Positions 1-38,523 of a DNA stretch of 38,523 nucleotides are shown piece by piece. The stretch comes from an uncultured Rhodobiaceae bacterium. GTDB taxonomy: Archaea > Thermoplasmatota > Poseidoniia > Poseidoniales > Poseidoniaceae. Position 1 is the stretch's first letter. Each line of letters begins with the position of its first letter. The notes beneath the pieces are model-generated. The model was given only the letters and a program-made list of their open reading frames with translations, did not search any database and was not told the DNA's origin. The stretch spans positions 1 through 38,523 of the forward strand of contig CALDQY010000003.1 of assembly GCA_937911445.1 (NCBI GenBank), written 5' to 3'. The position numbers and the translations under genes are program-made.

Positions 1-1510
1 ATCCTTCGTAGCCAATGAGTGCCTCTTCAAGCGTTTCTTTGGATTCCATATCCAAGTGGTTGGTCGGCTCGTCCATCAGCAACAGGTTGTTGTCTTCGAG
101 AAGGAGTTTGAGCAAGGCAACACGAGCACGCTCTCCACCAGAGAGTTGCTTGAGTTTGGTTCCAACTTGGTCGCTTGAAAACTGGAAGCGTCCAAGGGCA
201 GCACGAATGTCTCCGTATTGGTAATCTGGCCGCAACTTCTGAATTTGTTCAACAGGATTCAGCTCGAAGTCGAGTGTGGCGTGGTCTTGATGAAAATAAC
301 CGATGACAGTACCTGGTGAAACATCGATTTTCCCAGAATCGAGTTTCAATTCCTCATTGATGATTTTGAGCAAGGTCGTCTTTCCTTGGCCGTTTCCACC
401 AACGATTCCGATGCGATCGCCCTTGCGGACTTCGAGGGTTTGGTTGTCAAGAATAGGTCGCTCAAGTCCTTCGAAGGTCTTGGTTGCATCGACGAGCTCC
501 AGAACATCCATGCTTGCTTTATCGATGGCATCAAGTTTGAGAATCAATGGCTTTCGCTTCTTCGGAACGCGTGCTTTCAATGCCTTGAGTTCTTGTTGCA
601 TACGTGTGATCATCTTGTGCTTTGCAGAGATCGACTTGTCGTATTTGTTGGCTCGCTTCATTTGCTGTATGGCACCTGTCGTGGATTGAATCTTCTTTTC
701 GAGGTTACCAATTCGCTCATTGAGCGCTTGTTCACTGGCAACTTTCTGGACGATGAATTGACTGTAATTGCCTTTCCATGGCCATGCTCGAAGGTTATCT
801 ACTTCGACAATCCTGTTGCAAACTTGGTCGAGGAAATATCGATCGTGAGAAACAATCAATTGCGCTCCCTTGAAATCCTTAAGGAAGGCTTCCAACCATT
901 CTGTTGTTTGGATGTCAAGGTGGTTTGTCGGTTCGTCCAAGAACATCACATCGATTCCAGAAAGGCCAACAAGTTGACGGGCAAGAGCGAGCTTTGCTTT
1001 TTCTCCACCGGAGAGTTGGGAAACATGCATGTCCATTGGATGTTGGTCAAGACCAAGTCGTTCGAGAATACCCTTCGCAATTCCAGCAACGTTTCCACCT
1101 CCTGATGATGCAAGTGTTTGTTGAAGTTCAGAGTATCGCTCCATGACCGGTTCCCAATCGCCCTCGTAGAATGATGGATCAACCATTTGGGCTTCAATCG
1201 AAGCGATTTCATCCTCCAATTCTTGGAATTGCCGACCCTTTCGACCAAGTTCTCCTTCAATGGTTGAATCAGATTCAATATCACGAATTTGGGTCAGGTA
1301 AGCAATACGAATTCCTGGTGCAAATTCAATCTCTCCAACGTCTTGCTTTTGTTCGCTGATAGTGTTGAGTAGTGTGGTCTTTCCAGCACCGTTGTGGCCC
1401 ACAATTCCGATGCGATCTCCATCGTTGACAATGAGGTTGATGTCCTGTAGAACATCGGTTGGTCCGAAACTTCTGTCAACGCCTTCTACGGTAATGAGTT
1501 CACGAACCAT
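1..1510 (-). CDS. ABC-F family ATP-binding protein (two ABC domains, no membrane domain seen), 3' end truncated by window edge
   Basis: Not in the ORF track because it has no stop in the window. Manual translation from ATG at 1510: MVRELITVEGVDRSFGPTDVLQDINLIVNDGDRIGIVGHNGAGKTT...LSGGEKAKLALARQ...FLDEPTNHLD, then a second cassette GDRIGIVGGNGQGKTT...LSGGERARVALLKLLLEDNNLLLMDEPTNHLD. GGTGA SD at 1517-1521. Confidence 0.9.
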   Translation of the reverse strand, partial: MVRELITVEGVDRSFGPTDVLQDINLIVNDGDRIGIVGHNGAGKTTLLNTISEQKQDVGEIEFAPGIRIAYLTQIRDIESDSTIEGELGRKGRQFQELEDEIASIEAQMVDPSFYEGDWEPVMERYSELQQTLASSGGGNVAGIAKGILERLGLDQHPMDMHVSQLSGGEKAKLALARQLVGLSGIDVMFLDEPTNHLDIQTTEWLEAFLKDFKGAQLIVSHDRYFLDQVCNRIVEVDNLRAWPWKGNYSQFIVQKVASEQALNERIGNLEKKIQSTTGAIQQMKRANKYDKSISAKHKMITRMQQELKALKARVPKKRKPLILKLDAIDKASMDVLELVDATKTFEGLERPILDNQTLEVRKGDRIGIVGGNGQGKTTLLKIINEELKLDSGKIDVSPGTVIGYFHQDHATLDFELNPVEQIQKLRPDYQYGDIRAALGRFQFSSDQVGTKLKQLSGGERARVALLKLLLEDNNLLLMDEPTNHLDMESKETLEEALIGYEG

Positions 1511-1516
1511 GGTGGG

Positions 1517-1521
1517 TCACC
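1517..1521 (-). promoter_or_regulatory. Archaeal Shine-Dalgarno GGTGA (representative; similar sites precede starts at 8872, 9116, 18261, 30760)
   Basis: GGTGA or GAGGTG lies about 4-7 nt upstream of the ATG in several minus-strand genes. Confidence 0.6.
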
Positions 1522-1570
1522 AAACCGAGCCCATCGATGGGGCTTCAAAACCCAATCGGTTGAATTGGCT

Positions 1571-3481
1571 TCACTTGATGGCTGCAATGGATTCCTCATG
1601 GCGCGCCAAGAGGTTTCGCAACTTGACTTTCATTGACGGAGTCATGAGGTCGTTGTCCGTGGTCCATTCCTCATGATCGAGGATGATGGTTGCTGGAATC
1701 TCGTAACCTTTCCATGTTGGTGCTTGCATTGCATTGGCCTTCAACTCGGAGAGCATCCAGTCACGGGTCGATTGTCGAGCACAAATCTCCTCATCGCTTC
1801 CCGATGCGTCGACGCCAGCAGAGCTCAATGCAGCCTTCATGGCCTCAAGATTCGGGTGAACGATAAGATAGGTCTTGAGCATGTTTCGTCCATCGAGAGC
1901 AGCTTGCTCAACGAGTGGTGAAAGTTTGACGTTTTCTTCAAGTGGAGCAGGTGAAACGTACTTTCCATTCTCAAGTTTAAATTGGCTCTTGACACGGCCA
2001 GTAATGGAGAGATATCCATCTGCTGAGAGTTTACCGAGGTCACCTGTTCGGAACGTTCCTGGCTCCATGATGACTTCCTTGGTTGCCTCTTCGTTGTTCC
2101 AGTAACCGAGCATGACGTTCGGTCCAGTAACGATGATTTCGCCTTCATCAGGTCGGTCAGGATCGTCCCATGCATCGGTATCGATGGTGACCTTGACGCC
2201 GTTGGCAACTCGGCCAACGCATCGTAGTTTCGAAGTACCAGGTCCAGACCATCCGTTGGCAGCAACCAGTGGTGATGTTTCGGTCAATCCATAGCCTTCG
2301 TAACAACTGAATCCGACCATTTGGATGAATTCAGCAACGTCGGGAGAGAGTGCCGCTGCACCAGACATACAGAAACGGATGTTTCCACCGAATCGGGCAC
2401 GGACCTTGCTCCAAACGAGCTTGTCGTAGAGTTTGTCGAAGAAACCGCTTGCAGGTACTGCATCACATTCGACACCAGCCTTGGCGATTCGCTTTGCAGC
2501 GGATTTCTTGGCCTTACCAATGAGGACCTTCTTCAAACCGGTTGCAGCTTCGAACTGTGAGTTGACACGATCGTAGAACTTGTTCCATACACGAGGTACA
2601 GCAAGAAGGACTGCAGGCTTGATTTCGATACATTCGTCAGCAATCTTGGTTAAGTCAGAGATGAGGTTGATGTGGACACCACATCGAATCATCCAGTGCA
2701 AGTCGAAGGTACTACCAAAGGAGTGGGCCCATGGTAGGAACGCAGCATTCTTGTCACCGACGTAAATCTTGAAGGCAGATTGAACACAGAGGATGTTCGA
2801 GAGGGTGTTCCAATTTGTGAGCATGACACCCTTTGGATTTCCTGTTGTTCCCGATGTGTAAATGAGCGTGTTGAGTGCGAATGGGTCGTCAGCAACGTCG
2901 ATGGCTTCTTCACTCGCTCGTCCAGCGGCAACGAATTCTGCCCACTGATGGACGGTGACACCTTCAGGAGGAAGTTCGTTTGCTGGCTCGTCGCCAAGCA
3001 AGAGAACACCACAGCGTGGCCACTTTGATGCATCATCTGGCAGATTGGCAACGAGTTTGTCGAGAACCTCTGTATCTGCAACAGCAAGGAGTGCAGGCTC
3101 AGAATCGCCAAGGATGTAGGCCCATTCAGCACCATGCTGGTGTGTGTACATGGCAGTGTAAGCCGCACCGAGTGCGTTTGCTCCGTAAGAGAGCGCTGCC
3201 CATTCGACGGAATTGTTGAGAATCATGGCGACTCGATCGCCAGTGTTAACTCCAACATCGCGAAGTTGCTTACCAACTGCAGTTGCAAGGTCTCCAAACT
3301 CTTGGTAGGTCAAGTGGACACGAGGCATACCTGGCCCTGGAATGTAGCCAAAGCAAGGATGGCTGCTGAATCGTTCTGCGCTCGTCATAAGCATTTGGTA
3401 AAGCGTTCGGGGGTCGTCTCCCTCAGGCTTCTCCCACTGGCGGTCGTCAGGCTGTCGTTCCCACGCAAGTTGTTGTTGCAT
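1571..3481 (-). CDS. Long-chain fatty-acid--CoA ligase (AMP-binding family)
   Basis: IYTSGTTGNPKG AMP-binding motif, EGYGLTET, FRTGDLG, ITGRVK..FKLENGKYVSP, MTPSMKVK. Start placed at ATG 3481 (track uses GTG 3505). Confidence 0.9.
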   Translation of the reverse strand: MQQQLAWERQPDDRQWEKPEGDDPRTLYQMLMTSAERFSSHPCFGYIPGPGMPRVHLTYQEFGDLATAVGKQLRDVGVNTGDRVAMILNNSVEWAALSYGANALGAAYTAMYTHQHGAEWAYILGDSEPALLAVADTEVLDKLVANLPDDASKWPRCGVLLLGDEPANELPPEGVTVHQWAEFVAAGRASEEAIDVADDPFALNTLIYTSGTTGNPKGVMLTNWNTLSNILCVQSAFKIYVGDKNAAFLPWAHSFGSTFDLHWMIRCGVHINLISDLTKIADECIEIKPAVLLAVPRVWNKFYDRVNSQFEAATGLKKVLIGKAKKSAAKRIAKAGVECDAVPASGFFDKLYDKLVWSKVRARFGGNIRFCMSGAAALSPDVAEFIQMVGFSCYEGYGLTETSPLVAANGWSGPGTSKLRCVGRVANGVKVTIDTDAWDDPDRPDEGEIIVTGPNVMLGYWNNEEATKEVIMEPGTFRTGDLGKLSADGYLSITGRVKSQFKLENGKYVSPAPLEENVKLSPLVEQAALDGRNMLKTYLIVHPNLEAMKAALSSAGVDASGSDEEICARQSTRDWMLSELKANAMQAPTWKGYEIPATIILDHEEWTTDNDLMTPSMKVKLRNLLARHEESIAAIK

Positions 3482-3531
3482 AGCCTGCGGTGTGCATTGC
3501 CACACTTAATTTCATCCCCTACGACACATGG

Positions 3532-4263
3532 TCATGGAATTTTCGAAATTGCATTCGCCCTCCAGTCTGCGCCACCGTTTCGATTTGCAAGTGGGGAGGC
3601 TGGACTTGGATGCCACATTGCATCGATGTGAATGTCGGTGAGGACGGACTGAGCACGCTTCTTGGCGTAGTTACCAACACCTATGACCGTCTCGATGCCC
3701 ATAATCTCAACAACGGATTTCAGATGGCGGTCACAGGCTTTCAAAACCGGTTCGATGGTTGATTTTGGAAGATCAACAGGTGTCACATTTCGTCCAGTCT
3801 CACCTAGGATGAGGAGCGGGCAATGGTTGACAACAAAAATGTTGGAAAAAATGGCTTCGGTCGATCCGTAGTGGTCGGATAACATCGACCAGAATCGTGT
3901 GCCTGAGACTTCTTGACGTTCCATCGACAAACCCTCAATGGGACGTTTTGGATGGGCACCTGGGGGCGTTTGCACATCTCGTTCTTCGATTTGAAGAATG
4001 TCGCGTGCCATCGCAGTCGCCCCGAATGGGACACCGGTTTGCGCCATTCCATACGGCCCTGGATTCATTCCGAGCAACAGTGTCGTTGGACCAAACCCAC
4101 TCCATTTGTCGATGAATTGTTCGTGAAACTCCCATGCATAATCCAGTGGGTTCGTAACGTGTGCAACCGATTTGTGTTTGAGAATCCGATTCTTTCCTCG
4201 ATTGCAGGCCTCCGAAAGACGCAATGCAGCATCTTTCAGTTGTGCTGAAATGGATTCTACCAT
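3532..4263 (-). CDS. SMUG1-like (family 3) uracil-DNA glycosylase
   Basis: GMNPGPYGMAQTGVPFG, EVSGTRFW, NHCPL and HPSPASP match the SMUG1 family motifs. Confidence 0.9.
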   Translation of the reverse strand: MVESISAQLKDAALRLSEACNRGKNRILKHKSVAHVTNPLDYAWEFHEQFIDKWSGFGPTTLLLGMNPGPYGMAQTGVPFGATAMARDILQIEERDVQTPPGAHPKRPIEGLSMERQEVSGTRFWSMLSDHYGSTEAIFSNIFVVNHCPLLILGETGRNVTPVDLPKSTIEPVLKACDRHLKSVVEIMGIETVIGVGNYAKKRAQSVLTDIHIDAMWHPSPASPLANRNGGADWRANAISKIP

Positions 4264-4937
4264 GGAAGCTCTTCTCCTGTGTACTCAAAGAATCGTCCGG
4301 ACCTTTCAGCGGTTTGTTGTTGAATCAATCCAATGAGACCCTGGACAGAAACAGATGCAGGAACTGGTGCACGCTCACCGCCCATGTCGGTCTTTGCCCA
4401 ACCTGGGTGATACGATGTCACGGTTATCTTGTCTGATTGCCCCTCGACAGCGAGGATTTTTGTGATCATGTTCAGTCCAGTTTTGCTCGTTCGGTACGCA
4501 TAGGATCTTCCACTCATACAATCATCAATCGAGCCCATGAGGCTGGATATGTTGGCCACTTTCGTTGGTTTATCACCTTGGAGAAGCGGCCATAGGGCTT
4601 GTGAAACGCGAAGAGGGCCAATGGTGTTGACGTTGAGGACGTCGAGAGACAGTTCTGGATCGACCTCTTCCAAGGACTGCCATCGTCCGTCCATTCGTCC
4701 GGCATTGTTCACGAGCACATCGATGGATGAAACAGAAGATTTGACATTCTTTGCAAAGGTTTCAACCGATGTTGTCGAAGCGACATCGAGTTGATACACA
4801 ATCATCTGTTCATGGTGGAAATCCATTGCTTCAGGGTTTCTCACACCAGCGATGATTGTGTGCCCCTCAGCGAGCAGTTGTTTGGCAAATTCAAGCCCCA
4901 AGCCTCGGTTTGCTCCAGTGATGACCCATGTCGCCAT
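4257..4937 (-). CDS. Short-chain dehydrogenase/reductase (CsgA/C-factor-like)
   Basis: TGANRGLG Rossmann motif, NNAG, catalytic YRTSK (YxxxK), HPGWAKTDMGG. Overlaps the start of the UDG gene by 7 nt. Confidence 0.9.
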   Translation of the reverse strand: MATWVITGANRGLGLEFAKQLLAEGHTIIAGVRNPEAMDFHHEQMIVYQLDVASTTSVETFAKNVKSSVSSIDVLVNNAGRMDGRWQSLEEVDPELSLDVLNVNTIGPLRVSQALWPLLQGDKPTKVANISSLMGSIDDCMSGRSYAYRTSKTGLNMITKILAVEGQSDKITVTSYHPGWAKTDMGGERAPVPASVSVQGLIGLIQQQTAERSGRFFEYTGEELPW

Positions 4938-4968
4938 GACTCAAGGTTGTCGAGGAGATTCATTGAGG

Positions 4969-6726
4969 TTACTCGTCTGCAAAGACGGGCAAAATAGTGG
5001 AATCGAGTTGAAGTTTAGCCGACGCAAAGATCGAGTCAATGCTTGGGCGTTCCTCTTTGCGCTTCAATTTTGCACGGGCAGAAACGATGTTCCACGCTGC
5101 TTTTTTGCCGATGCCAGGAATGGCTTCGAACTGTTTTTCAGTTGCTGTATTGATGTCCAACCCAATCTCAACTCCCGTGATTGAACGAGCGCCATGTCCA
5201 GTGATCATGATGTTTGAAGAGGTTTCGAGCGGAATGTGATATGGAACGCCAATGAGGATAGGGTAAGCTCCGATTTGGCGACCAAAAGTGAGCCCCGCGC
5301 GTCCATGAACATGCTCACCCACGTGCTCTTCCGTGAGGTGGACTGGTAAGCGAGTCCGACCATCATGAGTCTCCCAATGCACGTCTTTGAGAATGTGACC
5401 AAGAGGGAAGAGTTCCTGAAGGAGCGGTGAATCAATCGTATCACGAACAGCCGATTTGAAACTCTTGAATTCTTTTTCTGGAATGTCTTGGAAACCTTCG
5501 CCTTCGACTTGACGAATGTTAATTCGCCGTAACAGTAAGCCTTCGTTACGTAAATCATGGAGAAGATTGAGATTCATCGAATATGTTTCCGTTCGCTCAC
5601 CGTTCAATCCCGCTATGAAATTCAATCCTGGGAGGAGTTTTGGAAGACCACGTTCTCCACGCTCTCTCCCGTATTGATTGATGAGGCGGAGAGCTGATTT
5701 GAGCTGATGTGCATCGCAATTGAGCCAATTTGCAGCATGTACATTCGGATCCGCAGACTCCAAACCAAACGACAAAACGGCTCCATCTGATAGTGTTTCA
5801 ACCAATGTCTTGGTGATTTCAGTGGAAGGTTCAATGTTTTCTGCGATGATGGATGGGTTTCCATTGTCGGTGTGAAGAATACCAAGTCGTTCGTCTTCAC
5901 GCAATCCATGAAGGAGTTTGGCAATGGGTTCTGGATTTGGAATTGGATACTCAAGATCTTTCACACCTTCAGCCATGTAGGTGTAGGTGTCGGTCATTCC
6001 ACCAAGCCGAACATGTTGAACACCAGAGTCATGCGCCAGTTTGACTTCTTGGATAATGTCCTCAGGTGTACGCCAAATGGGTATGCCTTTTTTTGGTTCA
6101 ATGCAAAACTTGCACCCACGTTTGAATCGGACGCATCCTTGGTAGACCTCGACTTCGTAGGTAAGAGGTCCACGTTTTTCTTCCGTTCCTAGATCAGGAT
6201 GCTGCAAAACCGCCTTGCTCTGTGCTCCTGAGTGTGCCCACGTTGTCCATTGTTCACTCGTTCGACGTTCGTGTTTCCATGTTCCAGTTTTGAGGAACCC
6301 ATGCAAGGTCGCATCCGTATCTTGGACAGCGAGGAAGAGATTTGAGCGGAGAGGGAGCCATCCCTGTTGTTTCCAACCACGAACGGCCCATCCACCGAAC
6401 AATGCAGGAATCTCCCGGGGCAAGGATCGAATCAATTCAGTTGATTCTCTGCGGGAAATGGGTGTTCCACGAATGTATCGGCCTGGAACAACAGCACCAG
6501 CAATGCAGACAAATCCTTCCAAATCTCGAAGGTGTTGCTCTCGTTCTTGTTCAGAATACAACCTCCACTGATCGATGGTCACGTACGTGTAGTCGATCGA
6601 GTGCTGTTCGAGAACGCCACAAACGTATCGAATATGGAATCCTACGTAAGGTGGTACGCCAAAAGCAGCAGGTTCGTCCTCGTACCCATCAAGAACGAGC
6701 CAAGAAGGAGAATCGTTCTCTACCAT
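4969..6726 (-). CDS. Radical SAM protein with C-terminal helix-hairpin-helix (archaeal COG1031 type)
   Basis: N-terminal LDGYEDEPAAFGVPPY, Cys motif CVRFKRGCKFC, LRRINIRQV, GRQIGAYPILIG, C-terminal INTATEKQFEAIPGIGKKAA (HhH). Confidence 0.85.
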   Translation of the reverse strand: MVENDSPSWLVLDGYEDEPAAFGVPPYVGFHIRYVCGVLEQHSIDYTYVTIDQWRLYSEQEREQHLRDLEGFVCIAGAVVPGRYIRGTPISRRESTELIRSLPREIPALFGGWAVRGWKQQGWLPLRSNLFLAVQDTDATLHGFLKTGTWKHERRTSEQWTTWAHSGAQSKAVLQHPDLGTEEKRGPLTYEVEVYQGCVRFKRGCKFCIEPKKGIPIWRTPEDIIQEVKLAHDSGVQHVRLGGMTDTYTYMAEGVKDLEYPIPNPEPIAKLLHGLREDERLGILHTDNGNPSIIAENIEPSTEITKTLVETLSDGAVLSFGLESADPNVHAANWLNCDAHQLKSALRLINQYGRERGERGLPKLLPGLNFIAGLNGERTETYSMNLNLLHDLRNEGLLLRRINIRQVEGEGFQDIPEKEFKSFKSAVRDTIDSPLLQELFPLGHILKDVHWETHDGRTRLPVHLTEEHVGEHVHGRAGLTFGRQIGAYPILIGVPYHIPLETSSNIMITGHGARSITGVEIGLDINTATEKQFEAIPGIGKKAAWNIVSARAKLKRKEERPSIDSIFASAKLQLDSTILPVFADE

Positions 6727-6802
6727 GATGACCGTCTTGACTTCCGCTTGATAGCCTTATGTCCCCAGATTCCGTGGACTAGGCTGATTTGTGAGAATGA
6801 GA

Positions 6803-8155
6803 TCATCGGCGTTGCTTCTTCCGCTTCTCTTCAGCGATGGCCTTGAGTTCTCGAGCGGATTTTCCGCCCTGCCCCTTCTTCTTGCCACCTGCTTGCGAGA
6901 TGTCGACCTTCAATCGTCGACCGTTGAGTTCCTGTCCATTAAGGGCCTTAACGACGTCCTCGCCCTTGTCTTTCTCATCGATGAAGACAAACGCAAATCC
7001 TTTCGGTTTTCCTCCTTTATCGGTGGCAATAGCGATTTCTGTGATGGTGGCCTTGTCGCCAAAGAATGCTGTGATGGCTTTCTCGTCTGCATCGAATGGA
7101 AGGTTGCCGACGTAGAGTTTGAGCCCTTTTGCCGGACCTTTCGAACGCTTCTCCTTATTGTCTGCATCACGAACACCGATTCGGCGTCCATGAAGACGGT
7201 GACCATCAAGTTCATTGATGGCAGCATCCGCATGTGCCTTGTCTGTGTACGTCACAAATCCAAATCCTCTTGAGGCACCAGAATCATCGGTCATGACAAT
7301 GCAATCGGTCATCTCGCCATGCTTACCAAAGAGTTCTCGGAGTTTTTCAGTGTCAACCTCACGAGGCAGGCCACCGACAAAGAGACGACAACCAGGAGCA
7401 GCCTTTCGTCCACGTCCTCCTCCACCTCCTTGACCTTCAAATCGGAAGTAGGTACGTTCACGTCCATCTTCTCGAACGTCAGCAGCGATGTAGGTTGCCC
7501 GGCCGGACGATCCTTTGGCAAAGAGTTGCTCTGCGTCTTTGCCCCAACGCTTTCCAGATAGATTCAGAGTTGAAGCGCCTTGTTCGAGTTCTGCCCAGCC
7601 AGCACCGAAGTTGTCTGCGAGTGCACGGTAGCCTTCGTATGTACAACTTGGACAAGCAACGTTCCAGTCTCCATTGACATGGGCTTGCAGTGTATCACCA
7701 CACGATGGACAAATCGCGTGGAGTACGCCGCAATCGTCGCGCTCACGGAAGTCGAGCCGAACCACAGGTTCAATTTCGGTCACAACCGCTCGTGCAACAT
7801 CTCGTCGACGGACGGCATCAGCAACGGTGTGAAGGAATCGGTCGACAATTCGAGTCACGTGAAAGTGACCTTGGAGTTGATGTGGCAATACGTCGCCCTG
7901 TTTCCCTTCAACAACAAGGATTCGGGCTTCTCCCCCTTTTTCTTGCAGTTTCTCGAATTGGCAAAGAACCGTATCTCCAATTTCGATGTTGACGATGGAT
8001 TTTGATGCATCAACAATAACGTGGCCATCATCGATTCGCACGTATCCTGTCGTTGTTGCAACGATTCGGTTGTCAACTGTCGTCGTTCCTTCGCCGGCTT
8101 GATGTTCGCCAACGGTTCCAATCTCTGTTCCTGGGGTGACGAGGCTCGTCGTCAT
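6803..8155 (-). CDS. csl4: Exosome RNA-binding cap subunit Csl4 fused to two C-terminal RRM domains
   Basis: Csl4 N-domain (LVTPGTEIG..AGEGT), S1 domain (IGDTV..HVTRI..D.V.A.V), Zn ribbon CPSC-x15-CPSC..R.LA. Then RRM1 (LFVGGL / RGFGFVTY) and RRM2 (LYVGNL / KGFAFVFI). Lies downstream of METTL5, a typical archaeal csl4 context. Start placed at ATG 8155. Confidence 0.85.
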   Translation of the reverse strand: MTTSLVTPGTEIGTVGEHQAGEGTTTVDNRIVATTTGYVRIDDGHVIVDASKSIVNIEIGDTVLCQFEKLQEKGGEARILVVEGKQGDVLPHQLQGHFHVTRIVDRFLHTVADAVRRRDVARAVVTEIEPVVRLDFRERDDCGVLHAICPSCGDTLQAHVNGDWNVACPSCTYEGYRALADNFGAGWAELEQGASTLNLSGKRWGKDAEQLFAKGSSGRATYIAADVREDGRERTYFRFEGQGGGGGRGRKAAPGCRLFVGGLPREVDTEKLRELFGKHGEMTDCIVMTDDSGASRGFGFVTYTDKAHADAAINELDGHRLHGRRIGVRDADNKEKRSKGPAKGLKLYVGNLPFDADEKAITAFFGDKATITEIAIATDKGGKPKGFAFVFIDEKDKGEDVVKALNGQELNGRRLKVDISQAGGKKKGQGGKSARELKAIAEEKRKKQRR

Positions 8156-8251
8156 AATTTCAACTCGCTGCACAAGCCACCGACGCAGCGGTAACGTGTG
8201 CTGATTTGATGCGAGCGCTGCTCCCTTTTCAACCCCTCACATGGGTTTGCA

Positions 8252-8872
8252 TCAATTCTTCTTCGCAAGACGATAGCATCGAATTCGAGTAGAGGACTTG
8301 TTTTTCGTGTGATGTGCATAGGCCGCTGGTAGCCGGAAATCGTCCTGATAGATCGAATGAAGCTCATACCCGTTTTCGTGTGCGAGTGGCAACAAATGCT
8401 CAGCATCGATGCTGTGTATGAAGTGAATGAGGGGAATCTTCATCGAAAAGAGGGTCTCGAAAAATGCCCTATCCGCTCGTGGGGTTTGGACGCCCCACGG
8501 CGGATTCATGATCGCCATGTCAACAGGTTTGTCAAGTTCGATTGGATGTCCATTCACTCGACTGTTGATGACGGTACAGATGGACTCGCCTTCAACCTCT
8601 CGAACATTGTGTTGAAGTACGTCAAGGGTGGGTGCATCGCACTCGACCATGGTCACATGTTTCGCTCCTAGAAAGGCAGCACCGATTCCAAGAACACCGT
8701 TTCCGGCTCCCAAATCAAGAACGTGTTTGTCAGTAAATCCGTCACCAAGATCAATCTTGGTAAGCCAAGCAGCCGCAAGGTTTCCCTCCGTTGGGTATTG
8801 TTCAAGTTCAACGGATTGACACGGGTGAGGCTCAAGCGATGAGAGTCGCATCGCCAGATGCCGTTGACGCAT
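8252..8872 (-). CDS. METTL5-family (COG2263) N6-adenine RNA methyltransferase
   Basis: LEQYPT, VLDLGAGNGVLGIG (motif I), MNPPWG (motif IV), AYAHH tail. ATG 8872 preceded by GGTGA overlapping the upstream stop. Confidence 0.88.
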   Translation of the reverse strand: MRQRHLAMRLSSLEPHPCQSVELEQYPTEGNLAAAWLTKIDLGDGFTDKHVLDLGAGNGVLGIGAAFLGAKHVTMVECDAPTLDVLQHNVREVEGESICTVINSRVNGHPIELDKPVDMAIMNPPWGVQTPRADRAFFETLFSMKIPLIHFIHSIDAEHLLPLAHENGYELHSIYQDDFRLPAAYAHHTKNKSSTRIRCYRLAKKN

Positions 8873-8876
8873 GCAT

Positions 8877-9116
8877 TCACCAACGACGTTGCTGTCCAAA
8901 TTGCTGGTTGAATTGCTGCTGTTGTTGCATTTGCGCGTTGAATTGGGCTTGTTGCATGGCCTGTTGGTTGCTCATCATGAGTGCAATTTGACGAATCTGT
9001 TCAGCTTCCATGCGAAGGCGCTGAATCAATTGTTCACCTGGTTGCTGATTGCCACAAAACCGGCAGAATCGCATTCCATCGTTCAAAGATTGTCCGCACG
9101 TCACGCAGAATGCCAT
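8877..9116 (-). CDS. Small zinc-ribbon protein with Gln-rich C-terminus
   Basis: MAFCVTCG-x7-RFCRFCG zinc ribbon, GGTGA SD at 9121-9125, tail MSNQQAMQQAQFNAQMQQQQQFNQQFGQQRRW. Confidence 0.8.
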   Translation of the reverse strand: MAFCVTCGQSLNDGMRFCRFCGNQQPGEQLIQRLRMEAEQIRQIALMMSNQQAMQQAQFNAQMQQQQQFNQQFGQQRRW

Positions 9117-9159
9117 GTTCTCACCTGCTCTTGACTAGACACCTTGTGATTTCAACCTT

Positions 9160-10221
9160 TCACTGGACCGATGTTAATTCCATGAAGACAGGCCAGGTTT
9201 CGAATCCGACAGCCGCTGCTCGCTCGTTAATCGGTTCCCAGCGTGGGTCATCGACCATGTCGCTCGGCTCAACGCCGTTGGCCATGAGTTCGGTAACGAG
9301 AGCCCTGAACTCAATCTCGATTTCTGTTTTCGGTTCTTCAACAAGTTCCGGGACTGCTACTTCAACTTCTCCGGTGACGTCTGCCGTTGGCAAAGGAACA
9401 TTCGCTTCTTCCAATTCGTCACCTGCAGCTTGCATTTCTTCGAAGCCGTCGGTTGTTGCTTTTGTAATCGCTTCAGTGACGGATTGTGGTCCCTCGGGCG
9501 ATTCCGTTTCAATCACAGGAAGCGGTACGGATTCTTGCTCCGGGATGGTGACATCTGCTGCTTCAACTGTATCGGATCCAGGAGATTGCATTGGCTCTGG
9601 AGCAGGTGCAGCCGGTTCTTCTACAACGACAGGTTCTGGTGTTGCAGGTTCTGCAGCACGACCTACGCCGAGAATTTCTGCCTGTTGTCGAGCCAATTCC
9701 GCCGCCTGTCGGCGAGGAAGACTTACGAAGCACTTGTTCGGGATTGACGTCGGTGGAAACGGAAGATAATACCGTTCAATCGCTGGAAGACTTGGGTGGC
9801 GAAAACAAATCATGGTGATGTTCTCGAATGCTCTTTGAGCAGGAACGTCCACTGAGAATGGTACGGGTTGAATCGAGATCGAACCACGAACCCACTTTTC
9901 ATTGGTGATCATATGCTGCATCCACGGTCCTAAGTCCGTTGTTGCGAGGTCAAGGAATTCAAATGAGGCGTCTCGTGGGTTCAAGCCTTGTTCTTCCAAC
10001 AAACGAGCCTCTGCACGGGGACGGTGAAACACGCCAATCACTGGCTGACCATGCTCGACCATGTCGCCGTGCATTTCGAGGATTTTGCGTTCTTTTCTTG
10101 GACAGATAAGCATGACTTGCATACGCAATGCTTCAGCATCGAAGATGTCGTGCCAACGCTCTTCGGCCTCAGAAAGGAGCCCATCGATGGTTGTTCCCGG
10201 AATCATTGCTGTTATGCCCAT
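9160..10221 (-). CDS. Hypothetical protein (globular N-terminus, acidic Pro/Glu-rich linker, short helical C-terminal domain)
   Basis: 353-aa ORF co-oriented and tightly packed with its neighbours. No family motif recognised. Confidence 0.7.
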   Translation of the reverse strand: MGITAMIPGTTIDGLLSEAEERWHDIFDAEALRMQVMLICPRKERKILEMHGDMVEHGQPVIGVFHRPRAEARLLEEQGLNPRDASFEFLDLATTDLGPWMQHMITNEKWVRGSISIQPVPFSVDVPAQRAFENITMICFRHPSLPAIERYYLPFPPTSIPNKCFVSLPRRQAAELARQQAEILGVGRAAEPATPEPVVVEEPAAPAPEPMQSPGSDTVEAADVTIPEQESVPLPVIETESPEGPQSVTEAITKATTDGFEEMQAAGDELEEANVPLPTADVTGEVEVAVPELVEEPKTEIEIEFRALVTELMANGVEPSDMVDDPRWEPINERAAAVGFETWPVFMELTSVQ

Positions 10222-10260
10222 GCGCTCACGTCTACGATGATGCAGAGGTGGGATTTAGGT

Positions 10261-11310
10261 CTACTGCTCAAAGTATTTCTTCAAGTAGGCTAATTCTGCG
10301 AGAAGAACAACGCCTCCTGCTGCACCACGGATGGTATTGTGAGACAATCCAATGAACGAGACGACACCATTCTCGACGGATTTAAGCTGGACGGTCGTTG
10401 TCATTCCTGCCTTGAGGTCCACAGTCGGATTGAGAGGGTTCACGGATTGTCCATTCCATAGATGTTCTTCTCGGCTTGGTTCGGATTGAATGCACTCCAT
10501 AAGGAATGTTGGTTGACTTGGAAGTGCATGCGTTTGTTCCTTCGATTGCAGCAAAGATGCAACCACATCAAAGGTCGGTGTATTGTCGACATGCAGTTCG
10601 ACATGAACGATGTGCCCGTCGCGTTCTTCCACGCGCTTGGTTTGCACGTCCCACTCGGCATTGAGGTCCAGAATACGTTCAATTTCCTCGACGATTTTCT
10701 CAGCCTCTCCAGGGATTTCTTGATCGATTGCTTGCATTTTCAACTCCTGATTGTGAAGGAGTTTCCAACCCGCTCCTGAAAGGGCCTGCTCGCTTCGAGC
10801 GACCACCTTGCTAATCGTGTAGTGTTGTGATAGAACAGAAAGGGGGTGAAGAATCGGAACGAGTGTGCAATTTGTTGCACATGCATGGAGGGCCTGACCT
10901 GATGGTGCATGAAGGGCCTCGGGATTGACATCAGCAACAACCAAAGAGACTTCAGGATGCATCCGAAAGGCGCTCGCATTGGAGAACACGTGAAGTCCAG
11001 CACTGACGAGGTTGGCTTCTATTCTCGACGCGGGCTCGCTTGGCAATGCGCTGAAGACAGCAGCCACGTTTCGGTTCTTGAGCTCCTCTGCTAGGTTTCC
11101 GTCGTTGATATCGAGGATTTTGATTTCACTGGAGTCTAGAACTTCTGGCCGTGGTTCATCCAGATGCCATTCGATATCTGCGAGGTTCGTGCCCTGAGAT
11201 TGTCCCGCAACGGCGACCAATTCGAACCATGGATGCATGGCGAGACGTTGTTGCATGCGTTGCGAGACGAGGCCTGAAGCGCCAAGGATAGCGACATGAA
11301 CCCTTGACAT
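10261..11310 (-). CDS. asd: Aspartate-semialdehyde dehydrogenase (archaeal/fungal type)
   Basis: ILGASGLVSQR, VFSALPS, FSNASAFRM, catalytic TNC, QALSGAG, SHNTIRGAAGG. Confidence 0.85.
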   Translation of the reverse strand: MSRVHVAILGASGLVSQRMQQRLAMHPWFELVAVAGQSQGTNLADIEWHLDEPRPEVLDSSEIKILDINDGNLAEELKNRNVAAVFSALPSEPASRIEANLVSAGLHVFSNASAFRMHPEVSLVVADVNPEALHAPSGQALHACATNCTLVPILHPLSVLSQHYTISKVVARSEQALSGAGWKLLHNQELKMQAIDQEIPGEAEKIVEEIERILDLNAEWDVQTKRVEERDGHIVHVELHVDNTPTFDVVASLLQSKEQTHALPSQPTFLMECIQSEPSREEHLWNGQSVNPLNPTVDLKAGMTTTVQLKSVENGVVSFIGLSHNTIRGAAGGVVLLAELAYLKKYFEQ

Positions 11311-11401
11311 GTTCCAGTCTCATGCTTCGTCATTTTAGTCCCTTGCATTGTAAAATTGCTGCAAAGCATATCTTCAAGTGCTCGACATTCAAGGCACCCT
11401 C

Positions 11402-11842
11402 ATGGAGAACACCATCACCATCGAAGCCTTTGCCCACTGTGACGGCCCATGTGGCGTCTACGACCCTGCAAGTGCACGTGTTGCAGCAGAAGCCGTGCAA
11501 TCAATGACCAAGAAAATGGTAGCATTGAGCACCGGCGATGCAGACAAGTCCGCTGCCTCCTACATCAACACGATGAGCCGCTACGCAGCTATCAAGGAAG
11601 AAGAAGCACAGAAGTGCAAAGACGAACTTCTCGTCCTCTGGACAGATTTCTTCAAGCCTCAACATCTAGAGGCAAATCCAGATCTTCACACAACGTTTTG
11701 GATGGCTGCAAAACTTTGCTCAGCGTGCAAGGTTGAAGTCTCCGAACAACACGCACAGGAGTTGATGGATGCTGTTGAAGCCATTCACAACATGTTCTGG
11801 GCAACCAAGGGGCGAGACGTCTCTTGGGTCCGTGCAAGTTGA
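11402..11842 (+). CDS. sodN: Nickel superoxide dismutase precursor
   Basis: Ni-hook HCDGPCGVYDP after a short leader (MENTITIEAFA). Also KEEEAQKCK..L.VLWTDFFK, KLCSACK and FWATK. Confidence 0.95.
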   Translation: MENTITIEAFAHCDGPCGVYDPASARVAAEAVQSMTKKMVALSTGDADKSAASYINTMSRYAAIKEEEAQKCKDELLVLWTDFFKPQHLEANPDLHTTFWMAAKLCSACKVEVSEQHAQELMDAVEAIHNMFWATKGRDVSWVRAS

Positions 11843-11851
11843 GGCGATTCA

Positions 11852-12136
11852 TTGGAATCAATGGCTGTGGTCGTGAACGGCGACAGCATGTGGCCAACAC
11901 TCAAGGATGGGGAAACCATCAATGTGAATGTCCTGTACAAGCAACATCTGCAACCAGGAGACCTCGTTGTATTCCCTGATCCACGCAATACCTCGAGAAT
12001 GTGCATCAAGCGATTGAAGCGTATTGAGGAAAATGGCCTTTTTGTCGAAGGGGATAATCCAGACCCAACCGCTTCGACCGATTCACACAATTATGGGCTG
12101 ATTCCCCTTGAATCAGTGATTGGATTCAAACGCTAA
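11852..12136 (+). CDS. sodX: NiSOD maturation protease (S26 family)
   Basis: V.GDSMWPTLKDGE (catalytic Ser), IKRL (Lys), VEGDNP..STDSHNYG. Directly downstream of sodN. Confidence 0.92.
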   Translation: MESMAVVVNGDSMWPTLKDGETINVNVLYKQHLQPGDLVVFPDPRNTSRMCIKRLKRIEENGLFVEGDNPDPTASTDSHNYGLIPLESVIGFKR

Positions 12137-12856
12137 TTTTCCTTGGCCTAACTCCTCCTCGACAGGAAGAGGGAATAATTTGCGTACGAGGAGTTTTCTT
12201 AGAATCGATGAACCGTCTCGTAGAGAACCCAACTTCGCCTCACCAACTCGGGCACTGTAGGAAATCGGCACGTTGGTGAGCGGGATTCCAGTGATGGCGC
12301 ATTGCGCATACATCTCGGCCTCGATTTCAAAATCCATGCTGTTCAGGTTCATCAGGACCAAAGCCTCTCGATCAAAGAGCCAAAATCCGCTGCAAACATC
12401 ATGGATTTCAAGGCCGTGAAGGATTACTGCAGACCAAGTGAGAAGATGATTCCCAATCCAGTTGACCGGTGACATTGCATCACTGGCTAAGTGGCGATTC
12501 AATCGATTTCCGACAACGACCATTCCAGATTCAAGTTTCGAAAGCATCCTCAGCATGTCCACTGGGTTGTAGGTTTGATCTGCATCAAACATGATGACCG
12601 CATCGTATTGATGCTGGAGCGCATAGGTGAACCCCAATCTAACTGCTTCTCCCTTGCCCTTTGAAGGTTGGACCAAGACAACACAACCACTCTCGGTACC
12701 AACTTGTTGGGATGAATCCGTACTCTTGCCATCAACAATCACGATATCGGGTTGCCAACCCTCTTCTTCAAGCGATGCGTGTGGTATTGTACTCAATACC
12801 GTACGCAACCCCTCTGCCTCATTGAGGACAGGAAGGAGAATCATCAATCGTTTCAC
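12113..12856 (-). CDS. Glycosyltransferase family 2 (polyprenol-phosphate glycosyltransferase-like)
   Basis: LPVLNEAE, VDGKSTD, GKGEA, FDAD (DxD), VVGNR, DVCSGF, FEIEAEM, R.GEAKL. Confidence 0.88.
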   Translation of the reverse strand: MKRLMILLPVLNEAEGLRTVLSTIPHASLEEEGWQPDIVIVDGKSTDSSQQVGTESGCVVLVQPSKGKGEAVRLGFTYALQHQYDAVIMFDADQTYNPVDMLRMLSKLESGMVVVGNRLNRHLASDAMSPVNWIGNHLLTWSAVILHGLEIHDVCSGFWLFDREALVLMNLNSMDFEIEAEMYAQCAITGIPLTNVPISYSARVGEAKLGSLRDGSSILRKLLVRKLFPLPVEEELGQGKLAFESNH

Positions 12857-12882
12857 GTTTGTTTCTTACAGAAGGTTGCTTT

Positions 12883-15219
12883 TCATGCCTTCGCAGGATT
12901 TACTCGATTCAATTCCAAATGATGAATCCGTAAGCCAGTTGAATCAACGATTTGTGAACTTCGTCCAGAAAATCCGAGAGGGTTGATCCAAGGTGACCCA
13001 TCTGAATTCAATTTGAATTCAACATGTAGTTGCTGATCGAGTTGTACATTTTGACACGCCATGTCCCAACCTCCTGACTTCTCTAGGCTCAAGGATTGAT
13101 TATTGAACCTGATCGAATAGTCTTCAAACGAACCAATTTGTTCGTACACAAGACATACCTTGTACAAGCCCTGCAGACTCGTTTGATTCACGATATCATT
13201 CCAGACAAAGGTACCTCTTTGAGTCAGGACAATTCGTTCATCACCTCGTTCAAGTGGATCATTAAAACGGTGGTTGCGCCAAGGATCTTCCTCTAATGCA
13301 CATCCCTTCATTGTGATGCATTCATCTTGGCTGAGTGCAACATTGGAGGAAACTCTGATGGGTGATGGCTCGCTCCAAAGTTTCCAATATCGCGCTCCGG
13401 AAAACTCCTGTTCCATGCTCCAATAAGGTGATGTGCCCAAGGTCAATGCAATCGTTCCGATGGGGCTTGAAACTGCGTAACCAATGCCAAGTCGGTTCAG
13501 GGTTTCGATATCATCCATACGAATGGCTGTTGTTGCCGCACCCTGGATGGATTCATCCAATGTCAGAAGACCGAGTGTTGGGATGCTTGTTGACTGAATT
13601 GACGCATCAAGGGCGTAACTGTGTCCCCAGTGAACGTTTTCAGAATACACGAACTTGTCTGGGGGATGATTCATCAGATATGTTCGAAGTTCAGCATCGC
13701 CAGAGGTTGTTGCATGGAGTTCCTCATGCGTTGAAAGGTTGGTCAACAAACCAACGCTCATCATCGATCCGATGACGAGCATGACAAGGAAAATCGTGCT
13801 GTACAATGGTCGAATGAATGGATCCATTTCCAATCCGAACCATGCATTTTCCTCATCGACGGTTGTGAACGAGGTCGATCGACTCGCAAGTAAACCTACA
13901 ATCACTGCAAGGGGGACATGATAGGCATGCAATGCCATCGAGTAAAGTGTGTAAGAAAGGAGGCTGAGAAGCTGGATGTTTGCCAATCCTTCGATGAGAT
14001 GAACGAATGAAAGAAGCCACAATGCTAGGAACCAGAGGGAAAGCAGTCGGATTTCGAGACTCTTCCGTCCCATGAATATCGCTATGCTCGCAAAGAGCAT
14101 CAGCGAACCATTGAACATGAGCATAGGTTTTCCGCCTTGCCATCCATATTCCGCAAAGATTGGTTCGCTCAGCATACGTGGTGCGAAATAGATGAGTGCG
14201 ATGATGAACATCGAGGTCACAATGAGAATCGACGTAAGGAAGATCGGCTTTTGTTGGGATTGTTCATTATCGGACAATCGTTCACGAGAAAGGAGGCTGG
14301 CAACAAGCAACGCAGCGAGGTAGATAGCTCCAGTGGGATGGATGAGAACGGTGCAAATTGAGAGGAATACAAAAGCGAGCAGATGATACCTGAGTGATTG
14401 TTGAATTGGTCGTAGGACAATCATCAATCCAACGATTAATCCCAATTGACTCGCAACGGTAGGGTAGCCTGAATCAAACACTTTTGCAAACAGCGCCAAG
14501 GATGCACCCATGGCTAGAACGCTTGAAGCACCTGCGCCGAGCCGATCCATGCTTCCCCAAATCCCAAGGAGGAGGGCAAAGAGGGAGAGATGGCCCAAAA
14601 CGAGTATGGATTGTTCAATCGATGATCCTGTTACACTCACGCTCCAGGCGAGAAGTGTTGGAAAAGCAGGTGGATATGTCCACAATCCTGCATTGGGTGA
14701 TGGAACCTCGAACGTGCCTGACTGGGCGACATGGCTTGCAAGTGTGCTAAAACCAATCCAATCAACACCAAACGGGCGATCAAACATGATGATTGGGACC
14801 AATGTAAGAAGACAAAAGCACCCCGCCGCAATCTGCAGCAATGGATTTCGGTTGTTTTGGAACCATTGCTGCGCAGCAACTTCCTGTTCAATTTCAGGCT
14901 CGGATTCACTAAGAACGAGGCCATGAATCGCAGCTTCCATTTTTTGCCATTGTGTGTATGTGGTTCGTTCGACGTGTACTTTGCGGAACAAAAAAGCAAT
15001 CGACAATGCGTTGACAGTGATGAGTGCAATGGTCAAATTCGTTATGCTCCATGCTTGAAGGACAAACAACAATCCTGATGTTCCATACATGGCTAAAAGC
15101 CCGATTGGGAAACACAACAATGCCTTCCGGAAGGTATCTGCAGAAGCATCGAGGATACGCAATAAGGCAAGACCTGGGGCAATGGTCGGTAGGAGAACTG
15201 CAAGCACAACCTCCCACAT
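12883..15219 (-). CDS. Large polytopic membrane protein, possible GT-C-fold glycosyltransferase
   Basis: More than 12 hydrophobic segments, loop motif DRPFGVDW..YPP, IHPTG in a TM segment, soluble C-terminal domain. Directly upstream of the GT2 gene. Function is inferred. Confidence 0.55.
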   Translation of the reverse strand: MWEVVLAVLLPTIAPGLALLRILDASADTFRKALLCFPIGLLAMYGTSGLLFVLQAWSITNLTIALITVNALSIAFLFRKVHVERTTYTQWQKMEAAIHGLVLSESEPEIEQEVAAQQWFQNNRNPLLQIAAGCFCLLTLVPIIMFDRPFGVDWIGFSTLASHVAQSGTFEVPSPNAGLWTYPPAFPTLLAWSVSVTGSSIEQSILVLGHLSLFALLLGIWGSMDRLGAGASSVLAMGASLALFAKVFDSGYPTVASQLGLIVGLMIVLRPIQQSLRYHLLAFVFLSICTVLIHPTGAIYLAALLVASLLSRERLSDNEQSQQKPIFLTSILIVTSMFIIALIYFAPRMLSEPIFAEYGWQGGKPMLMFNGSLMLFASIAIFMGRKSLEIRLLSLWFLALWLLSFVHLIEGLANIQLLSLLSYTLYSMALHAYHVPLAVIVGLLASRSTSFTTVDEENAWFGLEMDPFIRPLYSTIFLVMLVIGSMMSVGLLTNLSTHEELHATTSGDAELRTYLMNHPPDKFVYSENVHWGHSYALDASIQSTSIPTLGLLTLDESIQGAATTAIRMDDIETLNRLGIGYAVSSPIGTIALTLGTSPYWSMEQEFSGARYWKLWSEPSPIRVSSNVALSQDECITMKGCALEEDPWRNHRFNDPLERGDERIVLTQRGTFVWNDIVNQTSLQGLYKVCLVYEQIGSFEDYSIRFNNQSLSLEKSGGWDMACQNVQLDQQLHVEFKLNSDGSPWINPLGFSGRSSQIVDSTGLRIHHLELNRVNPAKA

Positions 15220-15291
15220 GCTTGACCGCTGGTTCAAGCATCACATCAAGTTCATGCATGAACTCTTAGAGGTGAATCCCTTCTTACGTCC

Positions 15292-15906
15292 ATGTGGGGT
15301 TGTCCAGACCGAGCAGGGAGCGGAAAGAATACGTTTCACCCAATCGTACTTCTTCCTGATGAATACTGGGTCCTAAATCTTCAGAAACCACAAACGACGT
15401 GGAATCAACAGTACGAATACACCGTCGGTCGATACGATGAAGATCGTCGCGGAATGTACACGCAAGACCTGTTTGGTGGTGAGCGAACCATTCACGTTGG
15501 GCTTGACATTGGTGGTCCTGTGCAAACACCGATTTTTGCGTTTGAGGATGGAAGGATTCACAGTTTTGCAGACAACGATGAGGATGGATCCTACGGTCCA
15601 ACCATCATTACAGAACACTCGATCGAGATTGATGGTGAACATCAAACCATCTGGGTTCTTCATGGTCATTTGTCTCGGGAATCGTTGAACGGATTGGTTG
15701 CAGGCGCACCCATCTCAAAAGGCGATGCGATTGGGAAGATGGGTGAAGAATTCGAAAACGGAGGTTGGCCTCCGCACGTCCACATACAATTGTCTATGGT
15801 TGAACCGACAGAACCAGACCTAGAAGGCGTTGTCTCACCAGAACATCGCAATGCTGCGCTCAAGCGGTATCCTGATCCTCGAAACATCCTCGGGCTACTC
15901 TATTGA
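15292..15906 (+). CDS. M23 family zinc metallopeptidase
   Basis: HVGLD (HxxxD), YGPTII..H, LHGHL, IGKMG, PPHVHIQ (HxH). No signal peptide visible; start uncertain. Confidence 0.85.
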   Translation: MWGCPDRAGSGKNTFHPIVLLPDEYWVLNLQKPQTTWNQQYEYTVGRYDEDRRGMYTQDLFGGERTIHVGLDIGGPVQTPIFAFEDGRIHSFADNDEDGSYGPTIITEHSIEIDGEHQTIWVLHGHLSRESLNGLVAGAPISKGDAIGKMGEEFENGGWPPHVHIQLSMVEPTEPDLEGVVSPEHRNAALKRYPDPRNILGLLY

Positions 15907-16995
15907 TGCATCATCAGAAAGATAACCCTTCAAAGCTTGAATTGGGCGAATGGCTGCTGGATCTTTGCCATGAAGCAATGCAAGGGCAATGGTGAGCCAA
16001 TCCATGACAATGCAGTGATGAAGTAGGACTTCCAGTAACGAGGTTCCCTCTCCATGAATTCTCCATGCAAAATCCGTTGGCGTATGTTCAATCATCCAAT
16101 CGACTCGGCGGCGTACGCGTGGATGCATTCCATCCCATGTCAGAATGAGTACTGCCTGATTTTCTCGAGCAGGATCGGCATCATCCGAGACGCCTCCCCA
16201 CGCGACAATTTCGTTGTGATTCATTTCGGGAACAATTCCAATTCGAGCGAAACGTCCTGAATTTTCATTCAACTGATTCTTGCATCGCACTAAGGCTGGT
16301 TGCATTTCTGTTGGTCCAAGCAATGCAATGGGATGTTCTCGAAGAGCCATCGCGAGTTCGAGCAATGGCGTGCCCGATGCATTACGGAAATCGTTTGCTT
16401 GACAAGCATATTCCAAACGAACGAGCATGGCTTCTCGCTCATCATCAGCTTGTTGAGGGATTAATCCAAGATGTTCCATTAATGCGAGTTGGCGTGAAAA
16501 CAAGTGGCCGAAGGCGGTACGTGGCGGTTGACCACCAATCGATGGAATGAGGTGACAGTTTTCATGCAACTCGCAAAGTCCTGCGAGAACACCACCAGTT
16601 GCGATGACGACGACGGTAGCGCCTTGTTTGAGAGCCGACTCAGTTGCAGCAATCGTCTCCTCTGTATTTCCACTGTGTGAAGTGGCCAAAATTAACCAGT
16701 CAGATGTCCACCACGATGGTAATTCGTAGCCTCTGTGGACGATGAACGGCTTTGAACCTGAAGCATCAGCAATTCGTGCCAAAAAATCGCCCCCGGCAGC
16801 AGAGCCACCCATTCCGAAGCAGAGTACGCCATTCCAATCACTGGATTTCAGTTGTTGAAGCCATGGAAGGTGTTTCTCATCAACTGCCGAGAAGCCACGT
16901 TCAAGATCAGAAACAAACGACTGGGTAAATCCAATCATACCTTCAGAATCCAATTGTTGAGACAAGTCGTCGATGCTGATCGTCTCATCGGCCAT
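15895..16995 (-). CDS. Bifunctional phosphoglucose/phosphomannose isomerase (SIS domain)
   Basis: GMGGSAAGG, SHSGNTEET, ATGG.L, GQPPRTA, KNQLNEN, PEMNHNEI, D..AI.PI..LK. Start placed at ATG 16995. Confidence 0.88.
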   Translation of the reverse strand: MADETISIDDLSQQLDSEGMIGFTQSFVSDLERGFSAVDEKHLPWLQQLKSSDWNGVLCFGMGGSAAGGDFLARIADASGSKPFIVHRGYELPSWWTSDWLILATSHSGNTEETIAATESALKQGATVVVIATGGVLAGLCELHENCHLIPSIGGQPPRTAFGHLFSRQLALMEHLGLIPQQADDEREAMLVRLEYACQANDFRNASGTPLLELAMALREHPIALLGPTEMQPALVRCKNQLNENSGRFARIGIVPEMNHNEIVAWGGVSDDADPARENQAVLILTWDGMHPRVRRRVDWMIEHTPTDFAWRIHGEGTSLLEVLLHHCIVMDWLTIALALLHGKDPAAIRPIQALKGYLSDDASIE

Positions 16996-17032
16996 GGTTC
17001 TATGGAAGGTTTGACCTTCATATGGGCTCCTA

Positions 17033-18106
17033 TCAATTCGAGTGGTCAAGCGCCATATCGTGCAAGGCGATGAATTCGCCATCAACTCGAGCAAGACGTA
17101 ATTGAGTGGCACCATCATAGTCCCATGGAAGACGAACTGAGGTCATTTGCCAGGTATTTGGGTCTAGGAATTCGGCTGCAGAATCATCACGATTGAGAAT
17201 ATCCACGACGATGTGGTCGTTCATCTGCGACAATACTTTCACGCCATCAAGATCTCTCCACGTTGCACCTGTGCGTTCTTGGCGAGAAATACGCTCCATA
17301 ATGGCGCCATCCTTGCTCCAAGAACTCGGCCGCCACAATTCGCCTCGCCAACGAACAACGTCACCGAGGTCGTAACCGGGCTTTCGATAGAGAAGCGTCA
17401 GTCGTGTAACATCGACACCATCTTTTCGTCCCACTGTCGAATTCGTTTCTGTGACTTGCCCGCCCCAGTTCTCAATCAAATGGCGCCCCCATGCACGGGC
17501 AAGTCCTTTCGAACCCATGACAACATCGTATCCACCCGTAACGGGACCTTCATTGGTGATGAAAAACATTGGATCATCGCTGAGTTGTTCGATAACATCG
17601 TCAAGACTTGCGCGTAGATTGTTGAGTTCGCTTTCTTCCAGTCTGCGACCGGTTGAGCGAAGTTGAACAGTCGCCTCGAAATAATTTCCAGCTCGCCGTG
17701 TGCACGTTAAACACACACCGTTTGAACGGCGAGCTCTCATGGTGTGTTCCTCAGTGTACAAGAGATCGTCAATGACCCCCTCCATCTGCATGTGGAGCAA
17801 CGTGTGTCGATCTGAAACCGTCCTAGGTTCGAATCCCAAACCGATTTCTTCGGCTCGTTCGTGGAACGAAACGTTGCGCTGAATCAACTCGTCCCACAAC
17901 GTATCCTCTGGGATGTTGACCCAACGGCCTTGAATATCGATTAGTCCACAGCGAGCACATTGCGTAAAATTCGTGTTTTCGGGGACAATGGCAAGTTTGG
18001 TTCGCTTGCGTGTGCATGCTTCACACATTTTGTCGGTGAACAGAGGTGGCTCGTTGCCGCACACGAGGCAAAAATCTCCACCTAGTCCGCGACTCAATGA
18101 ACTCAC
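17033..18106 (-). CDS. nmd3: NMD3-family ribosome biogenesis protein
   Basis: CLVCG..CEAC and CARCG..CLTC zinc knuckles, GNYFEATVQLR, GYDVVMGS, VGRKDG..R.T.L.R.P. Confidence 0.85.
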   Translation of the reverse strand: MSSLSRGLGGDFCLVCGNEPPLFTDKMCEACTRKRTKLAIVPENTNFTQCARCGLIDIQGRWVNIPEDTLWDELIQRNVSFHERAEEIGLGFEPRTVSDRHTLLHMQMEGVIDDLLYTEEHTMRARRSNGVCLTCTRRAGNYFEATVQLRSTGRRLEESELNNLRASLDDVIEQLSDDPMFFITNEGPVTGGYDVVMGSKGLARAWGRHLIENWGGQVTETNSTVGRKDGVDVTRLTLLYRKPGYDLGDVVRWRGELWRPSSWSKDGAIMERISRQERTGATWRDLDGVKVLSQMNDHIVVDILNRDDSAAEFLDPNTWQMTSVRLPWDYDGATQLRLARVDGEFIALHDMALDHSN

Positions 18107-18261
18107 TCCTGTTCATGGTCGGCCGTCTTGAAACTTCGTTCAACCGCTTCAATTCGCTTCTCGAGGTCGTTGCTGCGTGCAAATACTGTCCACGTCCAAA
18201 GGCCGATGGCAGCGAGCATGCCGAGATATGCCACAGCAAGATACGTCATTCCTTCGTCCAT
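18103..18261 (-). CDS. CcmD-like small single-TM protein (52 aa)
   Basis: Below the ORF-track cutoff. Manual translation MDEGMTYLAVAYLGMLAAIGLWTWTVFARSNDLEKRIEAVERSFKTADHEQE*. YxxxAY-TM-coiled-coil pattern, GAGGTG SD, starts just after the ccmC stop, and its stop overlaps the nmd3 GTG (GTGA). Confidence 0.7.
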   Translation of the reverse strand: MDEGMTYLAVAYLGMLAAIGLWTWTVFARSNDLEKRIEAVERSFKTADHEQE

Positions 18262-18263
18262 GT

Positions 18264-18962
18264 TTACACCTCATCCTTTGCTTCTTGAATCCTTTCCAAT
18301 CGTTGCTCGAGCGATGTGATTCGCATGCTCATCAGCACATGACCGGTAATGAAAACTGTGAACGAGATCGCACCCAGCATGAGGATGAGGAACATTTCCT
18401 CGTTGAGGCTCCCACTTTCCCCGCCACCAATCACTGGACCAGGGTGACGAATTTGCCATAACCGCGTGGCAACGTACGTGACTGGAACGAGTATGAATCC
18501 AAACAGACCAAAGGTGGAAAAGGTATCTCTCGTTTCCACCCCATCGATTTGAGCTTGCCTACCCAAAACGAGGAACATTGCAAGGAATGTGAGGAGTCCA
18601 AATGTATTCAATCGAACGTCTGTCCAATCCCAGGGAACACCCCACTCTGCAGAACCCCAGACCATACCGCTCCATACGGTCATCAAACCTGTGGCAAGTC
18701 CGGCTTGTGCACCTGCGACATGCATTTTCCAGCCGAGGTCGGAACGCTTGAAAAACCACAATGCAGAACCTACGAAAAGGAATCCAAAAGCGATGAATGC
18801 AGACCATGCTGCGGGAACGTGCCAGTAGAAAATCCGTTGAGCTTCTGGTGATTCAAAAGCATTGATGGAAACACTCGGTGCTTTGAGAAATGCAAGCCCG
18901 AGGGTCATACCAATTCCGATGAATCCAAGCAAGAGAATCACCTCTGCCAACCGCTTGGTCAT
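18264..18962 (-). CDS. ccmC: Cytochrome c biogenesis heme chaperone CcmC
   Basis: QRIFYWHVPAAW (His ligand), Trp-rich WGSAEWGVPWDWTDVRL (WWD motif), second His in WQIRHP. Start placed at ATG 18962. Confidence 0.85.
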   Translation of the reverse strand: MTKRLAEVILLLGFIGIGMTLGLAFLKAPSVSINAFESPEAQRIFYWHVPAAWSAFIAFGFLFVGSALWFFKRSDLGWKMHVAGAQAGLATGLMTVWSGMVWGSAEWGVPWDWTDVRLNTFGLLTFLAMFLVLGRQAQIDGVETRDTFSTFGLFGFILVPVTYVATRLWQIRHPGPVIGGGESGSLNEEMFLILMLGAISFTVFITGHVLMSMRITSLEQRLERIQEAKDEV

Positions 18963-19000
18963 GTTTATTCCACCGAACCTTTTGCTTTCAATAATTGCAT

Positions 19001-20233
19001 TTACAACAGGCCAGAATCGGTAATCCATTGAACAAGCAGAGCAAATGGTAGAATCAGAATCGGTGTCAAAATCCGAGTAAATGCAGCACGAGGTCGTGCA
19101 AGTCGAGATGTGGTGAGATCCATCCATCGCACCATCAGCATGGTTGAGGTGGTCAGCAATCCGCCAATGGCTACGAGTGGCAATGAAACGTCGGCATTAA
19201 ACCCTAATTGAGTCAACGCAGTCAGTCCTGAACCAAGGAGGAGACCGTGGATGTACGAGTTCGGAATACCTTGGCGATGGGCTTTCCACCAATCCAGCGC
19301 TCTGTGTTCATGCAACATTGAAACCATGTTGTCGCCAACCAGGCCAGCCGCGAAAGCGGCACTAAGGAACAATCCAGATGCTTGCATCAATGAGGAATCA
19401 ACCGCTGAAGCGTCGACGAGTGCAAGGAGAATCCCAAGGGTGAGGAATCCGGCTATGCCATTGCTAGCGACTGTAGACAACGTGCGTTGATTGAGCAAAA
19501 ATCCCGTTCGGAACGCTGGGTTGTTTTTGTGCAATGATGCGTTCATGTCGTCCTTTACTCCTTTCGATTCCTCGAAAGCTTCGTTCGTTTCCATCGTATT
19601 CCCAGTGAGAAGATGCGTCGCACAACCCGTCAAATCGATATGATGACTTGCAAGGAGAATAGCGTTTCCTCGATTTCGAAGTTCATGCAAATCCTCAACC
19701 AGTAAGGTGCGTGATGCTGCATCAAGTCCTGCCGCTGGTTCATCCAACAACAAAATACGGGGTGATGGACCTACAAATCCTGGCAACATTCCAGCGAGCA
19801 TGGCTACTTTGCGACGTTGACCGCCTGACAAGTGCGCGATTAGATCGTGCTTTCGATGGGCTAGATTGTAGCGTTCGAGCCATGGATCGATGTCAATACG
19901 TCCTCCTGCAAGGTCAAGGGCGTTGAGAAGATGTTCTTCGACACGTAGGCTTCCAACGCACCCATCGGATTGCAGCGTTAATCCGAATGCAAATTTGGGT
20001 CGTTTTGAACTACCAGATGCATCGATGAGAACGTCTCCCTTGTGGAGGACCTGTCCTTGTTCAAGAGGTAAAAGGCCAGCTGCAACTTCAATTATGGTTG
20101 ACTTACCTGCTCCGTTTTTGTCGTTCAAGAGCACAAGTTGTCCACTTGTGACGTCAAGGCTCACATCACTAAGCACGAGTGAGGTGCCACGGCGAACCGA
20201 AACGCCGTTTAGTGACAACAGCGCTTCGCTCAT
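19001..20233 (-). CDS. CcmA-like ABC ATPase fused to a CcmB-like permease domain
   Basis: Walker A variant NDKNGAGKST, signature LSGGQRRK, LLLDEP, LASH, then about 6 TM segments. Immediately upstream of ccmC. Start placed at ATG 20233. Confidence 0.7.
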   Translation of the reverse strand: MSEALLSLNGVSVRRGTSLVLSDVSLDVTSGQLVLLNDKNGAGKSTIIEVAAGLLPLEQGQVLHKGDVLIDASGSSKRPKFAFGLTLQSDGCVGSLRVEEHLLNALDLAGGRIDIDPWLERYNLAHRKHDLIAHLSGGQRRKVAMLAGMLPGFVGPSPRILLLDEPAAGLDAASRTLLVEDLHELRNRGNAILLASHHIDLTGCATHLLTGNTMETNEAFEESKGVKDDMNASLHKNNPAFRTGFLLNQRTLSTVASNGIAGFLTLGILLALVDASAVDSSLMQASGLFLSAAFAAGLVGDNMVSMLHEHRALDWWKAHRQGIPNSYIHGLLLGSGLTALTQLGFNADVSLPLVAIGGLLTTSTMLMVRWMDLTTSRLARPRAAFTRILTPILILPFALLVQWITDSGLL

Positions 20234-20310
20234 GTTCCAATCCAAAACACACACATGAATGAATGCTACGACAGGACAAGACCCATAGTCGAGCAAATGG
20301 TCGGAGATGT

Positions 20311-21363
20311 ATGGGGCAGTTGTATCTTACAACATTCGGAGCCTCTGAATGGATTATTCTGAGTGTGTGGATTCTCGCAGTTGTGTCTCCCATTGCGTAT
20401 TCTATCCGAAACAAGACGCCGATTGCGCTGGGGATTTCCGTTGGGTTACTGCTGGGTTACATCGTCCAATACGCGTTTGTTGTTATGGCTTCGTACGGTC
20501 TTGAGTTTCGGTTCGTATGGTTTGACTTCTGGCTGATTCCTGAGCGATTGGATTCCGTTGTCTACTACCCAACCCTGTTCACAGCAGGCTTCTTGCATAG
20601 CATGAGTGATGTGACGCACGTGCTTGGTAATGTTTTGGTCATTGCTTTGGTGGGCATTCCTCTTGAACAACGCTTGGGAGCCAAACGCTTCACAGTCGTC
20701 TATGTGACAGGATTGCTCGGAGGTTCAATTGCCTGGGTCTTCTTCAACAGCGGCTCAGGAACACCATCATGGGGCGCTTCAGGAGCTGCATATGGTCTGC
20801 TCGGAGCATACCTCTCTGGCTGGCCTCGTGATGAAATTCCATTCCCTCTCATTTTGATCCGGCCTTGGCCGGTTACCATCATTGCCTTGTTCTATTTTGG
20901 ATTTGAGTTGGTACGAGCGTTCAACACGGTTGGCCTCGGTGGTTATTCCACCGTTGCCCACATGGCGCACATTGGAGGATTTGTCGCTGCTTACGCTTTG
21001 CTTCCATTGGTGGCAAGAGGCGGGCCATACCCATTGGGTATTGTCGATGGAGGGCCGAAAGGATTCGGACATTCAAGAGCTGGATTTGACCAGATCAAAT
21101 CATCCATGGTTGATGTATCTGGCATCGACGACCCATGGACAGAACTTGGACTTGACGTTCCGAAGAATCTACGCGAGCCACTTCGAAAATTGAAGGAAGC
21201 TGGAGATGAAGCGGAAACGCGAATTGCATGGATGGAGCACATTGCCGAGGCTGGCGACTGCCCTGTTTGCCTCGCCCCATTGGGCATGGTCGAACGCCGT
21301 ACAGGGCCCCAACTCCAATGTTCGAAAGAACCGAAGCACTTGTCATGGCCAAAGCATGGATAA
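20311..21363 (+). CDS. Rhomboid family intramembrane serine protease with C-terminal soluble extension
   Basis: FTAGFLH..HVLGN, G.PLEQRLG, GASGA (catalytic Ser), AHMAHIGG (His). C-terminal CPVC...C..H. Confidence 0.9.
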   Translation: MGQLYLTTFGASEWIILSVWILAVVSPIAYSIRNKTPIALGISVGLLLGYIVQYAFVVMASYGLEFRFVWFDFWLIPERLDSVVYYPTLFTAGFLHSMSDVTHVLGNVLVIALVGIPLEQRLGAKRFTVVYVTGLLGGSIAWVFFNSGSGTPSWGASGAAYGLLGAYLSGWPRDEIPFPLILIRPWPVTIIALFYFGFELVRAFNTVGLGGYSTVAHMAHIGGFVAAYALLPLVARGGPYPLGIVDGGPKGFGHSRAGFDQIKSSMVDVSGIDDPWTELGLDVPKNLREPLRKLKEAGDEAETRIAWMEHIAEAGDCPVCLAPLGMVERRTGPQLQCSKEPKHLSWPKHG

Positions 21364-21424
21364 TCAGGGCCAATCAACACACGTTGGAGCGATACCATCA
21401 AAATATATCGATTTGTGGTTGGGT

Positions 21425-24400
21425 ATGGCGATTATGCGCGGATGGTCTCATCACTCAAATCCAAGGCAGGCGTTGTTCTTGGTTTTGCTCATGCTTTTGC
21501 TGCCTATGGCATCGCAAGTTCAGGCGATAGAAACGCTCCCTGAGACACAAGAACCAACACACGCGCCTCCAATTCTGGTCGAAGGCTTGCCACCGCTCAT
21601 GTGTGGTGAGGAGTTGTGTGACCGACCACTTAGAATGTACGACCGTCAAGGGCGAGATGCCGCTTTGGATTATGGATGGTGGCAGGCCTATGGCCCAGAC
21701 CTCGACTGGAATGGTATGGATGACCGTCTTCAGCGTGTTCTAGACGGAATGGATTCTGTATCACCAACAGCGATCATTGGTGCAGACGGGCGAAAGACTG
21801 TCGCAATCGTAGTAGATTATGCATGGCACCCCTCAGAACCAGAAATCCAATCACTCAAATCAACACTTGAAGCACATGGCTGGGTTGGTGTGGAAAATGG
21901 CGCATGGTTTGAAGTGCTCAGGAGCATTGACAGCATCGTTGTTGACAAGGTTCCGGTTTCAGCTCTGATGGACATCTATCACCTTGAAGGGGTTGTCGTC
22001 ATAGAGATGCAAAACGTCATGGCTCCAGTGAATGACGTCGCTGCAAAAGCAGCTTTAGCACGTCCATCTCTGGAGTATGGGAACACTGCAAACGAACTCG
22101 GTTACTATGGAACAGGTGTCGTCATAGCAGTTATGGATACAGGTGTTGATAACGAACACCGCTCTCTCAACGACTTTGATGATGTTGATGATGCGCCAGA
22201 TGCAGATGCTTCGACATACAGCGATCAAAAGTGGGTTGCAGGTTTTGATGCAACATCTCCCAATCCGAATCCAGATGGCTCCACAGATCCCGATGATGGT
22301 AACGGTCACGGAACACACGTTGCAGGTTCGGCACTGGGTACGGGGGATTCATCGCGTGTTCACAGAGGAACAGCACCTGGTGCTGCTTTGGTTGACATCA
22401 AAGTCCTCACAGATGGCGGAGGAACCAATTCACAAGCGAGTCTGGCAGGCATTCAGTGGATGATCAACAACAAAGATACGGACTGGGGAATCAATTCGAC
22501 GTACCGGGGTATCCAAATCGCTTCCATGTCTTATGGTTCGGTTGGCACACCGCTCAACTCTGGTGACCAAGGTGATAACGGGACAAGCGCAGAAGCCTCA
22601 CTCATCAATCAAGCGACCGCTGAAGGCATTATTTGCGTTGTAGCTATCGGTAATGACGGCAGCAACAGAGTGCCTTCTCCTGGAAGTGCTGATGGCGCAA
22701 TAACAGTTGGCTCAGTGAACGACAAGAATACGATTCTAAGAGACGATGATGAGCATTCAGATTTCTCAAATTGGGGTCCACGACTTAGTGATGGAGACGA
22801 TGACGAGTGGGATGAACTCAAGCCGGATATTACCTCTTACGGGCACAACATTGTTTCAGCGACATATGGTACATCGCTCCCAATCCCCGGTGACACAGGA
22901 CTTGCGGACGACCAATACGATTCAAAGTCGGGAACGAGCATGGCAACTCCTATTGCATCAGGAGTCGTTGCTCTGATGCTGGAAGCAGATTCCACCCTTA
23001 CGCCTCAAGAAGTCAAGGATATTCTTCGAAACAGTTCCGAACAAAGAGGAGATCCATACGACGAATCCTTGTCAGAAAGGTGGAATGATAAATACGGATT
23101 TGGAATCATTGATGCAGCATGTGCCGTCAATTCAATTGAGGGAAACCCTTGTGACAACGGGTTTGTGGTAAAAGAATCCAAGAGCGATGTCAATGTTAGT
23201 TATCCTTCAAATGGCACTTGGCTGTTGAGTGATTCATTCACTCGAATTTCTGGAGAAGTCAACATGACCGAAATAGATTATCAGCGCGTTGAGTTGTACA
23301 TCGAACAGCATTTCTACGACAGAGGGCCAAAGATGCTCATGAATTGGACTGAAGCTAACGGGTCGATGGAAAATTGGTTCCTTGATGTTGAGATTCAAGA
23401 TTCATGGGTCGATTACAGCTCAAACGAGAAATTCTTACTCCTCCAAGCCAAAGCCTCCGACGATGATGGTAATGTCTCCAACGTGGCATATCGAAAGTTT
23501 AAGGTGTCTCGTGAAAGTATTTTGATCGATACGCCAATTTCGCGAAACGCCTTATCCGGTACCGTTGAAGTCAAAGGTGAAGTCGAAGGCGTGGAGCATG
23601 AACGAATTGAGTATCGCGTGGATGATGGTGACTGGTTGTTTGGTAGTTCAATCCAGACAAACAACAATCCTGGCGATGATGGAAAATCGAGTTGGTCCTT
23701 CAATTGGGACACAACTGAAATTGATGATGGATTCAGACAACTTTCTGTCCGAATGGTCAACAACTCTGGAAAAGAATCACAAATCGCTCAGAGAAGTTAC
23801 ACCATCGATAACATAGAACCTGCCCCATCGCTTCGATTTACAGGAGATGTCGAGGTACTGAATCGAGGCATGCCTGCAGAAGAAGCGTATCAAGGAAGTT
23901 TACTCGAGCTCAAATTCGACGTCTACAATGCAGGCGATGCTGATGCCTCGGATATTTTCGTTCGATTGGTTGCCCCTGGCGATGAATCTGAAGTGTATCC
24001 TTCGCAAGGGCTCATCCCTGAACTTCCGAAAGGAGAATCGGTTCAGGTTACATTGTTTTGGTCAGCGACTGTCGCAGGATCGCATGATGTTCGAATCGAA
24101 CTTGACCCGAACAACGCACAAGGAGACCCTGATACCTCGGACAACGTGTACGTTTTGAATTATGAAATTCTACAACGACCAGATCAACCTGTACTGCGCT
24201 ATTTGCCCGGATTCGTCACCACCTTGCCCGTTGTGCCACTTGTTGATGAAGAATACAAAATCGACATACGGATTGACAACCTCGGCAAATCGGAAGCATT
24301 CTCACTCGACATCGCACTCGAGTATTGGATTCCTGAGGCTGGCTGGCAATTGATTGACGAAGAGCGTGTTGGATTTGTTCCAGGGGCTACCAGTGAATCG

Positions 24401-26275
24401 GGTTACACCATGGTCGATTTTAGACACCAATCGGAGAAGATAGGCGCAGTACTCTACCGTGCTACGCTTACTGGAGATGGTGTCGAAAGTGATTACAGCC
24501 AAACAACGTTCAGTGTCATTGTCAGTGATGTATCAACCGTTGCAGGTTCAACCACACTTTCCCTCTCGGATGGTGAATACCCGGTTGCATTCGTAGGCGT
24601 AGAATCCTCAACACTCGTGTTTACTTCTGTCGATGGAGAACTTCATGCTCGGTCTTTGAATGACAACCTTTTGCTTCTTACAGACACGCTCGTTGACGAC
24701 AACTGGGAAGGGGAGCTCGATGTTTATCTCAGAGATGACGGATTGGTACATGCTGCATGGACGAGCCGCCAACAAACTGAGCAAGGATATTTTATGACCA
24801 ACATTGCCATGACTTCTTTTTCTCCTGCAGGGCAAATGCTCCCTATTCATACGCATCTTACACCTCTAAAAATCTCCGAGGGCAAATATTGGGGACTTGA
24901 TTTGACCGAAGATGATGGGACCATGGTCTTGTCTGGATACCACCGAAATATCTCAACGGGTGGTTCTTGGAGCGATGTCACTTCCATTTTCAGTTTGCAT
25001 TCTTCCTCACCAGATGTGGGCGAGAGTTGGAGTGAACCAAAGACGCATCTTGCAAACGTAGAGATTCATCCTGATGATGGTGACAAATTGTCAACTGTCC
25101 TTGATGATGAGATTTTGCACATTCTCTTCCAACAGGAACGAGACGATGTTACGGGTGTAGAGAGAAGTGGATTGATGTATACAAAAGGTGACCTTTTGTC
25201 TGCTTCATGGTCGTACCAGTCTTCAATTGGAGATGATGCATCTTCTGCACAAATATCGATCATCAACATCGATAATCAAAAAACCATCTTCGCATCTTGG
25301 ATTGAAGGTTCTGGTCAAAATGCAGAGATTGTAACGATTGCTACACAAGGTGATTGGGATGAGGATGTACATCGTGTTCAGGCACCGGGCGCAACCATTC
25401 TCATATACACTCAACGCAATGATATGGTTGAAGTGATTTACGACGAAATCACAGTCAGAGGAAAAGTTGCTCGCTATGGGATTCTGACAATTGACAACGA
25501 GCAGCCGGTTATTGGCCTTGGTAACATTGTATCAGAGAACGGAGTTCTTGGTTACAGTATGAATAACAAGGATGGAATTCTTTTCCTTGTCTCTGAAACA
25601 GGACGATTCTCAATGCAGAAGTTCCTACTCGATGAAGAACAAGAGGCTGGGGAGTCAAAATCCTTACTTGAGCAATTGTTGGAGCCTCTACCTGGTTCGG
25701 ACGAAACGAAGGTGAGGATATTCCTTGGCCTTGTTTCAGTCCTCTTCATTTTGTTTGTTCTTGTTGTGATTTCTCTCCGATCTGGCAGAAAAGAGGATAA
25801 CATCGCTGATGCGGCCATCGTAGAGGAAGACGAAGTTGCCATCCTCGTTCAGGTTGAAGAAGATGAGCAAGAGGAAGAATTGGTTGCCACAGTCCCAATT
25901 ACTCCTCCTGTACAGGTCGAGATGGAGGAACCCACGCTCGCAGCTGAACTGGAAGCAAAGAGCATTGCTGGCGAAGGGAATGCACGATTGAATCGTCGCA
26001 TGAAGAGGAAACAAGATCGTGAGATAGCAGAGATTGTTTCCAAAGGACTGCCTCCGTTGCCAACTCCAACACCGTTACCGGAACTACCAGCTGCCGAAGC
26101 ATTACCACCTCTACCTGTAGCAGAGCCCGGAACTGGTGCGCTACCGCCATTAGCAGATTTGCCTCCTCTTCGTCGCCAGGCGGTATGCCCCTCATGTGGC
26201 GCAAATTTCCCGGTAACCGATTTGATGCGGGCTCAAGTGATGTGTCCAATCTGTTCAGAAAGATTCAACCTTTGA
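21425..26275 (+). CDS. Large membrane-anchored S8 (subtilisin-like) serine protease with Ig/CARDB-like domains
   Basis: Signal-peptide-like LFLVLLMLLLPMASQVQA. Catalytic VMDTGVD, HGTHVAG, GTSMATP. CARDB-like V.N.G..DA..LDP.N..DN. TM IFLGLVSVLFILFVLVVISL, then Pro-rich tail and CPSC..CPIC. Start 21425 or 21434. Confidence 0.9.
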   Translation: MAIMRGWSHHSNPRQALFLVLLMLLLPMASQVQAIETLPETQEPTHAPPILVEGLPPLMCGEELCDRPLRMYDRQGRDAALDYGWWQAYGPDLDWNGMDDRLQRVLDGMDSVSPTAIIGADGRKTVAIVVDYAWHPSEPEIQSLKSTLEAHGWVGVENGAWFEVLRSIDSIVVDKVPVSALMDIYHLEGVVVIEMQNVMAPVNDVAAKAALARPSLEYGNTANELGYYGTGVVIAVMDTGVDNEHRSLNDFDDVDDAPDADASTYSDQKWVAGFDATSPNPNPDGSTDPDDGNGHGTHVAGSALGTGDSSRVHRGTAPGAALVDIKVLTDGGGTNSQASLAGIQWMINNKDTDWGINSTYRGIQIASMSYGSVGTPLNSGDQGDNGTSAEASLINQATAEGIICVVAIGNDGSNRVPSPGSADGAITVGSVNDKNTILRDDDEHSDFSNWGPRLSDGDDDEWDELKPDITSYGHNIVSATYGTSLPIPGDTGLADDQYDSKSGTSMATPIASGVVALMLEADSTLTPQEVKDILRNSSEQRGDPYDESLSERWNDKYGFGIIDAACAVNSIEGNPCDNGFVVKESKSDVNVSYPSNGTWLLSDSFTRISGEVNMTEIDYQRVELYIEQHFYDRGPKMLMNWTEANGSMENWFLDVEIQDSWVDYSSNEKFLLLQAKASDDDGNVSNVAYRKFKVSRESILIDTPISRNALSGTVEVKGEVEGVEHERIEYRVDDGDWLFGSSIQTNNNPGDDGKSSWSFNWDTTEIDDGFRQLSVRMVNNSGKESQIAQRSYTIDNIEPAPSLRFTGDVEVLNRGMPAEEAYQGSLLELKFDVYNAGDADASDIFVRLVAPGDESEVYPSQGLIPELPKGESVQVTLFWSATVAGSHDVRIELDPNNAQGDPDTSDNVYVLNYEILQRPDQPVLRYLPGFVTTLPVVPLVDEEYKIDIRIDNLGKSEAFSLDIALEYWIPEAGWQLIDEERVGFVPGATSESGYTMVDFRHQSEKIGAVLYRATLTGDGVESDYSQTTFSVIVSDVSTVAGSTTLSLSDGEYPVAFVGVESSTLVFTSVDGELHARSLNDNLLLLTDTLVDDNWEGELDVYLRDDGLVHAAWTSRQQTEQGYFMTNIAMTSFSPAGQMLPIHTHLTPLKISEGKYWGLDLTEDDGTMVLSGYHRNISTGGSWSDVTSIFSLHSSSPDVGESWSEPKTHLANVEIHPDDGDKLSTVLDDEILHILFQQERDDVTGVERSGLMYTKGDLLSASWSYQSSIGDDASSAQISIINIDNQKTIFASWIEGSGQNAEIVTIATQGDWDEDVHRVQAPGATILIYTQRNDMVEVIYDEITVRGKVARYGILTIDNEQPVIGLGNIVSENGVLGYSMNNKDGILFLVSETGRFSMQKFLLDEEQEAGESKSLLEQLLEPLPGSDETKVRIFLGLVSVLFILFVLVVISLRSGRKEDNIADAAIVEEDEVAILVQVEEDEQEEELVATVPITPPVQVEMEEPTLAAELEAKSIAGEGNARLNRRMKRKQDREIAEIVSKGLPPLPTPTPLPELPAAEALPPLPVAEPGTGALPPLADLPPLRRQAVCPSCGANFPVTDLMRAQVMCPICSERFNL

Positions 26276-26284
26276 AGTGGTACA

Positions 26285-28102
26285 ATGTGTGGAATTTTTG
26301 GCTACATTGGTCACCGTAATGCTTCATCCCTGCTCGTCAAAGGATTGTTACGTCTTGAATATCGAGGCTATGATTCGAGTGGTGTGGTTGTCAAGAATGG
26401 GCAATTGCAATCTTACAAGGACATCGGGAAAATTTCAGAGATGGCTACATCGTTACCTGACTTCAAAGGCTCGATGGGCATTGCTCACACACGCTGGGCA
26501 ACACACGGTGGAGTTACGAAAGAAAACGCCCACCCTCATCTCAGCAATGATGGAAAAGTTGCAATCGTACACAATGGTATTCTACAGAATTCCGATGCTC
26601 TACGTAAGCGTCTCAAGCGGGCAGGTGTTCAACTCAACTCGGAAACCGATTCTGAAGTGTTTTGTCACTACATTGCGATGGCTCTGGAAGAGGGTAAAGA
26701 ACCCCTTGAAGCACTTCAGAGTGTTCTCTCAATGGCTAGAGGGACGTGGGGGGTTTGCGTCCTGTTTCAAGAATACGACTATGTGCTCTGCGCTCGGAAT
26801 GGTTCACCTCTCATTATTGGCCGAGGAAAGGACGAGATGTTCATTTCAAGTGACCCTCACGCAATTCGAGAACACACCGATCAACTGGTTGCACTCGAAG
26901 ATGGACAAATCGCAAAGCTTGATGCACACGATTTCCAAGTTATGCAAACGGATGGCCAAGAGGTTGAATCCCACCTTCTTCAGTTGGAAGAAGAATGGGG
27001 TGAAAGCGAATTAGGAGCATATCCTCACTTTATGCTCAAGGAAATTCATGAACAATCTCAGTCTTTGCAGCATTGTATTTCGGGCCGATTACGTCATGCT
27101 GAGGGGACATCAGTACTCGGTGGTCTACAGGTACAACCCCAGAAACTTGCACAACTCCCTCACGTCCGTTTGATTGGTTGTGGTACGGCTTTGCATGCTG
27201 CTCAGATTGGGCAGATCCTGATTGAACAGTGGGCAAGAATCCCTGCAGTTTCTCATGTTGCAAGCGAATTCAATGCTAACGACCCAGTCATCAATCCAAA
27301 AGCGCTCCACTTGGCGATATCTCAATCAGGAGAAACAGCCGACACGCTCTCAGCGGTCAAGGAAATTCAACGAAAGGGAGCGGATGTCTATGGCATTGTG
27401 AATGTTGTCGGCTCGAGCATTGCAAGGCAATGCGGAAAAGGGGTCTACATCCACTCTGGGCCAGAACAATCCGTTGCTTCAACAAAGGCGTTCACGAACA
27501 TGGTCGGTGCCCTTGCCTTGTTCGCTCTACAACTTGGTCGAAGCCGTCATCTTTCAAAGACCAAGGGAAAATCAATCATTCGAGAAATGCGTACTCTCCC
27601 TGAAAAGATACGAACGTACCTCGAGCAGCCTGGACCAATCGAACAAGCTGTTGAGTTGGTTACGAAGGCGAAGAGTGTTCTGTTTCTGGGAAGAGGCATT
27701 TCTTCGCCAGTTGCTTCTGAAGGGGCTCTCAAACTGATGGAGATTGCTTACATTCCGTGCCTTGCCTATCCAGCAGGTGAAATGAAGCATGGGCCAATCG
27801 CACTGATTGAAGAGAATTCACCCGTTGTTGTCATCGCTCCAAACGATGGCGTTCAGGAGAGAACTCTGAACGCAATCCATGAGTGCAAAGCACGTGGTGC
27901 AAAAATCATCCTGATTCATGAGGAAGGAGATCCTATCTCTGAAACTGCGGATGTGAGTATCCCAATTCCATCAACGATGCCTATGTTGACACCATTGTTG
28001 AGTGTCCTACCGACTCAACTGATTGCCTATCACGCAGCTCTCGCTCTCGATAATGATGTGGACCGCCCTCGCAACCTCGCGAAATCTGTGACGGTTGAAT
28101 GA
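26285..28102 (+). CDS. glmS: Glutamine--fructose-6-phosphate aminotransferase (isomerizing)
   Basis: MCGIFG, LEYRGYDSSG, HTRWATHG, HNG, SQSGETADT, EMKHGP, DRPRNLAKSVTVE. Confidence 0.97.
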   Translation: MCGIFGYIGHRNASSLLVKGLLRLEYRGYDSSGVVVKNGQLQSYKDIGKISEMATSLPDFKGSMGIAHTRWATHGGVTKENAHPHLSNDGKVAIVHNGILQNSDALRKRLKRAGVQLNSETDSEVFCHYIAMALEEGKEPLEALQSVLSMARGTWGVCVLFQEYDYVLCARNGSPLIIGRGKDEMFISSDPHAIREHTDQLVALEDGQIAKLDAHDFQVMQTDGQEVESHLLQLEEEWGESELGAYPHFMLKEIHEQSQSLQHCISGRLRHAEGTSVLGGLQVQPQKLAQLPHVRLIGCGTALHAAQIGQILIEQWARIPAVSHVASEFNANDPVINPKALHLAISQSGETADTLSAVKEIQRKGADVYGIVNVVGSSIARQCGKGVYIHSGPEQSVASTKAFTNMVGALALFALQLGRSRHLSKTKGKSIIREMRTLPEKIRTYLEQPGPIEQAVELVTKAKSVLFLGRGISSPVASEGALKLMEIAYIPCLAYPAGEMKHGPIALIEENSPVVVIAPNDGVQERTLNAIHECKARGAKIILIHEEGDPISETADVSIPIPSTMPMLTPLLSVLPTQLIAYHAALALDNDVDRPRNLAKSVTVE

Positions 28103-28822
28103 TTAAACAACTGTAAAGCGTTGTTCTTCTTCCTTCCAATTGAATGGTTTGTAACCCAATGCATGTCGTGTGTGACGCATTTTGATGATGCCGAGTTTGC
28201 GTTGAACATCGTCCTCTTTTCGATCCATTACGAGATGAATAACTCCATCTGAAAGATAGTCTTCTACGCCATATTCTCCAAATTGTTTGTGATTTTCTCC
28301 CGTCATTTCACAGATAAAGAACGAGGTCAATTCAAGACGGCGAACTGCTTCAAAGAGTCTAAAAATCTCATCTCGAGGGTTTTCCATCTTGGTGAGCGTG
28401 AAGAACGCACCTAGCGAGTCGAAGACGAGCAGTTCAAAACCAATGGACTTCCTGTAATTTGTGAGTTGCTTAATCAATTGACCCATCCAGTCAACACGGT
28501 TGCTCATGCCTTGCTCGTCTAGTTGGACACGAAGGTCAGAAAGATCGATGATAGCAATTCGATTACGAACACGAGGGTCGTCTACGTTCATACCCATGTT
28601 GGACATGTGCGCTCGCAAAGAATCCTTTCCTTGTTCGAGCGTGACATAGATCCCACTCGTTTCGCCATACAATACAGCGTTGTAGAGCATTGAGAAGGTG
28701 ACACTCGATTTCATGGCACCAGATGCACCTGCAACGATGCAGATGTGTCCCTTCGGAATTCCGCCTTGCATGTTCTCATCGAGTCCTTCAATGTGTGTGG
28801 GAATTCGTTCCATGATGTCCAT
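28103..28822 (-). CDS. Single-domain KaiC/RAD55-like RecA-superfamily ATPase
   Basis: RIPTHIEGLDE.MQGGIP, Walker A GASGAMKSS, YVTLEQ, Walker B LVFDS, EDYLSDGVIHL, IIKMRHT.H. Confidence 0.85.
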   Translation of the reverse strand: MDIMERIPTHIEGLDENMQGGIPKGHICIVAGASGAMKSSVTFSMLYNAVLYGETSGIYVTLEQGKDSLRAHMSNMGMNVDDPRVRNRIAIIDLSDLRVQLDEQGMSNRVDWMGQLIKQLTNYRKSIGFELLVFDSLGAFFTLTKMENPRDEIFRLFEAVRRLELTSFFICEMTGENHKQFGEYGVEDYLSDGVIHLVMDRKEDDVQRKLGIIKMRHTRHALGYKPFNWKEEEQRFTVV

Positions 28823-28919
28823 AGTGTCGCCTCAACATGAAGGAATACGATTCAACACTTGAAATTCACCCCCGATTTGTTTGCAAAATCTGATGTGGTT
28901 GATGTGACGTGTTTCGGTT

Positions 28920-29504
28920 ATGCGCATCCTCTTGGCTTCTGCATCTGAACGACGAGGCACCATTCTTCGCCAGCGCTTTGCAAACGTCGAACAAGTCGCG
29001 CTCAAGGGCGTGGATGAATCTGTCTCCCACCAGATTCTCTCCAATCAAGTGAAGGAAGTTGCCTCACGCAAAGCAGAGGCTGTCGTACTCAACGATGAGT
29101 TCGATGTCGTGGTCGTTTCAGATACCCTAGTCGAGGATCCTGATGACGAACATGTCGCACTTGGAAAACCAGTCTCGAGGGAACAAGCTGTTGCTATGCT
29201 TCTCCGATTGCGTGGCCGCCGTCACCGTGTGTGGTCCGCAACGATGGTGCATGCTATGGACAAATGGCATTCAAGCGTTGAATACGCTGTTGTTGAAATC
29301 GAGGACTTTACGGATGATGCATTGGTCGAACTCATCGAATCAGACTCTTGGGTTGGTAAAGCTGGTGGCTATGACTTGGCTGGTATGATGGGAAAATACG
29401 CTCAATTGATTGAAGGCACAGAGCCGACAGTGTTGGGATTTACTCAGTCTTCTCTTGACTTGCTGGACGACGTTCAATCGATGTTCTCCATGAGTCGATC
29501 GTAA
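28920..29504 (+). CDS. maf: Maf family nucleoside triphosphate pyrophosphatase
   Basis: ILLASASERR, VDES, KA, SDTLV, LGKP, L.GR.H.V.S, GKAGGY. Confidence 0.88.
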   Translation: MRILLASASERRGTILRQRFANVEQVALKGVDESVSHQILSNQVKEVASRKAEAVVLNDEFDVVVVSDTLVEDPDDEHVALGKPVSREQAVAMLLRLRGRRHRVWSATMVHAMDKWHSSVEYAVVEIEDFTDDALVELIESDSWVGKAGGYDLAGMMGKYAQLIEGTEPTVLGFTQSSLDLLDDVQSMFSMSRS

Positions 29505-30760
29505 AACATCGGCATTCGGTGCCAGTTGTCCGATGGGAATACAGTATGTCGAATGAACAAAATCCCGAGCAAGAAGGATGCAACACTTTGTGTCCCAATC
29601 CAAATGTACACCGGCAAGTATTCTCCATCCAAAAGCACGGCTCCATCATAGAGAGACCATGTCATAAGGACGCCGCAAGCAAGGAACATCAACACCAGGT
29701 GCCAATGCGTTATCCGTGTTGATGGAGAATAATGCAAGTGATCTTCGTGAAGGAAAATAGCAAACCCGCAGACGACGAAGAAACATGAATAGGCAATCAA
29801 TAACCAATGTGCAGGCTGAATGTTTGCTATGCCTTCATGTCCTGTCCAAATAGGTGCAATTGAAACGAGTGAGAGCAGGGGCAACAGGAAGTACCCTATG
29901 AACACAAATCGAGAATGCGGTTTTGCAAATTTCCCGATGGAGAATCGTAAAACCTTCAACGGGTTCATCATGAAAAATACGTTCAAGAGAAGAACTGCGA
30001 AACCGATATCGATTAAATCCTCTGATATCGAATTCCTCGCTCGCAGAAAACTCGCCACAACGTAACCAATTCCTAAGAGGATGAGGATGAGGAACCGAAC
30101 TGGTAGAGTTTTCGGGTTTGTTGTATTCCAACCTAGCCTGCGATTGAAATGTGAGAGTATGACTGTCGACATCATCATCATGCAAAAGATCCCTACAATG
30201 AAAGCAACCCCAACTTGTATCATGCCATCGATTCCACGCATAAACCATGATGCAACGATAAACAACGAGCAGAACACGAGAACCAATCCGGGCGAATATG
30301 AGAAAATACCAACCTCTCCTGAGTTGCTCTTCTGTTTGACAATGTCAATCGATGATGGCGTGAGCGTGAGTAAAGCGAGGCACATTAAAACGATACCAAT
30401 TCCAGAGAATTCGATGAACACGTCCCAATTACCAATGTAGATGCCAATATGAATGAACAATTGCCCAAGACCGTTGAGTTGCAAAAAGTGACGCATTGTT
30501 GTCCGTTCAAAGGACGGGACTTTGTACACCAGCGGCAACGTATCAAACGCAATACCAGCAAGGATGGCCATGACAGGTCCTAATGCGAAAAGCGTAATCA
30601 AAACAAAGTTCATGATTTCAAGACGCTCAGTGTTCTCGAACAACTCGTAAGGAGAAAAAAATGTTAACCACGCCAGAAGGAATGTTAAGGCGATGAAGAA
30701 CAACATCGATGATGTAAACAGTTCAAGATAAGAACCTGCGAATTGCTGACGCCTGTCCAT
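29474..30760 (-). CDS. Polytopic membrane protein (about 12 TM), function unknown
   Basis: 428 aa of mostly hydrophobic segments, AGGTGA SD, starts 9 nt after the sepF stop. Confidence 0.7.
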   Translation of the reverse strand: MDRRQQFAGSYLELFTSSMLFFIALTFLLAWLTFFSPYELFENTERLEIMNFVLITLFALGPVMAILAGIAFDTLPLVYKVPSFERTTMRHFLQLNGLGQLFIHIGIYIGNWDVFIEFSGIGIVLMCLALLTLTPSSIDIVKQKSNSGEVGIFSYSPGLVLVFCSLFIVASWFMRGIDGMIQVGVAFIVGIFCMMMMSTVILSHFNRRLGWNTTNPKTLPVRFLILILLGIGYVVASFLRARNSISEDLIDIGFAVLLLNVFFMMNPLKVLRFSIGKFAKPHSRFVFIGYFLLPLLSLVSIAPIWTGHEGIANIQPAHWLLIAYSCFFVVCGFAIFLHEDHLHYSPSTRITHWHLVLMFLACGVLMTWSLYDGAVLLDGEYLPVYIWIGTQSVASFLLGILFIRHTVFPSDNWHRMPMFYDRLMENID

Positions 30761-30769
30761 CGTTTCACC

Positions 30770-31321
30770 TCAAGATACGCGCAGCAGACGTGTAATTCCA
30801 AGCTCGTGCTTTTCAATATCAACAACGACATCTGCTCCGGGAATCATCAACAACTTGTCTTCCGAATCCAGAGCAAAGACGCCAACACCTACTTGTTCAC
30901 ACATAACTCGTAACTCTCGTCGACAGGCCTGTTGATGCGATTCCATGTGGACCAATGTTCGTAGATCAACGATCACAGTATCCCCTTGAAGCACTCGTTG
31001 AGCGATGTCTCGCGTGTGGATACGATGCTTTTCATCTGGCTTAACATACCGAAGCGCTCGTGTTGGTCGAGTCATAACCCGTCCTCCATGGTGTGAGAGA
31101 TCGTGGAATGGTTCTCCGTCTGGTGTTACTGGTCCATTCCATTCGAAAGAGATGTTTTCGTCGATTTGAGATGTAGGCGTCTCCTCGACAATTTGGGTTT
31201 CTACTGCAACAGGTTCATTGGTCAATTGCCTGTTTTGCGTGGAAGCAGGTGCTTCTGCAACTCGAGCCGCACCACCCGCATCTGGGTCCGGGAGTCCAAA
31301 GAACTGCCATAGATTTCCCAT
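30770..31321 (-). CDS. sepF: Cell division protein SepF (archaeal type)
   Basis: N-terminal amphipathic MGNLWQFFG, disordered linker, core IAQRVLQGDTVIVDLRTL..RELRVMCEQVGVGVFAL..LLMIP..VVV. Confidence 0.75.
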   Translation of the reverse strand: MGNLWQFFGLPDPDAGGAARVAEAPASTQNRQLTNEPVAVETQIVEETPTSQIDENISFEWNGPVTPDGEPFHDLSHHGGRVMTRPTRALRYVKPDEKHRIHTRDIAQRVLQGDTVIVDLRTLVHMESHQQACRRELRVMCEQVGVGVFALDSEDKLLMIPGADVVVDIEKHELGITRLLRVS

Positions 31322-31326
31322 CGTTA

Positions 31327-34300
31327 TCACAAATCCAAATCATCCAGTAGGTCGGAGAGATTCGTGTCCTGATTCGATGGTGGAGTCATTGAAGGTGTCG
31401 GTTGATAGGTAGGTGCAGGTGCTTGATTTGCTGCCAGATATTGCTCACCATAGTACGCCCATTGTTCCATGGTCCAACCAGCCGGCAGGCCAGTGGCTGG
31501 GAGTGGAGGGCCTTGATTCACGACTGGCTGTTCAACAAACGGTTCTGGTTGAACAGGCGCTTGTGGTGCTGGCTGCTCGTATGTGGGCAATTCCGAAGGC
31601 GCATAACTTGGTAAGGGCGTTGTATCCCATGCTTTGTTCGATGGAGTCTCGACCAAATCTGGCGGTGAACGGCGAGTGATGAGCAGGAACGATGCCAACA
31701 TGATCACCAAACCAACGAGTCCTAGAATGACGATCGACATGGTTTTAGAGACACCCAATGTATCGCTGAACTCTTCGATGAATCCTTCAGGGGGCGGTTC
31801 TGCAACATCGATGGTAAGCGTAAATGTGTCCGTCGAAAGATCGTCATCGGTTACAGTGAGGTTGATCTTCCACGTGCCAACCGGTAAATCGGTTATCGAT
31901 ACTACAGGCCCAGTTTCACCAAGGTCATTCTCGCCTCTCCACTCAAATGTCCAAACGTAGAGCATGTTCAGCAGATCTGAATCTGAGTCCGTTGTCCCAT
32001 CGGATGAGAGGTTGAGCGTATCGCCCTTCACGAGGTTGTCAAGTGATCCGTTGGCGAACGAAATCTCTGCGCCCGGCAGGACGTTCTGAACTTTGACAAC
32101 AGCCGAAATCGATGCCATGGCACCATCGTCGTCCTTCACCCATGCCGTAACGGTTCGGAACTGAGGGTTGCTGGTCTCCCATGTGTACTCAAAATGAGTC
32201 CCACTCACATCGCAGTCATTGTTCAAGGTGCCATCGAGGTCCGCATCACGTGTTCCGTCGATATCCCAACAGACTTCCAGTGAATCCTTGTCTGAAGCCG
32301 TATCATCAACAGCGACGTCAAAGACCACTTCGTCGTCTTCATCAACCGTAAGGCCTTTGTTGACAGCGTTGAGGAAATTCGCTTCTGCTGTCATGGTTGG
32401 CGGTACGTTGACAATTGTGACCTTTGCGAGCGATGTGGAAGAGGTCGCTCCGTCGTCATCAACAGCACGAACTGAGATGATGTGTTCTCCAGACGTTGGC
32501 CACGAGGTTGAAACATCGGAGGCGGAACCATCAGTGGATACGGTGAAATTATCGAGAACATCACTTAGGTTCCAGTCGATGATGAGTCCATCACGGTCGT
32601 TGAGTGTATCATCGCCTTGGGCACGAAGAATGACGGTCTGATCCTCTTGGAGTACCCAGGTTCCATTCGCATCGAATGGTGTGTTTACGCCTGCAATCCA
32701 CACGCCAATTTCGCCGATGGTTGGGGCTACATTCAGAACTTCAATCGATGAAAGCACTTCGGTTTCTTCGCCATCATCGTCGGTTGCGATGGCACGGATT
32801 GGCATCGTTCCCTCCTCAAGTGGCGAAAACGTACACGTCGGTTGCGTTAACCCTTCAAGACAGTTCAAATCTGGCCAAGAAATACTGACCTGCTGGCCCG
32901 ATGGAGATACTGTATCAATATCGCCGCTATCACTGGCATCGATGGTGATGGAGGATTCGACAGCAATTTCCGGTGGGTGGCTGAGGTTGATGTACGGTGC
33001 TCGATTCAGGATGGTGACATTGCTGATCAAAACAGTTGAGTCAAGTTCATTGTCGGTTACAATGGTTCGCAATTCCCAGTCACCGTCGTCAGACCAGTTC
33101 CAACTGATAGCACAATCTGGCGTTGTAATGACATCGACAAGACCTGGACGTGATTCAATTTCAAATCGGCACTCGACGTCTCCACCATCAGGGTCAAAGG
33201 AAGAACGGGCGTCAATGAAGACGTCCTCGAACGTGTAATTCCCAGTGTCGATAGCAATGGATGCGTTCGGTGCACGGCCGATGAAGACGTCAACAGTAGC
33301 TTGGTTGTTGCTTCGATTGGCGTCTCCGGTGATGAGCTCATCCGGATCAACGGTGAAGGTCAATGTCTGGTTGCCGATGGTGGAATCTTCAGGAACAATC
33401 CAGTCGATTACAATGCGTTGCTCACTGTACGCCTCGATGGATGGAACAGCCTGTCGGCTCGAATCGCCATCGGGCACAACAATTTCCATTTCTGTTGAAG
33501 GCGATGGCAAAACACCTCTGTTTTGGGCTGGTAGAGAGAAGGAGAGTTCGTCACCGGGCAAGGCGTTGTATCCGATCGATTTGGACAGGGTCGCAACCTC
33601 ACCATCGCGAGTTCGAGTAACGATGATTGAATCTTCTTGAGCAACCAAATCGATACCTACAACAGACAAATCGATGACAACCGTGGCAACGCCAATGATT
33701 TCCTGAACTGGATCCCAGACTATCACGCCGTTGCTGCTAAAATCATCGCTAGCGATGGTGTCATCGACGACGTTTGAAACATTGATTGTCTCTTCAATCT
33801 GTCCACTGCTGTTGGTAGTTGGATTAATCAGCGTTCCCGCCATTTCGTAACGCAACTGGAGGTTTTTGTTGACCTCTGGTATGCCGTTTGGAGCAACCGA
33901 GTAGGTTGCATAAATCTTTGATTCTGAGTCTGGTAATGTAGCAATAAATTGAGTCTCAACCTCAATGTCGACGTTCCGATCGCCCGGGTTTTTTCTTTTG
34001 TCAACGCCAAACGAGTCAACGGGTTCGTAGTCTTTCAAGAGCCAATCAATGGTGAAACCAGCAGCGTTTGAGATTCGTATCCAAGAGTTGAATCGAACAG
34101 CGGGACAGTACCAATTAAACCCAGCACTGACGCCTGTGGCGTTCCATTCGTTGACTTTGTACGAATCATCGCATCCTTCGTACTTGATGTTCTGTCCATC
34201 TTCCGTTGGAATTCCATCCTTGGTGACCTGCCAAGATGTATTTTCGGCTCCTTGAGTATCAAACGAGGTCGGGTCGAAGTAATCAGATGAACCACTTACA

Positions 34301-34911
34301 CTCGTGCCTGACATGAAGGGCATGTACCATTGGTCACCCGTCCGCATTGGGAAATCGTATTTTTCTTTTGGCGGGTCGTAATAGGTATCGAATGAGATTG
34401 TGGCGAGGTTCTGGGATAGGAAGCCAAGATTGAATGGTGCAAAGCTGACGTCTAATTCAAATTCCGAATTGATAACTGCGAGATCTCGTACTCGTACGAT
34501 GTCCTCGCCTGAATAATCGATGTCGAGCCTTCCACTGACCCCTTCAAGTGTTGCGCCACTGTTTCCTGATGAGAATTCCCCTTCGATGAGCATCTTGTAT
34601 GCAAGCGTCTGAATCCCGTCAACATTGATGAAAAAGATGTCATCAATTTCGTAAGCAGTGTCCCCGGTGAGTGTATTGAGGCTCGCAGATACGTTGGCTT
34701 GTGCCAGCAGTTGAGAGACATCGAATTGCGTTTCATAGGTCCACTTGTCACCGATGCGCCAGCTTGGGACATCGGTCGAGCTTGTTGTACCTGAGGATTG
34801 GTCAACAGATGGTAGCAGGTCAAGTGTCGTTGTGTCGTTGTTGACAAAGTGCACAGTGGATGAACCTGCCAAAAGGAACAAAACTAGGAATGTCAATACG
34901 CGGTTCGCCAT
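31327..34911 (-). CDS. Large secreted membrane-anchored surface protein (CARDB + PKD-like repeats), paralog B
   Basis: Signal peptide, PSWRIGDKWTY domain, CARDB (VDPDE..DANRSNN), repeated V.DDDG / N..P PKD-like units, TM IVILGLVGLVIMLASFLLI, Pro-rich tail with GLPAGWTMEQW. Confidence 0.8.
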   Translation of the reverse strand: MANRVLTFLVLFLLAGSSTVHFVNNDTTTLDLLPSVDQSSGTTSSTDVPSWRIGDKWTYETQFDVSQLLAQANVSASLNTLTGDTAYEIDDIFFINVDGIQTLAYKMLIEGEFSSGNSGATLEGVSGRLDIDYSGEDIVRVRDLAVINSEFELDVSFAPFNLGFLSQNLATISFDTYYDPPKEKYDFPMRTGDQWYMPFMSGTSVSGSSDYFDPTSFDTQGAENTSWQVTKDGIPTEDGQNIKYEGCDDSYKVNEWNATGVSAGFNWYCPAVRFNSWIRISNAAGFTIDWLLKDYEPVDSFGVDKRKNPGDRNVDIEVETQFIATLPDSESKIYATYSVAPNGIPEVNKNLQLRYEMAGTLINPTTNSSGQIEETINVSNVVDDTIASDDFSSNGVIVWDPVQEIIGVATVVIDLSVVGIDLVAQEDSIIVTRTRDGEVATLSKSIGYNALPGDELSFSLPAQNRGVLPSPSTEMEIVVPDGDSSRQAVPSIEAYSEQRIVIDWIVPEDSTIGNQTLTFTVDPDELITGDANRSNNQATVDVFIGRAPNASIAIDTGNYTFEDVFIDARSSFDPDGGDVECRFEIESRPGLVDVITTPDCAISWNWSDDGDWELRTIVTDNELDSTVLISNVTILNRAPYINLSHPPEIAVESSITIDASDSGDIDTVSPSGQQVSISWPDLNCLEGLTQPTCTFSPLEEGTMPIRAIATDDDGEETEVLSSIEVLNVAPTIGEIGVWIAGVNTPFDANGTWVLQEDQTVILRAQGDDTLNDRDGLIIDWNLSDVLDNFTVSTDGSASDVSTSWPTSGEHIISVRAVDDDGATSSTSLAKVTIVNVPPTMTAEANFLNAVNKGLTVDEDDEVVFDVAVDDTASDKDSLEVCWDIDGTRDADLDGTLNNDCDVSGTHFEYTWETSNPQFRTVTAWVKDDDGAMASISAVVKVQNVLPGAEISFANGSLDNLVKGDTLNLSSDGTTDSDSDLLNMLYVWTFEWRGENDLGETGPVVSITDLPVGTWKINLTVTDDDLSTDTFTLTIDVAEPPPEGFIEEFSDTLGVSKTMSIVILGLVGLVIMLASFLLITRRSPPDLVETPSNKAWDTTPLPSYAPSELPTYEQPAPQAPVQPEPFVEQPVVNQGPPLPATGLPAGWTMEQWAYYGEQYLAANQAPAPTYQPTPSMTPPSNQDTNLSDLLDDLDL

Positions 34912-34935
34912 GTGTGAATGTCTGCTTTCTCGTAC

Positions 34936-37900
34936 TTAGGAATTGTCAACCTGCGAGTCGAGCCATTGTTGACCATAGTGCTCCCACTGCTCCATCGTCC
35001 ACCCCTCGGGCAATCCGCCTTCTGGAAGAGGGGGTCCAGTTGTAGGCGCAGGGGCTACGTTGACTGAATCAAAGGCTCGTTCAATAGGTGGATCTTGTGG
35101 TCGATTGCGACGTGCTGAGATTTCATGCGGCATCAGGCCGACTTCCTCATCGCTGAAAATTGCGTTCTGCTGCTGGTCAAGCCGATCCATGGCTCGTTGT
35201 TGTCTGCCTGAACGTCGACGTCGGGTCATCATGCCGAGGACAAGGAGCATGAACGCAAGCAATGAAAGTTGAGCAACTGGATTGGCTTCATCGCCGACGA
35301 GGGCAGCGCCTAATTCTTCAACGATTGTACGTTCTGGGGCACCGATCTCAACATTGATGACTCGAGTTCCGGGTCGTTCCGGATTCTCATCCCAGGCAAT
35401 GACTCGGATTGTGTAAGATCCTTCACGGGTAAACACATGTTCGATTTGTTTACCGATTTTGTCAGCATCGTTGTCTTTGACTCCATCACCATTGCTGTCA
35501 ACAGACGTGTCGAGATCCCAAACGACCGTGATTTGGTCGAGATCATTGATGGAGTCAATCGTTCCAGTTGCATCCAAAAGACATGCTTCGAGGGCGTTGC
35601 AGACAATGTCTTTGGTTCGGACGATTGGTGGGATGTTGAGGACTTCAATGGAGAGAATCTCACTGACACGCACGCCGTCGTCGTCGGTTACGTGATAGAT
35701 GACCGTGTGCGTCCCGCTTGTGTTCCAATGCCAGACCAGCTCATCGCCAATCACATCGCAGTCATCATCAGCACCGCCGATATCGTTGGAATCGAGACCG
35801 GGATCGACATCCCAGCAACGAATCAACGTGTCGTAATCGGAGGGAGTATCGGTAGCATTGCCGACCAATCGAACTTCTTCTCCTTCTGCGAGGGGAAGAA
35901 CTTGCTCCAGTGGCTGAACAACTGGTGGGACGTTCGCAACACTTACCCATCGCTCGTATGTACCGCTGCTGGCCCCTTCAGAGTCGCTTACCTCGAGGCG
36001 CATGCGGTGGAGCCCTGATGTCTCCCACATCATCTCAAATTCAGAAACTCGCCCATCGAAGGTTTTGATGAGATTTGGCTGCGCATCATCTGGCCACCAT
36101 CGGTGGGTTAAGCCATCTAAATCATCGACTGAATCGAGGGCTTGGCCACGGAGATTGACCATTTGGTCCTCCTGAACATGCCAAGTTTGCTGGACATCAA
36201 GCGGTAGGGGACCACTCTCATTGGTCATGGTGACGGACAGCCCGTGGGGGTTGATGTTGGTGAATCGGATATCGATGCTGGCCATGGTCATGGCACTATC
36301 GTCGTCGACGCCAACGGCTTGGAATGTATGCCATCCTTCAGTTGGTGCAGTCGTTGTACAAACTCGCGTGTAGTACCCTTCTTCGCAGATTGCATTTAGC
36401 CAGTACACGTCCACAATCCCTGGAAACGGATCTTCAGAATCTGTATCGTTTGCATAAGCATAGAGTGTAACGGGATGTTCAACTTTGACCTCGTTACGAG
36501 CGCTGATGACCTCGATGTTTGGCGCCCGATTCAAAATGACAACATCAAGAATGCCTTCGACTTGGTCTTGTTCTTCGTCGGTAATGGTCACCTCGACAGG
36601 GTATTCACCATCGTTTGTCCATGTCCAGTTCAGCATGCAATCCATGGATTCAACTCGCGTCCACGCAGCCGAGCGAGTGCCATCGTACCAAGGAACATTA
36701 AACAGACAGGATACATTACCACCGTCTTCATCAAAACTACCTGAGGCATTGATCACCGTCTCGACGTTTGTGTAGACTTCGATGGGCTCGAGGACTGCTG
36801 TCGGTAGACGTCCAATGAACAATTCAATTTCACCGAGGTCGTTATCGGCATCCGCATCTGCAGTATTGACTTGCAGAGGATCGGATTCCCATCGAATTGG
36901 CAAGGTTCCAATCGCTGCATCAGCGGGTACTGTCCAAGTGAAATTGACCTTGTGAGATTCGTATGTGGCGAGCGGTGGTAATCCGAGGTCAAAGATGGAA
37001 CCATCTGGATGATAAATGCGCAAATCTGTTGCTGTGGATGTTGTGATGCCTTTGTTGACAACAGCGACTTCGATGGTTAAGTCATCACCGGGAAGGACAT
37101 TGTAACCGGACAGTGAACTGACAGTGCTTACAACGCCGCTCCTGTTTCGAATGATGACTGCTCGTTCTTCGTCTGCAATCAAGTCGAGGCCAACAAGATA
37201 CTCATCGAGCGTAATGGTGGCTGCACCAACGTAACTTCCAGATTTCGCCATAATGCCATGGCTGGACCAGTCCGTGTTCGTTGCAGAATAGTCAATGCTG
37301 CTACCTGAATCAATCGTTGTGCTTGCTGAACCGTTTGAAGCGGTGTAGACAGTGGTTGAGGCACCATCGTATGCGACCTCAACTCCAACGCCATCAATGG
37401 TCCCATAACACGATGGGCTGAGGTGAACCCATACTTCGAGCGGTGAATCAAGTGCTGTGAGAGAACGCTCAGGAGCGACATCGACACATGTCGGCCGAGT
37501 GCCTGGATCACTGTTGCTTTCAACGCCTGTGGCTCCAACAGGCATGTACTGTTTCAAGCGGAAATCAATGGTCAGGCCAACGTCTTCCTCGGCATGTCGC
37601 CATGCGTAATTGTTGACCGCTGGGCAGTACCATCTGTAACCCGTCGAGACACCATCTGAGTTCCACGATGTCAGCTCATACGATGCATCGCATCCACTGT
37701 AAGCGATTCCAGCTCCGATGGCGTTTCGAGGTTGTCCTACATCGGTGACTTCCCATGTTGTTGTGTTGGTATCTGTTTCTGGTGGCGGGAACGGTGTGAT
37801 GTAATCGCTTTGACCAGACCATTGAGAGGATGCAGTTGTCAGTGAAGTCCACCGTTCTCCATAGCGGAGTGGGAAATCGTATACCTCCGTAGCAGGGCTG

Positions 37901-38436
37901 TATTCGTTCGTAATCGTGATATCACCAAGGATTTGCGTGAGCGAACCGATTCCGTATGGAATGAACTTGATGTACAGATCGAGATCGTTCTTCACAGTCG
38001 CAAAATCGCTCACTCGTAGGTATTCGGTTTGTGTGAATTGGATTTCAGCGTTTCCTGTGAACCCTTCAAGTTCAACACCACTTTTGTCGAAATCTGCAGA
38101 CATCCGCAATTTGTAAACCCATTCGGTTCCATTGTCGAATTGAAGTTCGAGAATATCTACGACTTCAGCAGTCGCATCGCCTCGAATCTCACCCACGTTC
38201 GCTGAAACGCCCGTATCTGTAATGAGGATGGAAGGATCAAACGTCCCTGAGTAAATCCACTTGTCACCGACTCTCCATGATGGTAGGTCGGTCACACCAG
38301 GGTCGGACCCACTTCGCTGGACGACTTGCTCGTTGGAAGGCAGAAGGTTGTGTTCAACCAATGGGATTTGACTGAACCCAATCATGCATGCGAGAACGAG
38401 CAGGGTCAAGACACGTGACTTGAACACTCCGCCCAT
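34936..38436 (-). CDS. Large secreted membrane-anchored surface protein (CARDB + PKD-like repeats), paralog A
   Basis: Same architecture as 31327-34911: PSWRVGDKWIY, GCDASY..WYCPAV, GYNVLPGD, PKD-like repeats, TM followed by RRRR, GLPEGWTMEQW. Start placed at ATG 38436. Confidence 0.8.
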   Translation of the reverse strand: MGGVFKSRVLTLLVLACMIGFSQIPLVEHNLLPSNEQVVQRSGSDPGVTDLPSWRVGDKWIYSGTFDPSILITDTGVSANVGEIRGDATAEVVDILELQFDNGTEWVYKLRMSADFDKSGVELEGFTGNAEIQFTQTEYLRVSDFATVKNDLDLYIKFIPYGIGSLTQILGDITITNEYSPATEVYDFPLRYGERWTSLTTASSQWSGQSDYITPFPPPETDTNTTTWEVTDVGQPRNAIGAGIAYSGCDASYELTSWNSDGVSTGYRWYCPAVNNYAWRHAEEDVGLTIDFRLKQYMPVGATGVESNSDPGTRPTCVDVAPERSLTALDSPLEVWVHLSPSCYGTIDGVGVEVAYDGASTTVYTASNGSASTTIDSGSSIDYSATNTDWSSHGIMAKSGSYVGAATITLDEYLVGLDLIADEERAVIIRNRSGVVSTVSSLSGYNVLPGDDLTIEVAVVNKGITTSTATDLRIYHPDGSIFDLGLPPLATYESHKVNFTWTVPADAAIGTLPIRWESDPLQVNTADADADNDLGEIELFIGRLPTAVLEPIEVYTNVETVINASGSFDEDGGNVSCLFNVPWYDGTRSAAWTRVESMDCMLNWTWTNDGEYPVEVTITDEEQDQVEGILDVVILNRAPNIEVISARNEVKVEHPVTLYAYANDTDSEDPFPGIVDVYWLNAICEEGYYTRVCTTTAPTEGWHTFQAVGVDDDSAMTMASIDIRFTNINPHGLSVTMTNESGPLPLDVQQTWHVQEDQMVNLRGQALDSVDDLDGLTHRWWPDDAQPNLIKTFDGRVSEFEMMWETSGLHRMRLEVSDSEGASSGTYERWVSVANVPPVVQPLEQVLPLAEGEEVRLVGNATDTPSDYDTLIRCWDVDPGLDSNDIGGADDDCDVIGDELVWHWNTSGTHTVIYHVTDDDGVRVSEILSIEVLNIPPIVRTKDIVCNALEACLLDATGTIDSINDLDQITVVWDLDTSVDSNGDGVKDNDADKIGKQIEHVFTREGSYTIRVIAWDENPERPGTRVINVEIGAPERTIVEELGAALVGDEANPVAQLSLLAFMLLVLGMMTRRRRSGRQQRAMDRLDQQQNAIFSDEEVGLMPHEISARRNRPQDPPIERAFDSVNVAPAPTTGPPLPEGGLPEGWTMEQWEHYGQQWLDSQVDNS

Positions 38437-38481
38437 GCATATGCTTAGATGTTCTTGCACATCAAAGGTGCGACGATGGCC

Positions 38482-38523
38482 TCAGAGGAGATCAGCAAGT
38501 TCGTCCTTGATGATTTCAACTGC
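38482..38523 (-). CDS. 3' end of an upstream gene (partial)
   Basis: Reads AVEIIKDELADLL* on the minus strand into TGA at 38484-38482. Too short to identify. Confidence 0.4.
   Translation of the reverse strand, partial: AVEIIKDELADLL

Follow-up and report, generated by a model that had tools for sequence, protein, structure and literature searches.

The window, by which we mean the whole 38,523-nucleotide stretch of DNA analysed here, encodes an archaeal exosome cap protein, Csl4, that continues in the same reading frame into two RRM domains, and this fusion is shared almost throughout the order Poseidoniales. We propose that the RRMs form an arm, tethered to the exosome cap, that captures RNA, which at a probability of roughly two in three is the best explanation of the data. 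An initial annotation of this DNA had suggested a built-in substrate-targeting arm; the idea survives as the most plausible reading, with a precedent in the engineered protein Csl4-NT (PMC4227792), and is put forward here as a proposal.

The csl4-RRM ORF (6803..8173, minus strand) is stop-free throughout; translated from the ATG at 8155, it yields P0001, a protein of 450 aa. Homologues begin with the same M-T-[TAS]-S-L-V-T-P-G, so the gene limits first assigned, 6803-8155, are correct, and the motifs quoted with them (LFVGGL/RGFGFVTY, LYVGNL/KGFAFVFI, CPSC...CPSC, and GGGGGRGR) are all present in the translation. P0001 starts with Csl4, which is followed by a conserved extension (~55 aa) and a Gly/Arg tether; the two RRMs come next, and a basic tail ends the chain (Table 1). 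Rfam and tRNA scans of the whole window gave no match.

Table 1. Features of the csl4-RRM gene and its upstream neighbour, in window coordinates.
Feature	Coordinates	Strand	Basis or remarks
Whole csl4-RRM coding sequence	6803..8155	-	450 aa + stop; uninterrupted ORF; ATG matches homologue starts
Csl4 core, aa 5-183 (ECR1_N aa 5-42, S1 barrel, Zn ribbon)	7607..8143	-	NF034126, ECR1_N, AF2, Foldseek
Zn-ribbon cysteines C149, C152, C168, C171 (CPSC...CPSC)	7643..7711	-	Invariant in alignments
Order-specific conserved extension, aa 184-240	7436..7606	-	L197 N198 .. G201 x R203 W204 ... E209 ... D226 x R228; alignment
Gly/Arg tether, aa 241-255 (GQGGGGGRGRK...)	7391..7435	-	Translation; G/R-rich, length-variable in alignment; pLDDT <50
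RRM1 (RNP2 LFVGGL, RNP1 RGFGFVTY)	7178..7384	-	PF00076 78.5 bits, E 6e-22 (genome search)
RRM2 (RNP2 LYVGNL, RNP1 KGFAFVFI)	6908..7117	-	PF00076 57.9 bits, E 2e-15 (genome search)
Lys/Arg-rich tail, aa 420-450	6806..6898	-	K-S-x-R-E-L-x-A-x-x-E-E, then basic run; alignment
Small methyltransferase gene (MTS domain), upstream of csl4	8252..8899	-	Pfam MTS, E 1.5e-10; conserved neighbour

The N-terminal part of P0001 is archaeal Csl4 (NF034126 / PRK09521), as had been claimed. P0001 exceeds the 90-bit cut-off of the NCBIfam Csl4 model NF034126 with 97 bits (99.8 bits in the genome search), aligning over profile positions 2-178 of 180, and the match to Pfam ECR1_N, the N-terminal ring-anchoring domain, is likewise above threshold (29.7 bits; cut-off, 27). 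Csl4 and RRM_1 both exceed their cut-offs, in NCBIfam and Pfam respectively, which places them on one chain, as the initial annotation held. The four Zn-ribbon cysteines are invariant in 40 of 40 aligned family members, and again in 36 of 36 in a second alignment. The AF2 model of the Csl4 core has pLDDT values of 82-93 over blocks 11-180; in Foldseek the model is best matched by 2ba1_A, a chain of the archaeal exosome (E 3.7e-16, target-normalised TM 0.62). Pfam EXOSC1 matched just 6 of the 23 family members scanned. The identification rests on a full-length profile match, the domains, the four cysteines, and the presence of exosome genes in the genome. Like Csl4 of Archaeoglobus fulgidus (PDB 2BA1 chain A), the window protein has the N-terminal domain, the S1 barrel, and the four-cysteine Zn ribbon; unlike it, the window protein carries ~265 extra C-terminal residues made up of the extension, tether, two RRMs, and basic tail.

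The genome encodes the other parts of an exosome. Its only Csl4, by NF034126 search, is that of the window, and contig C190 holds an Rrp4-like gene (170.6 bits, below the model cut-off of 200) followed by two adjacent RNase_PH genes, Rrp41 and Rrp42, whose absence would have told against the annotation. DnaG is found on contig C250 (353.7 bits with NF003108, whose cut-off is 300) and is also encoded in the three relatives checked. The gene pair of methyltransferase and csl4 recurs in four of four sister-family loci examined, where Csl4 is 182-186 aa long; because the same pair is seen there, the fused and unfused Csl4 proteins are orthologous in position.

A survey of the order, proposed with the initial annotation, found Csl4-RRM fusion matches in 119 of 121 Poseidoniales genomes, closed genomes included, distributed over three families (f1, 58/59; f2, 2/2; f3, 58/59). 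All 32 loci fetched, each from a different genome, have a single stop-free frame of 407-598 aa with an RNP1-type motif, and alignment of 23 of them showed Csl4 and RRM regions together in that one frame. RRM_1 was found in 23 of 23 proteins scanned and, among the matches listed, in all of at least 120 database homologues, some of which lie on closed or near-closed contigs of 1.08-2.37 Mb. In one family of the order (f3), a treble-clef Zn finger and one RRM replace the two RRMs. The junction itself is bridged by independent DNA contigs from other sequencing runs, one covering 6700-7748 with 3 differences (X2) and one covering 7344-7846 with 2 differences (X7). That the ORF is an artefact, whether an assembly chimera or a frameshift merging two genes, is refuted by the one-frame architecture of the fetched loci, by its recurrence on closed or near-closed contigs, and by the bridging contigs; the fusion is not a chimera, in keeping with the initial annotation. 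Contigs from RNA libraries (X15, X16) cover parts of the gene at ~90-95% likeness, which is not proof of transcription, and one 482-nt RNA-library contig spans 7368-7843; gaps in the coverage by such contigs carry no meaning. A joint in X7 that links 7025 with 8128, seen in a single contig with just 28 letters on its shorter side, was disregarded, as such joints often come from other organisms or repeats.

The residues between Csl4 and the RRMs had been described as a ~70-aa linker. The Gly/Arg stretch is there as described, but aa ~184-240 are a conserved, lineage-specific module and not a mere linker. Four of its residues (G201, R203, W204, and D226) never vary across the three families, and conservation reaches at least 90% at L197, N198, E209, and R228. 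A profile of the extension run against 1.84 billion proteins gave 25 matches, nearly all from the same family or its fragments. The extension alignment had no Pfam match at E<0.05 (best E 0.059), its best match among PDB sequences had an E of about 0.9 (0.93), and an ESM Atlas search with aa 181-252 gave no usable match. AF2 predicts short helices at aa 181-210 (pLDDT 74-80); because pLDDT falls below 50 at aa 215-218 and 220-252, the tether is probably flexible. A complex prediction of the Csl4 core and extension (aa 1-255) of a relative, G044, with its DnaG gave a score of 0.00 and a mark of 0.32, which is uninformative either way.

The window RRMs are canonical RRM_1 domains in which the aromatic residues of RNP2 and RNP1 are kept. 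Pfam PF00076 matches two stretches of the protein at 128.7 bits against a cut-off of 20.7 (E 7e-38), both domains have the beta-alpha-beta-beta-alpha-beta fold in the AF2 model (aa 257-330 for RRM1, aa 345-419 for RRM2), and Foldseek also matches the model to tandem-RRM proteins. The RNP1 residues G386, F387, and F389 of RRM2 are at least 90% conserved across the order, which suggests that the RNA-binding face is under selection. Given this conservation of RNP residues, we infer that the RRMs would bind single-stranded RNA. The best PDB sequence match of the pair is the poly(A)-binding protein 6r5k_D (123.7 bits); we do not assign the pair to the poly(A)-binding-protein family, as TIGR01628 scores 96.9 bits against a cut-off of 497 and hnRNP A1, HuD, and Sxl match too. 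The present data lend no support to the poly(A)/U-tail binding or the cold-adaptive RNA chaperone role that the initial annotation raised as possibilities. The tail motif aligns in the rows of f1 and f2, with an RGG tail in its place in f3, and a helix is predicted at low confidence for aa 434-449. At a pTM of 0.43, the full AF2 model leaves the arrangement of the domains uncertain, including whether the RRM sheets are free or occluded.

Based on these features, we propose the following route by which the arm could act. The N-terminal domain would anchor the fusion on the Rrp41-Rrp42 ring, as in solved Csl4 exosomes, so that the RRMs would hang from the cap by the disordered tether. By binding single-stranded RNA through the intact aromatic residues of RNP1 and RNP2, they would concentrate RNA 3' ends around the entry pore, and substrates could thereby be selected, or processed faster, whether in phosphorolytic decay or in tailing, its reverse. 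An engineered protein offers the nearest parallel: in Hou et al. 2014 (PMC4227792), the N-terminal RNA-binding domain of DnaG was placed on the C-terminus of Sulfolobus solfataricus Csl4, and the exosome into which the resulting Csl4-NT assembled outpaced the plain Csl4 exosome in degrading poly(rA)30 and A-rich RNA. The window protein likewise has RNA-binding domains, here predicted, in cis at the Csl4 C-terminus; whereas Csl4-NT is a man-made construct whose RNA-binding domain has another fold and is known to prefer poly(A) (PMC4227792), the Poseidoniales fusion is natural and built on RRMs. Archaeal DnaG is itself a Csl4-dependent, RNA-recruiting exosome subunit (PMC3672285; PMC4227792). 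An RRM arm would similarly give the Csl4 side of the cap extra RNA-binding capacity, but the arm is covalent and DnaG is a separate protein, bound non-covalently. Since DnaG is retained in the genome, the RRM arm would be an addition on top of it.

Eukaryotic exosomes have RRM adaptors, RBM7 in NEXT and Nrd1-Nab3, which are separate proteins and act through the Mtr4 helicase. The proposed arm would resemble these as an RRM protein that delivers RNA to the exosome; the likeness is an analogy, homology being shown for the RRM fold and no further.

We assign a minor share of probability to a different use of the same parts, in which the RRMs, RGG stretches, and basic tail act as a tether or scaffold that holds the exosome on one class of RNP or RNA, such as pre-rRNA or ribosomes, or that clusters exosomes with RNA. 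The long RGG-rich linkers and tails of f3 and the basic tail with K-S-x-R-E-L kept in f1 and f2 are consistent with such a role, as is the constant attachment to Csl4 of a module content that varies by family, from two RRMs to a Zn finger and one RRM. In Sulfolobus, moreover, Csl4-bound DnaG binds rRNA strongly and enables rRNA tailing (PMC4227792). Against a dedicated tether, a tandem pair of RRMs whose RNP motifs are intact binds single strands generically, and the present data identify no target RNA or particle.

It is improbable that the two functions stay independent, with the RRM part acting like stand-alone RRM proteins and the fusion merely co-regulating the two halves, or with the chain being processed. 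Stand-alone proteins of this kind do exist in the phylum. Sister families have, besides their 182-186-aa Csl4, a separate small RRM protein of 84-120 aa; at the 4 loci examined its gene has different neighbours each time, none of them related to the exosome. In another Thermoplasmatota family (f20), 20 of 24 genomes have an RRM match and 5 of 24 a Csl4 match, and the presence of RRM proteins in genomes most of which are without a Csl4 match points to exosome-independent roles for such RRMs. Our phylum-wide sample was drawn from Thermoplasmatota; in it, small stand-alone RRM ORFs occur in 37 of 165 non-Poseidoniales genomes, this being the only other RRM context seen, and the view taken at the outset that RRMs are uncommon in archaea fails for this phylum. 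What argues against independent functions is the situation within the Poseidoniales, where the sole RRMs of the window's own genome (PF00076 search) are those on Csl4 and where, in the sampled genomes, each RRM match among the matches listed lies inside a long Csl4-bearing frame. The fusion has also been kept over three families together with a conserved junction module, and its retention in nearly all genomes of the order speaks against a neutral fusion, since some lineages should then have lost it by splitting.

The window RRMs are similar to the domains of small prokaryotic Rbp-type proteins (NF058537, 'Rbp_regulator'; cut-off 100 bits, with 106.9 bits reached here as the sum of the two RRM stretches inside the 450-aa fusion), but the architecture differs, for those proteins are free-standing and ~80-160 aa long and the window has two RRMs joined to an exosome subunit. 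RRM1 is 43-51% identical to stand-alone RRM proteins of 81-147 aa, of which the few named ones are bacterial, and 41% identical to the sister-family archaeal RRM protein. An RRM tree built by a quick method from 98 columns, without a eukaryotic outgroup, supports the groups of f3 RRM (98), sister-family RRM (99), f1 RRM2 (89), and f1 RRM1 with f2 (94). Its deep branches are weak (77), and we make no firm choice between internal duplication and two acquisitions, or among bacterial, archaeal, and eukaryotic donors. Long Csl4 frames outside the order (316-747 aa) proved not to be fusions: in the six longest, which were fetched, the additional residues come from stop-free DNA upstream (67-73% G+C), and just 4-40 residues follow the end of the Csl4 profile. 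A search for long relatives (322-2000 aa) of sister-family Csl4 scored none, which is weak evidence.

We regard it as very improbable that the RRMs are protein-binding or auto-regulatory modules that bind no RNA and instead control access to the cap pore or dock a further factor. Weak matches to Pfam RRM_occluded, seen in 12 of 23 family members at E up to 0.01 (best 3.6e-8), would fit such a role, with the window protein at 27.6 bits falling below the cut-off of 30, as would a conserved extension of no known role adjoining the tether. The RNA-contacting aromatic residues of RNP1 and RNP2 are, however, present in both RRMs and conserved, and the RRM_1 score is far over its cut-off.

The initial annotation knew of no description of this architecture. 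Our literature search likewise found no description of a Csl4-RRM fusion, but the claim of novelty does not extend to public databases, which already hold the fusion proteins, named plainly Csl4 or, at JGI, 'nucleolin'.

The archaeal exosome is the model for the core of the eukaryotic RNA exosome, and to our knowledge what is understood of how it picks substrates comes solely from work on Rrp4, Csl4, and DnaG in a handful of cultured thermophiles. The present fusion adds a natural, strongly conserved, putative RNA-binding arm in cis on the cap, shared by an entire order of planktonic archaea that have not been cultured. These proteins form a clonable set for asking how added RNA-binding modules alter exosome specificity, with useful contrasts between full length and truncations, between two RRMs and a Zn finger with one RRM, and between the fusion and unfused sister Csl4 with its free RRM protein. 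The extension with its invariant G-x-R-W is a new conserved module, and RRM proteins are commoner in Thermoplasmatota than textbook accounts of archaea would lead one to expect. A more speculative, Rosetta-stone reading, to which we give only a small chance, is that the stand-alone RRM proteins of the sister families and of other Thermoplasmatota are unrecognised trans-acting exosome adaptors and that Poseidoniales hard-wired their adaptor to Csl4 through a G-x-R-W docking module. If that were true, archaea would have their own version of the RRM-adaptor logic of eukaryotes, and family-specific module swaps would retune which RNAs the exosomes of these abundant ocean archaea destroy or tail.

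A single open frame spans window positions 6803 to 8173 on the reverse strand, and translation from the ATG at 8155 yields the 450-aa product P0001. The coordinates proposed by the initial annotation, 6803-8155, hold because homologues in other genomes share the starting motif M-T-x-S-L-V-T-P-G. As that annotation had read from the sequence, Csl4 and two RRMs lie on one chain: the NCBI Csl4 model NF034126 covers aa 5-183 (profile positions 2-178 of 180; 97 bits, cut-off 90), Pfam places the exosome N-terminal domain ECR1_N at aa 5-42 (29.7 bits, cut-off 27), and Pfam RRM_1 matches two stretches (128.7 bits, E 7e-38). The translation contains two CPSC motifs, the GGGGGRGR run and the RNP2/RNP1 pairs LFVGGL/RGFGFVTY and LYVGNL/KGFAFVFI.

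This fused frame is a real gene. RRM_1 is found on all of the best 120 of 1000 protein-search matches to P0001, 119 of which are 449-528 aa long with query coverage of 93-100%, and some homologues among the matches listed come from contigs 1.08, 2.04 and 2.37 Mb long. Csl4-RRM matches occur in 119/121 Poseidoniales genomes (58/59 in the window's own family, f1; 2/2 in f2; 58/59 in f3), and the two genomes lacking one are each 93% complete. A chimeric junction, the concern raised at the outset, was not found: an RNP1-type motif lies in one stop-free frame of 407-598 aa at 32/32 fetched loci, the Csl4 and RRM parts share that frame in all 23 of these that were aligned, and contigs from two other public sequencing runs bridge the junction (X2, 1057 nt, 6700-7748, 3 differences; X7, 503 nt, 7344-7846, 2 differences).

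What had been described as a linker between Csl4 and the RRMs is in its first stretch a conserved module of three families, and only then comes the Gly/Arg run that the description had included. In alignments of 23 and of 40 family members, in which the four Zn-ribbon cysteines are invariant, the stretch directly after the ribbon is conserved in f1, f2 and f3, with G201, R203, W204 and D226 invariant and L197, N198, E209 and R228 at least 90% conserved. When 1.84 billion representatives were searched with a profile of this extension, only 25 proteins matched. In ten of them, 387-487 aa long, it lies near residues 174-266; 13 are 66-277 aa long, the five inspected being truncated or frame-shifted fragments of the family, or fragments attached to unrelated sequence; the last two are multi-stretch hits in long proteins, the one inspected being a low-complexity repeat. 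The extension alignment found no sequence relative in Pfam or the PDB.

An AlphaFold2 model from the 40-row alignment has a mean pLDDT of 75.3 and a pTM of 0.43, low enough that its domain arrangement is not to be relied on. Within the model, the Csl4 core reaches pLDDT 82-93 over blocks 11-180, aa 181-210 form short helices (74-80), aa 215-218 and 220-252 fall below 50, and two beta-alpha-beta-beta-alpha-beta RRMs occupy aa 257-330 and 345-419 (about 70-82), with a low-confidence C-terminal helix. Foldseek ranks the archaeal exosome chain 2ba1_A first (E 3.7e-16, target-normalised TM 0.62), ahead of the tandem-RRM proteins Sxl, hnRNP A1 and A2/B1, HuD, HuR and PABP. Sequence comparison puts the RRM pair nearest poly(A)-binding protein 6r5k_D (123.7 bits), with hnRNP A1 (87 bits) next.

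Beyond the extension the families differ: in f1 a short run of Gly/Arg leads to two RRMs, and the tail combines K-S-x-R-E-L-x-A-x-x-E-E with a basic run; in f3 the RGG region is longer, a CxxC...CxxC block precedes the single RRM, and the tail is of the RGG type. The f3 block (C-T-L-C-G...V-P-F-K-P-T-P-G-K-P-I-R-C-R-D-C, alignment columns about 300-345) replaces RRM1 and has long RGG repeats on either side (loci L021-L029 and L037-L040); Pfam zf_Tbcl_2, 'probable treble clef zinc finger', matches 13/23 proteins, the number of f3 rows (best E 3.3e-13). RRM matches per genome in the phylum sample number two in f1 and one in f3; one of the two f2 genomes has two RRMs and the other one.

The window's genome (2.04 Mb in 318 contigs, 87.5% complete) has the ring genes on which the initial exosome reading depended, Rrp41 and Rrp42, adjacent to Rrp4 on contig C190. 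Archaeal DnaG is on contig C250, whose end truncates the gene (NF003108, 353.7 bits, cut-off 300). Searching this genome with NF034126 found no second Csl4, Rrp4 being the only other match, and an RRM search returned the two on Csl4 as its sole RRMs. The fused csl4 is in the orthologous position, since the upstream methyltransferase gene recurs next to csl4, with MCM ahead of the pair, in 4/4 loci examined from other families of the class, whose Csl4 is 182-186 aa long. A bacterial-type ribonuclease PH is also encoded, at C13:5537-5920 (L003:1456-2277, +; TIGR01966, 236 bits, cut-off 141.5), giving this archaeon a second phosphorolytic 3'-5' exonuclease alongside Rrp41 and Rrp42. The radical-SAM protein encoded beside csl4 has no NCBIfam match and is an uncharacterised enzyme, possibly directed at nucleic acid.

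Features of the window, with csl4 and its neighbours first
Feature	Position	Strand	Remarks
csl4-RRM (P0001)	6803-8155	-	450 aa
Radical-SAM protein with C-terminal helix-hairpin-helix	4969-6726	-	585 aa; directly downstream of csl4
Small MTS-type methyltransferase	8252-8899	-	directly upstream of csl4
Gln-rich protein with N-terminal zinc ribbon	8877-9116	-	79 aa; upstream of csl4
Acidic protein	9160-10221	-	353 aa; upstream of csl4; no Pfam or NCBIfam match
Nickel superoxide dismutase, Sod_Ni	11378-11842	+	E 2e-46
Archaeal NMD3 homologue	17033-18106	-	E 1.8e-35
Predicted giant surface protein, S8 subtilase + CARDB domain	21206-26275	+	1689 aa
Predicted giant PKD/CARDB surface protein	31327-34911	-	1194 aa
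Predicted giant PKD/CARDB surface protein	34936-38460	-	1174 aa

In the sampled genomes, the frame lengths of RRM and Csl4 matches across the phylum confine the C-terminal extension and RRM fusion to Poseidoniales, where they are near-universal. RRM_1 occurs in 72/201 phylum genomes (35/36 Poseidoniales, 37/165 others); its frames are always 436-598 aa in Poseidoniales, except for a 301-aa frame at the end of a contig, and 80-158 aa in every match listed from elsewhere. Csl4 is matched in 175/201. Outside the order, nine Csl4 frames reach 316-747 aa; six were fetched as candidate fusions and rejected, their surplus being upstream stop-free sequence of 67-73% G+C, with only 4-40 residues after the Csl4 match. 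Among the matches listed from the sister families f4 and f5, which we take to be Marine Group III, Csl4 lies in frames of 185-294 aa and RRMs in separate frames of 57-193 aa, on different contigs where a genome shows both. The six sister-family RRM ORFs inspected are 84-120 aa long, of the type M-S-x-N-I-Y-V-G-N-L-P...R-G-F-G-F-V-E-M.

RRM1 and RRM2 are 34% identical to each other, and 41% and 30% identical, respectively, to a free RRM protein of a sister family. The nearest small free-standing RRM proteins in the database are 43-51% identical to RRM1, the few that are named being bacterial (Pseudomonadota, Anaerolineae, WOR-3, Ohtaekwangia); Foldseek identity to solved eukaryotic tandem RRMs is 21-36%. 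In a quick tree built from 77 RRM domains, the groups are distinct, without a resolved order of branching. On these comparisons, a prokaryotic source of the RRMs appears the more likely.

Hou et al. (PMC4227792) fused an RNA-binding domain to the Csl4 C-terminus; the fusion still assembled, and it broke down poly(rA)30 and A-rich RNA more quickly than the exosome with plain Csl4. The natural protein has the same topology as that engineered construct, its RNA-binding part being C-terminal to Csl4, and on this likeness we propose, with a probability of roughly 0.65, that Csl4-RRM is a tethered RNA-capturing arm; we infer every step past the identity of the domains. The anchor and S1/Zn-ribbon would remain at the cap; behind them come a disordered Gly/Arg tether and two RRMs whose RNA-contacting aromatic residues are intact, and the arm would feed single-stranded RNA to the cap or hold it there. 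DnaG is the known Csl4-dependent RNA recruiter (PMC3672285). Because DnaG is retained in the window's genome and in the three relatives checked, the RRM arm would supplement it and not replace it.

Alternatively, the RRMs may tether the exosome to one RNP or RNA class, they may bind protein or have a gating role, or the Csl4 and RRM functions may be independent. The boldest reading extends an exosome role to the relatives, taking their free RRM proteins as adaptors. Against this, sister-family RRM genes have variable neighbours, none exosome-related at the four loci examined, and in f20, another Thermoplasmatota family, RRM genes are present in 20/24 genomes but a Csl4 match in 5/24, with genomes up to 97% complete. 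This means either that f20 no longer has an exosome cap or that its Csl4 has diverged strongly; its matching genomes (e.g. G182, G192, G207, G212 and G227) have one to three small RRM ORFs each. That the fused ORF is an artefact is dismissed by its unbroken frame across loci and by the independent contigs over the junction.

The fusion sequences are already public, named simply Csl4; source names include 'exosome complex RNA-binding protein Csl4 [Candidatus Poseidonia sp.]', the same with '[Euryarchaeota archaeon]', 'hypothetical protein' and, at JGI, 'nucleolin'. A full-text literature search, with most subscription journals outside its scope, found no description of the Csl4-RRM fusion, in keeping with the early supposition that the architecture was undescribed, and a term search of a 2024 survey of S1-domain proteins (PMC11641769) finds Csl4 mentioned and no RRM. 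What appears to be new is that a known subunit of the complex has a lineage-wide and previously unremarked RNA-binding arm, together with a new conserved module at the junction.

Follow-up and report, generated by a model that had tools for sequence, protein, structure and literature searches.

Throughout the Poseidoniales, the gene for a giant surface protein is followed directly by sepF, and this pair is the conserved unit of the locus described here. The window (the whole stretch of 38,523 nucleotides that was analyzed) carries the pair together with a second surface protein gene upstream and a gene for a polytopic membrane protein downstream. Our preferred reading, to which we give about an even chance, is that a giant surface protein and an FtsZ-anchoring SepF form a lineage-specific division-envelope module, in which the cytoplasmic tail of the sepF-proximal surface protein would dock on the division ring.

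The Poseidoniales (Marine Group II) are uncultured and, in the surface ocean, belong to the most abundant archaea. We know of no experimental work on their envelope or their division. To our knowledge, little has been established for the archaeal FtsZ divisome outside haloarchaea and methanogens beyond FtsZ1/2 and SepF. A search of the literature on SepF, FtsZ, archaea, Marine Group II/Poseidoniales and surface proteins found no report of a linkage between sepF and a surface protein. The linkage hints at an undescribed connection of the cell surface and the division ring.

Organization of the locus

The locus comprises four genes, all on the minus strand. The distal gene, bigA (34936-38436), codes for a giant type-I surface protein of 1166 aa when translated from an ATG. 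An alternative start codon, a GTG at 38460, would extend the protein to 1174 aa. It is followed by bigB (31327-34911, 1194 aa), which codes for the sepF-proximal giant surface protein, by the divergent sepF (30770-31321, 183 aa from an ATG) and by the gene for the polytopic membrane protein (29474-30760, 428 aa). The gaps were read directly and are 24, 5 and 9 nt, so that the co-oriented, tightly spaced arrangement proposed in the preliminary description is confirmed.

The 428-aa protein has about 11-12 hydrophobic segments, and its family is unassigned. It had been counted as a member of the operon. However, it lies outside the conserved unit: 53 of 75 Poseidoniaceae loci encode it 3' of sepF, against none of 15 loci from the other two families of the order (f2 and f3). 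It is listed here as an optional downstream member of the cluster. It matched no Pfam family at E ≤ 0.1, hence neither PF05940 nor PF00115, the families that would mark an NnrS or a heme-copper-oxidase-like membrane protein, and a sequence search of the PDB assigned no family. A language-model feature score of 0.90 relates the protein to an NnrS cluster, which is a lead only.

The 183-aa product is a divergent SepF

The product of the gene behind bigB is a SepF, although Pfam misses it. The initial assignment of this gene as sepF is upheld by profile alignment, predicted fold, domain layout and copy number. A Pfam search gave no match to PF04472 at E ≤ 0.1. When the window's genome (87.5% complete) was scanned with PF04472, this ORF was the best match (12.8 bits, E 0.26), below the cut-off of 27, and no other candidate was found. 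Searches of Pfam and NCBIfam with the SepF-like protein returned chance-level matches only, and a sequence-profile search of the PDB returned no SepF. It should be noted that the gathering score of PF04472 is a criterion of detection, not of biology. Canonical PF04472 proteins score above the cut-off in 86 of 121 Thermoplasmatota genomes; none was found in 9 relatives of family f1, in 8 genomes of family f3 or in the window's genome. The homologs of the protein are Poseidoniales records, which agrees with the lineage assumed in the preliminary description, and at NCBI they are annotated as "hypothetical". Annotation pipelines thus overlook SepF in this order, and surveys of division genes that are based on Pfam would wrongly score the Poseidoniales as devoid of SepF.

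An alignment of 38 Poseidoniales sequences was compared by hhalign with one of 22 canonical SepF sequences from Thermoplasmatota and MGIII. The two match with a probability of 95.6% (E 1.1e-8, 108 columns), and the FHDL of the Poseidoniales is placed on the canonical (Y/F)IDL. The core domain (residues 88-180; 30791-31069, minus strand) is predicted as a five-stranded sheet flanked by two helices, with a pLDDT of 84-89. It superposes on 3zie_B with Z 10.5 (rmsd 2.0, 80/85 residues), on 3zig_A with Z 10.4 and on 7al1 with Z 8.7. Upon structural re-alignment, SepF accounts for 12 of the top 13 rows, after which the score drops to Z 6.8. The best 11 matches of a Foldseek search of the PDB are all SepF (TM-score by target 0.57-0.78).

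The protein has the usual SepF order of putative membrane helix, linker, FxDL and core. Its homologs start at MGNLWQFFGLPDP (31283-31321, minus strand), a segment that is nearly invariant in both alignments and is a putative membrane-targeting helix. It is positionally equivalent to the MGxFxKxFG N-termini of canonical SepF from Thermoplasmatota and to the membrane peptide that PMC8178401 quotes for M. smithii. The segment is predicted to bind the membrane. A linker, modeled with low confidence, leads from this segment to the core, and the basic CRRELR/K stretch of helix alpha-2 is conserved in Poseidoniales. Of 151 Poseidoniales genomes, 147 carry the divergent sepF as a single copy. FtsZ homologs are encoded in the window's genome, and 31 of 31 Poseidoniales genomes have FtsZ paralogs. 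The window's genome (87.5% complete) gave no match to ESCRT-III (PF03357).

Giant surface proteins with a barrel-like head

The bigA and bigB products can be aligned from end to end (32% identity, E 4e-176), so that their presumed paralogy is not a chance resemblance. bigA is made up of a signal/anchor, a beta-barrel-like head, an Ig-like domain, CARDB, PKD repeats, one membrane span and a cytoplasmic tail. bigB has the same architecture with a longer tail. Both had been described as single-pass proteins, and this agrees with the hydrophobicity profile, which has an N-terminal hydrophobic segment and one strong peak near residue 1053-1060 in each. Behind the peak come basic residues and then a tail of ~95-110 aa.

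The Ig-like content that had been read from the sequences was also recovered. bigA exceeds the Pfam cut-offs for PKD_4 (51.9 bits, cut-off 27), PKD (33.7, cut-off 23.5) and CARDB (25.3, cut-off 22.7), as does bigB for PKD (31.5) and CARDB (29.4). Residues 314-418 of the bigB model are invasin/macroglobulin-like (Z 12.4). The bigB head (residues 47-299, pLDDT 82) matched no Pfam family and is beta-barrel-like in the model, with a match to 6ntr at Z 11.3. Its fold matches are DUF1849/autotransporter-type barrels only, at a Z of about 10-11 with an rmsd over 4 Å.

The head family is present in 149 of 151 Poseidoniales genomes, usually in one or two copies, and in the window's genome at this locus only. 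While both giant paralogs are present here, as first noted, the duplicate is not found order-wide. Most Thalassarchaeaceae-type genomes have one copy, and the second paralog is thus mainly a Poseidoniaceae duplication.

Conservation of the giant gene-sepF adjacency

The preliminary description had set a non-conserved sepF neighborhood as a potential refutation of its proposal. The neighborhood proved to be conserved, the giant gene adjoining sepF order-wide. In 92 of 100 loci, the distance from the end of a large ORF to sepF is -4 to 89 nt, and mostly 2-14 nt. The other eight have no flank or contain runs of N, or the adjacency was seen on separate inspection; counter-examples are absent from all 100 loci. 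Among Poseidoniaceae the collinearity extends over some 20 kb, and adjacency within this family is therefore of little weight by itself. In 15 loci from families f2 and f3, the maf/kaiC/glmS/S8 context has been lost and the giant-sepF pair kept. For 62 of 70 genomes from these two families, the head-coding sequence was located on the sepF strand, 3.4-4.2 kb upstream. Overall, the pair is kept across 22 genera and three families, at 30-35% protein identity and with the flanks replaced.

In the sister order MGIII, a canonical sepF lies directly 3' of the gene for a PKD membrane protein of 1139-1221 aa (9/9 loci of family f4). This protein has an M6-protease head (Peptidase_M6) and a tail of mostly 5-8 residues, and a long tail thus cannot underlie the class-wide adjacency. 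Homology between the Poseidoniales head and the MGIII upstream protein was ruled out, as only the PKD repeats align (hhalign 0.2%). For other Thermoplasmatota, 30 loci were surveyed and 21 of 27 neighbors were scanned, omitting six ORFs of <100 aa. The genes upstream of canonical sepF are mostly housekeeping genes, and an Ig-repeat protein was found in one of 21 cases. The genomic context of archaeal sepF is described as variable in PMC8178401.

Transcription

That the genes are so tightly spaced suggests a single transcript. RNA libraries from three studies contain contigs that map inside sepF (30810-31135, 1-3 differences) and inside bigB. Read-through across the bigA/bigB and the bigB/sepF junctions had been named as a check. 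The former is crossed by one RNA contig (34828-35297), which stems from a roughly 90%-identical relative, while no contig extends over the latter. Any of these contigs may reflect DNA carry-over. A scan for sigma-70 promoters and terminators, with a model that is not one of archaeal promoters, found sites in numbers fewer than or equal to those in shuffled sequences.

Cytoplasmic tails

Both tails contain a GW module (PPLPxxGLPxGWTMEQWxxYGxxWL, read in translation), at 34960-35034 in bigA and at 31435-31509 in bigB, both on the minus strand. The module occurs at the C-terminus of eight large ORFs in the window's genome. It is thus a general tail module, and its interpretation as a sepF-specific feature was abandoned.

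In bigB, a variable linker of ~25 aa separates the GW module from the C-terminal acidic-hydrophobic peptide LSDLLDDLDL (31330-31359, minus strand). All 73 readable Poseidoniaceae bigB tails end with [LW]DD[LF][DE][LF], whereas the preceding linker is variable. By this strict pattern, bigB is the sole ORF of the genome with such an acidic ending. The bigA tail stops directly behind its GW module; 53 bigA orthologs likewise terminate close behind theirs, without an acidic end. The nearly invariant LLDDLDL end is, within Poseidoniaceae, confined to the sepF-proximal paralog. Outside this family the tail endings are mixed (ALFDD, ALFEE, EEE, EELIE and DDLF among them), so that a single fixed ligand motif is not kept across the order. 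A comparison of GW module and tail type with SepF motifs across genera found no clear pattern of co-variation beyond phylogeny.

A candidate division-envelope module

The conserved core of the proposed module consists of two genes, one for a giant single-pass surface protein and, a few bases behind it, one for a fast-evolved SepF ortholog. The surface protein is predicted to have a beta-barrel-like head, an Ig-like/CARDB/PKD stalk, one span and a cytoplasmic tail that is disordered. Poseidoniaceae have a duplicate of the surface protein gene (bigA and bigB), and many lineages add the 12-TM protein downstream. SepF is most likely still the membrane anchor of FtsZ, attaching by its N-terminal amphipathic segment, which a linker connects to a core whose alpha-2 surface is basic. 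The sepF-proximal surface protein may be produced together with SepF by co-translation. The bigB tail, which is built like the C-terminal tail of FtsZ, probably docks on the ring, either on SepF or on another ring component. Docking of this kind would link the site of division with the insertion or positioning of the surface protein, which might act at the septum.

The gene order might also result from co-expression without contact, which we consider possible but not probable. The sepF gene would then ride on the transcript of an abundant, possibly S-layer-like surface protein gene because demand for both products scales with growth. The acidic C-terminus would serve another purpose, such as sorting, turnover or binding of a partner common to other surface proteins. 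The tight gene spacing agrees with this explanation. The tails clearly serve general functions that have no bearing on sepF, given that eight otherwise unrelated large proteins share the GW module, and MGIII retains the adjacency with almost no cytoplasmic tail. The differences in tail endings among Thalassarchaeaceae-type genomes point in the same direction. However, the adjacency outlasted the divergence of the order while all other neighbors changed, and an invariant terminal peptide on only the sepF-proximal paralog is unexpected for a generic signal.

It is improbable that SepF was repurposed, with its fold kept and FtsZ anchoring lost. It would then be a membrane-bound adaptor or chaperone for the giant protein, and FtsZ would be tethered otherwise, which is conceivable as archaea have other anchors (CdpA and CdpC are described from haloarchaea). 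The protein is indeed strongly divergent, and Pfam and PDB sequence searches did not recover it as SepF. The canonical GD(I/V)AG strand motif has changed to GVGVFALD, the linker is longer, and Poseidoniaceae have an extra WxGPxTPDGEPFHDL motif. Yet no second SepF was found in the genomes searched, although FtsZ paralogs are present in 31 of 31. The putative membrane segment is kept, as are FxDL and the basic alpha-2, and the sister order has a canonical SepF at the same genomic position. That the adjacency is inherited gene order devoid of functional meaning is very improbable: the 20-kb collinearity of Poseidoniaceae and the reported variability of archaeal sepF context could be cited for it, but the pair survived replacement of its flanks in three families and the intergenic gaps remain a few bases.

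Within the division-envelope module, the docking site of bigB may be further specified, although we regard this version as rather doubtful. The acidic peptide of bigB would mimic the FtsZ tail and dock in the SepF groove, so that SepF, as a two-way adaptor, would physically join the Z ring to an extracellular structure of 1000 residues. In solved complexes, the FtsZ tail contributes LDDFI (M. smithii) or DLDV (C. glutamicum) to the groove of SepF, and these segments form ion pairs with basic SepF residues (PMC8178401). The LLDDLDL of bigB resembles both, the likeness spanning only 4-5 residues. The FtsZ-a tail of Poseidoniales, R(T/S)(I/V)EF(V/I)(N/G), is only loosely like it. A complex prediction with two copies of SepF (58-186) and the last 60 residues of bigB, supplied as alignments, scored 0.00 and is uninformative either way. 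If the mimicry is true, a wall-less planktonic archaeon would possess a transmembrane link between divisome and cell surface. The bigB peptide might also compete with FtsZ and thereby time ring assembly.

Comparison with known systems

The SepF of Poseidoniales shares its core fold (Z 8.7-10.5) with archaeal SepF (PF04472; M. smithii 7AL1/7AL2, A. fulgidus 3ZIE, P. furiosus 3ZIG). Further common features are the N-terminal hydrophobic/aromatic segment, the linker, the (Y/F)xDL preceding the core, and the occurrence as a single copy beside FtsZ. It differs by its longer linker (about 60 aa), by the WxGPxTPDGEP motif added in Poseidoniaceae, by the replaced GD(I/V)AG strand motif and by its score below the Pfam cut-off. 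Its gene is always directly behind that of a giant surface protein, in contrast to the variable archaeal context described in PMC8178401.

Haloarchaeal CdpA (PMC12126565) and CdpC (bioRxiv 10.64898/2026.07.16.738847) are described as division-ring anchors that associate with the membrane, contain disordered linkers and hold FtsZ/SepF complexes in place there. Both are lineage-specific, and archaeal divisomes thus recruit clade-specific membrane partners. Compared by these descriptions, they differ from bigA and bigB: they have no giant ectodomain, homology to them is not expected, and no operon link to sepF is stated for them.

With PKD/CARDB surface proteins of archaea, bigA and bigB share the PKD and CARDB repeats. 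An example is 1L0Q, a surface-layer protein with PKD (bigB model Ig-like domains versus 1l0q_A, Z 8.5). The barrel-like head and the long, motif-bearing cytoplasmic tail after the C-terminal span set bigA and bigB apart.

The bigB tail is similar to the FtsZ C-terminal peptide in that a disordered linker is capped, at the very C-terminus, by a short and conserved peptide of acidic and hydrophobic residues. It is carried, however, by a transmembrane surface protein and not by a tubulin homolog, and it is devoid of the archaeal GID motif that PMC8178401 names for FtsZ. A surface protein that is genetically locked to SepF order-wide and has an FtsZ-tail-like peptide is a concrete candidate for coupling envelope growth to constriction in archaea.

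Gene organization around sepF

Four consecutive ORFs occupy the minus strand of 29474-38460. The distal giant surface-protein gene, bigA (34936-38436, minus), codes for 1166 aa from an ATG, or for 1174 aa from an upstream GTG. It is followed on the same strand by its paralogue bigB (31327-34911; 1194 aa), a sepF-like ORF (30770-31321; 183 aa) and an ORF for a polytopic membrane protein (29474-30760; 428 aa). The bigB/sepF junction reads ...GATTTGTGA-TAACG-ATGGGA..., and that between sepF and the 428-aa ORF reads ...TCTTGA-GGTGAAACG-ATGGAC.... As read, the junctions make the gaps of 24 (bigA/bigB), 5 (bigB/sepF) and 9 nt (sepF/428-aa ORF) exact. The arrangement given in the preliminary description is thus confirmed. 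The giants were also correctly called single-pass paralogues: their alignment covers both proteins in full (32% identity, E 4e-176), and each has one strong hydrophobic peak near residue 1053-1060.

The convergent maf gene (28920-29504) and the 428-aa gene share 31 nt at the 3' end of the latter. Where a lineage has no membrane gene, the distance from the end of maf to sepF is 6-31 nt. Maf is septum-associated according to bacterial annotation. The remaining genes of the window are ordinary archaeal ones (NMD3, an exosome-type protein, a KaiC-like ATPase, GlmS, Maf). In a 456-aa ORF (6803-8173), an N-terminal domain of the exosome Rrp4 type is joined to two RRM domains, and a nickel superoxide dismutase is encoded at 11378-11842. 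The window also codes for a 1689-aa S8 protease with CARDB. Because a rhomboid protease ORF (20263-21363) overlaps the longest S8 subtilase/CARDB/Big_7 reading (21206-26275) by ~158 nt, the subtilase probably starts later. Synteny of these two protease genes with the sepF cluster is kept in Poseidoniaceae.

Identity of the 183-aa protein

Existing sequence models miss this protein. It has no Pfam match to PF04472 at E<=0.1, an NCBIfam search gave nothing useful, and SepF is not among the matches of a sequence-profile search of the PDB. Its homologues are Poseidoniales (Marine Group II) records. Among the 120 listed, of 369 in total, none has a precomputed Pfam domain, and NCBI names them hypothetical, with SepF-like in only two JGI records.

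Five independent lines of evidence lead us to read it as a SepF orthologue. In a PF04472 scan of its own genome (318 contigs, 87.5% complete), it is the top candidate and the sole one, its 12.8 bits falling short of the 27-bit cut-off. When an alignment of 38 Poseidoniales sequences from across the order was compared by hhalign with 22 canonical SepF from other Thermoplasmatota and the sister order MGIII, the probability was 95.6% (E 1.1e-8, 108 columns). In the AlphaFold model, the core is predicted with confidence (pLDDT 84-89 at residues ~90-170), and the best 11 Foldseek matches of the model in the PDB are all SepF. Structural re-alignment gave 3zie_B (Z 10.5, rmsd 2.0, 80/85 residues), 3zig_A (10.4), 3zih_A (9.7) and 7al1 (8.7); SepF makes up 12 of the top 13 re-aligned rows, and the next family is IF3-C (Z 6.8). 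The layout also agrees: a nearly invariant N-terminal MGNLWQFFGLPDP, in the place of MGxFxKxFG in canonical relatives, is followed by a low-confidence linker, FHDL (canonical (Y/F)IDL) and the core. For M. smithii SepF, a membrane peptide is quoted, with the layout 1-12/linker/54-149 (PMC8178401). The phyletic pattern is the fifth line. The family is single-copy in 147/151 sampled Poseidoniales genomes. Canonical PF04472 exceeds the cut-off in 86/121 Thermoplasmatota genomes; it does so in none of nine Poseidoniaceae relatives, none of eight genomes of a second Poseidoniales family (f3) and not in the genome studied here. The sole weak match in f3 is the same ORF as the divergent sepF. FtsZ paralogues occur in the genome studied here and in 31/31 genomes of the order, usually three each.

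By profile and predicted fold, the protein is thus a fast-evolved SepF orthologue missed by current annotation, divergent yet recognisably SepF. The proposed assignment of this gene as sepF stands on profile comparison, fold, layout and phyletic pattern, although the Pfam, NCBIfam and PDB sequence models do not recover it.

Conservation of the sepF neighbourhood

Synteny was analyzed at 100 loci: 80 Poseidoniaceae loci of public genomes and 20 further ones (13 from 12 f3 genera, 2 from the remaining family f2, and 5 from divergent Poseidoniaceae genera). Both giants precede sepF in 49/50 Poseidoniaceae loci with enough flank. The order bigA-bigB-sepF-(membrane)-maf-kaiC-glmS-S8 is collinear throughout in that family, so that adjacency within it alone is weak proof. 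At all 20 further loci, the gene immediately before sepF, co-oriented with it, codes for a giant homologue of 1120-1358 aa, and the maf/kaiC/glmS/S8 context is missing from 15/15 f2/f3 loci. At 92/100 loci, the distance from the end of a large ORF to sepF is -4 to 89 nt, and mostly 2-14 nt. Five of the other eight begin inside or too near sepF (L012, L025, L057, L013, L044), N runs break up L024 and L096, and the sepF ORF of L069 was missed by the automated count; the expected giant-protein tail is directly upstream in L013, L024, L044, L057 and L069. There is no counter-example among the 100 loci. Of 70 f2 and f3 genomes with both genes listed, 62 have the giant-protein head and the SepF core on one contig and strand, the head being 3.4-4.2 kb upstream; in the remaining eight, the two are on different contigs, mostly with one gene within a few kb of the contig's first base. 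The neighbourhood is therefore conserved order-wide, as had been anticipated, and the core of giant surface protein and SepF is kept at few-base spacing.

The polytopic protein fared differently as an operon member. Its gene is present here at a gap of 9 nt, but follows sepF in only 53/75 Poseidoniaceae loci (in the other 22, convergent maf abuts sepF) and in 0/15 f2/f3 loci. This protein, which belongs to no known family, is an optional passenger.

In MGIII, canonical SepF was found in 37/41 genomes. In one of its families (f4), sepF directly follows a membrane-anchored PKD protein of 1139-1221 aa at 9/9 loci (L136-L141, L143-L145; ~1150 aa). The head of this protein is an M6 metalloprotease (HEFGH; Peptidase_M6 66.7 bits), and the cytoplasmic tail has only 5-8 residues in most genera. 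Homology of this head to the Poseidoniales head was ruled out (hhalign 0.2%). Of 21 genes scanned that precede sepF in other Thermoplasmatota, 20 are varied housekeeping genes, in agreement with the variable genomic context of archaeal sepF (PMC8178401), and one codes for an Ig-repeat protein. Given the pairs in both orders and the varied context elsewhere, the placement of sepF behind the gene for a large PKD surface protein appears, from the sequences compared, to characterise the class Poseidoniia, with a head that has either been replaced or diverged. At locus L127, from another Thermoplasmatota family, an ORF with Ig-like domains (He_PIG/Big_9/Cadherin_5/Big_7) lies directly upstream of canonical sepF on the same strand and runs off the locus; it may be a third case of a surface-protein gene that precedes sepF.

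The giant surface proteins and their tails

Both giants contain PKD and CARDB domains over Pfam cut-offs. Each has an N-terminal hydrophobic segment; the peak near 1053-1060 is followed by arginines, and the tail is 95-110 residues long. Modelling of bigB residues 1-460 (pLDDT 82) gave two domains, C-terminal to which lie the CARDB/PKD repeats. Residues 47-299 are predicted to form a beta-barrel-like domain. Its best structural matches are 6ntr, a DUF1849 protein (Z 11.3, rmsd 4.2, 199 residues), and barrels of autotransporters (Z ~10.5). An invasin/macroglobulin-type Ig domain (Z 12.4) is modelled for residues 314-418. Across the order, 149/151 genomes have the head family. As a rule, Poseidoniaceae carry two copies, Thalassarchaeaceae-type genera with small genomes a single one, and a few others two to four. 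Both copies of the genome studied here are at the sepF locus.

The cytoplasmic tails have two conserved elements. The first, a GW module of ~25 residues (PPLPxxGLPxGWTMEQWxxYGxx(Y/W)L; minus strand, 34960-35034 in bigA and 31435-31509 in bigB), matched no Pfam family. It is always C-terminal and is common to eight large ORFs of this genome (858-1819 aa), namely bigA, bigB and six on contigs C50, C82, C156, C225, C238 and C296; only the two window genes have the head. The module is thus not sepF-specific; it appears to be a handle used generally by Poseidoniales surface proteins for docking or sorting.

The second is an acidic terminal peptide. Only bigB continues past the GW module, with a ~25-residue variable linker and then ...LLDDLDL, whereas 53 bigA orthologues end a few residues beyond the module. 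All 73 readable Poseidoniaceae bigB orthologues end in [LW]DD[LF][DE][LF]; the peptide is under strong constraint in the proximal paralogue only. In the other families, too, the end of the sepF-proximal protein is an acidic peptide, usually hydrophobic-spaced (DLDL, DFDL, DLDF, DDLF, DIEALFDD, DIEALFEE, or EEE). Four Thalassarchaeaceae-type tails (L084, L086, L087, L093) lack the GW module and have in common SMDDAFDDP(E/Q/D)(Y/F)DPF; those of L084 and L087 end in DIEALFDD.

A putative link between envelope and divisome

We propose that the giant gene and sepF are co-transcribed and probably translationally coupled, and that SepF would still be the membrane anchor of FtsZ. The tail of the proximal surface protein may dock on the ring via SepF or another component, which would couple surface-protein insertion, retention or remodelling to the division site. 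Our confidence is highest for co-transcription and coupling, lower for SepF anchoring and lowest for tail docking. As to the expected read-through, RNA-library contigs lie inside sepF and inside bigB, and one from a relative crosses the bigA/bigB junction, but none covers that of bigB and sepF.

The genes might instead be co-expressed without any contact between surface protein and ring. The generic GW module of unrelated surface proteins, tail ends that vary beyond Poseidoniaceae and the almost tail-less MGIII proteins speak for this; the conserved pairing and the constrained tail end favour a link, and we consider mere co-expression possible but rather doubtful. That SepF has been repurposed as an adaptor, for which its strong divergence leaves room, seems improbable. 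The envelope-divisome link, as first suggested, is partly supported: the gene pairing has held up, and tail docking and a septal role are what we infer beyond it. What we describe is a SepF system to which a surface-protein partner of its own is genetically locked. We found no description in the literature of Poseidoniales SepF or of its linkage to a surface protein, and the main text of PMC8178401 does not mention Thermoplasmatota. Since it can be tested directly with recombinant proteins, the SepF/surface-protein reading has moderate to high interest.

Comparison with known systems

SepF-bound FtsZ tail segments, LDDFI in M. smithii and DLDV in C. glutamicum, are partly held through ion pairs with Lys/Arg of SepF (PMC8178401). 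Poseidoniales SepF keeps a basic CRRELR/K stretch; hhalign places the helix with this stretch on the likewise basic L(K/R)R...EL(K/R) of canonical SepF. The bigB tail is of the same design as the FtsZ tail, a disordered linker ending in a conserved acidic-hydrophobic peptide; the resemblance spans 4-5 residues. The order's own FtsZ-a tail, R(T/S)(I/V)EF(V/I)(N/G), and the end of the second FtsZ paralogue, ...SVDIHRFD, are only loosely like it. A third FtsZ-like paralogue is found across the order. In the genome studied here (locus L105, contig C71), it has 302 aa and no C-terminal tail; a polytopic membrane protein with the acidic end ...DDEIELLD is encoded convergently. Haloarchaea have lineage-specific membrane partners of the archaeal ring, described as CdpA and CdpC. 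The proposed coupling of a surface protein to the division site has a parallel in Haloferax, where envelope proteins are inserted at midcell.

Follow-up and report, generated by a model that had tools for sequence, protein, structure and literature searches.

Two tandem genes of a marine Group II archaeon (Poseidoniales) encode large surface proteins that share a near-identical tail peptide of about 26 residues, here called the W module. This peptide is a module in its own right within the cytoplasmic tails of Poseidoniales surface proteins, and its presence on many unrelated carriers points to a common partner in the cell interior. The window analysed here is the whole stretch of 38,523 nucleotides in which the two genes were found; the genome to which it belongs is 87.5% complete.

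Tail motif of the two tandem paralogs

Both genes are on the minus strand and were characterized by ORF calling, Pfam and a TM scan. Paralog A (positions 34,936 to 38,460; 1174 aa from a GTG start) is a type-I surface protein with a signal peptide, a CARDB/PKD ectodomain (Pfam PKD_4/PKD/CARDB), a TM helix and, at the end of its cytoplasmic tail, the W module. In the public annotation, the gene begins at M9 (position 38,436; 1166 aa), and the exact public copy of this 1166-aa protein is named either "CARDB domain-containing protein" or "hypothetical protein". The TM helix, as located by a Kyte-Doolittle scan (residues ~1061–1078; positions 35,227 to 35,280, minus strand), is followed by TRRRRSGRQQR, and the W module, GPPLPEGGLPEGWTMEQWEHYGQQWL, is encoded at positions 34,960 to 35,037 (minus strand; profile E = 6e-23), 7 residues before the stop. 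Paralog B (31,327 to 34,911; 1194 aa, with exact public copies) is likewise a type-I surface protein, with a CARDB/PKD ectodomain and a TM helix (residues ~1058–1078; positions 31,678 to 31,740, minus strand; Kyte-Doolittle scan) followed by TRR. Its tail consists of the W module, GPPLPATGLPAGWTMEQWAYYGEQYL (31,435 to 31,512, minus strand; profile E = 4e-20), and a 35-aa extension with an acidic end.

The first-pass annotation had reported a near-identical motif in both proteins, better conserved than its surroundings. Both copies were encoded exactly where it had placed them, on the minus strand, and the plus-strand frames at the same coordinates gave unrelated peptides. Between A and B, 19 out of the 26 module residues were identical, versus 12 of the 63 positions in the linkers between TM helix and module (global alignment) and 32% of residues over the 1187 columns of the whole pairwise alignment. 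The consensus of the module is (G)PP[LIV]PxxGLPxGW[TS]M[ED]QWx[HYW]YGx[QED][YW]L.

Copies, carriers and distribution of the W module

When the 2.04-Mb genome was translated in six frames, a regular expression for the motif core matched nine times, against no match in a reversed-protein control. A 44-position profile made from these nine copies recovered them with E-values of 5e-23 to 3e-18; no weaker match appeared up to E = 1. The nine modules were carried by at least six unrelated ectodomains, and only two pairs among the eight full-length carriers exhibited ectodomain similarity by BLASTP. According to Pfam, carrier ectodomains included PKD/CARDB, NEW3/FixG_C, a WD40-like propeller and NHL+TSP3, with no family found in 15 of the 28 carriers scanned. 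Pfam and NCBIfam searches of whole proteins and isolated tails yielded ectodomain families (PKD, CARDB) and noise only, leaving the W module unmatched; a full-text literature search for the motif or for tail and surface features of Poseidoniales returned nothing relevant, with subscription-only papers and bioRxiv supplements outside its reach.

At the protein level, the nine copies were 73% identical, whereas third codon positions agreed in only 37% of the pair comparisons made at identical residues, and the invariant Leu was encoded by five different codons. This scrambling of synonymous sites marks the copies as old and indicates that purifying selection acts on them.

In three draws of Poseidoniales (Marine Group II) genomes, which overlap and include the window's own genome, the profile found a match in each genome (41/41, 256/256 and 102/102). 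No match was found in sister-order genomes, either in a first search (0/45; family f4, 0/43, and family f5, 0/2) or in a second (f4, 0/10). In other families of the phylum, 4 of the 289 genomes matched, all at chance level (E of 0.004–0.01 per genome). Genomes beyond the phylum were covered by a pattern scan only, of which the best 80 loci were listed. One seeming exception, a record titled "Verrucomicrobiales", was rejected: it carries nine modules, including the tandem pair, and is thus a mislabelled Poseidoniales bin. Viral contigs gave 148 pattern matches, none of which was confirmed. The number of matches per genome ranged from 1 to 12, with 7–12 carriers in genomes of the same family and a single match in each of three genomes of one genus. 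Among 1.84 billion public proteins, 636 representatives were recovered at E ≤ 1e-3 and 365 at E ≤ 1e-10; in the best 150, positions P-7, G-4, P-2, G0, W1, Q5, W6 and G10 were each conserved in 150/150.

The motif is therefore specific to the lineage, occurring across the whole order while the sister-order genomes searched had none, and it recurs on many unrelated membrane-anchored surface proteins, as the annotation had suggested for Marine Group II. Restriction to the two paralogs, which it had named as the sign of a simple duplication residue, was not observed, given nine copies in this genome and matches across the order. The window genes are indeed tandem paralogs, as a functionless leftover passively inherited from a tandem duplication would require. 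This explanation, to which we give practically no weight, is refuted by the unrelated ectodomains that carry the nine copies, by the saturation of synonymous sites, and by the presence of the module in every genome of the order that was searched.

Topology and placement

The usual carrier is characterized, from the N- to the C-terminus, by a signal peptide, a large ectodomain, one TM helix, a basic cluster, a disordered tether, and the W module. In both window paralogs, a hydrophobic TM segment and an Arg-rich cluster precede the motif, and a TM helix preceded the module in all 53 representatives with more than 150 aa upstream. On average, the 15 residues after the TM helix contained 2.86 K+R, versus 0.57 before it, and the count after exceeded the count before in 61 of the 70 cases. 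As it follows a TM helix and a basic cluster, the module is placed by predicted topology on the cytoplasmic side; the intracellular location proposed at first is thus retained, and an extracellular one is not. The tether between TM helix and module is flexible or disordered, rich in Pro, Ala, Glu, Ser and Gln, and 17–142 residues long (median 65). The expectation that matches always follow a TM helix held for these 53 representatives but not for P0138, a recurrent ORF (4 cluster members, 8 contigs) in which the module is N-terminal, between a SAP domain and the TM helix. A free C-terminus is therefore not required.

At most 15 residues followed the module core in 126 out of the 150 representatives, and the module was usually located 8–11 residues from the C-terminus. 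This position speaks for a processing, sorting or turnover signal read by an enzyme, such as a degron for a membrane AAA+ protease (LonB) or an insertion signal. In addition, LonB follows one carrier in this genome, a rhomboid protease is encoded in the window, and C-terminal tags that are confined to one lineage and recognised by their own enzymes have been described (PMC1569441, PMC11980579). The LPXTG/sortase, PEP-CTERM/exosortase, PGF-CTERM/archaeosortase and MYXO-CTERM/myxosortase systems resemble the W module, as short lineage-specific signatures near the C-terminus of many unrelated surface proteins. To this extent, with many carriers per genome in one lineage, the initial analogy with sortase and exosortase tags stood; with regard to layout, it did not. 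In sortase-type tags, an external signature is followed by a TM helix and a short basic end, and a dedicated membrane enzyme makes the cut, whereas in W module carriers the TM helix comes first, followed by the basic cluster, the long disordered tether and the cytoplasmic signature, which lies 17–142 residues inside. Moreover, no exosortase or archaeosortase match above the cut-off was found in the 87.5% complete genome (best Pfam Exosortase_EpsH score, 12.8 bits), the adjacency of LonB concerns one carrier in one genome, and the N-terminal module of P0138 does not fit a terminal signal. A role as such a signal appears decidedly improbable.

Predicted structure and candidate partners of the module

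An AlphaFold2 model of the 60-aa tail exhibited a helix at residues 42–58 and no strands, with a pLDDT of 84–90 over the module and a pTM of only 0.42. The predicted architecture is an extended proline-rich arm (PPLPxxGLPxG) leading into a 17-residue helix, in agreement with the first-pass description of this part as helical. The same description had likened the LPxGW start to the N-terminus of a WW domain, and it does resemble the first WW strand (PF00397); PPLP, for its part, is a class II WW ligand motif. A WW domain was nevertheless rejected: PF00397 gave 0 matches at E ≤ 1 genome-wide, the nine modules included, and the model was a single helix rather than a three-stranded antiparallel beta-sheet, with a Trp spacing of 5 instead of 20–22. 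Comparisons of the tail model by Foldseek with the PDB (0 matches at E ≤ 10), by VIA-align with 48,161 chains (none with Z ≥ 2) and with the ESM Atlas (no usable match) revealed no look-alike. This includes mini-folds that combine polyproline with an alpha-helix (pancreatic polypeptide fold, Trp-cage), for which the comparison is a weak test, the model being small and of only moderate confidence.

Binding of the tails of different carriers to each other, which would form homo- or hetero-oligomers and hence patches or a lattice from inside, seems distinctly unlikely. Seven to 12 proteins with the same module per same-family genome could associate in this way, and an aromatic helix with a polyproline arm resembles small dimerising peptides, e.g., pancreatic polypeptide. 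However, the model matched no oligomeric mini-fold, and the existence of single-copy genomes (one genus, three genomes) means that heterotypic clustering cannot be the universal role of the module.

Conserved residues, W, Q, W, Y, G and L among them, covered about two thirds of the helix circumference, and polar (T, E, Q) and aromatic positions were alike invariant. We infer that this pattern, together with the helical model, suits binding to a protein more than contact with lipids. An interfacial membrane anchor, in which a Trp/Tyr-rich amphipathic helix would fold onto the cytoplasmic leaflet without a protein partner and fix the tail there or act as a sensor of curvature or lipid composition, is unlikely in our view. 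Several observations are compatible with it: the helix is predicted, W1, Q5, Y9, Y13 and W6 fall on one face (helical wheel drawn by hand), Trp and Tyr favour membrane interfaces, and the low-pTM model (0.42), which had no tertiary fold resembling anything, would suit an amphipathic helix lying on the membrane just as well. Searches of the genome for a partner also came back empty, with 0 Pfam matches to a WW reader domain at E ≤ 1, two sub-threshold matches only to a GYF reader domain, and no common gene next to the other six carriers, whose neighbours were LonB, thermosome, DsrE and unknown proteins. Nevertheless, membrane-binding helices usually keep their character and not their identity, whereas here eight positions, including G, Q and the Pro arm, were conserved in 150/150 and the polar T/E/Q were fixed; moreover, a flexible tether with a median of 65 residues is not needed to reach the membrane.

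SepF neighbour and acidic end of paralog B

The gene immediately downstream of paralog B (positions 30,770 to 31,330, minus strand; 186 aa from GTG, or 183 aa from ATG at 31,321 in the public call) begins 5 nt after the paralog B stop. On the basis of its modelled structure and of profile comparison, it is a diverged SepF that is publicly unannotated. The core was modelled by AlphaFold2 with a pLDDT of ~95, and Foldseek ranks 1–11 were all archaeal or bacterial SepF (probability 1.00; target-normalised TM, 0.68–0.80). The top profile match in the PDB was the SepF-like 3zie (E = 0.041). Pfam SepF (PF04472) reached 12.8 bits (E = 0.26), below its 27-bit cut-off, as its sole match in the genome, and hmmscan of the protein reported no SepF. 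Its N-terminal part includes the segment MGNLWQFFGL, and the SepF-fold core spans residues ~90–180. In the conserved N-terminus, MGNLWQFFGLPDP, a candidate amphipathic membrane-targeting segment, G12 and L13 are invariant and P14 and P16 nearly so, with a short helix at residues 7–10 in the model. A homologue was present in 60 of the 61 genomes of the order; unlike Poseidoniales SepF, that of the sister order scored above the Pfam cut-off in 5/5 genomes. A full-text search joining SepF and Poseidoniales gave nothing related among the matches listed.

Paralog B ends in an acidic/hydrophobic peptide, LSDLLDDLDL-COOH (31,330 to 31,359, minus strand), preceded by a 25-aa Pro/Thr/Gln-rich linker and conserved in all SepF-adjacent orthologues of the same family, with D58, D59 and D61 invariant or nearly so. 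In all 28 same-family loci and one more, the SepF match lay -3 to 16 nt away from a module gene with an LLDDLD[LF]-type end. The gene upstream of SepF in the other two families always encoded a type-I protein of ~1100–1250 aa with an acidic tail, and the W module was present in 6 and absent in 15 of their 21 loci (L047, L048, L052, L054–L071), which indicates that module and acidic peptide are separable. A 428-aa polytopic membrane protein downstream of SepF was discarded as a conserved operon member, being found in only 16 of the 49 loci, part of one family. Metatranscriptome contigs (four runs, one study) covered parts of the SepF and tail region, and one of 216 nt spanned the paralog B/SepF junction, although such contigs, being assembled from RNA libraries, are no proof of transcription or of a single transcript, and uncovered parts carry no information.

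A similar arrangement is known from FtsZ, whose C-terminal peptide binds SepF (Methanobrevibacter smithii, 7AL2; Corynebacterium glutamicum, 6SAT/6SCP) and is likewise short and carried on a flexible linker. The M. smithii peptide is NEDQLDDFIDGIF (PMC8178401). Judged by eye only, LLDDLDL of paralog B is a similar acidic/hydrophobic peptide to the LDDFI part of NEDQLDDFIDGIF. It differs from the FtsZ case in being on a surface protein and in being a putative SepF ligand only; nothing in FtsZ corresponds to the W module itself. The acidic end of paralog B most likely docks on the adjacent SepF. Co-folding of the SepF core (residues 60–186, two copies) with the 62-residue paralog B tail scored 0.00 in two runs without controls, an outcome that does not weigh on binding either way.

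Proposed function and significance

We put at about even the chances of a reading in which the W module is a docking handle for a partner found throughout the order and the acidic peptide of paralog B docks on SepF. One conserved cytoplasmic or membrane-peripheral partner would recognise the module on many type-I surface proteins. Hanging on its flexible tether below the membrane, the module would present its extended Pro arm and aromatic helix as the handle, and the partner would connect the carriers to one shared structure inside the cell, by which the surface coat would be positioned, clustered or mechanically coupled. In paralog B, LLDDLDL would be a second, separable module that docks on the SepF encoded next to it.

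A further step, which we hold to be rather unlikely, is that the surface coat of Poseidoniales is coupled from inside to the FtsZ/SepF division machinery. The W module would then gather all major surface proteins on a sub-membrane scaffold, and the SepF-adjacent carrier would fill the SepF groove with its FtsZ-tail-like acidic peptide. The FtsZ1 tail of Poseidoniales is without the canonical acidic-GID peptide, which is still present in the sister order; such a link would explain both this loss and the divergence of SepF past Pfam recognition, each specific to the order.

Among planktonic archaea, Marine Group II is one of the most abundant groups, and it has no cultured member. To our knowledge, almost nothing has been established about how the envelope of these archaea is put together or how it and the cell interior communicate. 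Nearly all of their large surface proteins carry, at the cytoplasmic end, a near-invariant peptide that offers a concrete biochemical handle. We know of lineage-wide tags shared by surface proteins only on the outer side of the membrane, where sortase-like enzymes read them. A cytoplasmic counterpart, if true, would mean that a prokaryotic surface can be organised differently, by a logic nearer to that of the tails of eukaryotic adhesins. In these, as in integrins (NPxY) and the apicomplexan TRAP/MIC2 proteins (subterminal Trp), a tail motif couples the adhesin to intracellular machinery. Eukaryotic type-I adhesins also carry a conserved short motif near the cytoplasmic end of a single-pass protein; there is no sequence relation to the W module, and the host is an archaeon, so that this is an analogy only. 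Finally, the conserved pairing of a carrier with a strongly diverged SepF offers an entry into cell division of Marine Group II, and a coat coupled to the divisome, if true, would be an archaeal link across the membrane between the two.

Identification of the tail module in the two tandem surface proteins

The first-pass annotation had described a near-identical peptide of about 26 residues, better conserved than its flanks, in the two tandem type-I surface proteins. The peptide, referred to here as the W module, is encoded on the minus strand at 31435-31512 (paralog B) and 34960-35037 (paralog A), near the C-terminal end of the ORFs at 31327..34911(-) (1194 aa) and 34936..38460(-) (1174 aa), respectively; plus-strand frames at both positions gave unrelated peptides. 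The two proteins were 32% identical over their full length. Both parts of the description were borne out: 19 of 26 residues were identical in the motif versus 12 of 63 positions in the linkers between the transmembrane (TM) helix and the motif, which is thus far better kept than its surroundings. Exact public copies of these proteins, from Candidatus Poseidoniaceae or Thermoplasmatota MAGs, are annotated "CARDB domain-containing protein" or "hypothetical protein"; on the strength of these source names, the order is Poseidoniales (Marine Group II).

Copies of the module within the genome

A regular expression for the motif core matched nine ORFs in the six-frame translation of the organism's own genome (2.04 Mb, 318 contigs) and none in a reversed-protein control. 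The 44-position profile built from these nine copies (alignment A1) recovered all of them at E-values of 5e-23 to 3e-18, with no weaker match up to E = 1. Eight of the nine carriers were full-length and one was truncated by a contig end. All eight had one architecture: a hydrophobic signal at the N-terminus precedes a large ectodomain, and a single TM helix close to the C-terminus is followed by Arg/Lys residues, a low-complexity linker and the motif, which lay 8-11 residues before the stop codon (35 in paralog B).

BLASTP similarity among the ectodomains was limited to two pairs: the two paralogs of the window and a second, partial pair. According to Pfam, the window pair contains PKD/CARDB domains, and single carriers contain NEW3/FixG_C/CARDB domains, a WD40-like propeller, or NHL and thrombospondin-3 repeats; three carriers had no Pfam family. 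The nine module copies were 73% identical at the protein level. Where residues are identical, third codon positions agreed in only 37% of comparisons, and five different codons were used for the invariant leucines. The copies are therefore ancient and maintained by selection acting on the peptide, being neither recent nor homogenised by gene conversion. A passive remnant of duplication, confined to the two paralogs, is refuted by the nine copies, the mere two pairs of similar ectodomains and the scrambled third codon positions, as well as by a match in every Poseidoniales genome searched.

One 1804-aa carrier (locus L159, contig C50 of the same genome) directly follows a 1758-aa protein with EF-hand matches (2-5275, plus strand) and is itself followed, after 14 nt, by a 145-aa ORF of no known family. 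Another type-I protein of the window, a 1689-aa subtilase (S8 + Big_7 + CARDB; 21206-26275, plus strand), bears a tail cap that differs from the W module: its TM helix leads into an acidic stretch and several PPLP-like proline repeats, and the tail closes with a CxxC...CxxC zinc ribbon. Directly upstream, and overlapping the subtilase start, is a rhomboid intramembrane protease gene (20263-21363, plus strand). As rhomboids cleave proteins with a single TM pass, the surface proteins with tails could conceivably be substrates. Elsewhere in the window, a 456-aa protein (6803-8173, minus strand) has two strong RRM_1 domains (E 8e-38) in addition to an N-terminal region of Rrp4 type, perhaps an unusual combination for an archaeon.

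Distribution across genomes

The profile was run against three overlapping draws of whole genomes, whose overall tallies include the window's own genome. Matches were found in 41/41 genomes of the relatives draw (three families, 11 genera), in 140/140, 1/1 and 114/114 genomes of the Poseidoniales families f1, f2 and f3 in the class draw, and in 62/62 and 39/39 genomes of f1 and f3 in the phylum draw. None was found in the sister-order families f4 and f5 in the class draw (0/43 and 0/2) or in f4 in the phylum draw (0/10). The four matches among 289 genomes of the remaining families in the phylum draw, all at E 0.004-0.01 per genome, are at about chance level. The proposal of a lineage-specific module thus stands; the sister order is presumably Marine Group III.

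A pattern scan of GTDB species genomes (one per species) returned at least 612 stretches, of which 558 were confirmed. Among the best 80 of these 558, titles were Candidatus Poseidoniaceae, Poseidoniales, Poseidonia, Thalassarchaeaceae, Thalassarchaeum or generic MAGs (Euryarchaeota/Methanobacteriota/Thermoplasmatota), with the sole exception of a MAG titled Verrucomicrobiales (L129 / G602). As this genome holds nine W modules, the tandem pair among them, it is evidently a Poseidoniales bin with the wrong title. Among 1.84 billion representative proteins, 636 matched at E <= 1e-3 and 365 at E <= 1e-10; this library carries no taxonomy, so the restriction to the order applies to the sampled genomes rather than to life as a whole. 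Viral contigs yielded no confirmed copy.

Genomes of the window's family had 5-12 copies each, and those of the second large family 1-8 (mostly 3). Where a single copy remained, its carrier was the orthologue of the C156 protein of the window's own genome. Such single-copy genomes speak against a universal role for self-association, in which the tails would bind one another; we regard this reading as quite improbable.

The module is uncatalogued in the libraries and papers searched: neither Pfam nor NCBIfam holds such a family, and a full-text search of accessible papers, including the motif letters, found no description. The resemblance to WW domains suggested by the first-pass annotation did not hold up. 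WW-domain membership was ruled out because the Pfam WW model had no match at E <= 1 in the whole genome, the structural model is helical and the tryptophans are spaced five residues apart.

Anatomy, topology and predicted structure of the tail

Tail anatomy was described on the best 150 representatives, which are the strongest matches by selection. The core was present in all of them, with the consensus (G)PP[LIV]PxxGLPxGW[TS]M[ED]QWx[HYW]YGx[QED][YW]L, and eight positions were invariant in 150/150 of these strongest matches. It was followed by <=15 residues in 126 proteins, 16-50 in 17 and >50 in 7, and several of the long ends look like frameshifted or run-on gene calls. The end of the TM helix lay 17-142 residues (median 65) before the GW pair, across a linker rich in Pro, Ala, Glu, Ser and Gln.

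A TM helix preceded the module in 53/53 representatives with more than 150 upstream residues. The mean number of Lys and Arg was 0.57 in the 15 residues before the helix versus 2.86 in the 15 after it, and was higher after it in 61 of 70 proteins (7 ties). This bias, together with N-terminal signal sequences and Ig-like ectodomains, puts the module on the predicted cytoplasmic side, where it had been placed at first reading. In P0138, a recurrent 775-aa ORF of public metagenomes (four cluster members on eight contigs), the W module lies close to the N-terminus, behind a SAP domain, and an acidic linker and a TM helix separate it from a large C-terminal domain. The topology is mirrored, with the module again predicted inside, which suggests that the module does not require a free C-terminus.

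In the C156-type carrier (L161, G000:C156) and in two carriers of small-genome relatives (L165, L167), the stretch from the TM helix to the W module contains a second conserved tail motif, ..ANSM[FY]GG..IFQQ...

In an AlphaFold2 model based on 93 aligned tails, the Pro-rich arm is extended and TMEQWEHYGQQWLDSQV forms a helix (module pLDDT 84-90, pTM 0.42), in keeping with the earlier remark that this part looks helical. No solved structure resembling the model was found by Foldseek or VIA-align. Such a helix might lie along the membrane interface, which we consider unlikely. Conservation covers most of the way around the helix, polar residues included; in the docking reading, helix and proline arm together would form the peptide presented to a partner.

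Genomic association with a diverged SepF

Paralog B continues for 35 residues beyond the W module and ends in LSDLLDDLDL. A gap of 5 nt separates its stop codon from the ATG of a 183-aa gene (ORF 30770..31330, minus strand) that public records list as hypothetical; its product is a predicted diverged SepF and the sole SepF of the genome. Pfam SepF scored it at 12.8 bits, below the cut-off, as its only match in the genome, and a profile of 49 orthologues ranked the archaeal SepF-like structure 3zie first in the PDB (E 0.041). The core was modelled by AlphaFold2 with a pLDDT of about 95, and Foldseek ranks 1-11 were all SepF structures (TM 0.68-0.80). A homologue was found in 60/61 genomes of the order. 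The Poseidoniales protein is too diverged for Pfam, whereas the sister order has a canonical SepF, above the Pfam cut-off in 5/5 genomes; the Poseidoniales SepF profile had no match in these five genomes.

The gene directly upstream of SepF was a W-module carrier in 28/28 loci of the window's family and in one more (gap of -3 to 16 nt, counted from the aligned start). These carriers had a 39-65-residue extension ending in LLDDLD[LF] or a close variant. At the 21 loci belonging to the other two families, SepF was always preceded by a gene for an acidic-tailed type-I protein of about 1100-1250 aa, typically ending in DDEDIEALFED, DDLDLDF or ALDFDL, or in SSEEE in some genera. The W module and the acidic end are separable tail elements, since the module was present in 6/21 of these proteins and absent from 15/21. 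The protein encoded before SepF in the sister order likewise has a TM anchor at its end, but its tail is short and lacks the module.

SepF-adjacent proteins without the module in the second large family had a conserved juxtamembrane motif, S[MIV]DDAFD[DN]P[EQD][YF]DPF (L057-L062, L064, L065, L069, L070), and in many of them the tail finishes with EDIEALF[ED][ED]. Downstream of SepF, a 428-aa polytopic membrane protein of no Pfam family (29474-30760, minus strand) was found in only 16/49 loci, all in part of one family.

The M. smithii FtsZ peptide bound in the SepF groove is NEDQLDDFIDGIF, and the binding mode of its N-terminal part, LDDFI, is shared with bacteria (PMC8178401). The LLDDLDL of paralog B resembles LDDFI, by eye only. 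Given the strict gene adjacency and this resemblance to FtsZ tails, the acidic end peptide would probably dock on SepF. FtsZ1 ended in RYGI[DE]FVQ in the sister order versus [HTS][IV]EFVN after basic residues in Poseidoniales (L172-L178, with C155 and C282 of the window's own genome), a change that parallels the divergence of SepF; FtsZ2 ended in QRFD or HRFD.

Possible role of the module

The W module is real, order-wide and strongly selected: its existence, topology, modularity, selection and distribution are all demonstrated. Known sorting tags carry their signature on the outer side of the TM helix, whereas that of the W module is well inside the cell. No exosortase-family gene of the genome reached the cut-off. 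A processing or turnover signal, which an enzyme would read, is in our view quite improbable. There is about an even chance, in our judgement, that the module is a docking handle: a flexible tether would present a nearly invariant peptide, to be read by a partner conserved throughout the order, which we infer to be a protein. Conceptually, the W module is a cytoplasmic counterpart of lineage-specific surface-protein tags.
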